A stretch of DNA of 32,000 nt from Mucisphaera calidilacus (GTDB lineage: Bacteria > Planctomycetota > Phycisphaerae > Phycisphaerales > Phycisphaeraceae). The notes under the pieces are model-generated. The model was not told where the DNA came from. It was given only the letters and a program-made list of their open reading frames with translations, and ran no database searches. Of this stretch, positions 1-32,000 are shown one piece after another. The stretch spans positions 1,740,001 to 1,772,000 of the forward strand of contig NZ_CP036280.1 in assembly GCF_007748075.1 (NCBI RefSeq), in the 5' to 3' direction. How positions within the stretch are numbered: position 1 is the first letter of the stretch; every line of letters starts with the position of its first letter. A program made the position numbers and the translations under genes.

Positions 1-364
1 CGGCACCTACAACCACGCGTGGTCGGGGGGCCCGCTTGAGCTGCTCAGCAGGTGTATCGCAGGCGTAGGGCCAACAGAACCCGGATGGAAGCGATTCTCT
101 GTGCGCCCAGCGCTGGGACACCTGCGACAGGTCGATGTCGTCGTTCCGACCGAGCCGGACCCAATCAGGCTCGGTCTTCGCAAAGATCAGGTCGGTCTCG
201 AAATGAAGCTGACGGTCCCCGCGGGGCGTGAAGCGGTCGTGTCGCATCAGACGACTACAAGCCGTGTCTGCGTCAATGACCGGCCGGATCGCAGCCTTTC
301 GCCTGAGACAGAGCGAACGAGCACCCTCCCGTCCGGCGTGTGGACGATCCGTGAATTCAGCTAA
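1..364 (+). CDS. 3' end of a glycoside hydrolase gene (alpha-L-rhamnosidase/GH78-like C-terminus); 5' end lies outside the window
   Basis: Frame 2 is open from base 2 to TAA at 362-364: GTYNHAWSGGPLELLSRCIAGVGPTEPGWKRFSVRPALGHLRQVDVVVPT...VCVNDRP...LPSGVWTIREFS. The H-x-WSGGP ... G-V-x-P-x-x-PGW-x-x-F-x-V-x-P pattern followed by a beta-sandwich tail matches what I recall of GH78-type C-termini. The ORF track shows only the part from internal GTG 101. Confidence 0.55.
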   Translation, partial: GTYNHAWSGGPLELLSRCIAGVGPTEPGWKRFSVRPALGHLRQVDVVVPTEPDPIRLGLRKDQVGLEMKLTVPAGREAVVSHQTTTSRVCVNDRPDRSLSPETERTSTLPSGVWTIREFS

Positions 365-395
365 AAACCCCGCTTCTTCAGGAAGAAGAGCGGGG
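363..395 (-). terminator. Imperfect GC-rich hairpin between convergent genes. It has a T-run only on the minus strand, so it probably terminates 431..1252.
   Basis: ccccgcttcttc (368-379) pairs with gaagaag(ag)cgggg (382-395), leaving a 2-nt bulge. On the minus strand the hairpin is followed by TTTTT (complement of 363-367). Confidence 0.5.
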
Positions 396-430
396 CTCAG
401 GATCAAAGGTTGATGCCTGTCTGCGGTGAC

Positions 431-1252
431 TCAGCCACGCCGGCGGAGCAGGGCAAGCCCGCCCAGCGCCAGCAGTGACGCCGACATCGGCTCGGGCAGA
501 GCCGAGATGACGAGGTTGTCGTACATCGCGCCGCCCGTGTTGGCCGAGAAACCGACGTAACCAAGGCCTTCACCGTCGGTGATGAAATTCTGCGTGGTCA
601 CCGGCGTGCCATTGACGGCGATCGAGATCGTGATCGGATCGAGCGCATCAAAACCATCCGGGGCTTCGACCTTCACCTCAACGTTGACCTGTGCGGTCGC
701 GTCATCGAAACCAGCGATGTTGTCGAAGTTGATCGAACCGCCGCCAAAGGTATTCCACTGCACACGCCCGGCCCCCTGATTGCTCTGGATCAGGAAGGTG
801 GCGTCGGTGACCGCGTTGACGGCGAGGAAGGCCGCTCCGCCATCGGTGGCGGCAACCGTGGCCGCGTCCAGGCCGAAGAAGATCGATGCGAAACCCGAGG
901 AGCCGCGCGTGACGTCGACGTTCACCACGTATCCGCCGGCGGCGAGAACGGCGGGATCCGTGGTCAGGTCGTAGGCGGTCGAGGCGGCACCAAAGCGGAT
1001 GACACCCTGGCCGTCCTGAACCGTAGAGTTGATGCCACCGCCGCTCACGCGCGTCGGCGTCAGGGCGTAGGCCTGAACGGTTGATCCGCCAAGGCCGTTG
1101 TCGTTGCTGCCCCAGTCGCTCAGCAAGGCGCCATTGTCCGGGTTGGCGTTGCCGAGTGTCCTGTCAAAGGCGTCCGAAAGAATCGCCGCTGACGCAGTCG
1201 ATCCCGTGAACAATGCAGCGATCGTCCATAGTGCTGTTTTGCGGTTTGTCAT
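431..1252 (-). CDS. Secreted PEP-CTERM-anchored protein with a ~230-aa lectin/jelly-roll-like domain of unknown function
   Basis: Signal peptide MTNRKTALWTIAALFTGSTASAA. C-terminal PEP-CTERM sorting signal LPEPMSASLLALGGLALLRRRG (PEP motif, hydrophobic helix, Arg cluster). The body is clearly paralogous to the N-terminal domain of 2659..3894 (LSDAFDRTLGNANPDNGALLSDWGSNDNGLGG vs ISDAFERVTGNADPENGPTLSDWGANDNALGG; APDGFD; GYVGFSAN vs GYVGWSAN; YDNLVI vs IDNLVI). Confidence 0.85.
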   Translation of the reverse strand: MTNRKTALWTIAALFTGSTASAAILSDAFDRTLGNANPDNGALLSDWGSNDNGLGGSTVQAYALTPTRVSGGGINSTVQDGQGVIRFGAASTAYDLTTDPAVLAAGGYVVNVDVTRGSSGFASIFFGLDAATVAATDGGAAFLAVNAVTDATFLIQSNQGAGRVQWNTFGGGSINFDNIAGFDDATAQVNVEVKVEAPDGFDALDPITISIAVNGTPVTTQNFITDGEGLGYVGFSANTGGAMYDNLVISALPEPMSASLLALGGLALLRRRG

Positions 1253-1478
1253 TCTGCCTCTCCTGAGTAAGAAATGCGGGGTTGGTCAGATACGTGTGAA
1301 ACATGAAAACTCGAACGACTACATCCTACCACTCCATCGGGGTGCGGCAAGGGTCCGCGCGTAAGTATTTTCACACAACGTGATCACTGCAGATGGTTGA
1401 CACGAATACCATCCATCCGGACCAGAGTGCCGGACGACGATTTTGGTCGTGATTTGTGGATTCGGGTAAGGGGTCTGC

Positions 1479-1515
1479 GATCACCTGTGATCTTGATGAT
1501 GCGCAATGTGATCTT
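1479..1515. promoter_or_regulatory. Candidate operator cluster (GATCAC/GTGATC palindrome plus 21-bp-spaced direct repeats) upstream of 431..1252 and next to the AraC gene
   Basis: GATCAC-ct-GTGATC is a perfect 6-2-6 palindrome at 1479-1492. TGTGATCTT occurs at 1486-1494 and again at 1507-1515, 21 bp apart (two helical turns). TCTTGAT is repeated at 1491-1497 and 1519-1525. Confidence 0.3.
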
Positions 1516-1562
1516 TATTCTTGATCCGCACTGCCGGACATGCCCGGTCACCCCCGGCCTGA

Positions 1563-2462
1563 TTACGTTGTTTTTTTCTGAACCGAGCGGTAGTCCGAAG
1601 GCGTCATGTTGAGCAGCCGCCTGAACGCCCGGCTGAAAGCCGCCTGCGATCCGAAGCCAAGATCGATCGCGATCCGCTTGACCGGTTGATCCGTGTGCCT
1701 GAGTCGTCGGGCCGCTTCCTGGATCCGCAATTCCAATGCGTAGCTGTGCGGCGCCTGCCCGTATGCCCGTGTGAAGGCACGCGTCAGGTGCTCACGCGTG
1801 ACGCCATACTCCCCGGCCAGTTCCTGAACCGTCCAGGCATGGGCGAGGTTGTCCCGGATCGTGTGCTCGACCTGCTCGGCCAATTGACTGGAGAAACGAC
1901 TGGTCTCGGCGTCCTCGACGCCTTCCATCAGAGCCACGATCAGGTCGTTGTAAAAACGCACCCCTTCTGACGACGTCATCCGGATGTAGTGCGACGGCTC
2001 ACGGGCCTGCGCCAGCATGCGCCGAACCACCGGGCTCTCGAGATCGAGGCTGTAAACGGCCCCGTACTTTGCCCGCATCTGCAGAAGCAGATCGACCGCC
2101 GACTGACCCGAGAAGATGAAACCGAGAAACTCGAACTCACCCCGGTAATCCGGGTGATAACCCTCGTGAACCTCTGTGTCCTCGACCCGTCGAAAGCTCG
2201 CCTCACCCGGCCTCAGCGGTCTCATATCGTCACCCACCCAGACCGCGCCCCCCTCCGACAGCGAGAGCTTGAAGACGACGTGCTCGGGCATCGGCTCCTG
2301 GGGCACGGTCCAGGAGTTATAGAGCGGGCTGTGCGCAACGCCCTGCCCCACATAAAAAGGGCTTGGCATACCGCGTACCGGAGCCATGACGGTGTACCAC
2401 GCGTAATGAATCATGGTGTAGGAGGTCGCGCCTCTGCCGCGTTGTGCGTTCGTGAGAGACAT
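1563..2462 (-). CDS. AraC/XylS-family transcriptional regulator
   Basis: C-terminal double helix-turn-helix typical of AraC: VQELAGEYGVTREHLTRAFTRAYGQAPHSYALELRIQEAARRLRHTDQPVKRIAIDLGFGSQAAFSRAFRRLLNMTPSDYR. The N-terminal ~180 aa would be the ligand/dimerisation domain. Confidence 0.9.
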   Translation of the reverse strand: MSLTNAQRGRGATSYTMIHYAWYTVMAPVRGMPSPFYVGQGVAHSPLYNSWTVPQEPMPEHVVFKLSLSEGGAVWVGDDMRPLRPGEASFRRVEDTEVHEGYHPDYRGEFEFLGFIFSGQSAVDLLLQMRAKYGAVYSLDLESPVVRRMLAQAREPSHYIRMTSSEGVRFYNDLIVALMEGVEDAETSRFSSQLAEQVEHTIRDNLAHAWTVQELAGEYGVTREHLTRAFTRAYGQAPHSYALELRIQEAARRLRHTDQPVKRIAIDLGFGSQAAFSRAFRRLLNMTPSDYRSVQKKTT

Positions 2463-2658
2463 TCAATTCCTGATCACATAGGGTCAAGCGTTGTCACAAA
2501 ATGAGGATTGCGACCCGTCTGCAGCCGCCTATACTTGCTTGAAGTATCAGTCTCATTCGATCACGCGTCAACAACGAACGTCGAGAAGCATCCCGCACCA
2601 GAATCAAGCAAGAATCTGCCTCAACGCACACCGAGGCGCAGAAAGGACAGAGGGAATC

Positions 2659-3894
2659 ATGAGAACAGCCTGCACCACCGCCACACTGCTCGTCGCCACG
2701 CTTGGCCTGACAGCCAACGCCCAGACACCGAAGGTCCTCATCTCGGACGCCTTCGAGCGGGTCACGGGTAATGCCGACCCCGAGAACGGCCCAACCCTTT
2801 CCGACTGGGGAGCGAACGACAACGCCCTGGGCGGCGGCATCCTCCAGACCTACATCACCACGCCCACCCGAGGCGGCACGGGCGGGGTCGACCAGACGGT
2901 TCAGGAGGCAGACGGCGATGAATTCGACGGCGATCTCGACAACGAGGGCGTCATCCGGTTCGGCACCACCATGGTCGACTACGACCTGGCCTCAGACCCG
3001 GACGTTCTTTTCGGCGGCGGATATACCGTCTCATTCGACTTCCGACGGCTCGCGGGTTTCCTCTCCTTCTACATCGGATACGACCCCGTCGATGCCGCCA
3101 ACACAGACGGCGGCGCGGCCTTCGGCCCGGTCACCAGCGGCTTCGCGGGTGAACACGCCTGGATCTTCCAGGATGACGGTCTGGGCACGGGAAGGATGCA
3201 GCTGTTTGAGAGCGGGAACCAGCTCCTCCCGCCTGGCGACATCAACGGCGCTTTCGGCATCTCCACCGAACTCCACACGACCCTGATTACCGTGTCGGCA
3301 CCCGACGGCTTCGACACCGGTGACCTGGTGACCGCCTCGGTTTCGGTCGACGGCAGCCCCGTGCTGGACGCGACACACACCGTTGCCTCCGACGGCATGC
3401 ACTTCGGCTACGTCGGCTGGTCCGCAAACTCCGGCAACGCCCAGATCGACAACCTCGTCATCGCGTCACTGGACACCGCGCCCGAAGGGCTCGAAGGCGA
3501 TTTCAACAACGATGGCGTCGTGGATGATGCCGACATCGACATCATCGCCGCGGCTATCGGCGGCGGATCAAGCGACCTCAAGTACGACCTCGACAGCAGC
3601 GGCACGGTCGACGCGGCCGACCTCGACGCGATGATCACGGACGTGATCGGCACGCTTTTTGGCGACGCCAACCTCGATCAGACCGTCGACCTGCTCGACC
3701 TCTCGGCGCTCGCCTCGAACTTCGAAGGGACCGCGGGTTGGGCGGGCGGAAACTTCAACACCGACACGTCCGTCGACCTGCTTGACCTCTCGACGCTGGC
3801 CAGCAACTTCAACCAGTCAGCGCCAACCGTCCCCGAGCCGACCGCACTCGTGATGCTCACGATCGGCGCAGCCACCATCGCTCGCAGACGATAA
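2659..3894 (+). CDS. Secreted protein: lectin-like domain (paralog of 431..1252) + four dockerin-like Ca-binding repeats + PEP-CTERM anchor
   Basis: I place the start at ATG 2659 (MRTACTTATLLVATLGLTANAQ signal peptide, purine-rich aggacagaggg just upstream) rather than track start 2491. Dockerin-like repeats at 3496-3813: DFNNDGVVDDADIDIIAAAIG, DLDSSGTVDAADLDAMI, GDANLDQTVDLLDLSALASNFEG, GNFNTDTSVDLLDLSTLASNFNQ. PEP-CTERM VPEPTALVMLTIGAATIARRR at 3829-3891. Confidence 0.85.
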   Translation: MRTACTTATLLVATLGLTANAQTPKVLISDAFERVTGNADPENGPTLSDWGANDNALGGGILQTYITTPTRGGTGGVDQTVQEADGDEFDGDLDNEGVIRFGTTMVDYDLASDPDVLFGGGYTVSFDFRRLAGFLSFYIGYDPVDAANTDGGAAFGPVTSGFAGEHAWIFQDDGLGTGRMQLFESGNQLLPPGDINGAFGISTELHTTLITVSAPDGFDTGDLVTASVSVDGSPVLDATHTVASDGMHFGYVGWSANSGNAQIDNLVIASLDTAPEGLEGDFNNDGVVDDADIDIIAAAIGGGSSDLKYDLDSSGTVDAADLDAMITDVIGTLFGDANLDQTVDLLDLSALASNFEGTAGWAGGNFNTDTSVDLLDLSTLASNFNQSAPTVPEPTALVMLTIGAATIARRR

Positions 3895-3995
3895 ACCTCC
3901 CTACCCGAGGCAACGCCTAACGGCGAGCTTCGGGCTTCCTGCCACCCCGTGGCCCGAACTTCCCCTCTCTCCCTCCTTTTAGCAAGGATGGCACC

Positions 3996-4856
3996 ATGTT
4001 CATGCATCGAGACACAGCCGCATCACCCAGATTGACATCCAGAGGCTTCACCCTCATCGAACTCCTTGTCGTGATCTCCATCATCGCGCTGCTGATCGGC
4101 ATCCTGTTGCCCGCGCTGGGGGCCGCACGCTCCACCGCACGCAACGCCGCCGACCTCAGCAACCTGCGGCAGATCGGCGTCGCCTATTTCGCGTGGCTGA
4201 CCGACAACGACTTTTCCGGATTCTCGGATTACCCCATGAACCTCCTCACCCAGGGCGGTTACATCGATCTTGAGAATACCGACACCGTGAACATCTGCCC
4301 CGAGACCGAATCACCCACCGATGTCGATGACGCCGTCTCTCAGGGTGCAACACAGATCGGGGCGAACGACTGGGGGGGCACCGCAAGCGTCGCCTACCAG
4401 CGCGGAACCTTTGGAGGGTTCGTGACCCGCAGCAGCTACACCTACAACGCGTGGCTCGCCACCGAGCAGTTCGCCAACGGCACCCCGAACTTCGTCGGCA
4501 ACTCTTATGGCTTTTCGTATCGTGATGAGTTCCGCTGGCAGAACTTCGACAGGGTCCGCAACACAAGCAACGTGCCTCTCGCGGGCGACGGATGCTGGAT
4601 CGCCATCGCCCCGGACGAGACACGCCCCGCACCCGGCGCCCTTGCCATCCACGACCGCTCGGCCCCCTTCACGAATCTCCAGCCTTTCCGGATCTACGGC
4701 TTCCACGAGATGTACATGGATCGGCACGGCAGCCACGTCAACATGGGCTTCGTTGATGGCAGCGTGCGCAACGTCCCGATCGACGATCTGTGGGACCTGG
4801 AGTGGCACGACAACTACGACTTCGACCTCGCCATGAAACCGTCGCAGCTGAAATAA
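3996..4856 (+). CDS. Pseudopilin-like protein with a prepilin-type N-terminal cleavage/methylation motif and a C-terminal H-X9-DG motif (DUF1559-type)
   Basis: [35 protein letters not shown] is a classic G/FTLIEL prepilin leader-helix. Near the C-terminus, [17 protein letters not shown] fits H-X9-DG (H, nine residues, DG). Confidence 0.9.
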
Positions 4857-4986
4857 CAGCAGCGAAGCTTGATGAGAAGGGCCGGCAGGATCGTCCGCGA
4901 ACAGGCTTTCGCACCAGCCCATGACCACTCCGCCTCATCACCGTGTCAGATCCGCCAGCCGCCCCGCCAGTCATGACCCCTGGTCT

Positions 4987-5028
4987 CTGGCGACGAGAGT
5001 CGCCGGAGACCGCTTCGGCTCTTGTGTT
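4987..5028 (+). terminator. Two adjacent hairpins between the pseudopilin-like gene and GH2; possible weak terminator or attenuator
   Basis: ctggcgac-gaga-gtcgccgg (4987-5006, 8-bp stem with one G-U pair). Then gag(a)ccg-ctt-cggctc (5006-5021) followed by ttgtgtt. Confidence 0.25.
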
Positions 5029-5093
5029 GATGAAGCCATCGCCTCTTACCTCGGCTTTCGGGCTAAACGCTCATCCCTAGGTTCTGGAACACC

Positions 5094-8000
5094 ATGTACA
5101 CCACCGACCGCAACATCCTGCATCGCCTCATGATCCTGATCGCTGCTGTGGCGGCGTGTTCACTCCTTGTCTCGCCGACGCGTGCCCAGAACATCGAGGG
5201 TGATCCCGCCAAAGCACGCCAACAAGAACTGGCTCAGCAGGAGGCCGGCCTCGGCCTGGCCGCAGGTGGCACCGCCGCAGAGATTCTGCCCAAGGTTCGC
5301 CTAACACCACGAGATGTCTCGATCACCGGGCTCGACGAACACCGCATCACGCTCGACGGAACCTGGCGGTTCGTCCACGAGGTCCCCGAGTCGTTCGACG
5401 GCAGCGCAGGCAGCGTCAAGGACTGGGGCGAGGTACAGATCCCGCGCCATTACGCCTTGCAGGGCTACCCGCGCATGCACCGCAAATTCGGCGTCCCGGT
5501 CGCTTACGCCAAACGCTTCACCATCCCCGACACGTGGCGGGGAAGGCGCGTCGCCCTGCGTTTCGAGGGTGTCGACGGCTACGCCAAGCTCTGGGTCAAC
5601 GGCCAGCCGGCGGGCAAGAACGACATCGCCACCCTGCCCAGCGAGTACGACATCACCCCCTTCATCCGCGCCGGCGAGAACGAACTCACACTCACCGTCG
5701 AGAAATCTCTGGTCACGCACTGGTCGCGCAGAGAACTCGGCGGGATCACACGCACCGTCTACCTGCAGGCCATGACCGAAGTCAATCTCGCGCGCCTCCA
5801 CGTTGATACCCGGCTAAATGCCGACGCAGCAAGCGCGACCATGAACGTGCACCTCCGCGTCGCCAACCAGAGCGACGCCGTCACGAGCAACCTCTTCGTG
5901 CAGCTCGCGCTCGAACGGGCCGACGGAACACCCGTAGCCATCGATTCCGCCGAAGCACGGACACCGCTTCCCGCGATCGCGCCAGGCCAGACGCTCGAGT
6001 TCATGATCCCGGTGCGGGTGCACAACATCGAGACGTGGACCGCGGAATCACCCAGCCTCTACATCGTCACCGGCGAACTGATCGACGAAGAACGCTCGCT
6101 GATGTCTGCCCGCCAGCGCTTCGGCTTCCGCGACGTTCGTGTCGCAGGACATCAGCTGTTGATCAATGGCTCGCCGGTCAAGCTGCGCGGCACCAACTAC
6201 CACATCACCCACCCGGATCATGGCGAATCGGTGCCTCGCGACCTCATCCAGCACGACATCGAACTCTTCAAGGGCTGCAACTTCAACGCCCTGCGATCAC
6301 GCCCCACGCCGGTCTACGACTACGTGGAGCTCTGCGACGAGATGGGTGTCTACACCACGGTCGAGGCGATGGTCTCCATCATGATGTACGACAAGGGGCC
6401 CGCCGGCGACTACGGCGCCGACCCGGCCATCGCGGGGCCCTACCGCCACCACGTCGCCACCATGATCGAGAGTTACTACTCCAACCCCTCGGTCATCACC
6501 TGGGGCCTCGGCAACGAGTGCGCTTATTACGACTACTTCAAGGTCGCGGCTCTCGGCATGCACAAGCGAGACCCCTCGCGACCCCTGTTCTTCGGTTCCG
6601 ACAACCGCCTGGGCGTCGGCATCCCCTACATGGATATCAACGACGACCACTACCCGCGCAATCGTGGCAACCGTGCGTCCGTCAGCATCGACGACCTCTC
6701 CCACGTCGCCGACGACGCCTGGGACTACCCCGATGACCGCCCGGTCTTCTTCACCGAGTGGCTCCACGTCCACACCAACAACGTCAAGGAGATCGCTTAC
6801 GACCCCGGCGTCGACGAGTTCTGGGCCCGCTACGCCGAAATCCACCTCAACCACATGTACCGGATGCCACACTTCCTCGGCGGATTCCACTTCAAGGGAG
6901 CCCCCTACCGCAACATCGGTGCACCCGGAATCTGGCGTGGCGTCTTCGACGCCGACCGCCGCATCAACAACCTCTACTGGCACGTGCTCAAGTCTCACTC
7001 TCCGGTACGCATTCACGAGACAGCGGGGCTGTGGGATCCCGTGACACAAACGCTGAACTTTGCCGTCGAAAACCGCTACGACTTCACCTCCCTGGACGAA
7101 CTCACACTCAACTGGACACACGGCGACCAGACCGGCCAGGCCGTGGCGGTTGGCGACCCGGGACAGACCGGGAAGCTGATGATCCCGATGACCGATCCCG
7201 CCGATCCTCGGCCGATCAGTCTCGAGGTCCGCGATCCCCACGGCGCACTGATCGATCGCTACCACCTCACCGTGCGAGGAACGCAGCAGCAACGCCAGAC
7301 ACCGGCCGCGGGAAAGAACCACCCGCTCGAGATCGAGCAGACCGACGACCTTCTGATCGTCACGACTGGTGATGTCCGCTACACCCTCGACCGGACAACC
7401 GGGCTGATCACGCAGGCCGCACGAGGTGGCGATGTCGTCATCGACGGATCACCCTCGCTCCTCGCCCTCCCGGCACAGCTCAAGAACTTCCGCGGCCAGC
7501 AGAAGCGCACACTCGTCAATCAGGCCGTGGGCTGGCAGGCGCAGCACGTCGACGTGAGCCAGCGCGAAGACCACGTCCGAATCCTCGCGACAGGACGATA
7601 CACCCAAGCCGAGGGAACGATCACCACCACCCTCCACGCCGACGGCACTGCCGAGCTCGCCTATGACTTCACGTGGACCGGCACTCAGCCCTTCGCGCTC
7701 TTCAGTTCCGGGTTGACCTTTCCCGTTACGGCAAGTCACGACCGCATCCGCTGGGATCGCAAGGCGCTCTGGAGTGTCTACCCGGACGATCACATCGGCC
7801 GATCTTCGGGCATCGCCATCGCAGCCGGCAACCCTGCCCTGGCGGCATCCAGAACGTCGTACACCGAGGGCCCCAGGCCGTGGCCGTGGTCAGCCGACCT
7901 GGTCTCCGGCGTCACGCGCGACTTCCGAAGCACGAAGTTTGACATCCGCACCGCCGGCCTGATTGATCAACAAAACAAGGGACTGCTGGTGGTCGGCAAC

Positions 8001-8246
8001 GGCAGGCAACACGTCCAGGCCGTCCCGCGCAACGATGACCTCGAAGGCAACATTTTCACCGCCGAACTCCACGGCCCGCCCGCAGACGGTTTCGATCTGC
8101 ACGTTCTGGACTTCCACAACGGCGGAACCGAGCCCCACCTGCTCAAGTCGATCCACTTCGAACTCAGGGATATTGAGTTCGGCTCACGGCTGACCGGTGG
8201 AGCCACGCTGCGTCTGGGCACTTATTCCGAGGACGCAGGCCGATGA
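5094..8246 (+). CDS. Secreted glycoside hydrolase family 2 enzyme (LacZ-like beta-galactosidase architecture)
   Basis: Signal peptide ...LMILIAAVAACSLLVSPTRAQ. GH2 sugar-binding domain pattern WRFVHEVP...DWGEVQIPRHYALQGY...RRVALRFEGVDGYAKLWVNGQPAG...SEYDITPFIRAGENELTLTVEK. FGFRDVRVAGHQLLINGSPVKLRGTNYH precedes the TIM barrel. WGLGNEC is the candidate acid/base site. The C-terminal ~300 aa resemble the beta-galactosidase small-chain domain (LEIEQTDDLLIVTTGDVRYTLDRTTGLITQ). Confidence 0.85.
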   Translation: MYTTDRNILHRLMILIAAVAACSLLVSPTRAQNIEGDPAKARQQELAQQEAGLGLAAGGTAAEILPKVRLTPRDVSITGLDEHRITLDGTWRFVHEVPESFDGSAGSVKDWGEVQIPRHYALQGYPRMHRKFGVPVAYAKRFTIPDTWRGRRVALRFEGVDGYAKLWVNGQPAGKNDIATLPSEYDITPFIRAGENELTLTVEKSLVTHWSRRELGGITRTVYLQAMTEVNLARLHVDTRLNADAASATMNVHLRVANQSDAVTSNLFVQLALERADGTPVAIDSAEARTPLPAIAPGQTLEFMIPVRVHNIETWTAESPSLYIVTGELIDEERSLMSARQRFGFRDVRVAGHQLLINGSPVKLRGTNYHITHPDHGESVPRDLIQHDIELFKGCNFNALRSRPTPVYDYVELCDEMGVYTTVEAMVSIMMYDKGPAGDYGADPAIAGPYRHHVATMIESYYSNPSVITWGLGNECAYYDYFKVAALGMHKRDPSRPLFFGSDNRLGVGIPYMDINDDHYPRNRGNRASVSIDDLSHVADDAWDYPDDRPVFFTEWLHVHTNNVKEIAYDPGVDEFWARYAEIHLNHMYRMPHFLGGFHFKGAPYRNIGAPGIWRGVFDADRRINNLYWHVLKSHSPVRIHETAGLWDPVTQTLNFAVENRYDFTSLDELTLNWTHGDQTGQAVAVGDPGQTGKLMIPMTDPADPRPISLEVRDPHGALIDRYHLTVRGTQQQRQTPAAGKNHPLEIEQTDDLLIVTTGDVRYTLDRTTGLITQAARGGDVVIDGSPSLLALPAQLKNFRGQQKRTLVNQAVGWQAQHVDVSQREDHVRILATGRYTQAEGTITTTLHADGTAELAYDFTWTGTQPFALFSSGLTFPVTASHDRIRWDRKALWSVYPDDHIGRSSGIAIAAGNPALAASRTSYTEGPRPWPWSADLVSGVTRDFRSTKFDIRTAGLIDQQNKGLLVVGNGRQHVQAVPRNDDLEGNIFTAELHGPPADGFDLHVLDFHNGGTEPHLLKSIHFELRDIEFGSRLTGGATLRLGTYSEDAGR

Positions 8247-9250
8247 CCATCACCATCCAGAACACCACGCCGCGACGCGATATCCACGGCCGAATCATCG
8301 ACTGCCACGACGGCTGCCTGCGCCACTTCGAGGGACGCTATTACCTCTACGGCACGCGCTATGGCAATACCGACGGGTTCACCAGGGCCAATCGCTACGT
8401 CTGCTACAGCTCCCCTGACCTTGAGAACTGGACACCACACGGCGAGATTCTTGACCGCTTCCCCGACGGCATCGGCTATCGGCCGTACGTCGCGTGGAAC
8501 CCCAAGACCTCACGCTATGTGCTCTGGTTCAACTGGTACCCCGAGCTGTGGGATGGTCAATATGGCGTCGCGGTCGCCTCCCAACCCGAGGGACCCTATC
8601 AACTCGTCGCCGAGCGTACCCCGGTCGTCATGCCGCAGCCCGGTGATCACAACCTCATGGTCGACGACGACGGCGCCGGTTATCTGATCTACACCTCGAT
8701 CACAGAAACGCCTGACGGCCATCACCACCTCAGCATCGAGCGGCTCGACGAGACCATGACCACCTCCACACAGGAGAACTCCGGGATCATTGACAGCTAC
8801 GTCGAAGCACCGGCACTCTTCCGCAGGGACAGGTGGTGTTACGCCATCTTTGGCAAGACCTGCTGCTTCGGTCAGCAGGGTTCGGACGCCCGCGTCTACC
8901 GCAGCCGAGACCCCCTAGGCCCATGGTCGTGGGCCGCAGAAATCAACCGCAGGGAAGACGGCACCATTGTCGTCCCCGGACAACAGACCGACGTCACCGC
9001 GCTGCCGACCGCGGAGGGTGTCCAGTGGGTCTGGATGGCCGACCTGTGGGGGTCCAGACCCGACGGCATCAAGGGGCACGATCTCCAGCACTGGGAGCCG
9101 TTGACGTTCGGCAGCGACGGCCTGCCCCTGACGCTGGAGGGGTGTAGGACATGGTCGTTGACACGCCCGCTGCAGGTGCATGTTAAGTCGGATATCACAC
9201 CCAGGCGTCCGGGCAAGGCATCGGTATCGTCAACCGCCTCACCACGATGA
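8243..9250 (+). CDS. Glycoside hydrolase family 43-like five-bladed propeller enzyme, possibly subfamily 24-like exo-beta-1,3-galactanase type; no signal peptide
   Basis: Its ATG overlaps the GH2 stop (ATGA at 8243-8246), which suggests translational coupling. RDIHGRIIDCHDGCLRHFEGRYYLYGTRYG resembles the D-x-x-G-x-x-I-x-A-H-G-G...G-x-YYWYG opening I recall for GH43_24. A later VEAPALFRRD segment fits the GH43 catalytic Glu region. The subfamily call is tentative. Confidence 0.7.
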   Translation: MTITIQNTTPRRDIHGRIIDCHDGCLRHFEGRYYLYGTRYGNTDGFTRANRYVCYSSPDLENWTPHGEILDRFPDGIGYRPYVAWNPKTSRYVLWFNWYPELWDGQYGVAVASQPEGPYQLVAERTPVVMPQPGDHNLMVDDDGAGYLIYTSITETPDGHHHLSIERLDETMTTSTQENSGIIDSYVEAPALFRRDRWCYAIFGKTCCFGQQGSDARVYRSRDPLGPWSWAAEINRREDGTIVVPGQQTDVTALPTAEGVQWVWMADLWGSRPDGIKGHDLQHWEPLTFGSDGLPLTLEGCRTWSLTRPLQVHVKSDITPRRPGKASVSSTASPR

Positions 9251-9434
9251 GTCAGGAATCAGGCAATCAACCAGCGCGACGCAGTCTTCGTTGCGAACAT
9301 GATGACGACACCAGCCGAGCGACATTGTTTGCAGCAACAACGTCGTCCCTGTCAATCTCAGCCACATGCTCGTTCATCATGACACTGAGGCCACAACCAC
9401 AGATGAAGAAGGGCACCTGAAGACCAGCTCTCCA

Positions 9435-9680
9435 CTCGTCAGGCTCGACGAAGCACTCTACGCCTATGCTCGTGTCGATGCCTGAGGCGGAGTCCGCACT
9501 GCCAGCTACGCCTTGCACGACTGGCAGCAGTAGGTCGACGTGATCAGGCTGTGCGTCAACGTCCCGCGGTCGGACACCTACAGCGTGCGTGCCGATCTGG
9601 TCGCTCGTGACAATCCCTCAGGTTCCCTCACGGTGCGTATGGATGGTGCCAAGATCGCTACCATCATGGACGCAATTTCT
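9435..9680 (+). pseudogene. Possible decayed carbohydrate-binding-module (CBM6/35-like) remnant with two in-frame stops
   Basis: A single + frame reads LVRLDEALYAYARVDA*GGVRTASYALHDWQQ*VDVIRLCVNVPRSDTYSVRADLVARDNPSGSLTVRMDGAKIATIMDA (TGA 9483-9485, TAG 9531-9533). The v-x-f-x-V-x-VP-x-x-G-x-Y-x-V-x-x-x ... L-x-V-x-x-x-G pattern is CBM6/35-like. By eye, third-position GC is higher in this frame than in the antisense 83-aa ORF. Confidence 0.3.
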
Positions 9681-9832
9681 TGCCGCCGTGTCAATATCGT
9701 AATTCTGGGAGCGCCGCGACGTGCATCCGGCACGCGGACCTCCGATGGCCCCATAAGTGATGCGATGACTCTGCTTTCACCAGGCCCGGGCGATGTGCTT
9801 CGAGAGGAGCGTCTGCTGGGGCTCGTTTGTCC

Positions 9833-11962
9833 TCAGGATCGGTCGGACGGTGTTCGGATCGCGACGGTCTGTGCGTGGTTGTGGAGGTGACAGGCGGCTT
9901 GCGTACGATCGGAGATCGCCTGGAGCTCTGGGCGTTGTTCCCTGCAGGCGGGCATGACCTCTCGGCACCGCGGGTTGAAGGCGCAGCCGGTGGGGAGGTT
10001 GGCGACGTCGGCGACCTCGCCACTGAGTTGGTGTTCGATCGTGATGTCCGGGTCCGGGCAGGGCACGGCGTTGAGCAGGGCGCGGGTGTAGGGATGGCTG
10101 GGGTTCTCGAAGAGCGTGTTCTTGTCGGCGATTTCCACGATTCGTCCTGCGTACATGACGGCGACGCGGTGGCAGATGTGCTTGACGACCGAGAGGTCGT
10201 GCGCGATGAAGATGTAGGTCAGGCGGTACTCGTCCTGCAGGTCGGCGAGCAGGTTGATGACCTGGGCCTGTACCGAGACGTCGAGCGCGGAGACCGACTC
10301 GTCGGCGATGATGAGTCGGGGGCGTACGATCAGGGCCCGCGCGATGCCGATGCGTTGCCGCTGACCGCCTGAGAATGCGTGGGGGTAGCGGTTGCGGTAT
10401 TCCGGCCGGATGCCAACGCGTGTCAGGATGGCGGCGACGCGGTCGTGGAGTTCGCTGCCGGAGGCCAGCCGGTGGATTCTCAGCGGCTCGGAGACGATCT
10501 GCTGGATCGTCATGCGTGGGTTGAGCGAGCTGAAGGGATCCTGAAAGATCATCTGCAGTTGCGTCCGGAGCGGCTTGAGTTCTGCCTCGCGCAGTGAGGC
10601 GAGGTCGTGGTAGTGGTTGCTGGTTTCGTCGCGATAGAGCACCTCGCCGGATGTTGGTTTAATAGCGCGCAGGATGGCCCTGCCCAGCGTGGTCTTGCCG
10701 CACCCCGATTCGCCGACCAGTCCGAGTGTCTCGCCGGGCATCAGGTCGAAGCTGATGTTGTCGCAGGCTCTGACGGTGCCGATGCGTTTGCGGATCAGGC
10801 TCTTGCTGAGGACGGGATAATGCTTGGAGAGTCGGCGTACAGAGAGGATCGGTTCGCTGTGCTGGTGCGTCGCGTCGGTCTGTGCGGCGTTGGGTGTCGA
10901 CGCCGATGGTGCGTCGTCCGGGGGGTTCATGAGCGTGATGTGGGGGTGTCGTTGGAGGTCGCCCGGCTGCGGGATGCTGCTGCTGCGTTGCGCGGCTGAA
11001 TCGATCTCGGCGGCGCGGAGGCATGCGGCGTGGTGGCCATTGGTGACCTTCACGAGGTCGGGAGGTTGGCCGCGGTCGCATTCGCCGGCGACGGCGTAGG
11101 CGCAGCGTGGGTGGAAGGAGCATCCGGCGGGGAGATGGGAGCTGCCCGGAACGGATCCGGGGATCGATGGGAGCCGGGTGATGCCGGCGTTCATGCTGGG
11201 CAGTGATCTGAGCAGGCCGATGGTGTACGGGTGACGTGGTGTCTTGAGGATGGTGCGTACGTCGCCGCGCTCGACGATCTTGCCGAGGTACATGACGGCG
11301 ACCTCGTCGGCGATCTGCGCCACGACGCCGATGTCGTGGGTGATCATGAGGATCCCCATGCCCAGGTCCTGCTGGAGGCCCTTGAGCAGTGTGAGGATCT
11401 GTGCCTGAATCGTGACGTCGAGGGCGGTTGTGGGTTCGTTGGCGATGAGGAGTTCGGGTTTGCAGACGAGTGCCATGGCGATAACGACGCGTTGACGCAT
11501 CCCGCCGGAGAGCTCGTGCGGGTACTGGTCGAGTCGGTCGTGTGCCCCGGGGATGCCCACGCGTGCGAGCATGTCACCCGCCATGCTTCTGGCCTGGCTT
11601 TTGGTGACGTGCTGGTGTAGCAGGATGCTCTCGATGATCTGGCTGCCGATCGTGTGAACGGGGCTGAGCGCCGTCATCGGTTCCTGGAAGATCATGGACG
11701 CCCAGCCGCCTCTGAGGCTGTAGAGCGTGTCGTCGTGTTCGCTGAGCGAGGCGATGTCGGTGGTGCCTTGGCCGCGTCGGTGTGCGCGGATGGATCCTCG
11801 TGTGATGCGTCCGGGCTTCTGGATCAGGCGGAGCAGGGCGTAACTCGTCACGCTCTTGCCACAGCCGGATTCGCCGACGAGCGCGAGCACGCTGCCGCGT
11901 CGCATGCTGAAGGAGACGCCATCGACCGCGCGGACCTCCCCGAGGTCGGTGAAAAAGCTCAC
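9833..11962 (-). CDS. Opp/Dpp-type ABC transporter ATP-binding protein with two fused ATPase modules (DppD-DppF-like); the true start is probably upstream of the GTG given here
   Basis: Walker A appears twice ([22 protein letters not shown]). Signatures LSGGMRQRV and FSGGQRQRI. Walker [13 protein letters not shown] and [12 protein letters not shown]. Both halves carry oligopeptide-type C-terminal extensions (HPYT..., Cys-containing tails). The conserved first strand LLEVNDLHV is encoded in-frame upstream of GTG 11962 (see findings). Confidence 0.9.
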
Positions 11963-12020
11963 GTGGAGGTCGTTGACCTCGAGCAGGGGCTGTTCTCGGG
12001 GTGGTGCGTTGTCGTCGATG

Positions 12021-13160
12021 TCATCGTCCCTCGTAGGGGTCGGCGGCGTCGCGGAGGCCGTCGCCCAAGAAATTGAAGCTCAGCACGGTGGTGATGATGA
12101 AGACGACCGGCATGAGTAACCAGGGGTAGAACCGCACGGCCTTGACGTCGAGGCAGTCCTGGAGCATGACGCCCCAGCTGACGATGGGCGGCCTGAGCCC
12201 GAGCCCGAGGAAGCTGAGCGAGGTCTCGCCAAGGATCATGGCCGGAGCGGCGAGCGTGAGTGCGACGATGATGTGGCTGGTAAATCCCGGAAGCAGGTGG
12301 AGGAAGAGGACTCGTGTGTGAGAGGCTCCGAGGAGTCGTGCGGCGACGGCGTAGTCTTCCTCGCGCAGGGAGAGGATCTTCCCGCGCACGACGCGTGCCA
12401 GTCCTGTCCAGTTGAGCAGGGAGAGGAGGACGGTGATCGCGAAGTAGATTTTCAGGGCGGACCACTCGGGGGGAAGCAGGGCCGCGAGGGCGATCCAGAG
12501 AGGCAGGTGCGGGAAGGAGTTGATGATCTCGATCGACCGCTGGATGAGGTTGTCGGCGCGGCCACCGAGGTAGCCGCTGATGCTGCCAATGACGATGCCG
12601 AACACGAACGTGCACCCGATCCCGATGATGCCCACCGAGAGTGAAACGCGGGCGCCGTAGACAGCTCGGCTGAGGATGCATCGTCCCAGTTCGTCGGTGC
12701 CGAGCGGGTAGTAGGTCATCAATTCGTGATGGTCGGCATCCTTCGATTCGGCGGAAACGGTGAGCAGGTGGCGTTCAAGAGGGATCAAACCCCAGAGCTT
12801 GTAGGGTGCGCCACGTCCGAGCAGTCTGACCGGAACGATCACGTCTTCCCGCAGGAGGTAGGACTTACGGAACGTGACGGGATCGATCTGCTGCTCGTAC
12901 CCGTAGGTATAGAGGCCGTGTTGCGTGCTGATGAGCAGGAGTTGTGGCGGGCAGTAGACGTGATCGAGGTTGCGTTGATTCGGGGGGTTCACGGCGAGTG
13001 GTTCGGCAAAGATCGCCACGGAGTAAATGAAGATCAGGAAGAGCGTGGAGATGACGGCGAGCCGATGCCTGAGGAAGCGTCGAAGGATCAGCCGCCACTG
13101 CGACATAACCTCCATGCCCGTGTTCCGGTGCTCGTTGGGCGTTGGTGTCTGCTGGTTCAC
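12021..13160 (-). CDS. ABC transporter permease, DppC/OppC-like
   Basis: Multi-pass membrane protein with the EAA-loop region [28 protein letters not shown] typical of DppC/OppC. Its GTG start overlaps the stop of the upstream gene (GTGA, 13157-13160). Its stop overlaps an ATG (ATGA, 12021-12024). Confidence 0.9.
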
Positions 13161-16100
13161 GTGGTCACCTCGTCGTAGCGGACACGCGGATCAAGCCAGA
13201 GCAGGAGGAGGTCGCTGACGAGGGTTCCGAGCACGCCGAGCATGCTGAGGACCATGAGCATCGATCCGGCGAGGTACATATCCTCGCTGAAGAGGGCCGC
13301 GAGCAGGAGCGGGCCGACCGTGGGCAGTGACAGGACCATCGCCACGATGGCTCCACCCGAGACGAGTTGCGGGAAGACGTGCCCGATGCCGGAGATAAAC
13401 GGGTTGAGTGCGACACGCACCGGGTATTTGAGCAGGAGCTTGATGGGTCGGACGCCCTTGGCTCGCGCGGTGGTGACGTAGGGCTTGCTGAGTTCGTCGA
13501 GGAGGTTGGCGCGCATGACGCGGATCATGCCTGCCGTGCCCGCGACGCCCATCACCAGCACGGGGACCCAGATGTGGCGTAGCAGGTCGATCAATTTGCC
13601 CCATGTCCATTCTGGCTGTGCCGCGTACTCGGGCGAGAAGAGGCCTGAGACGTCGGCGAGGACCATGAGCACGAGTGCGAGCAGGAAGCCGGGGATGCTC
13701 ATGCCGATGAAGCCCACGAGCGTGAAGGCGTAGTCGGCGAGGGAGTATTGCCTGACCGCGGAGTAGATGCCGATGGGTATCGCGACCGCCCACGTGAAGA
13801 GGATCGTGCCGGCCGAGATACAGACGGTCAGGATGATGCGGTCGCCTACGATCTGGTTGACCGGCTGAGCGGTCTCCATGGAACGGCCCATGTAGCCCTG
13901 GAGCAGGCCGGCATCGGCCACATCAAGGCTCGTAAACCAGAAGAATCCCATCCATCGCGCGTACTGCTTCCACATGGGTTCGTCGAAATGGAAGAGTTGC
14001 CTGAGGTCCTCGATCTCCTGTTCGGCGTCGGCGTTGCCCGCCTCCTGGAGTTGGACGAGTCGCGCGGTGAGGTAGTCGCCTTCGGGGAGTTGGATGATGG
14101 TGAAGACGATGATCGAGATCACAAAGAGGGTGGGGATCATGATCAGCAGCCGCCGGCCGATGTAGGGGTGCTTGATCGCAATCAGGAGTAAGGCGAGTGC
14201 CACGATGCCGAGGATCACGGAGCGGATCAGGGAACCTAGGGGGATGGCCCGATCGATCGTGTCGGGCGAAGAACCGTCGAGGCGTGGTCGTGCGATCGGA
14301 TTGACGATGGCGTTGCGTACGTCGTCGATAGCCCCCTGCGACATCACGGGGTTCTCGAAAAAGAAGGTTTCGATGCCGGCGTTCCCCGGCGTCATGGCCA
14401 CGAAACCGAAGAGTGCGTTCTTCGGTACGTTGCGCATGTCCTCGTCCAGCACGACGAGTTGAGGCGGCGCATCGGCGATATTGATTGTCCAGATGTTCTC
14501 TGCACCGATCGCGAAGACCTTCTTCATCAGTGCGATCTGCTCTGATCGGCTGGGTGCCAGCAGTGCCTGCTCGTAGAGGTCGTAGGCGCGGTACATGGGG
14601 TGGTCACGGGGCGGTGGTCTCGCGTTGGCGACGCGTTTGGCCCTGGGATCGTCGTAGTATCCGCCCAGCGCGTACCACTGGGCCCATTGGGTGGCGTAGA
14701 ACGCTTCGATGGAGTGCGGGATGAAGTAGCGTGGTTCGATGACGGCGAAGAAATCACTCTCACCGCTCCAGATGTTGAAATCGAAGTCAGCCGCGTTCTT
14801 GTGGAGGTAGAAGAGTTGTCGTGCTCGCTCCTGCAGGATGGCCCGCACGCCGACCGCCGCCCAGTCATCGACGACGAAGTGCCCCGGGCCGATATCCGTG
14901 AACTGGCTGTACTCGATAAAGAAGGTCATCGTTGATCCGTCGGGGTAGGTGCGCATGCCGTCGGCGTCTCGTCCGGTCAGCCCGAGTTCGTCGAGTAAGG
15001 CGTTTGCTCCCTGGGTGTCGTGGTCGATGAAGGCCTGCCTGAGTTCCGGGCTTGAGAAGGGGGACTCGGGGCCGGGTTCGACCTGCGCCGGCTCGACCTG
15101 GTCGTTGTACAGGGCGCGGATGATCGCTTTTCGGTCGATCGCCAGCGAGAGCGCCTGGCGGAAGCGTTTGTCCGCCAGCAGCTGGGCCTTCCATCGGGTC
15201 GACGGGCGTTCGGGGTCGATGCGTCGATTCAGGTTTGGATTGATCACCCAGGGTGATCGTGTCGCGGAGTACCAGTGGAGCACGCGCATGCCGGTTGATT
15301 CTGCGCGGTCAAACAACTCGGTGTAGTTCTCGTAGCGCACGTGCCGGGTTTGCATGCTCACCTCGCCGTTGACAAAGCTCAGTGCCATCATCTGGCCGCT
15401 GCGCACGGCGAACTGCAGGCGGTCGATGTAGGGCAGCTGATTGCCCGATTCATCGACGGCGAAGTAGAACGGGTTGCGGACAAAGACCTGGGGCGGATTC
15501 GCTTTGTAACTGCGGTAGATCCACGGCCAGAGCCGTGGGCAGTCGGGGTTCATGAAATTCCGCATGTAGGCATACAGCGCCCTCGGGCTGGGGAGTTGGT
15601 AGGCCTGCATGCCCTCGGCGATGCGATCCTGGTCGCCGAGTGTCGGGTGATAGGGGCGCAGGTAGTGTTCGGGATCCTGCGTCATGTAGAAGCTGTAGGT
15701 TGCCATGATGCGTTTGAAGTGCGGGTACGGCTTCGTGAAGCGGAACAGGAGCGTGTAGTCATCGATCATGTCGATCGTGCCCGGGTCCGCACCGGTGTAC
15801 ATCCATCTTGGTGGGATTCCGTCGGTGAGGTCCTCGCTCAGTTCCTGGTCCCGCCACCAGTACATCACGTCGTTTGCGGTGAAGGGGTGGCCATCCGACC
15901 ATCGGACGCCACGCCGCAGACGCACCGTGAATGTTCTCATGTCCTCTGATGGCTCGAAGGACTTGGCAAGATGAGGGACGACCGGTTCGCCAAGCGGCGA
16001 CCAGCGGAAAAAGCCGGTGTACGACATCCTGTTCTGGATGACCCCGACGTCGTTTTCAGAACTTGCGACGCGTAGCCAGGTTCCGCCGTAGTTTCCGATT

Positions 16101-16453
16101 CCGTCCACGCCGCGCATGACGAGTGGTTCGGGTCCGGTGCGGTCGCGGACAGGAGGCAGATCGCCCGATTCAACGAGTTGGGCCAGGATCGGCGACTCGC
16201 CGCGTGGCCACCAGGAAGCGTCGCTACCCTCACTGCTGTCAACATCCACCTGCAGCCTCGGGAGGGTATCGATCCGTTGTGAGTCGAAGGAGACATCGCG
16301 GTCACGCTCGATGCTCGCGAGCAGATCGGGATCGACATCGATCGGGGCGTCTGATGCTTGTGGCTGCAATGACCAGCTCAGCAGCCAGAGGAGCAGCGCA
16401 AAGCAGAACCCTACACCCGTGACACCTGCGAAGAGATAGAACAGATACTTCAT
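13157..16453 (-). CDS. Fusion protein: N-terminal membrane anchor + family-5 (Opp/Dpp-type) substrate-binding domain + linker TM helix + DppB/OppB-like permease
   Basis: A single uninterrupted 1098-aa ORF. N-terminal anchor MKYLFYLFAGVTGVGFCFALLLWLLSW. Family-5 SBP pattern ...VFVRNPFYFAVDESGNQLPYIDRLQF... . Extra hydrophobic helix LIRSVILGIVALALLLIAI (about 14174-14240). Then a canonical DppB opening YIGRRLLIMIPTLFVISIIVFTIIQLPEGDY and EAA-loop region LDELSKPYVTTARAKGVRPIKLLLKYPVRVAL (permease part about 13160-14173). Confidence 0.9.
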   Translation of the reverse strand: MKYLFYLFAGVTGVGFCFALLLWLLSWSLQPQASDAPIDVDPDLLASIERDRDVSFDSQRIDTLPRLQVDVDSSEGSDASWWPRGESPILAQLVESGDLPPVRDRTGPEPLVMRGVDGIGNYGGTWLRVASSENDVGVIQNRMSYTGFFRWSPLGEPVVPHLAKSFEPSEDMRTFTVRLRRGVRWSDGHPFTANDVMYWWRDQELSEDLTDGIPPRWMYTGADPGTIDMIDDYTLLFRFTKPYPHFKRIMATYSFYMTQDPEHYLRPYHPTLGDQDRIAEGMQAYQLPSPRALYAYMRNFMNPDCPRLWPWIYRSYKANPPQVFVRNPFYFAVDESGNQLPYIDRLQFAVRSGQMMALSFVNGEVSMQTRHVRYENYTELFDRAESTGMRVLHWYSATRSPWVINPNLNRRIDPERPSTRWKAQLLADKRFRQALSLAIDRKAIIRALYNDQVEPAQVEPGPESPFSSPELRQAFIDHDTQGANALLDELGLTGRDADGMRTYPDGSTMTFFIEYSQFTDIGPGHFVVDDWAAVGVRAILQERARQLFYLHKNAADFDFNIWSGESDFFAVIEPRYFIPHSIEAFYATQWAQWYALGGYYDDPRAKRVANARPPPRDHPMYRAYDLYEQALLAPSRSEQIALMKKVFAIGAENIWTINIADAPPQLVVLDEDMRNVPKNALFGFVAMTPGNAGIETFFFENPVMSQGAIDDVRNAIVNPIARPRLDGSSPDTIDRAIPLGSLIRSVILGIVALALLLIAIKHPYIGRRLLIMIPTLFVISIIVFTIIQLPEGDYLTARLVQLQEAGNADAEQEIEDLRQLFHFDEPMWKQYARWMGFFWFTSLDVADAGLLQGYMGRSMETAQPVNQIVGDRIILTVCISAGTILFTWAVAIPIGIYSAVRQYSLADYAFTLVGFIGMSIPGFLLALVLMVLADVSGLFSPEYAAQPEWTWGKLIDLLRHIWVPVLVMGVAGTAGMIRVMRANLLDELSKPYVTTARAKGVRPIKLLLKYPVRVALNPFISGIGHVFPQLVSGGAIVAMVLSLPTVGPLLLAALFSEDMYLAGSMLMVLSMLGVLGTLVSDLLLLWLDPRVRYDEVTT

Positions 16454-16472
16454 ACCAGTCAGACTCGCTCAG

Positions 16473-16529
16473 CAGCGTGACTTTAACTGATACCCGGCGT
16501 GGCGTGGGCCGGGTGACGCGGTCACGCTG
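16473..16529 (-). promoter_or_regulatory. Nested inverted repeat 20 nt upstream of the ABC operon start codon; possible 5'-UTR structure or operator
   Basis: Outer arms CAGCGTGAC (16473-16481) / GTCACGCTG (16521-16529). Inner arms ACCCGGC (16492-16498) / GCCGGGT (16508-16514). Confidence 0.2.
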
Positions 16530-16738
16530 GCGATCGTTCGCGAGGACGAGCCCATCGCGCGATTGCGTCGGGAACGGTCTGCCCGTAATCGCTCATGGCT
16601 CACGGCCACGTCGATCCGAGATAGCATCTGGGTATCACACGTGGAGGTGGGTCGGTTGCCCGCGATTCACAGCCGTCCGCATCCCAGTCTCTCAACCGTG
16701 ATGCATGTCGCAGCGCGGCAAGTCGACGGAGGCAAAGA

Positions 16739-18427
16739 TTGACCTGGCACCTGCTGCTGGACATTCTGATGCTGCTCGGGGCGGCGCTCGTTCTCGGCGT
16801 CGTCGCCGAGCGACTGCGTCAAAGCGCGATCCTTGGCTATCTGGTAGCGGGTACACTCGTCGGGCCGGCGGCCTTTGCGCTTGTCGACAGCACCGAAGAG
16901 GTACACGCGATCGCCGAGCTGGGCGTGGCGATGCTGCTGTTTTCCATCGGCTTGGAGTTCTCGCTCGATCGTTTGCGTCGACTGGGATCGATCGCGCTGA
17001 TCGGCGGTACCGCTCAGATCCTGCTGACACTTGTCGTCGCGGCGGGCGCTGCCTGGGGACTCGGCCTTGGCCCACGGGCCGCGATCGGTGTCGGCGCGCT
17101 GCTCGCGTTGTCCAGCACCGCCTGCGTGCTTCGGATCCTCAGTGATCGTGGAGCGATCGACACACTCTACGGCCGCAACTCGCTCGGGATCCTGCTGATG
17201 CAGGATGTGGCCGTTGTCCCCCTCGTCCTGCTGCTGACCGTGCTTGCGCGAGGTGGTTCCGTTGATCAGACCATGGCCACGCTTGGGAAGACCTTAGGTC
17301 TTGGGCTGCTGCTGATCGGTGCCTTTCTGCTGCTGTTTCGCTACATCGCTCCGCGGCTCTTTCGGCTACGCCCCTGGGCCCAGAACCGGGATCTGCCGGT
17401 GCTGCTGGCCATCGTCATGGCCATCGGCTCGGCGATTGCCGCGCATGAGATGGGCATCTCGCCGGCCATGGGGGCTTTCGTCGCCGGGGTGCTGCTGGGC
17501 GAGTCTCCCTTCGCGGTGCAGGTCCGTGCCGACGTCGCCAGTCTGCGAACGCTCTTCGTAACGTTGTTCTTCGCCTCGGTGGGCATGCTGGGCGACCCGG
17601 GCTGGGTCGCCGCGAACGTGCCGCTGGTTGGTGGCACCGTTGCCGCCATCATCATCGGGAAAGGCCTGCTGGTCGTGGTGGTGGTCCGCGCACTTGGTCA
17701 CTCGACGGGCGTCGCGATGGCGACGGGTCTGTGCCTTGCCCAGGCAGGAGAGTTCTCCTTTGTGCTGGCGAAGATTGGGCGTGGGACGGTGTTCGACGAG
17801 CAGCTGTTCAGGCTGATCGTCTCCTCCACCATCCTGACGCTGTTCGTCACCCCGTTCCTGATCGGCCTGGCGCCCCGGGTCGCATCGGCATGGACACGCT
17901 TGGCGGTCCGATCGTCCAGGCGCGCCGCGCCGACACCGACTGGTCCGGACCCGGCCGAGGCCGACACCCCCTCGCCGAAGCGTGACATTCTGGTCATCGG
18001 TTTCGGCCCCGCTGGCCAGCAGGCGGTGGATCACCTGCGTAGCGACTACGCCGAACGAATACAGGTCATCGAGCTGAACCCTCGCAACGCATCAGACGCG
18101 AGGCTGCGTCGTCTCGAGGTACAGGTCGGCGATGCAACGCGCCAGGATGTTCTTGAGCATGCCGGGATCTATGACGCGACCGTCATCCTGGTGACGATCC
18201 CGGACGCGCACGCGAGCCGAACCGTCATCCATCACTGCCGTCAAATGGCGCCTGCGGCGTCTGTTGTCGTCCGGGCTCGCTACCACGTTGTGCGCTGGGA
18301 GCTTCAACTCGCGGGCGCTCTCACCGTTGTCGATGAGGAACTCGAGTTGGGCAGAGCCATCGCCACAGCCGCGCGTCAGCACCTGACCGGCGTGACCACG
18401 GACTCTCCGACTGACGAAGCCGTGTAG
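16739..18427 (+). CDS. Kef-type monovalent cation:proton antiporter (CPA2 family) with a C-terminal TrkA-N/RCK NAD-binding domain
   Basis: TTG start. N-terminus LLLDILMLLGAALVLGVVAERLRQSAILGYLVAGTLVGP is typical of KefB/KefC-like proteins. About 12 hydrophobic helices. The C-terminal Rossmann motif DILVIGFGPAGQQAVDHL is followed by IQVIELNP...GDAT. Confidence 0.85.
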   Translation: MTWHLLLDILMLLGAALVLGVVAERLRQSAILGYLVAGTLVGPAAFALVDSTEEVHAIAELGVAMLLFSIGLEFSLDRLRRLGSIALIGGTAQILLTLVVAAGAAWGLGLGPRAAIGVGALLALSSTACVLRILSDRGAIDTLYGRNSLGILLMQDVAVVPLVLLLTVLARGGSVDQTMATLGKTLGLGLLLIGAFLLLFRYIAPRLFRLRPWAQNRDLPVLLAIVMAIGSAIAAHEMGISPAMGAFVAGVLLGESPFAVQVRADVASLRTLFVTLFFASVGMLGDPGWVAANVPLVGGTVAAIIIGKGLLVVVVVRALGHSTGVAMATGLCLAQAGEFSFVLAKIGRGTVFDEQLFRLIVSSTILTLFVTPFLIGLAPRVASAWTRLAVRSSRRAAPTPTGPDPAEADTPSPKRDILVIGFGPAGQQAVDHLRSDYAERIQVIELNPRNASDARLRRLEVQVGDATRQDVLEHAGIYDATVILVTIPDAHASRTVIHHCRQMAPAASVVVRARYHVVRWELQLAGALTVVDEELELGRAIATAARQHLTGVTTDSPTDEAV

Positions 18428-18442
18428 CAGGCGAGCCTCGTA

Positions 18443-18788
18443 TGACCTTCCCCCACGATTCAGCCCACAGTCTACGGTAGACCGAGGCTGGTTTGCGGAG
18501 GCGGGCGTTCTCACGCTCGAGCTCCTTGAACTTGCGGGCCTGGTCGACCTTCATCCCCCCGTACTCCCGACGCCAGCGGTAGTACGTCTGTTCTCCCACG
18601 CCCAGCTGCCTGCACGCCTGAGCCACCGTCCGGCCTTGGCCCAGCAGCACATCGGCTTCACGAAGCTTGTTCACAATCTCTTCGGCCGAATGACGCTTTC
18701 TGCTCATCGATGACGCTTCCTTCCTGATGACGCCCAGAACGCGGGAAGTCTCCCACAACATCCGGACTCGGTTCAGGGGGGAAGGTCA
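18443..18788 (-). mobile_element. Internally deleted (miniature) IS3-family insertion sequence that keeps both terminal inverted repeats and only the 5' part of orfA
   Basis: TGACCTTCCCCC at 18443-18454 and its inverted copy GGGGGGAAGGTCA at 18776-18788 (TG...CA ends as in the IS3 family). The orfA HTH fragment lies inside. The element sits 15 bp downstream of the antiporter stop. I could not identify an unambiguous target-site duplication. Confidence 0.65.
18492..18707 (-). pseudogene. Truncated IS3-family transposase orfA (HTH/leucine-zipper N-terminal part only)
   Basis: MSRKRHSAEEIVNKLREADVLLGQGRTVAQACRQLGVGEQTYYRWRREYGGMKVDQARKFKELERENARLRK matches the IS3/IS911-type orfA N-terminus. 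After K72 (about 18492) the frame runs into the IS end and the 3' end of the antiporter gene, giving non-transposase sequence. No orfB is present. Confidence 0.7.
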
Positions 18789-18939
18789 GCCTAATATGTC
18801 AAGGTTGTGGGTTGCAAATTTCTCTTATTTGTAAAATCATCACAGCCCATTCTGTTCGTATATTGTAAACTCTAGCAGTAGACTATCGTCTGAAGCTTCG
18901 GCTTACGTACCAATAACGACCGGCACTGAGGTACATCAC

Positions 18940-20061
18940 GTGTCCAGAGTCGCCACCAAGCACCAACTCGTCTTCGAAGCCGTCCGCAAGGAGATCCGCG
19001 ACGGGCGGTTCAACCCCGGCGATCGCATCCCCTCCGACGTCGAACTCGTCGAGAAGTTCAAGGTCTCCCGGCCGACCGTGGCCAAAGCCCTGCAGGAACT
19101 CGAACGCAACGGCCTGGTCATCCGACGCCCGGGATCGGGCACGTACGTCAAGAAGACGGACAAGGATGGATACCTCTTCGGCCTGCTGATCCCCGGCCTC
19201 GGCGACACCGAGATCTTTGAACCAATCTGTGGCGAGATCGCTCGATCCGCGCAGCAGCTCAATCACTCCCTGCTCTGGGGTGGTGCGGGAACGCACACGC
19301 TCTTCGACAGCGACGAGGTCGGGTCGATCTCCCTTGATATCTGCCGTCAGTTCATCCAGAACAAGGTCTCGGGCATCTTCTTCGCGCCGCTCGTGGTGGC
19401 GGAGCACCACAACACCATCAATCAGCAGATCACACAAACGCTGACCGATGCGGGGATCCCGGTGGTCCTGCTGGACCGCGACATCGTGCCCTTCCCTAAT
19501 CGCAGCGGTTTTGACCTCGTCGGCATCAACAACCATCGGGCTGGCTTTCTCGTTACCCAGCACCTGATCGAGCAGGGATGCGACAGCATCCTCTTTGTCA
19601 CCGACCAGTACCGGGTTGGCACGGTCGAGGCGCGAATCGCCGGATTCAATCAGGCCCTCCTGCTGGCCGAGCGACCGGTCACACCGTCACTCATTCAGCG
19701 ATGCAACCCACGCGATGCAACCTTCGTCGCCAACATGATGGCGGCACACAAGCCGTGTGGCATTGTCTGTGGCAACGACGTTGTCGCTGCCAATCTCATC
19801 CACACGCTCGACAATCTCGACATCGAGGTCCCCAACCACGTGCTGGTCGCCGGTATTGACGACGTGAAGTATGCTGAACTGTTGCGTGTGCCGCTGACCA
19901 CGATCCATCAGCCCTGCGAGGCGATCGGACGCGCAGCGATTCGGGCGATGCTCGATCGACTCGAGATGCCGGACATGCCCGCGCGCGACGTTCTCGTTGC
20001 CTGCCACCTGGTCGAACGTGCCTCGACCGAGCGACTCGATCGGCTCAACGGCAAGGCCTGA
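18940..20061 (+). CDS. Chimeric regulator: GntR-type winged-HTH N-terminus + LacI/periplasmic-binding-protein-type sugar-binding C-terminus (AraR-like architecture)
   Basis: GTG start. The N-terminus KHQLVFEAVRKEIRDGRFNPGDRIPSDVELVEKFKVSRPTVAKALQELERNGLVIRRPGSGTYV is GntR-type. The remainder (GLLIPGLGDTEIFEPICGEIARSA...GIFFAP...VVLLDRD...DSILFV...GIVCGNDVVAANLIHTL...VAGIDDV) has the LacI/GalR ligand-domain pattern. Confidence 0.8.
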   Translation: MSRVATKHQLVFEAVRKEIRDGRFNPGDRIPSDVELVEKFKVSRPTVAKALQELERNGLVIRRPGSGTYVKKTDKDGYLFGLLIPGLGDTEIFEPICGEIARSAQQLNHSLLWGGAGTHTLFDSDEVGSISLDICRQFIQNKVSGIFFAPLVVAEHHNTINQQITQTLTDAGIPVVLLDRDIVPFPNRSGFDLVGINNHRAGFLVTQHLIEQGCDSILFVTDQYRVGTVEARIAGFNQALLLAERPVTPSLIQRCNPRDATFVANMMAAHKPCGIVCGNDVVAANLIHTLDNLDIEVPNHVLVAGIDDVKYAELLRVPLTTIHQPCEAIGRAAIRAMLDRLEMPDMPARDVLVACHLVERASTERLDRLNGKA

Positions 20062-20098
20062 CACCGCCATCATCACCCAGAGATGAAGAAGGACTCCC

Positions 20099-21016
20099 GT
20101 GGACCAGCCCCCCCGCGTCGTCGGACTTGGCGAAGCACTCTTCGACTGCTTCCCGGATCGTATTGTCCTTGGCGGCGCACCGGTTAATTTCGCCGTCCAC
20201 GCCGATCGACTCCTCAACCCGACTGGCGGTTCGGGCACCATACTCAGCCGTGTCGGATCCGATGCCCTCGGCCGCAAGCTCACGGATGAACTGGTTCAAC
20301 GAGGCATCGACACCGGTCATTTGCAGCACGATCCCAACTACCCGACCGGCACGGTCGATGTCAGGCTCACCGATGAAGGGCAGCCCGATTACACCATCAC
20401 GCCCGACGTGGCCTGGGATCACCTCGACTTCGATGAGCGTGCTCGAGGTCTTGCTGAATCGTGCCAGGCCGTCTGCTTCGGCACACTCGCTCAACGGTCC
20501 AAGCCGGCACGGTCGTCCATCCAGAGCTTTCTGGAATCCGCCGCCGACGCGATTCGCATGCTGGACATCAACATCCGCAGAGGCTATGACCTTGCCCCTC
20601 TGCTGCCGCGCAGCATCGAATTGGCAACCGTAGTCAAGCTCAACGAGCACGAATTGCCGCTTGCAGCAGAGATCCTCGGCCTGACAACCTCCGGCCAACC
20701 ACTGGCCCAGCTCGAAGCACTGCTGGATGAAGGCGGGCTCGACGCGGTAGCGCTGACACGGGGATCCGAGGGCACGCTGTTGATGACTAAGCAGGGAGGC
20801 TTCGAGGGCGAGCCGGGCAGCTTCAATCCGAATCCCGATGCGGACAGCGTGGGCGCGGGCGACGCGTGTGGCGCGGGGCTCGTCGCCGGAATGTTGCTGG
20901 GCCTTGATCCCCGAGACATCGTGACGCTTGCCAATGCGATGGGGGCTCACGTCGCTTCGTGTCCCGGCGCGACACCACCGCTACCCGACAGGATCCTGGA
21001 TCTCGTTCGCCGGTAA
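20099..21016 (+). CDS. PfkB-family carbohydrate kinase (fructokinase-like)
   Basis: VVGLGEALFDCF...LGGAPVNFAVHADRLL opening and the C-terminal DSVGAGDACGAGLVAGMLLG (PfkB GAGD motif). GAAGGA lies 7 nt upstream of the GTG start. Only 37 nt separate it from the regulator gene, so the two probably form an operon. Confidence 0.8.
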   Translation: MDQPPRVVGLGEALFDCFPDRIVLGGAPVNFAVHADRLLNPTGGSGTILSRVGSDALGRKLTDELVQRGIDTGHLQHDPNYPTGTVDVRLTDEGQPDYTITPDVAWDHLDFDERARGLAESCQAVCFGTLAQRSKPARSSIQSFLESAADAIRMLDINIRRGYDLAPLLPRSIELATVVKLNEHELPLAAEILGLTTSGQPLAQLEALLDEGGLDAVALTRGSEGTLLMTKQGGFEGEPGSFNPNPDADSVGAGDACGAGLVAGMLLGLDPRDIVTLANAMGAHVASCPGATPPLPDRILDLVRR

Positions 21017-21039
21017 GAACACCTATCTGGTCGGGGCAT

Positions 21040-21073
21040 AAAAAAACACCCCGCGAGCGCGAGGTGCTGTTTT
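21040..21073. terminator. Bidirectional intrinsic terminator between the kinase gene and the convergent pseudopilin-like pseudogene
   Basis: A7 run (21040-21046), a hairpin at 21047-21066 (outer stem cacc/ggtg and inner stem cgc/gcg separated by one c-a mismatch, loop gagc), then tgtttt (21068-21073). This gives a U-run on either strand. Confidence 0.55.
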
Positions 21074-21096
21074 GAGATGCGTTGAAAGCCCGTGGT

Positions 21097-22001
21097 TTAC
21101 TGCCACCAGACGTAGCCGGGAGCGAGATTGCCGTTCTCGTCCGTGTCGTTCTCGAGGAAGATGTCATCCTCCGCGGCCGTCGGCAGTTCACCGTACTGGA
21201 GGTTCTCCATGATGTGGCTGCTCTCAAAAGTCGTGCTGCCATCATTCCGGACCACCGTGCCCTGCCAGGCGGGCGAATCGCCAGAAGAGGTCGGGTCGGT
21301 CCATATGCTGTACTCGGAGCCCGAATCACCAAAGCTGCGGTCGGTCAGCAGGACCGCCGAGGTATTCAGCTCATCACGTCACTCCAGCCACCGATTCATC
21401 TTGCTCGCGTCCGTAAAACCTCGGTACTGAGCAAATACGGCGATATTCGGGTCGTTGTGCCTGAAGAGCAGAGCAAGGCAGGCGTAGGAGAACTTGGGGT
21501 TGTGCTCGCTGCCGTACTTCGAGTCATAGGACGTGATCGTGCCTTCGGGGGCGCCGTCGCCGTCGAGGTCCTGGGTCTCGCCCGGAACCGCGGCACGGCC
21601 TCATCATCCCCCGGGCTGATGAGATAATCAGCCGAGAACATGCCGCTGTTGAGGAGGATGGCCAGCCGTGTCGAGGGGAGACTTCCGAGCGAGCCACGCG
21701 ACACCGCGTGCTCAGCACCACCCTCGTAATCATCACCATCAGTGAGCAGCGGGCCCCGCGTGTTGGAGAAGCCTTAGCCGACGGTGTCGCCTTGGTTATC
21801 GATTCCCGCGTACCAGCCGCCGTTGCTCTGGGCATGGATCACAAGCCCCTGATGAATGCCGCGGAGTTGGGTTGAGTTCTGCAACTGACGGGCCGTTCGT
21901 CGGGCTGCACCCAACGCCGGCAGCAGAATGCCGATAAGCAGCGCGATGATGGAAATGACTACCAGCAGTTCGATGAGCGTAAAGCCTTCAGATCGCCGCA
22001 T
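21097..22001 (-). pseudogene. Disrupted pseudopilin-like (prepilin N-terminal motif, DGS-type C-terminus) gene with two in-frame stops and one frameshift
   Basis: ATG at complement 21999-22001 gives [39 protein letters not shown]...[10 protein letters not shown]. Then TAA (21774-21776) interrupts, and the same frame continues GFSNTRGPLLTDGDDYEGGAEHAVSRGSLGSLPSTRLAILLNSGMFSADYLISPGDDEAV. Sense moves to another frame around 21578-21603 (PGETQDLDGDGAPEGTITSYDSKYGSEHNPKFSYACLALLFRHNDPNIAVFAQYRGFTDASKMNRWLE). TGA (21379-21381) follows, then RDELNTSAVLL...AWQGTVVRNDGSTTFESS...GYVWWQ and TAA at 21097-21099. The length of 905 nt is not a multiple of 3. Confidence 0.6.
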
Positions 22002-22101
22002 GTTGAACCTCGTCTGTTGTTGCCAGCTTGGGTTGAAACGCTCAGGCAGTGATTTGATTCCGAGAGCCACGCAAAGAATACGAGTGACGAACTCTGATTT
22101 A

Positions 22102-22129
22102 ACTTTACTTTTAGCATCGCATATGTCAA
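22102..22129 (-). promoter_or_regulatory. Sigma70-like promoter candidate upstream of the pseudopilin-like pseudogene
   Basis: On the minus strand: TTGACA (complement 22124-22129), a 16-nt spacer, then TAAAGT (complement 22102-22107). It lies in an AT-rich island about 100 nt upstream of the ATG. Confidence 0.35.
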
Positions 22130-22364
22130 CTTTTTCTCACTATTAATATTACATATTTAACTCCTTGTCCTTGTCTTAATTTTACATTTGCAATCGCATT
22201 GACAACGGATGTCTGAGTCCATACTGCTATAAATCCCGTAAGACACTCCCCTGAAATCACTTGCAGAGAGTCTCGCGCGGGCTCGATCCCCAGATTCATG
22301 TTTTACAGTTTCAGGTGCTTCCGGCTACCTCTCGGCAGTCAGATCACCTCGCGTACCCGCGCTC

Positions 22365-25300
22365 TTACCTGGCAGGATCGACCAGATAAACCTTCGCGGC
22401 CATACTCTTCATAAATACAGGCACCTCGATGACCACGCCCCGGTCATCACCCCGCGCATCCGTGGTCGCTATGACCCGACCCTCGAACGTGTCCCACCAC
22501 TCAACGCGATACCTGCCTGCGGGGAGGTCGCCAAGACGCACGACACAGGGCTGAATCGGCCCGAGTTCCTCTTCCGCCTGCTGGCGACTGGCCCAGGAAT
22601 AGCCCTCGTCACGCAGCCACAGGCAGGCCAGCAGGCCATCATCCACCACGCGCTCGAATCGTGACGCCCACACATCCACGCCGGGATCATCGCGGGCGAT
22701 GAAGTTGGTGACCTCGTAAGAAGCCCCCAGCCAGTCCTTACCCGTGTTGCGGACGATCACCTCGTGCTCGCCGGCGAGAAGGTCAACCCCGTACGCACCG
22801 TTGTAGGTTGAGATCGCCTGTCTGGACGCGCCATTGTTGTCCTCGAACACCTCGGACAGCAGGACCTCGCCGTTGACCTCGATCTCGAGTCCCGCTCCGG
22901 CCCAACCCGAGACTGTCTCGACGTGCACAATGAACCGACCCTCCTCGGGCATGTTCAGGCGCAGCGTCGATGGGTTATGCAGGTGTCGATTGTCACCCGA
23001 GTTGCCGTGGAGTACCGCGGGGAAAAGATCGAAGTCCGTAACCGCTCCGTCCGCACGGACCTCGAACGAATTCGGCTGATTGACGATGCCGCGATCCCAG
23101 CTCTTAGCGGCAGCCTGAATCACCAGCGGTCGTCGCGCACCATCTCGATCGGGCGTATCTCGCAGACGTATCTCAATGTCATCGATCGGACGGAAACCGA
23201 CACGGTTCAGCGGCATGCCGGAAACAAAGCGTGCCAACGGCGTCATCCGGTGATAAAGGTCATTCGGCTGCACGTAGCTGTCCCACCACCAGACCATGGG
23301 ACCACCCGCGGAACCCGAGAACAGTGCGGCCCAGTGCCCGTTGTGCAGATGAACACCCTCGAGATCGACGCCCGTCGAACCGGATGCAGAGACGTTGACG
23401 CCGTACTCACCGAACAGGTGCGGCCGGCCATACTCCCGGATCTTCCGCTGTGCGATCGGTACGAAATAGGGCGGAAAATCTTTTGCCCCGTAGATGTGCG
23501 TCTGTACGAAATCAAGCACTTCCAAGCGATCCACCTCGGGGTCACCATGGTTGATCCAGAAACTCGTCGCCACCGGATGGTCGTACACATCAAGGTCTTT
23601 GATCACACGCGCCATCTCTTGATGCCAGTCGGCGGACGGACCCTTGAAGTAGCCGTCGATGCCGTTCGCCTCGTTCCACAACTCCCAATTCATCAGCGAT
23701 ACGTGGTGCCCGTAGCGTGCAACGATGTAACGCAGCCGCTGACGGAAGTAGGCGCGAGCTGAGGGATCAGACAACACCTCGTGTGTCCTGCGCAGCGGCC
23801 CGCCCTGCGCCGCGTTGTAAGGCGACTCGTGCCAGTGACGCGGCTCACCCGAAGCACGCATCGCGCTGAAAGACTCGATCGCGGCCATCACCTTCATATC
23901 GAGCCGCTCGGCGAGATCGAGCACCGCGTCGACACGTGCCGCCGCTTTCAGATCGATCCAGCCCAGTCCGTTCGCGCCGGGAACCGCGTCCTCGTGGCGT
24001 TCGTGCCGCTCAAGCCCCATCCTGTTGAAGGTCGGGCTGATCCAGATGCGCGCAAAGTTGCCCTCGGCCTCAGCGATGCCGCCGAAGTACATCTCGAAAT
24101 CACGCTGTCCCCGGGGACCGGACCACCCGACATTCATGCCGATCGGGAAGTAGAGCGAACCGTCGTCATGCTCGAAGTAAAGTGGGTTGTCTCGGGCCAC
24201 ACGCACAAAGCCCGACGCTTCACTCGCCGTGACTTCAAAACCATAGGGATCACTGGCCACCCTTCCGCTGCCATCGTCCAGTACCAGTTGCAACCGATAA
24301 GCACCCGGCTCGGTGGGTGTAAAGCGAACCTCCCAGACAGGGTCGCCCGTTGCCTCGAGAACCTCGTGACCCTCGACCTCATCGAACCGGTAATCACGAT
24401 TCATGAATCCCGGCACCGTCAGTCGTTTCCCGCTCGGCGTCGTGATGATCGCATCCAGCCGGACGTCCTCAGGATCGAACGGGTTCACCCATGTGCCGCC
24501 ACACGACGCCCGAACCGTCAGCCGTTCATAGGCCGCCAGCCGATCCGCTGAGAGGGTGACCGCATCGATCGAAGCGATGCCACGCGAGGCGTAGAGGCGA
24601 CGCTCCGGGTACATCGACGCGTAGGCAGCATCCTTCGCACGCAGCCCCTCGCGGTGTTCAATGTGCCGCAGACGGAATCCCACCTCGATGCCATCCATCG
24701 CCAGCGGATCCTCGCGCACAGCAAGACGGGCGGTGAACGCGGGCCGATCACGACGCTCGTCACGCAGATGCCAGACACCCGTGATCCCCGAGAACCGATC
24801 GGCCACCAGGTAGCCGTCGGTGTTTGTGCGCACCATGACACGTTCTGCCGGTTCGATCGTCAGCGCATCACGTTCGCCGTCGCCATCCGAATCCTCACGA
24901 CGCAACACCCCCCCGCCGCTGAACACGCCGGTGCGAACCCGGTCGCCGCGAAACAGCAGCCAGTCGTGCTCAACGCCATCCAACTCGGGCACCGCCAATT
25001 CGATCGCCATCGCGGGCAACGCCGCATCATCGATCGACTCGACACGCAAGGCGCAGGCCAGGCCTTCTTCCTCGGGGACCTGCCTCCAGAAGAGCACGCC
25101 TACTGCACGCCCGTCCAGGACCACGTCCGCCGTCCGTGTGGACAATCCCCACCGTGTCTCTGAGGGCCGGTGGCCCATGTCGACGACCGTCAACGACTGC
25201 GACGCCTCTGCGTCCAGCAGGCGCAGACCGATCACCATCGGCAGGGGATGAGCAGGCCCCTCACCCGTCGCGTTCCTAACCTCCGCTGCCAGCAGTCGGG

Positions 25301-25424
25301 TCTCGGGCATCACGTGCACCGTACATAGGAGAAACACGGACAACAGGATCCGAAAAAACCGCCCACGTCCGTAAACGTGAGCGGTTCGGGAGGATCGTCG
25401 CGATTCATGCATCTTGATGATCAC
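22365..25424 (-). CDS. Large secreted clan GH-A glycoside hydrolase: GH5-like TIM barrel preceded by a DUF5060-like Ig domain, with uncharacterised N- and C-terminal regions
   Basis: Hydrophobic signal-like segment FFRILLSVFLLCTVHV. ERLTVRASCGGTWVNPFDPEDVRLDAIITTPSGKRLTVPGFMNRDY...WEVRFTPTEPGAYRLQL resembles the DUF5060 domain found N-terminal to GH5-like enzymes. GNFARIWISP, NWELWNEANG (acid/base NE) and PHLFGEYGVN (nucleophile E) fit GH5 and mannanase-like clan A enzymes. The start (GTG 25424 vs ATG 25412) is uncertain. Confidence 0.75.
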   Translation of the reverse strand: MIIKMHESRRSSRTAHVYGRGRFFRILLSVFLLCTVHVMPETRLLAAEVRNATGEGPAHPLPMVIGLRLLDAEASQSLTVVDMGHRPSETRWGLSTRTADVVLDGRAVGVLFWRQVPEEEGLACALRVESIDDAALPAMAIELAVPELDGVEHDWLLFRGDRVRTGVFSGGGVLRREDSDGDGERDALTIEPAERVMVRTNTDGYLVADRFSGITGVWHLRDERRDRPAFTARLAVREDPLAMDGIEVGFRLRHIEHREGLRAKDAAYASMYPERRLYASRGIASIDAVTLSADRLAAYERLTVRASCGGTWVNPFDPEDVRLDAIITTPSGKRLTVPGFMNRDYRFDEVEGHEVLEATGDPVWEVRFTPTEPGAYRLQLVLDDGSGRVASDPYGFEVTASEASGFVRVARDNPLYFEHDDGSLYFPIGMNVGWSGPRGQRDFEMYFGGIAEAEGNFARIWISPTFNRMGLERHERHEDAVPGANGLGWIDLKAAARVDAVLDLAERLDMKVMAAIESFSAMRASGEPRHWHESPYNAAQGGPLRRTHEVLSDPSARAYFRQRLRYIVARYGHHVSLMNWELWNEANGIDGYFKGPSADWHQEMARVIKDLDVYDHPVATSFWINHGDPEVDRLEVLDFVQTHIYGAKDFPPYFVPIAQRKIREYGRPHLFGEYGVNVSASGSTGVDLEGVHLHNGHWAALFSGSAGGPMVWWWDSYVQPNDLYHRMTPLARFVSGMPLNRVGFRPIDDIEIRLRDTPDRDGARRPLVIQAAAKSWDRGIVNQPNSFEVRADGAVTDFDLFPAVLHGNSGDNRHLHNPSTLRLNMPEEGRFIVHVETVSGWAGAGLEIEVNGEVLLSEVFEDNNGASRQAISTYNGAYGVDLLAGEHEVIVRNTGKDWLGASYEVTNFIARDDPGVDVWASRFERVVDDGLLACLWLRDEGYSWASRQQAEEELGPIQPCVVRLGDLPAGRYRVEWWDTFEGRVIATTDARGDDRGVVIEVPVFMKSMAAKVYLVDPAR

Positions 25425-25444
25425 TCAGGCTGAAGGAAACCACT

Positions 25445-26803
25445 TCACGCAACACGACGACGCATCAGGCCCGCCGAGCCCAGCAGGATCAGGCTCGCCA
25501 CCGCCGGCTCCGGAACTCCCGGTGCCGACGTGTCGAAGTTACCGGCGAGGATCGAGAGGTCAAGCAGATCGACCGTCCCGTCGTCGTTGAAATCACCGTC
25601 TTCCCACCCGAACGAGCCGGGCTTGTCGAAGTTGGAAGCCAAGATCGATAGGTCCAGCAGATCGACCATGCCGTCACGGTTCGCGTCGCCCGGGTAGTCG
25701 ATCTGATCCACCTCACGGATCAGCCGGAAGTTGTCGACGTAGAACGAGCCGGGCGCGTCCGTGTTCGTCGCCAGCAGCAGAACGATCGCTTCGCTGTCCT
25801 CAACGATCGACTCAAAGGGCAGACTGGTGTTCGCGCCGATGAGACTCGACATCGAGATCTCGTAGGTATAAGTGCCCGGTTCGGAGGTATCGAAGAACTG
25901 CGTGGGAGATGAATAGAAGGCCTCACTGTCGTCATTCAGCGAGATGCGGAAGCCCGCGAAGCTCGTGGCCGGGTCGAGGTCCGCGGGATCGATGGTGATA
26001 TCAAACGCGAGGAAGTCGGCCTGATTGAACCGGTCGGCGATCGCGTTGATCTCTTCCTGTGTGTCGCCGTTATCGATGTCCCAGCGAACCTCGCTGCCCC
26101 AGCGGAAGTTCGGGACGCCCGAGGTGCGTGTCACCTTCAGGGCGTTATTCCCCTCGGTCGCGTTAGCGGAGACCACCTCCCGGGTCGTTTCGGGATTCGG
26201 GTAGTAGGTGGGATCGGGATCCATCCAGCCCTCGAGACCGGTCTCGAAAGAGAAGAGTGTGTCCGTCACGCGCGGCTTCGGCTCTTCCGCGGTCTCAACA
26301 TTTGCCAGCACTGCGAACGACGTGCCGTTGTCCGGGTCGAACATCTGGATGCCGAAACTCGTCACGTCATCGAGGTCGGCGATGCCGTCGAGGGGGAGGC
26401 TCAATCGATTGGCCGAGCCCACCTGAATCTGCGTCTGGGGCGATTCGAAGAAGCCCTCCTCGCCCGTTGTGATGAAGAGCTTGGCCCCCAGCGCGAAAGT
26501 CTGAGGTGTAAACATCAGGTCGAAGCTGTCAAAGCCCGTGAGATCGGCGTTGAAAGCCTGATTCTGCATGACCACACGGGAGATCCCTTCCGCGGGAGGA
26601 CCAAAGTCCATATCCAGCAGGATTCCGTCGCCGTCGAGGGTGAGTTCCCAGAGACCTCCGCCTCCTCCGAAAGCGGTGGTGACGTCTTGCATGGCTTCCA
26701 GCTCGGCCTGAGTTGGCGAGAAGATCACGGCCTGGGCAGGCCCCGCGAGGAGCAGACCGGCCGTTACGGCCATCCATGTACGTGTGTTCGTGCAAGCAGG
26801 CAT
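25445..26803 (-). CDS. Secreted non-catalytic protein: two CBM-like modules + two dockerin-like repeats + PEP-CTERM anchor
   Basis: Signal peptide ...WMAVTAGLLLAGPAQA. The second module opens LFSFETGLEGW...ATEGNNALKV and ends FYVDNFRLI, making it a paralog of 29425..30099. Dockerin-like GDANRDGMVDLLDLSILASNFD and GDFNDDGTVDLLDLSILAGNFD (25532-25690). PEP-CTERM VPEPAVASLILLGSAGLMRRRVA (25448-25516). Confidence 0.85.
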   Translation of the reverse strand: MPACTNTRTWMAVTAGLLLAGPAQAVIFSPTQAELEAMQDVTTAFGGGGGLWELTLDGDGILLDMDFGPPAEGISRVVMQNQAFNADLTGFDSFDLMFTPQTFALGAKLFITTGEEGFFESPQTQIQVGSANRLSLPLDGIADLDDVTSFGIQMFDPDNGTSFAVLANVETAEEPKPRVTDTLFSFETGLEGWMDPDPTYYPNPETTREVVSANATEGNNALKVTRTSGVPNFRWGSEVRWDIDNGDTQEEINAIADRFNQADFLAFDITIDPADLDPATSFAGFRISLNDDSEAFYSSPTQFFDTSEPGTYTYEISMSSLIGANTSLPFESIVEDSEAIVLLLATNTDAPGSFYVDNFRLIREVDQIDYPGDANRDGMVDLLDLSILASNFDKPGSFGWEDGDFNDDGTVDLLDLSILAGNFDTSAPGVPEPAVASLILLGSAGLMRRRVA

Positions 26804-26848
26804 CTCGATAACCTCCGTAGTTGCGTTCCTGTTCAGAAACAGTACGAG

Positions 26849-28384
26849 TCAGCAGTGCGATAAACCACGACGACCGGTCAACACGACCAGCATCGACACA
26901 ACCGAGGCCGCAGCCGGCTCCGGTACCAAAGATTCAAACCCGAATGATGAGGCGAGCGTGCTGAGGTCCAGCAGGTCCGCGACGCCATCACCATTGAAAT
27001 CACCACTCGACCATCCCGCAGCATCCTCGAACGATGCCGCGAGGGCCGAAAGATCAAGCAGATCGACGCGACGGTCGAGGTTCGCGTCACCGAAGGCCGT
27101 GTTCAGCACTTCCTCGACCAGCATGGTCAGGTCAGCCGCATCGGCTTGCCCGTCGCCGTCCAGGTCGAACGAATCGTCGCCCAGATTGGACATCAGCAGA
27201 TCGATATCGGATGCGTCGACAACCCCGTCGCCGTTGTAATCACCCGGGATGAAGGGATTGGCGGCGTAATCCACGAGCATCTGGCCCAGCCGGCGGTTAA
27301 GACTCTCATCGAAACCCCCGCTGATGTTCGAAGTCCGGGCGGGGTCGATATGGAACTCGCTGTTGTAAGACCCGGGCATACCCCACTGCCAGACGTGGAG
27401 GCTCTCGATCACGTCGCCATAGCCGTCCAGCGCCCTGAGCAGGCCGCGGAAGCCTTTGAGTTGCTCGTCGAGGTCAACGGTGTGCCCCTCCGAAGCGATG
27501 GCGATCCCACGATTAAAGGGTGTGGCACCGTACTCCGTGAACTTCACGGGCAACCCATCACCCCCCTGCCGGGCCTGTGCAAACGGCAGGATGATCGTGT
27601 CGATCAACTCGGTCCAGCGCGAAACAACCAGGCCCTCGAAGTCGCCCGAGTCCGAGTTGTCTGCCTCTTCGGGCGTGACCACGCGGAAGTAAGCATCGAT
27701 GCCTACGAAATCTACCGCCGGATGATCCCAAACGGTCGCGGTCAGGTTGCTGTTCGTGAAGTTGTCCCAGTTCGCGGCGTAGCCGATCTGGCCGCTGAAG
27801 ACCGCATCGACCTGATCAATCAGGCTCGTGAGATCGGTGTTGTGGCCGGAGTCCTGAACCAGCGTTTTCAGCTCGGTCCCGATTGTCATCGCGTCGACGC
27901 CGTAGGTCTCGGCCATCTCCGCAACATCGACGACATAGGTGGTGTAATCATCCCAGAATGTTTCGGCCTCGTTCGACCCCGGCGTCGGGTTGTAAAACCC
28001 GCGCCAGGTGGAGAAGTTCTCCAGCTCGACGAAGGGGTTGACCGTCACGGTCATGCCGAGGCTGGTTGCCCTGGCAACCGCCGCCTCGACGTGTTCAAGA
28101 TCAGGCGCTCGCTGTGAACTCGACGCGATCTGCCCCGTGCCCGGCGTGACGAACCGGAGCGGGCTGAGCGACACCTCGCGAAGCCCGTAGTCGTACATGC
28201 GCTGGACCTCATTGGCCCAGACCGTGGGCCCGTCCCAGCCGTAGTTCCACCAGGAGACCGTGTTGAACCCCAGTCCCGGGTCGTGACCCGGTTCGTAGGT
28301 GAGGTTCGCCCACCCGTCGGCGCTCAGCCCAAGGCTGAGCACCGACATGAGGATCAGGCGGGTTGGTAGGTGTGTGGCGGACAC
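26849..28384 (-). CDS. Secreted clan GH-A glycoside hydrolase (GH113-like, beta-mannanase family candidate) + four dockerin-like repeats + PEP-CTERM anchor
   Basis: Catalytic-domain pattern MTVTVNPFVEL...WRG...FWDDYTTYVVDVAEMAETYGVDAMTIGTELK...GQIGYAANWDNF...VWDHPAVDFVGIDAYF...VKFTEYGATP matches my recollection of GH113-like enzymes (IGTEL acid/base, TE-x-G nucleophile). Dockerin-like GDYNGDGVVDASDIDLLMSNLG, DLDGDGQADAADLTMLV, GDANLDRRVDLLDLSALAASFE and GDFNGDGVADLLDLSTLASSFG (26939-27244). PEP-CTERM VPEPAAASVVSMLVVLTGRRG. Confidence 0.75.
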   Translation of the reverse strand: MSATHLPTRLILMSVLSLGLSADGWANLTYEPGHDPGLGFNTVSWWNYGWDGPTVWANEVQRMYDYGLREVSLSPLRFVTPGTGQIASSSQRAPDLEHVEAAVARATSLGMTVTVNPFVELENFSTWRGFYNPTPGSNEAETFWDDYTTYVVDVAEMAETYGVDAMTIGTELKTLVQDSGHNTDLTSLIDQVDAVFSGQIGYAANWDNFTNSNLTATVWDHPAVDFVGIDAYFRVVTPEEADNSDSGDFEGLVVSRWTELIDTIILPFAQARQGGDGLPVKFTEYGATPFNRGIAIASEGHTVDLDEQLKGFRGLLRALDGYGDVIESLHVWQWGMPGSYNSEFHIDPARTSNISGGFDESLNRRLGQMLVDYAANPFIPGDYNGDGVVDASDIDLLMSNLGDDSFDLDGDGQADAADLTMLVEEVLNTAFGDANLDRRVDLLDLSALAASFEDAAGWSSGDFNGDGVADLLDLSTLASSFGFESLVPEPAAASVVSMLVVLTGRRGLSHC

Positions 28385-28438
28385 TTGCGTTTCCTGGTTA
28401 CAGAGTCTGCGAGATACACGTCTGGAGAACTCGGAGCC

Positions 28439-29329
28439 TTAGCGATCTTTGTCGTAGAAGTATGCGTTCGTGTTGTTGGTGGCGGAAGTAAATTGGCCCC
28501 ATGAATCCCGGTTCTGCCAGCTGACCGAACCATCGCGGTAGCCCATGTAGATGCCGTCAGGCGTGTAGGTATCCTGAACTCGGCCCCAGTCGATCTTACG
28601 CGTGACACCTACCTTAAATGGCGAATCCTCACCATCGGCACCTCGGTAAACAGCCTCATTCGAGCCGTTGAGGTGAGGCAGATCGCTGCCCCAACTCGCC
28701 CCGGTAATGTGGTGGTAGCAGGTGGCGACGACTTCACTGTCGGCGTAATCATCAAGCGTGCTGGGGAAGTAGAAGTACTTGTCGGTCTCCTCAACATCAA
28801 CCATTGCACCGCCGCCGGGCGTGGTTCCGTCAACGAGCGTGCGATAGAGACCGCCGTAGACTGCCCAGCGAATCCACTGAAGATTCCGCGTCGAGTCGGC
28901 AGTCAGGTTGGTTCGCCCCTCGTCAATCTGGGCCTGCTCATCAAAATCGACATCCTCGAGTTCCCCATAGCTGTTACAGCCAAACGAGGAAGGAGTGAGG
29001 CCGTAACTGTTCAGCAATTCCTGGGCGAGGTCGTAGCGGTACCAGCCGGTCATCCCGGCACGACGTTCGATATTCGGATCCGCATCAATATCACCGAACG
29101 TCCCCGCCGGGTGAGGCAGGCGACCTTTATTGTCCACCGCCCAAGCCGTGTTGGCGATAACGAACTGCCTCAGACCGCTTGAGTCCGCCATCCGCCTGGC
29201 TGTCAGCCGCGCTGCACCCAGAGCGGGCAGCAGGATGCCGATGAGCAGGGCGATGATCGAGATCACCACCAACAGTTCGATGAGGGTAAAACCGATGCGT
29301 CGTGTCGTGCGTGCCATAGTCGTATCCAA
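28439..29329 (-). CDS. Pseudopilin-like protein with a prepilin-type N-terminal cleavage/methylation motif and a DGS-type C-terminal motif
   Basis: [38 protein letters not shown]-terminal PDGIYMGYRDGSVSWQN corresponds to the ...DGS segment of H-X9-DG proteins. AAGGA lies upstream of the ATG. Confidence 0.85.
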   Translation of the reverse strand: MDTTMARTTRRIGFTLIELLVVISIIALLIGILLPALGAARLTARRMADSSGLRQFVIANTAWAVDNKGRLPHPAGTFGDIDADPNIERRAGMTGWYRYDLAQELLNSYGLTPSSFGCNSYGELEDVDFDEQAQIDEGRTNLTADSTRNLQWIRWAVYGGLYRTLVDGTTPGGGAMVDVEETDKYFYFPSTLDDYADSEVVATCYHHITGASWGSDLPHLNGSNEAVYRGADGEDSPFKVGVTRKIDWGRVQDTYTPDGIYMGYRDGSVSWQNRDSWGQFTSATNNTNAYFYDKDR

Positions 29330-29424
29330 TCCTTATTCAGGGAGAGGCGTGCAGGGGATATCCAAGGGCCCGGGCCGGCGCTAACCGGCCGGGGCAAAAC
29401 GTGTCGTTAGGATGTCAGCCGGTA

Positions 29425-30099
29425 TCAACGGCGGCGAAGCAGAGCCAGACCACCCAGGCCCAGGAGGCCGAGGCTGGCAGGCTCCGGAACGATACGGACG
29501 TTGTCGAGATACATCGTCATCGGGGCGCGGCCCCAGTCACCATTCACGCCGAGCGTCAGGCGATAAAAACCGCTGGCCGGGTCAGCCACAAACGTGCTGA
29601 GCGGCTCCTGTACGGTGATCGTCACCGGACCACCTGCCAGATCATCCGGGAGACCGACGACGGCCACGCCATCGATCTGACGGAAGTCCGGGCCCTGAAG
29701 CGAGAACGAATTATTCAGGAACGTGCCGCCCGGGATCGTCGCGGGGTCGTAGGTGATGTCGTAAGCGATCGCGAGGCTGCCGGGACGGGCCGCCTCCTGC
29801 GCCAGAACCGCCGCCATCGCGTCAAAGAACTCGGGGTTCTTGGGGGTATCGCCACGGAAACCCTCGATGGTCGCGGTCCAGCTGAATCCGCTGATATCAA
29901 CCGTCACGGCCAGGCTCTGAGCACCTTCGGTCGCGTTCAGCGGTGAGACCGCGATCGAGCCGGGGGCGTTCCAGCCGGTGTATTCCCAGCCCTCGACGCC
30001 GTCCTCAAACGAGAACAGCAGCATGTCCGCCGACGCCGAGACCGTCAGTCCCGCGACCGCGATTGCGGCCAGTGCCATTACGTTTCTTTCTCCAAACAT
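29425..30099 (-). CDS. Secreted PEP-CTERM-anchored CBM-like protein
   Basis: I place the start at ATG complement 30097-30099, preceded by the strong Shine-Dalgarno GAAGGAGGA, not at track start 30180. Signal peptide MFGERNVMALAAIAVAGLTVSASA. LLFSFEDGVEGWEYTGW...ATEGAQSLAV...MYLDNVRI is a CBM-like jelly-roll pattern. PEP-CTERM VPEPASLGLLGLGGLALLRRR. Confidence 0.85.
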   Translation of the reverse strand: MFGERNVMALAAIAVAGLTVSASADMLLFSFEDGVEGWEYTGWNAPGSIAVSPLNATEGAQSLAVTVDISGFSWTATIEGFRGDTPKNPEFFDAMAAVLAQEAARPGSLAIAYDITYDPATIPGGTFLNNSFSLQGPDFRQIDGVAVVGLPDDLAGGPVTITVQEPLSTFVADPASGFYRLTLGVNGDWGRAPMTMYLDNVRIVPEPASLGLLGLGGLALLRRR

Positions 30100-30195
30100 G
30101 TGATCCTCCTTCATGGATTGGTGGCCCAAGACAGGCCTGTGACTCTGTGAAACGTGCATGAATCTATCCGAGAGCAACACGCTCCCGGCTCCTTG

Positions 30196-31233
30196 TCATG
30201 GTTGGACGGGGGGCGGCCCGACGCTGAGCGAAGGCTCGATCGCGTAGGCGACCGCGCGCGGCGAACGTGTCGCCATCCCCTGGGTAATCTCGGCGTGGAG
30301 TACCTCCACCGCCGCCTGCCCCACCTGTGCAAAGGGCGTGATCAACGTCGTCACGGGAAGCCCCGTGTGGTTGCGCATCATGTCCGACCCGAAACAGATC
30401 AGCGACAGGTCCTCCGGAATCCGCAGCCCCAGGCTCGTCGCTGCATTCCAGATCGCGATCGTCTCGTGGCGCTCGTAGCAGATGATCGCCGTGGGCCGAT
30501 CCGGCCCCTCCAGCAGAGCGCGGGCCTTGGCCGGAGCCTCACCGGTCACGAAGCCGTCCGAGATCTCGGTCTCGAAGGGATCGAACCCGGCCTCCTGAAC
30601 CGCTGAGATAAAGCCGTCGCAGCGATCATGAACCGAGTAGTGGATATAGCCGTCCGCCGCGTGATAGCTAACGTAGGCGATCTTCTGATGCCCTTGCTCC
30701 AGCAGGTGCTGGGCAGCTAGACGGCCGCCCGCGAAGTCGTTCGGATAGACACAGTTATGTGCTTTTTTGGCATTGAGCCAGACATACGGGATGCTCAGGT
30801 CACGGATGCGCTGGAGCGTCGTGTCGGGCATCTCGTAGAGGTACTCGATCAGCAGGCCATCCACGGTGTACTCGTTAAGGACCTGCGGGATCGATTCCGC
30901 GTCCTCGAACCCCTGCATCGGCAGCTCGCACATCAGCAGCCGATCGCCGGTCTCAGCCAGGCCGCGCTGGATGCCGTGCAGCAAGGAGACCTCGAAGATG
31001 TCGGCACCCGGCTCCGAGCAGCTCAGGAAGCCGATGCAGCCGAAACGCCCGGTCCGCACTGTTCGTGCCGCCTGATTGGGCCTGTAGCCATGATCGATGG
31101 CGATCTGGCGGATCAACTGACTCCGCTTCACGGCAGACGGGCGATTTTCCTTGTTCTTCCCGTTGAGCACACGCGAGACCGTCCCCGCGGAAACACCGGC
31201 CTTTTCTGCGATCTGTGCAATCGTGATGCTCAT
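30196..31233 (-). CDS. LacI-family transcriptional regulator
   Basis: N-terminal HTH MSITIAQIAEKAGVSAGTVSRVLNG...IRQIAIDHGYRPNQAAR, followed by a periplasmic-binding-protein-type sugar-binding domain (IGFLS...). Confidence 0.9.
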   Translation of the reverse strand: MSITIAQIAEKAGVSAGTVSRVLNGKNKENRPSAVKRSQLIRQIAIDHGYRPNQAARTVRTGRFGCIGFLSCSEPGADIFEVSLLHGIQRGLAETGDRLLMCELPMQGFEDAESIPQVLNEYTVDGLLIEYLYEMPDTTLQRIRDLSIPYVWLNAKKAHNCVYPNDFAGGRLAAQHLLEQGHQKIAYVSYHAADGYIHYSVHDRCDGFISAVQEAGFDPFETEISDGFVTGEAPAKARALLEGPDRPTAIICYERHETIAIWNAATSLGLRIPEDLSLICFGSDMMRNHTGLPVTTLITPFAQVGQAAVEVLHAEITQGMATRSPRAVAYAIEPSLSVGPPPVQP

Positions 31234-31297
31234 GGGAATGACTCGATCCGAATGACTTGAAGCGACCTGCTGGTTCCCGCCTGCCGGCGGTACTTTT

Positions 31298-31311
31298 TGA
31301 AAACGTTTCTA
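31298..31311. promoter_or_regulatory. Candidate LacI-type operator in the divergent LacI/GH130 intergenic region
   Basis: TGAAAACGTTTCTA is centred on CG with a perfect AAACGTTT core. It is close to the generic LacI-family pattern TGnAAnCGnTTnCA. Confidence 0.4.
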
Positions 31312-31452
31312 TTTTGAATCACGGAACCACTTCTGTCAAGGCCATGCACCAAGAATATTCGCCATAAACGCTACAATTATAGATATTCTGAGCCACATTC
31401 CGCGTCCCGGTGCGCAGAATAACGAATATGACGCCTTAATCATCGATAACGA

Positions 31453-31480
31453 TTGCAATTTCTCCCCTCTATGATAATCT
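31453..31480 (+). promoter_or_regulatory. Sigma70-like promoter candidate for the GH130 gene
   Basis: TTGCAA (31453-31458), a 16-nt spacer, then TAATCT (31475-31480), about 80 nt upstream of ATG 31563 in an AT-rich stretch. Confidence 0.3.
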
Positions 31481-31562
31481 CTTCATGGCAGACGACCGTT
31501 CGGACGGCATCCGCAGAATCCGTCTCTTGGCCAACAGGCTTCTTATTTAAACGAGTATCCCC

Positions 31563-32000
31563 ATGACGAATCTCGCAACCCCACCCCTCACCCCTTCGAA
31601 CGCCGCGGCACCGATCCCCTGGGAAGACCGCCCCGCCGTGTCCACTGAGGTCCTCTGGCGGTACTCCGCCAACCCCGTCATCCCACGCGACCTCATCCCG
31701 ACCTCCAACAGCATCTTTAACAGTGCCGTCGTGCGTTACGGCGACGCCTTCGCCGGCGTCTTCCGCGCCGACAGCAACACGCGCAAGATGCAACTCCACG
31801 CCGGACGCTCCGCCGATGCGGTCAACTGGGAACTCGACCACGAGCCGATAAGTTTTCTCTGCGACGACGACGAGGTCGGTAACTTTGTCTACGGCTACGA
31901 CCCCCGCGTCGTCTGGATCGAGGACCGCTACTGGATCACATGGTGCAACGGCTACCACGGCCCCACCATCGGCGTCGGCTACACCCACGACTTCAAGACC
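31563..32000 (+). CDS. 5' part of a GH130-family beta-mannoside phosphorylase/glycosidase gene; it runs off the window end and is absent from the ORF track
   Basis: Manual translation from ATG 31563 is open to base 32000: [148 protein letters not shown]-x-x-x-NPVI ... IFNSAVV ... GVFR ... S-x-D-x-x-x-W ... YDPRV ... GPT-x-G ... T-x-DF is the GH130 N-terminal propeller pattern as I recall it. Confidence 0.7.

Follow-up and report, generated by a model that had tools for sequence, protein, structure and literature searches.

In the maltose transporter of Bdellovibrio bacteriovorus, as the work of Licht et al. 2019 is presented in PMC6906923, MalE is fused to MalF. This protein (Bd-MalEF) is the closest functional precedent for the importer that we describe here: a single binding domain has been joined to one half of the heterodimeric membrane pair of a type I sugar importer in a diderm, and receptor and transporter occur in a fixed 1:1 ratio. 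Bd-MalEF, however, figures there as a single reported case, a CUT1 system with a MalE-type cluster B/D receptor and MalF/MalG permeases, whereas our fusion joins a family-5 (cluster C) receptor to an OppB-type permease through a dedicated extra helix, has a probable second anchor at the N-terminus, and belongs to a large multi-phylum family. A preliminary description of this DNA had listed fusions of the GlnPQ and OpuA type as the known cases; the closer Bdellovibrio precedent was omitted. In OpuA, OpuF, EgtU and GlnPQ the receptor is also covalently joined to the membrane domain, and in OpuA a short linker and a hydrophobic anchoring helix join the two, which is the same topological trick as the extra transmembrane helix (TML) discussed below. 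Proteins of the OpuA/GlnPQ type nevertheless combine small cluster-F receptors with homodimeric permeases, which results in two or four receptors per complex; they are mostly Gram-positive, and the domain order of OpuA is reversed. The present fusion falls outside this subtype, since it carries a single large cluster-C receptor of ~615 aa per heterodimeric OppB/OppC, has a distinct OppC-type partner, and occurs in diderm PVC bacteria and Gemmatimonadota.

The four domain families found here also make up OppABCDF, DppABCDF and GsiABCD, and a fused double ATPase is already known from GsiA/YejF-type proteins, GsiA being the best NCBIfam match. The classical Opp/Dpp/Gsi systems, by contrast, use a receptor that is either free in the periplasm or a lipoprotein, and they take up peptides, glutathione, nickel or opines. 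Closest to our binding domain in both sequence and fold are SPH1118 (pectin oligosaccharides), MelB/Atu4661 (melibiose, raffinose, galactinol) and 5IPW, which share with it an enlarged version of the fold of ~610-680 aa but are free soluble proteins at 21-33% identity. Finally, Opp-class receptors of Sulfolobus and Aeropyrum bear a C-terminal transmembrane anchor after a linker (PMC3387779). These are family-5 receptors with a layout that, read through into oppB, would yield such a fusion, but they have no permease fusion and their N-terminal signal is cleaved.

The window, by which we mean the whole stretch of DNA analysed, comprises 32,000 nt of Mucisphaera calidilacus (NZ_CP036280.1, 1,740,001-1,772,000) and contains the locus at positions 9,833-16,453. 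Three ORFs, all on the minus strand as are all features given below, span 13157-16453 (1098 aa), 12021-13160 (379 aa) and 9833-11962 (709 aa), in the gene order A-B-C-D-F of classical Opp/Dpp/Gsi operons. The uninterrupted 1098-aa frame was found exactly as previously described; the description of the importer as three genes holds for the ORFs of the window but not for the fusion family, where the layout differs. The features of TC 3.A.1.5 are present, namely a PF00496 domain, OppB-type and OppC-type permeases and two ATPases with oligo_HPY, while in place of a free soluble or lipid-anchored binding protein made as a separate product we find one conserved ORF. Scores against the NCBIfam equivalog models stay below the cut-offs, at 192 bits versus 450 for Opp4B (residues 764-1092 of the fusion), 267 versus 350 for Opp4C and 646 versus 1077 for GsiA. 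Judged by these matches, the system is a member of the Opp/Dpp family and not an ortholog of any named NCBIfam equivalog system.

Mapping of the HMM boundaries, one of the checks suggested for the 1098-aa protein, places both Pfam families in one chain: SBP_bac_5 (PF00496) at residues 158-567 (E 2.2e-48), BPD_transp_1_N (PF19300) at 764-879 and BPD_transp_1 (PF00528) at 891-1092. The quoted motifs are also there, NPFYFAVDESGNQLPYIDRLQF at 327-348, SVILGIVALALLLIAI at 745-760 and YIGRRLL..IPTLF at 764-777. Hydropathy gives eight hydrophobic segments (7-25, 742-760 and six in the permease), and an AF2 model of the fusion (pLDDT 88.5, pTM 0.87) has helices at 2-29, 739-760 and 763-787. Based on hydropathy, AF2 and homologs, the chain begins with a hydrophobic helix, TM0 (residues 2-29, 16367..16450), followed by a presumed periplasmic tether (30-84, 16202..16366) delimited by AF2 and by invariant alignment columns, in which a short helix at 42-52 is conserved (pLDDT about 91-95), R52 is invariant and F56/D57 are nearly so. 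The binding domain follows at residues about 85-700 (14354..16201), as indicated by PF00496, the 5IPW/SPH1118 matches and Foldseek; it is the family-5 domain previously recognized, though alignment to 5IPW gives it about 615 aa rather than about 650. A second tether (701-738, 14240..14353), drawn from AF2 and from its variability among homologs, consists of a short helix at 706-717 and then a stretch of low confidence (pLDDT <50 at 733-739). Next comes TML (739-760, 14174..14239), identified by hydropathy (2.81 at 742-760), AF2 (at a confidence of only about 50-70) and homologs, and then the basic loop KHPYIGRR (761-768, 14150..14173), with 3 K/R in 8 residues and a homolog consensus of RHP[FY][IV]xxR; its YIGRR portion is the usual OppB N-terminus. 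The OppB-type permease domain, recognized by PF19300 and PF00528, occupies residues 764-1098 (13160..14164, stop codon 13157-13159) and has six helices, a TARAKG coupling-loop motif and, by hydropathy, a 56-aa loop carrying 8 K/R. In-frame GC3 stays at 0.73-0.88 across the junction between binding domain and permease, and the fusion ORF is therefore coding throughout.

How could such a chain be threaded through the membrane? Hydropathy, the positive-inside rule and the AF2 model suggest that the positively charged N-terminus would stay cytoplasmic and TM0 would cross outward; a tether of about 55 residues would then lead to the roughly 615-aa cluster-C domain, which on this evidence would lie outside, in the periplasm, and a tether of about 38 residues would lead to TML crossing back in. 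Eight basic-loop residues later an ordinary OppB permease would start in its normal N-in topology. The preliminary description had proposed that the extra helix brings the chain back inward, and this agrees with what we see, since TML followed by a short K/R-rich loop would set up the N-in orientation in which an OppB-type permease must begin.

The same description had the binding domain tethered at both ends. The C-terminal tether, by TML, stands; the N-terminal one is likely, and depends on whether TM0 is retained. If instead TM0 were a cleaved Sec signal peptide, the domain would hang by its C-terminal tether alone, like GlnP with its single tether. The n-region/h-region layout of the segment is indeed that of a signal peptide, small residues occur in the window's copy at SWS/LQ and QA/SD, and many of the nearest unfused relatives have ordinary signal peptides or lipoboxes. 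Yet the homologs point the other way. An N-terminal hydrophobic segment is present in 112 of the best 120 of 2517 matches, with 2-6 K/R before it and a conserved [GA]W[LM]xRPD[LVM][SA] after it; the uncharged run reaches at least 18 aa in 107 of these 112, and its median of 23 is long for a signal-peptide h-region. Moreover, no conserved AXA or other small-x-small site follows TM0 among the 112, the WLxRPD motif would put bulky or charged residues and a proline at the would-be cleavage point, the helix 2-29 is modelled at pLDDT >90, and the 55 residues after it hold invariant positions. Some of the nearest unfused relatives also have a similar long N-terminal anchor, which is the only tether possible for them. 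We therefore regard cleavage as unlikely, if still worth weighing, and TM0 as probably an uncleaved signal anchor.

The OppC-type permease (379 aa, 12021..13160; OppC_N plus BPD_transp_1 in Pfam) is the DppC-like partner noted before, and the GTGA by which its start overlaps the fusion stop can be read directly; the same 4-nt overlap between fusion and OppC occurs in homologous loci. Downstream lies a GsiA-like OppD-OppF double ATPase in one frame (9833..12024), with two ABC_tran (PF00005) and two oligo_HPY (PF08352) domains and an in-frame GC3 of 0.83 that extends through the D-F linker. That both ATPases form one polypeptide is correct here, but the arrangement is unusual in the family, the two being split in 17 of 18 relatives, and the start previously placed at 11962 is too far downstream. 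Comparison with homolog N-termini reveals the conserved first strand of the ATPase in frame upstream of 11962, lacking a canonical start codon. Adding one C to the C4 run at 11986-11989 brings an ATG at 12024 into frame, which would overlap the OppC stop as ATGA, and the true start is probably this ATG, behind a 1-nt homopolymer error. In addition, an Asn codon at 11438..11440 replaces the Walker B Asp of the first ATPase domain, so that the motif reads ANE where ADEPTTALD is found in all 22 homologous NBD1 sequences. Because of these two irregularities the window copy may be impaired, or its sequence may contain errors. One could go further and suppose that this copy is decaying or non-functional even though the family is functional, a reading to which the unusual D-F fusion would also lend itself. 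Against it, neither the fusion ORF nor the OppC ORF is interrupted and their GC3 of 0.81-0.82 is strongly coding, the ATPase is open over 709 codons, and one homopolymer miscall accounts for the missing start. Many ABC systems, moreover, tolerate one degenerate ATPase site. Decay of the window copy thus appears improbable.

Which substrate would such an importer carry? Among solved structures the binding domain is matched over about 600 residues by 5IPW (E 8e-92), SPH1118 (E 2e-68) and the alpha-galactoside binder MelB (E 3e-35), with Foldseek TM scores of 0.67-0.89, the highest belonging to ligand-bound SPH1118; by sequence and fold it thus belongs to the large glycan-binding clade of cluster-C receptors. 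SPH1118 binds pectin oligosaccharides and does not bind peptide mixtures (PMC9314435). Mapping of its contacts onto the fusion shows that, of the acid-sugar contacts, only two arginines (the R466/R496 equivalents) and the aromatic platform (W594 -> F684) are retained, with R57 -> N141 next to an invariant R142 and R438 -> Q517; the mapped positions differ between paralogs, and this partial conservation does not point to any particular sugar. The CAZymes around the locus and the GH130 that lies at the end of the window, which the preliminary description had pointed out, were both confirmed: the window encodes GH2, GH43, GH113, GH5-like and GH130 enzymes as well as PfkB and LacI/GntR/AraC regulators. 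The ABC genes form a transcription unit of their own, which converges with GH2-GH43 and diverges from an Na+/H+ exchanger, and its linkage to the CAZymes is therefore by proximity only. A promoter/terminator scan of 9200-16800 gave no match, which has little meaning in an organism without a sigma-70 consensus. Around the relatives we find GH130/GH2, GH43/GH51, pectin (pectate-lyase) and GH78/sulfatase genes, although for some relatives the neighbours are not CAZymes but PhyH dioxygenases or a carboxypeptidase.

Two independent lines, the ligands of the solved relatives and the glycan genes found both in the window and around the relatives, make an oligosaccharide substrate, as originally proposed, well supported, and the importer most likely takes plant-derived oligosaccharides and not peptides. 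The narrower guess of manno- or galacto-oligosaccharides is speculative; at 61-64% identity, the nearest orthologs sit in pectin loci. Could the locus nonetheless be a true Opp/Dpp peptide importer with a tethered peptide receptor and merely coincidental CAZyme neighbours? All four of its domains fall in families named for peptide/nickel transport, in NCBIfam it scores best against Opp4B/Opp4C and GsiA/DppF, the closest relative of known structure, 5IPW from T. maritima, was deposited (without ligand) as a putative oligopeptide-binding protein, and one Opitutia orphan fusion adjoins an M14 carboxypeptidase. But the NCBIfam scores of permease and binding protein lie far under the equivalog cut-offs, the classical OppA, DppA and NikA match the binding domain over short stretches only (E of at least 1e-12), the relatives with defined ligands bind pectin oligosaccharides and alpha-galactosides, and glycan genes recur around the relatives in four different flavours. 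A peptide substrate is, on balance, quite improbable.

Taken as a whole, our proposal, which we consider probable, is that the genes of the locus specify a type I ABC importer which belongs to the peptide/opine/nickel family (TC 3.A.1.5) and has its receptor built into the translocator. The fusion would pair with the translationally coupled OppC-like permease and the OppD/OppF ATPase (one polypeptide here), and since the membrane part would be a heterodimer there would be exactly one receptor per transporter, kept at the pore by a single tether or, more probably, by two. The binding domain would close on an oligosaccharide freed by neighbouring secreted glycoside hydrolases and dock on OppB/OppC, ATP binding would open the pore and let the sugar enter, and enzymes of the cytoplasm, among them the GH130 phosphorylase, GH2 and GH43, would then process it.

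The fusion is a genuine and widely conserved form of Opp/Dpp-type ABC importer. A search for the combination of PF00496 with PF00528, another of the suggested checks, found the same architecture in at least 120 database clusters, the best 120 of 2517 matches being all about 1030-1180 aa long, and we collected 51 fused or fragmentary loci from four phyla, Planctomycetota (including the cultured Fontivita pretiosa), Verrucomicrobiota, Lentisphaerota and Gemmatimonadota. TML and the basic loop are present in all of these best 120, and TML is kept by fused representatives even where identity has fallen to about 35%. One might suspect that the 1098-aa ORF arose artificially, from a binding-protein gene and oppB run together when a sequencing or assembly error deleted a stop codon. 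In spite of the probable homopolymer error in the same operon and of frame breaks or insertions in some long-read MAG relatives (e.g. L023 copy 1), this is effectively refuted, because independent clusters, drawn from many assemblies and technologies, repeat the same architecture and length, because TML, which an unfused gene pair would not encode, is universal among these homologs, and because GC3 stays in frame across the junction. In a neighbor-joining (NJ) tree of the binding domain only, with 100 bootstrap replicates, 22 fused or fragmentary representatives and one unfused protein form one clade (bootstrap 99/100); on this tree the fused proteins share a single origin. Birth of the fusion from a C-terminally anchored free receptor of the archaeal style is unsupported by present data, because a stand-alone helix at the C-terminus is absent from all 106 of the closest unfused representatives; three receptors that appeared to be of this kind are truncated fusions. 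A Cohnella locus at first taken for a distant Firmicute fusion turned out to be an ordinary unfused permease pair. The preliminary description knew of no characterised fusion in the Opp family, and our literature searches on SBP_bac_5-permease (family-5/Opp-type) fusions likewise gave no published description, which does not prove absence; the form is apparently undescribed so far.

Fused receptors have been central to work on the mechanism of ABC importers (OpuA, GlnPQ), where the well-studied cases have small receptors and homodimeric permeases. The present family would offer a natural 1:1 covalent attachment of a large Opp-type receptor to a heterodimeric permease, and a compact structural target for the docking of such a receptor, in diderms, where an excess of free periplasmic receptors is the rule. 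Among its carriers, Planctomycetota and Verrucomicrobiota are major polysaccharide degraders with poorly understood sugar uptake. Recognition of the fusion would improve the annotation of thousands of genes that at present bear no label beyond "ABC transporter permease" or "substrate-binding protein", marking them as probable importers of oligosaccharides within glycan-utilisation loci.

In Opitutales/Opitutia (Verrucomicrobiota) the fused gene stands alone, sometimes in tandem arrays of three, and within 10 kb on either side of these orphan fusions we found no OppC-type permease or ATPase. Such copies raise the testable question of shared transporter cores. Tentatively, several receptor-plus-half-pore subunits, each of its own specificity, might compete for a common OppC/OppDF core in a combinatorial importer; if so, the substrate would be chosen by swapping the half-pore together with its receptor, and not by an exchange of free binding proteins.

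Our analysis supports, with corrections, the earlier reading of this region as a fused importer, and the fusion of a family-5 binding domain to an OppB-type permease is genuine. As the preliminary description had claimed, the gene at 13157-16453 (reverse strand) is a single uninterrupted frame of 1098 aa in the ORF listing, and Pfam places SBP_bac_5 at residues 158-567 (E 2e-48), BPD_transp_1_N at 764-879 and BPD_transp_1 at 891-1092. Codon-position GC is coding-like across the junction, GC3 being 0.73 over residues 700-740 and 0.88 over 740-790, compared with 0.81 for the whole gene. Moreover, the architecture recurs in several phyla. Searching 5.8 billion proteins with the fusion at E <= 1e-10 gave 2517 matches, the best 120 of which are clusters of about 1030-1180 aa with 55-64% identity, all carrying PF00496 and PF00528 and annotated at source as no more than an 'ABC transporter permease subunit' or a 'substrate-binding protein'. 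A genomic scan with one genome per species found 51 loci bearing the fused gene or its fragments. The carriers are Planctomycetota (Phycisphaerae, Pirellulales and Tepidisphaerales, the last with the cultured Fontivita pretiosa), Verrucomicrobiota (Opitutales, Puniceicoccaceae), Lentisphaerota/Victivallales and Gemmatimonadota, along with isolated MAG contigs assigned by label alone to Nitrospira, Rubrivivax and Polyangiaceae. The extra linker helix (TML) noticed in the window is present in 120 of 120 homologs, where a short loop of basic character (consensus RHP[FY][IV]xxR) joins it to permease helix 1; an N-terminal hydrophobic segment (TM0) is found in 112 of the 120, the remainder resembling truncated gene calls. 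In some long-read MAGs the fused gene is broken: L043 (12361-13533) and L049 (8170-10001) have insertions of 1.1-1.8 kb, at query residues 800 and 263, and L037 changes frame around 10435. Mobile elements, pseudogenes and assembly errors are all candidate causes.

How often did the fusion arise? Residues 61-765, searched exhaustively with HMMER against 1.84 billion representatives clustered at 50% identity, gave 1249 matches at E <= 1e-30. The best 150 of these include 13 full-length fused representatives (1036-1185 aa, to about 35% identity) and fragments, the other members being free receptors, not fused to a permease, of 600-700 aa and 30-38% identity; the linker helix and an RHP/RRYP loop are kept in the fused representatives that we inspected. 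Neighbour joining on the binding domain (126 representatives, 597 columns) gathers the 22 representatives that are fused or fragmentary, together with one free protein of 679 aa (P0170), in a single clade with bootstrap 99/100; the fusion thus arose once, with a possible later fission. In P0148, P0153 and P0159, which are among the nearest free receptors, the N-terminus carries a long hydrophobic anchor similar to TM0. Archaeal-type receptors have a C-terminal membrane anchor (PMC3387779); an intermediate of this type as ancestor of the fusion is unsupported by the present data, since a stand-alone C-terminal helix occurs in none of the 106 nearest free receptors. The large family-5 domain was also seen at the C-terminus of two other architectures, P0180 (1395 aa) and P0190 (992 aa), one with a long N-terminal region that by eye is PAS/GAF-sensor-like and the other with a multi-helix region and HELAH motif that by eye is BlaR1/M56-peptidase-like; they may be receptor-coupled signalling proteins.

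A Kyte-Doolittle scan of the fusion finds eight hydrophobic segments: TM0 at residues 7-25, TML at 742-760, and six in the permease at 769-787, 874-892, 915-933, 961-979, 1036-1054 and 1066-1084. From TM0 to TML the chain (716 residues) is acidic in net charge, the loop KHPYIGRR between TML and permease helix 1 carries 3 K/R in 8 residues, and the loop bearing the TARAKG coupling motif carries 8 K/R in 56. Under the positive-inside rule, this charge pattern predicts an N-terminus inside, a binding domain outside and TML leading back in, after which the permease would adopt the ordinary six-helix OppB topology with both ends inside. An AlphaFold2 model built from alignment A1, the 112 aligned homologs of the fusion (pLDDT 88.5, pTM 0.87), has helices at 2-29 (pLDDT >90), 739-760 (pLDDT about 50-70) and 763-787; its confidence is low at 733-739. 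Across the family, TM0 is preceded by 2-6 K/R, its uncharged run has a median of 23 residues and reaches at least 18 in 107 of 112 homologs, no conserved small-x-small cleavage site follows it, and a conserved motif, [GA]W[LM]xRPD[LVM][SA], comes directly after it. In the next 55 residues R52 is invariant and F56 and D57 nearly so in alignment A1, and the model is of good confidence there. The long uncharged run, the missing cleavage site, the motif and the conserved, confidently modelled stretch that follows together favour an uncleaved signal anchor, so that the receptor would quite probably be held by two tethers, one at each end.

The three importer genes of the window are co-directional: the fusion is followed by an OppC-type permease at 12021-13160 (reverse strand, 379 aa; OppC_N and BPD_transp_1), whose GTG start shares bases with the stop of the fusion (cacGTGAacc), and by a double ATPase listed at 9833-11962 (reverse strand, 709 aa; two ABC_tran and two oligo_HPY domains). 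By NCBIfam all parts fall within the Opp/Dpp/Nik/Gsi group, every score lying well short of its equivalog cut-off (192 vs 450 bits for Opp4B, 267 vs 350 for Opp4C and 646 vs 1077 for GsiA); they are members of this family and orthologs of no named system. The compression into three genes holds for the window, where both ATPases share one frame, and not for its relatives: the ATPase domains lie in separate genes in 17 of the 18 loci having both, which makes 'three genes' a local feature, and a single frame occurs only in the window and L011. In the window an in-frame GC3 of 0.83 across the 45-50-residue linker supports a real fusion of the OppD and OppF ATPases.

The start of the ATPase at 11962 needs correction. 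All ATPase homologs begin with Met, 5-20 residues and the strand [VL]L[EQ][VI]xxLxxxF, and this conserved strand is found in the window as a 13-residue stretch in frame upstream of the GTG, a frame in which there is no ATG, GTG or TTG upstream. An ATG at 12024, in ATGA overlap with the OppC stop, sits one base out of the ATPase frame; were the C4 run at 11986-11989 (reverse strand) one C longer, this ATG would be in frame, and the reading would then give a 25-residue stretch. A homopolymer miscall is the simplest explanation and the probable one, the alternative being a real frameshift at 11986-12024. In the first Walker B motif, codon 11438-11440 (reverse strand) specifies Asn within a 12-residue stretch, where 22 of 22 homologous NBD1 have Asp (ADEPTTALD); this may reflect a degenerate site, decay or a base error.

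Of the loci that extend at least 6 kb to either side of the fused gene, 22 in all, 9 have the fusion with OppC and ATPases, 5 just the fusion and OppC, and 8 just the fusion. In nine loci from Opitutales/Opitutia (L014, L019, L023, L025, L026, L028, L029, L043 and L049) the 10 kb on each side of the fused gene hold neither an OppC-type permease nor an ATPase; the genes nearby encode GH78 rhamnosidases, a sulfatase, GntR/FCD regulators and a porin. L023 contains three tandem fused copies (2954-6175, 6469-9684 and 10001-13216), the first split into two ORFs. Should these orphan and tandem fusions share a common OppC/OppDF core, the finding would gain in interest. PhyH-type genes (phytanoyl-CoA dioxygenase family) adjoin the Opitutales fused genes, up to 4 per locus (L023 718-1569, 13599-15589 and 22503-23198; L025 14047-14895; L029 14034-14864).

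The preliminary description proposed an oligosaccharide importer. The best solved relatives of the binding domain by sequence and fold are 5IPW of T. maritima (E 8e-92; ligand not known), SPH1118 of Sphingomonas A1 (E 2e-68, and TM 0.89 to the galacturonate-bound form) and MelB/Atu4661 (E 3e-35), which binds melibiose, raffinose and galactinol; matches to the classical OppA, DppA and NikA are confined to short stretches. SPH1118 is a cluster-C protein that binds pectin oligosaccharides and does not respond to peptide mixtures (PMC9314435). On one side of the importer, the window holds genes for an AraC regulator, a dockerin protein, a pseudopilin-like N_methyl protein, GH2 and GH43, and on the other a Na+/H+ exchanger, a GntR-type sugar regulator, a PfkB kinase, a DUF5060/GH5-like protein, a mannanase-like CBM protein, GH113, LacI and, cut by the window's end, a GH130 (PF04041, E 1e-15). 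Relatives lie beside GH130/GH2/LacI (L053), BNR/GH43/GH51 (L054), GH78 rhamnosidase, sulfatase and PhyH dioxygenases (Opitutales) or, for the three closest orthologs (L055-L057, 61-64% identity), pectate lyase, pectinesterase, RG-I lyase and the KDG pathway. An oligosaccharide is thus well supported as the predicted substrate class, by analogy to glycan-binding relatives and by the CAZyme contexts; a particular sugar is not supported. The fused family keeps three arginines with little or no variation: R545 (R466 equivalent), R575 (R496 equivalent) and R142, which adjoins N141, the residue that aligns to SPH1118 R57. Positions 131, 133, 137, 141, 517, 682 and 684, contacts transferred from SPH1118, vary between paralogs, which would fit a diversified specificity and predicts no particular sugar.

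More generally, the family is a variant of an established principle, the fusion of receptor to permease. OpuA, OpuF, EgtU and GlnPQ, mostly from Gram-positive bacteria, have homodimeric permeases with small fused cluster-F receptors, of which each complex bears two or four, and a MalE-MalF fusion in the Bdellovibrio maltose system, as described in PMC6906923, fixes a 1:1 ratio. As in OpuA, a dedicated anchoring helix solves the topology problem. Unlike these systems, the present family is of Opp/Dpp type, with a large cluster-C receptor, a probable second N-terminal anchor, its size as a family, and hosts among PVC bacteria and Gemmatimonadota. Double ATPases in one polypeptide are ordinary in the Opp/Dpp-type family (GsiA, YejF). 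Our full-text searches turned up no account of a family-5/OppB fusion, and 'undescribed' is meant provisionally.

Several further features accompany the importer. In several loci from Planctomycetota (L055 8791-9849, L056 8892-9824, L057 6675-7613 and L058 8890-9873), a 310-350-aa gene without Pfam match directly precedes the fused gene; the window lacks it and has there instead the divergent Na+/H+ exchanger gene. The PfkB kinase and GH5-like genes of the window are separated by some 1.35 kb (21016-22365) in which no frame has an ORF of at least 200 aa, the longest being 183 aa. A PATR (autotransporter-associated beta-strand repeat) gene of ~900-1000 aa directly follows the OppC-type permease in L056 (14550-17531), a locus that yielded no ATPase gene, and in L057 (14563-17247), where it separates OppC from two ATPase genes. 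Type I dockerin-like modules in the window (2491-3894, forward; 25445-26803 and 26849-28384, reverse) are carried by the GH113, the mannanase-CBM protein and a protein without other Pfam domain, and no cohesin-bearing scaffold is evident within the window. A prepilin-type N-terminal methylation motif marks proteins of about 250-300 aa (window 3996-4856, forward, and 28439-29329, reverse) that recur beside importer and CAZymes in the window and five relatives' loci (L053-L057), and one of these proteins has a faint SBP_bac_10/DUF1559 match.

Follow-up and report, generated by a model that had tools for sequence, protein, structure and literature searches.

A pilin-like gene in two glycan operons

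Why would an operon for glycan utilisation carry, between its regulator and its enzymes, a gene for a pilin-like protein? This question is raised by a 32,000-nt stretch (hereafter the window) from Mucisphaera calidilacus (Phycisphaerae), in which an earlier note had seen the same core order in two glycan loci: a regulator, a lectin-like PEP-CTERM protein, a pilin-like protein of the H-X9-DG type and glycoside hydrolases. All the open reading frames were found where they had been described and their domains were confirmed (Table 1); loci A and B are two regulator-controlled glycan-utilisation operons of M. calidilacus. An Opp-type ABC system lies between them.

Table 1. Features of loci A and B, by position in the window.
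Feature	Position	Strand	Evidence
Short PEP-CTERM paralogue, downstream of AraC	431..1252	-	47% identity to 2659-3894
AraC-family regulator, divergent from locus A	1563..2462	-	HTH_18, HTH_AraC
PEP-CTERM protein, N-terminal domain and dockerin repeats (locus A)	2659..3894	+	Dockerin_1 1.9e-5
Pilin-like protein A, DUF1559/H-X9-DG-type	3996..4856	+	N_methyl 3.4e-7
GH2 glycosidase with signal peptide	5094..8246	+	five GH2 Pfam domains
GH43 enzyme, 4-base overlap with the end of the GH2 gene	8243..9250	+	Glyco_hydro_43 5e-21
Decayed pilin-like gene	21097..22070 (ATG at 22001)	-	N_methyl 1.9e-8
DUF5060 and GH5-like TIM-barrel protein, last intact gene of locus B	22365..25424	-	DUF5060 31.8 bits (cut-off 27.2)
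Non-catalytic Mann_GBD_bact protein, dockerin and PEP-CTERM	25445..26803	-	Pfam matches
GH113 beta-mannanase-type enzyme, dockerin and PEP-CTERM-like tail	26849..28384	-	Pfam GH113 1.4e-16, Dockerin_1
Pilin-like protein B	28439..29317 (ORF 28439-29329)	-	N_methyl and TIGR02532 above cut-offs
Small (~220 aa) PEP-CTERM protein, predicted CBM-type beta-jelly-roll fold	29425..30099	-	PEP-CTERM 23.3 bits (cut-off 20.7)
LacI-family regulator, first gene of locus B	30196..31233	-	Pfam LacI, Peripla_BP_1, Peripla_BP_3

Locus B is an operon for mannan, with its GH113 enzyme, mannanase-type binding domain and GH5-like protein. The GH5 (Cellulase) match of the latter is weak (19.6 bits vs a cut-off of 23.5, E 7e-4), and its N-terminus is signal-peptide-like. 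A promoter-like site (31339-31311) lies by the LacI gene, no terminator above chance was found inside the locus, and the single-strand gaps between genes measure 20-107 bp, a spacing which suggests that the operon genes are co-transcribed.

The PEP-CTERM protein of locus B has a CBM-type beta-jelly-roll fold: its AF2 model (pLDDT 72.8) best matched CBM4, CBM22, CBM16, CBM27 and CBM11 in Foldseek, and among PDB entries its family profile picked out CBM28 and mannanase CBMs. The lectin or CBM-like nature proposed for both PEP-CTERM partners finds support for locus B and could not be confirmed for locus A, where profile searches gave no fold for the N-terminal domain. TIGR02595 exceeds its cut-off for the locus B protein and also for the locus A protein (17.8 bits vs 16), which stays under the Pfam cut-off (17.5 bits). 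The earlier note had named PEP-CTERM in these two proteins, but five such tails occur in the window, including those of the GH113 enzyme (C-terminus VPEPAAASVVSMLVVLTGRRGLSHC), the Mann_GBD_bact protein (C-terminus VPEPAVASLILLGSAGLMRRRVA) and the short paralogue, and most secreted proteins of the loci carry one, enzymes too. Since PEP-CTERM is a generic tail of the secreted proteins of these loci, adjacency alone is no proof of a physical pair.

A constant N-terminus with unrelated heads

All three pilin-like genes (A, B and the decayed copy) encode an identical 29-residue N-terminal stretch, in which they differ pairwise at 14-16 of 29 codons, every time synonymously, as had been noticed before. 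The stretch is also invariant across pilin-like families, paralogues and genera. Together, identity in spite of synonymous differences at about half of the codons and invariance across families argue for the constraint of a common assembly machine rather than for recent gene conversion, and the codon comparison shows purifying selection on the N-terminal helix. The proteins bear a class III signal peptide, with a G|F cleavage site and Glu at +5. Beyond the first ~64 residues, no relation between A and B was detectable by BLASTP or profile-profile comparison, in agreement with the earlier view that the remainders are unrelated.

The H-X9-DG type had been assigned to all three genes, and it holds for pilin A. 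There, R-H-x9-D-G-S is invariant across 25 family members and the family profile aligns full-length with canonical DUF1559 proteins (E 1e-52); on these alignments, pilin A truly belongs to the DUF1559/H-X9-DG family. It is the only one of the three with a literal H-X9-DG. In the pilin B family, H215 and D262-G263 are invariant and stand 46 residues apart, and the alignment with DUF1559 is restricted to the first ~119 residues. An M. calidilacus protein with 100% identity to pilin B is listed at NCBI as 'type II secretion system protein'. At E<=0.01, PF07596 and the H-X9-DG models matched neither intact gene, and the best NCBIfam matches beyond TIGR02532 were GspG and GspH, both sub-threshold (25-34 bits vs cut-offs of 80-89). 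In the AF2 model of pilin B (pLDDT 86), a helix (residues 12-62) is followed by a beta-rich head, for which a Foldseek search of the PDB gave nothing better than E 0.8; no lectin or CBM fold or binding site was detectable in the pilin head.

The third copy has decayed, as had been suspected. A TAA stop (21774-21776) follows codon 75, and beyond it the same frame is still homologous to P0064, a DUF1559-annotated protein; the C-terminal 'NDGS' part lies in a different frame beyond a second stop, with Pro and not His 10 positions ahead of DG. This gene appears to be a separate transcription unit, flanked by a promoter-like site (22129-22102) and by the region's best terminator-like hairpin (21068-21045).

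Conservation in relatives

The gene order is kept in other Phycisphaerae. The B-type order (LacI, ~220-aa PEP-CTERM protein, pilin-like protein, mannan genes) was found in all five contigs with pilin B orthologues (42-62% identity), with GH113 immediately downstream of the pilin gene in four of them; across contigs, the mannan gene set also has GH5, GH26, GH130, a 2-epimerase and an ABC importer. Orthologues of pilin A (40-79% identity) have a PEP-CTERM neighbour in 4/4 contigs, and GH2 and a gene in the GH43 position stand alongside in three, the fourth contig stopping after the PEP-CTERM gene that follows the pilin gene. In L008, L010 and L011 (our contig labels), GH2 again comes after the pilin gene, and Pfam recognises GH43 in L010 and L011, two of the three loci with a gene in that position. 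An AraC-type gene lies upstream of the pilin A orthologue wherever the contig reaches that far (L010 starts within the upstream PEP-CTERM gene); Pfam assigns the divergent AraC in L011 and in a GH78 locus (L092), and in L007 and L008 it is recognised solely from its position and size. A short PEP-CTERM paralogue is located between the pilin gene and GH2 in relatives, and in P. mikurensis the PEP-CTERM gene comes after the pilin gene, so the order is not fixed. Two more pilin subfamilies in Mucisphaera sp. lead a GH78 locus and a GH31/GH66 locus on the same plan, and each pilin subfamily goes with one enzyme set.

In 11 Phycisphaerae loci, which all come from one class and of which the orthologous ones are not independent observations, a same-strand PEP-CTERM gene directly adjoins 10/12 pilin-like genes, as compared with 3/81 genes at least three positions away from the pilin genes. 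The pairing is not beyond chance in the window alone, because PEP-CTERM is present in 5 of ~22 genes and the N-terminal identity is family-wide; with the conservation in other genomes, it is. The earlier interpretation is partly borne out, in that the association of pilin-like, PEP-CTERM and hydrolase genes is kept within Phycisphaerae, with the reservation that PEP-CTERM does not mark a special partner.

A family-wide association of H-X9-DG genes with PEP-CTERM and CAZyme genes, for which the earlier note had suggested a test across PVC genomes, did not hold. In a broad sample of 81 pilin-like genes from metagenomes, picked by N-terminus only, a same-strand PEP-CTERM gene was directly upstream in 0/57 cases and directly downstream in 0/57, and the commonest families listed for 248 neighbours included no glycoside hydrolase, LacI or AraC. 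A rule for the whole H-X9-DG/DUF1559 family or for the PVC group, tried on this sample, fails.

A possible function and its alternatives

Pilin-like proteins A and B are best read as locus-specific accessory subunits of Phycisphaerae glycan operons. As to what they do, we tentatively propose that a pilin subunit induced with its operon gives a shared fibre a substrate-specific function, most likely glycan capture. The head of each operon encodes non-catalytic products, an exported PEP-CTERM protein and a locus-specific type-IV-pilin-like protein, the secreted enzymes coming next. The cognate oligosaccharide would act through the LacI or AraC regulator to turn on the operon, whose genes would be co-regulated; the PEP-CTERM tail of the exported protein is a signal for exosortase-dependent anchoring. 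The pilin-like protein would be cut at G|F by a prepilin peptidase, and its invariant helix would let it join a shared type IV filament, either a pilus or a T2SS-like pseudopilus, presumably encoded elsewhere in the genome; Pfam found no filament assembly genes in the window. The fast-evolving head would then lend the common fibre a substrate-specific function, probably by binding glycan, with polymer capture and retrieval at the cell surface together with the anchored CBM-fold protein, a role comparable to that of the surface glycan-binding proteins of Bacteroidota PULs. Against capture, the short PEP-CTERM paralogue of the window is without a pilin partner, no pilin motif being found beside it in positions 1-430.

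Alternatively, the subunit could be a cargo-specific pseudopilin: a substrate-induced, T2SS-type component that adapts a shared secretion machine to the operon's own enzymes and binding proteins, which carry PEP-CTERM or dockerin, so that they are exported through the outer membrane, and that does not capture glycan. We consider this somewhat less likely, with evidence on both sides. Type II secretion proteins are up-regulated in a marine planctomycete on fucoidan (PMC11685898), which favours an export role. Nearly all pilin-adjacent genes encode exported PEP-CTERM proteins that need to pass the outer membrane, and both the NCBI label of the pilin-like proteins and their top, though sub-threshold, NCBIfam matches point to type II secretion. 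In Klebsiella, moreover, the pul T2SS genes and pullulanase are co-regulated by the maltose regulon. However, each locus has a single pilin-like gene and no other T2SS component, the GspG and GspH scores are far under the equivalog cut-offs, the head is far larger than that of GspG (292 aa vs ~134 model positions), and no T2SS is known to have a separate pseudopilin per cargo set.

It is improbable that the protein is a membrane-tethered periplasmic one that binds enzyme-released oligosaccharides and passes them to a transporter or regulator. Family names (Pfam SBP_bac_10 and NCBI 'PulG-like putative transporter'), the ABC importer in B-type loci of other genomes and the Opp-type system between the two loci would fit such a role, but G|F, Glu +5 and a helix invariant throughout are what one expects of filament subunits and not of a plain membrane tether, no solved solute-binding protein resembles the head, and locus B of the window has no adjacent transporter. 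Coincidence, by which two gene types abundant in the genome (DUF1559-type and PEP-CTERM) meet without meaning, agrees with the PEP-CTERM frequency in the window, the family-wide N-terminus and the metagenome result, but is very improbable and largely refuted by the same neighbours in all nine contigs, as far as these extend, at 40-62% identity across genera, by the plan's recurrence in two further independent locus types and by the local enrichment.

Comparison with known systems

Pilin A shares with DUF1559/H-X9-DG proteins (PF07596) its full length, including R-H-x9-DGS, from which pilin B departs in its partial match and wider His-to-DG spacing; unlike loci A and B, the family in the broad sample has neighbours without a recurring CAZyme family or adjacent PEP-CTERM. 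GspG and GspH of the T2SS resemble the proteins in their N-terminal helix and class III signal peptide, but the match is confined to ~50 residues at the N-terminus, and T2SS genes are absent from the vicinity. A parallel in design is PilC, a modular minor pilin from the type IV pili of Streptococcus sanguinis, which bears a lectin (PMC9934059): there too, a head grafted onto a standard N-terminal pilin helix confers glycan binding on the filament, as the heads studied here would do. PilC, however, comes from a Gram-positive bacterium, is encoded in the pil locus and has a recognisable lectin module, whereas our heads match no lectin or CBM.

Like the SusD and SGBP proteins of Bacteroidota PULs, non-catalytic proteins with a known or putative part in glycan binding head a regulator-controlled, substrate-specific CAZyme locus, and the predicted fold of the locus B PEP-CTERM protein resembles SGBP-B (PDB 7k44 among the Foldseek matches; PF18329, SGBP_B_XBD, matched by 4/60 family members). 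Loci A and B differ from PULs in that the window gave no Pfam match to a SusC-type TonB-dependent transporter or to SusD, anchoring is by PEP-CTERM and not by a lipid, and a pilin-like protein, missing from PULs, is present. Within the PVC superphylum, MUL2 of Akkermansiaceae, a type IV-like pilus locus for attachment to fucose-rich glycans whose synteny is kept from genome to genome, likewise links a pilin-like component with the acquisition of glycans (PMC13174399). Compared by description, MUL2 differs in being one dedicated locus, which has PilM and a pilin of archaeal type, is not repeated in each CAZyme operon and lacks a PEP-CTERM partner.

In the phylum of M. calidilacus itself, pili-like fibres of Planctopirus and Gemmata bind dextran (PMC5394234), and the 'fishing rod' hypothesis proposes 'dedicated pilin-like proteins' as subunits of polysaccharide-catching fibres (PMC12078418), so that a role of this kind, called undescribed in the earlier note, already exists as a hypothesis. 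Those observations come from the class Planctomycetia, not Phycisphaerae, and that work assigned no genes to the fibres, whereas here candidate genes lie in operons, which include a GH66/GH31 alpha-glucan locus. Read as locus-specific accessory subunits, the pilin-like proteins would thus provide candidate pilin genes inside substrate-specific operons, and their pairing with PEP-CTERM proteins gives a testable role to some members of a very large protein family whose function is unknown.

Gene content of the two glycan loci

Pfam searches recovered every ORF that the earlier note had named, with its domains, both in the AraC/GH2/GH43 locus (locus A) and in the LacI mannan locus (locus B). Promoter and terminator scans gave no signal above shuffled expectation, so operon structure is read from spacing alone. 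With Pfam, no PilB/PilC- or GspE/GspF-type assembly gene and no prepilin peptidase were found in the 32-kb window, nor was an exosortase (EpsH/XrtA family) found there.

The two loci are separated by an Opp/Dpp-type ABC system (9833-16453, minus strand) with unusual fusions: in a 1098-aa ORF, an SBP_bac_5 solute-binding domain is fused to a permease, and a 709-aa ORF carries two ABC_tran plus oligo_HPY ATPase units. This system may be an oligosaccharide importer for the flanking loci. Between it and locus B (18940-21016, plus strand) lie a regulator with a GntR-type HTH and a periplasmic-binding domain and a PfkB sugar kinase, which may be part of downstream sugar catabolism. GC content dips to ~0.58 at 21000-24000, against ~0.62 elsewhere in the window; there, an AT-rich spacer (22071-22364) holds a TTGACA-16-TAAAGT promoter-like site before the decayed pilin-like gene, and the region's best terminator-like hairpin is at 21068-21045. 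Mucisphaera sp. has an rve-family transposase gene directly 3' of the GH5-like gene, the place taken by the pseudogene in the window.

Features of the two loci, and short ORFs found near pilin-like genes elsewhere (L numbers denote contigs of relatives or metagenomes carrying pilin-like genes; L011 is P. mikurensis)
Feature	Sequence	Coordinates	Strand	Locus or type	Basis
AraC regulator, divergent	window	1563-2462	-	A	Pfam
PEP-CTERM + dockerin protein	window	2659-3894	+	A	Pfam
Pilin-like gene A	window	3996-4856	+	A	Pfam
GH2	window	5094-8246	+	A	Pfam
GH43	window	8243-9250	+	A	Pfam
LacI	window	30196-31233	-	B	Pfam
PEP-CTERM protein, 224 aa	window	29425-30099	-	B	Pfam
Pilin-like gene B	window	28439-29317	-	B	Pfam
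GH113 + dockerin	window	26849-28384	-	B	Pfam
Mann_GBD_bact + dockerin protein	window	25445-26803	-	B	Pfam
DUF5060/GH5-like protein	window	22365-25424	-	B	Pfam
Decayed pilin-like gene	window	21097-22070	-	B	
Short PEP-CTERM paralogue	L007	10906-11748		A-type	
Short PEP-CTERM paralogue	L008	10913-11755		A-type	
Short PEP-CTERM paralogue	L010	1335-2192		A-type	
Short PEP-CTERM paralogue	L011	8944-9849		A-type	
Small lipoprotein-like ORF	L020	11818-12309			mutually similar by BLASTP
Small lipoprotein-like ORF	L070	10995-11510			mutually similar by BLASTP
Small lipoprotein-like ORF	L076	1585-2001			mutually similar by BLASTP
Small lipoprotein-like ORF	L028	9454-9873			similar by eye
Small lipoprotein-like ORF	L083	10026-10472			similar by eye

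A shared pilin N-terminus carries unrelated heads

All three pilin-like genes encode a class III signal peptide, recognised as a short basic leader to Gly, Phe at +1, Glu at +5 and ~20 hydrophobic residues; the leader ends in R(G/I)G, directly before FTLIELLVV. Each gene matches PF07963 (N_methyl; 26.5-34 bits, cut-off 21.2) and TIGR02532 (21-28 bits, cut-off 16.3). Pilins A and B are 100% identical to proteins of Mucisphaera calidilacus (class Phycisphaerae, Planctomycetota), which NCBI names 'type II secretion system protein'; likeness to the T2SS pseudopilins GspG and GspH is confined to the N-terminal ~50 residues, and the equivalog models for these proteins score 24.6-34 bits against cut-offs of 80-88.85. 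As had been claimed, the 29-residue N-terminus is the same in the three genes, and 14-16 of the 29 codons differ in each pairwise comparison, all synonymously. Recent gene conversion as the source of this identity was considered and rejected, given these synonymous differences at about half of the codons and the invariance of the same residues across genera.

Past the first ~64 residues, pilins A and B show no relation by BLASTP or profile comparison. An AF2 model of pilin B (pLDDT 86) consists of a helix (residues 12-62), a mixed segment and then 12 strands forming a beta-rich head. When this model was searched against the PDB with Foldseek, no solved pilin or other similar structure was retrieved, so the assignment as a pilin-type helix with a beta-rich head is one of architecture only. 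The third copy is interrupted by an in-frame TAA (21774-21776), through which homology to a DUF1559-annotated protein continues, and it also has a frame change and a second stop.

The description of all three genes as 'H-X9-DG type' survived motif inspection for pilin A only, and does not apply to pilin B or the pseudogene. Pilin A has a literal H-X9-DG near its C-terminus (position 244, D254 and G255 do not vary among 25 sequences). In the pilin B family, an invariant His (PHLNGSN, H215) and DG (RDGS, D262-G263) stand 46 residues apart, and the residue ten positions ahead of the DG is Thr in pilin B and Pro in the pseudogene. Neither pilin A nor pilin B matched the PF07596 and H-X9-DG models at E<=0.01. 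The pilin A family profile gives an end-to-end alignment with 30 PF07596-annotated (canonical DUF1559) proteins (E 1e-52); the alignment of the pilin B family profile with DUF1559 covers the first ~119 residues only, and 2 of 23 family members give a weak PF07596 match.

The locus B PEP-CTERM protein has a carbohydrate-binding-module fold

TIGR02595 scores above cut-off for the PEP-CTERM proteins of locus A (2659-3894) and locus B (29425-30099), whose tails comprise a PEP motif, a hydrophobic span and a basic cluster (VPEPTALVMLTIGAATIARRR and VPEPASLGLLGLGGLALLRRR, respectively). The signal is not limited to these two 'lectin-like' proteins: tails are also present in 431-1252 (minus strand), in the Mann_GBD protein 25445-26803 and in the GH113 enzyme 26849-28384.

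The AF2 model of the locus B protein is a beta-sandwich (pLDDT 72.8) with 85 PDB matches at E<1e-3 by Foldseek, the best being CBM4, CBM22, CBM16, CBM27 and CBM11 modules, among which several bind mannan. A 60-member family profile searched against the PDB matched a CBM28 (3acf, 1.2e-7) and mannanase CBMs (1wky and 1pmh, ~5e-5), and some family members match Pfam CBM_17_28, CBM_4_9 or SGBP_B_XBD. By model and profile, the protein is thus assigned a beta-jelly-roll fold of the CBM4/16/22/27/28 type, and may bind glycans. Its family numbers 654 representative clusters at E<=1e-10. At E<=1e-3, this ~210-aa single-domain PEP-CTERM family reaches 13,156 representative clusters, partly via the shared sorting tail; it also includes proteins of ~430-1300 aa, and a few above that size, that match its profile in 2-4 separate stretches, and the globular domain of most members is covered by no Pfam model.

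The locus A protein belongs with its paralogues to another family, which aligns with the locus B family only over the last strand and the PEP-CTERM tail. For the lectin or LamG/ConA-like domain implied by its 'lectin-like' label, no Pfam or PDB sequence match was found, whether the search was relaxed to E 5 or run with a profile of the family.

Dockerin type I repeats lie just ahead of the PEP-CTERM tails of the enzyme 26849-28384 and of the non-catalytic proteins 25445-26803 and 2659-3894, and the window shows no cohesin-like protein. The idea that the pilin carries a dockerin-cohesin scaffold was rejected as unsupported: the dockerin is missing from the GH113 orthologues in three of the four B-type loci having GH113 and is faint in the fourth, and Foldseek retrieved cohesins with neither the pilin B nor the 29425-30099 model.

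Pilin-like genes track enzyme sets in Phycisphaerae

Within the window alone the pairing is not compelling: about 5 of its 22 genes encode PEP-CTERM proteins, and the N-terminal identity is family-wide. For locus B, we compared five full-length pilin B relatives (42-62% identity) on contigs from different organisms. The order LacI, ~215-226-aa protein, pilin-like gene, mannan genes was found in all five, and the small proteins between LacI and pilin are all homologous PEP-CTERM proteins. GH113 lies immediately 3' of the pilin-like gene in 4/5 contigs, and the gene sets include GH5, GH26, GH130, a mannobiose-type 2-epimerase and ABC importer genes. One B-type mannan locus (contig L003) has tandem pilin-like genes of the same subfamily (8907-9758 and 10001-10873; proteins P0016 and P0014), which come after the PEP-CTERM CBM-fold gene.

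For locus A, four contigs carry pilin A relatives at 79, 72, 51 and 40% identity (a contig scan with protein A gave two close relatives and one uninformative Opitutales contig, L009). A PEP-CTERM gene immediately adjoins the pilin gene in all four, after it and not before it in P. mikurensis. GH2 and a gene in the GH43 position are found in three (both Pfam-confirmed in L010 and P. mikurensis); the fourth, L007, stops once past the PEP-CTERM gene that lies 3' of its pilin gene. The three contigs reaching far enough upstream have an AraC-type gene there, Pfam-confirmed only in P. mikurensis. The relatives have a short (280-301 aa) PEP-CTERM paralogue between the pilin A gene and GH2, where the window has an empty 237-bp gap (4857-5093); the window paralogue is instead at 431-1252, downstream of AraC.

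Two further Mucisphaera sp. pilin-like genes, chosen regardless of context, revealed other enzyme sets: a locus headed by the pilin (AraC / PEP-CTERM -> pilin -> PEP-CTERM -> GH78) and a second one (GH31 / LacI -> pilin -> PEP-CTERM -> ... -> GH66). Across 11 Phycisphaerae loci, a same-strand PEP-CTERM gene lies directly beside 10 of 12 pilin-like genes, and PEP-CTERM proteins make up 3 of the 81 genes at least three positions away, counts that include orthologous, hence not independent, loci from one class. Together, synteny and adjacency indicate that each of four pilin subfamilies goes with its own enzyme set. The proposed grouping of pilin, PEP-CTERM and glycoside hydrolase genes therefore goes beyond chance, on the comparative evidence of orthologous loci, two more locus types and the adjacency counts.

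The arrangement is lineage-restricted

The earlier note had read this adjacency as pointing to a role for the H-X9-DG family. We surveyed 80 metagenome contigs chosen by the pilin N-terminus only, which hold 81 pilin-like genes with mostly Verrucomicrobia-type or Planctomycetia-type N-termini; H-X9-DG is present in 33 of the 73 complete genes. On neither side did a same-strand PEP-CTERM gene adjoin a pilin-like gene (0 of 57 scorable neighbours upstream, 0 of 57 downstream). Among 248 neighbours within three genes, glycoside hydrolases, LacI and AraC were absent from the lists of commonest Pfam families, which were GFO/IDH/MocA oxidoreductases, PEP-CTERM and sulfatase (3-4 downstream neighbours each). 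The family-wide association, with adjacent PEP-CTERM genes or any recurring glycoside hydrolase family, is thus not seen in this sample, and the arrangement is a Phycisphaerae trait, or at least lineage-restricted, and no property of the DUF1559 superfamily.

In Planctomycetia-type contigs, a small (~140-170 aa) lipoprotein-like ORF often follows the DUF1559 gene on the same strand; CarboxypepD_reg is matched by 2 of 129 downstream neighbours of the sampled genes. Such couples may be a second kind of pair between a pilin-like protein and a small beta-sandwich partner.

Possible function of the pilin-like proteins

Three features argue that the pilin-like proteins would be subunits delivered to a shared type IV filament machine whose genes lie elsewhere, rather than mere membrane-tethered proteins: the cleavage-site motif, Glu +5, and an N-terminal helix that stays unchanged along its whole length between paralogues and between genera although synonymous change is saturated. 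A fast-evolving head specific to each enzyme set, with a non-catalytic CBM-fold neighbour at the operon head, fits a substrate-specific accessory role. Tentatively, we prefer a role in capturing and retrieving glycan at the cell surface. In line with this reading are fibres that bind dextran in planctomycetes (PMC5394234), the 'fishing rod' hypothesis of pili catching polysaccharides (PMC12078418), the type IV-like pilus glycan system of Akkermansiaceae (PMC13174399) and lectin-bearing minor pilins (PMC9934059).

The main alternative, somewhat unlikely in our estimate, is that each protein acts as a cargo-specific pseudopilin helping to export the many PEP-CTERM proteins of its operon: exported PEP-CTERM proteins make up almost all of the neighbours, and fucoidan up-regulates type II secretion proteins in another planctomycete (PMC11685898). 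A periplasmic binding or sensor role appears improbable, and coincidence of the pilin/PEP-CTERM adjacency very improbable.

The capture reading can be extended, more speculatively and with considerable doubt, to a Phycisphaerae plug-in system, in which a single type IV filament machine would serve interchangeable pilins, each encoded and induced within its glycan operon, whose heads would act as substrate-specific retractable harpoons together with exosortase-anchored CBM proteins. If so, other Planctomycetes, with DUF1559 paralogues in the hundreds, would use this principle too, with different partners; the small beta-sandwich lipoprotein 3' of several Planctomycetia-type copies is a candidate.

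DUF1559/H-X9-DG is among the largest Planctomycetes paralogue families, with 68 copies of unknown function in Planctopirus limnophila (PMC10632474), and the searchable literature goes no further than calling it large and without known function. Planctomycetal CAZyme clusters are functionally uncharacterised, with 30-34% of their genes unassigned (PMC11131199). That pili may capture glycans in the PVC group is, as a general idea, already in the literature; new here are pilin-like subfamilies that are specific to a locus and are paired, within regulated CAZyme operons, with PEP-CTERM proteins of CBM fold, and we found no paper in the searchable literature that combines Phycisphaerae, prepilin and glycoside hydrolase. 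The pilin-like subfamilies are now tied to substrates (mannan, the GH2/GH43 substrate, rhamnoside and alpha-glucan) and the organism, M. calidilacus, is a cultured strain, Pan265, so the 'fishing rod' idea becomes testable gene by gene.

An adjacent SusC/SusD pair is a feature of Bacteroidota-type PULs and is absent from the window, where Pfam found no SusC (TonB-dependent) or SusD domain in any ORF. The loci display enzymes and binding proteins through PEP-CTERM tails, a surface architecture unlike that of Bacteroidota PULs, and a plug-in system of pilins and CBM proteins would be the functional counterpart of SusC/D.
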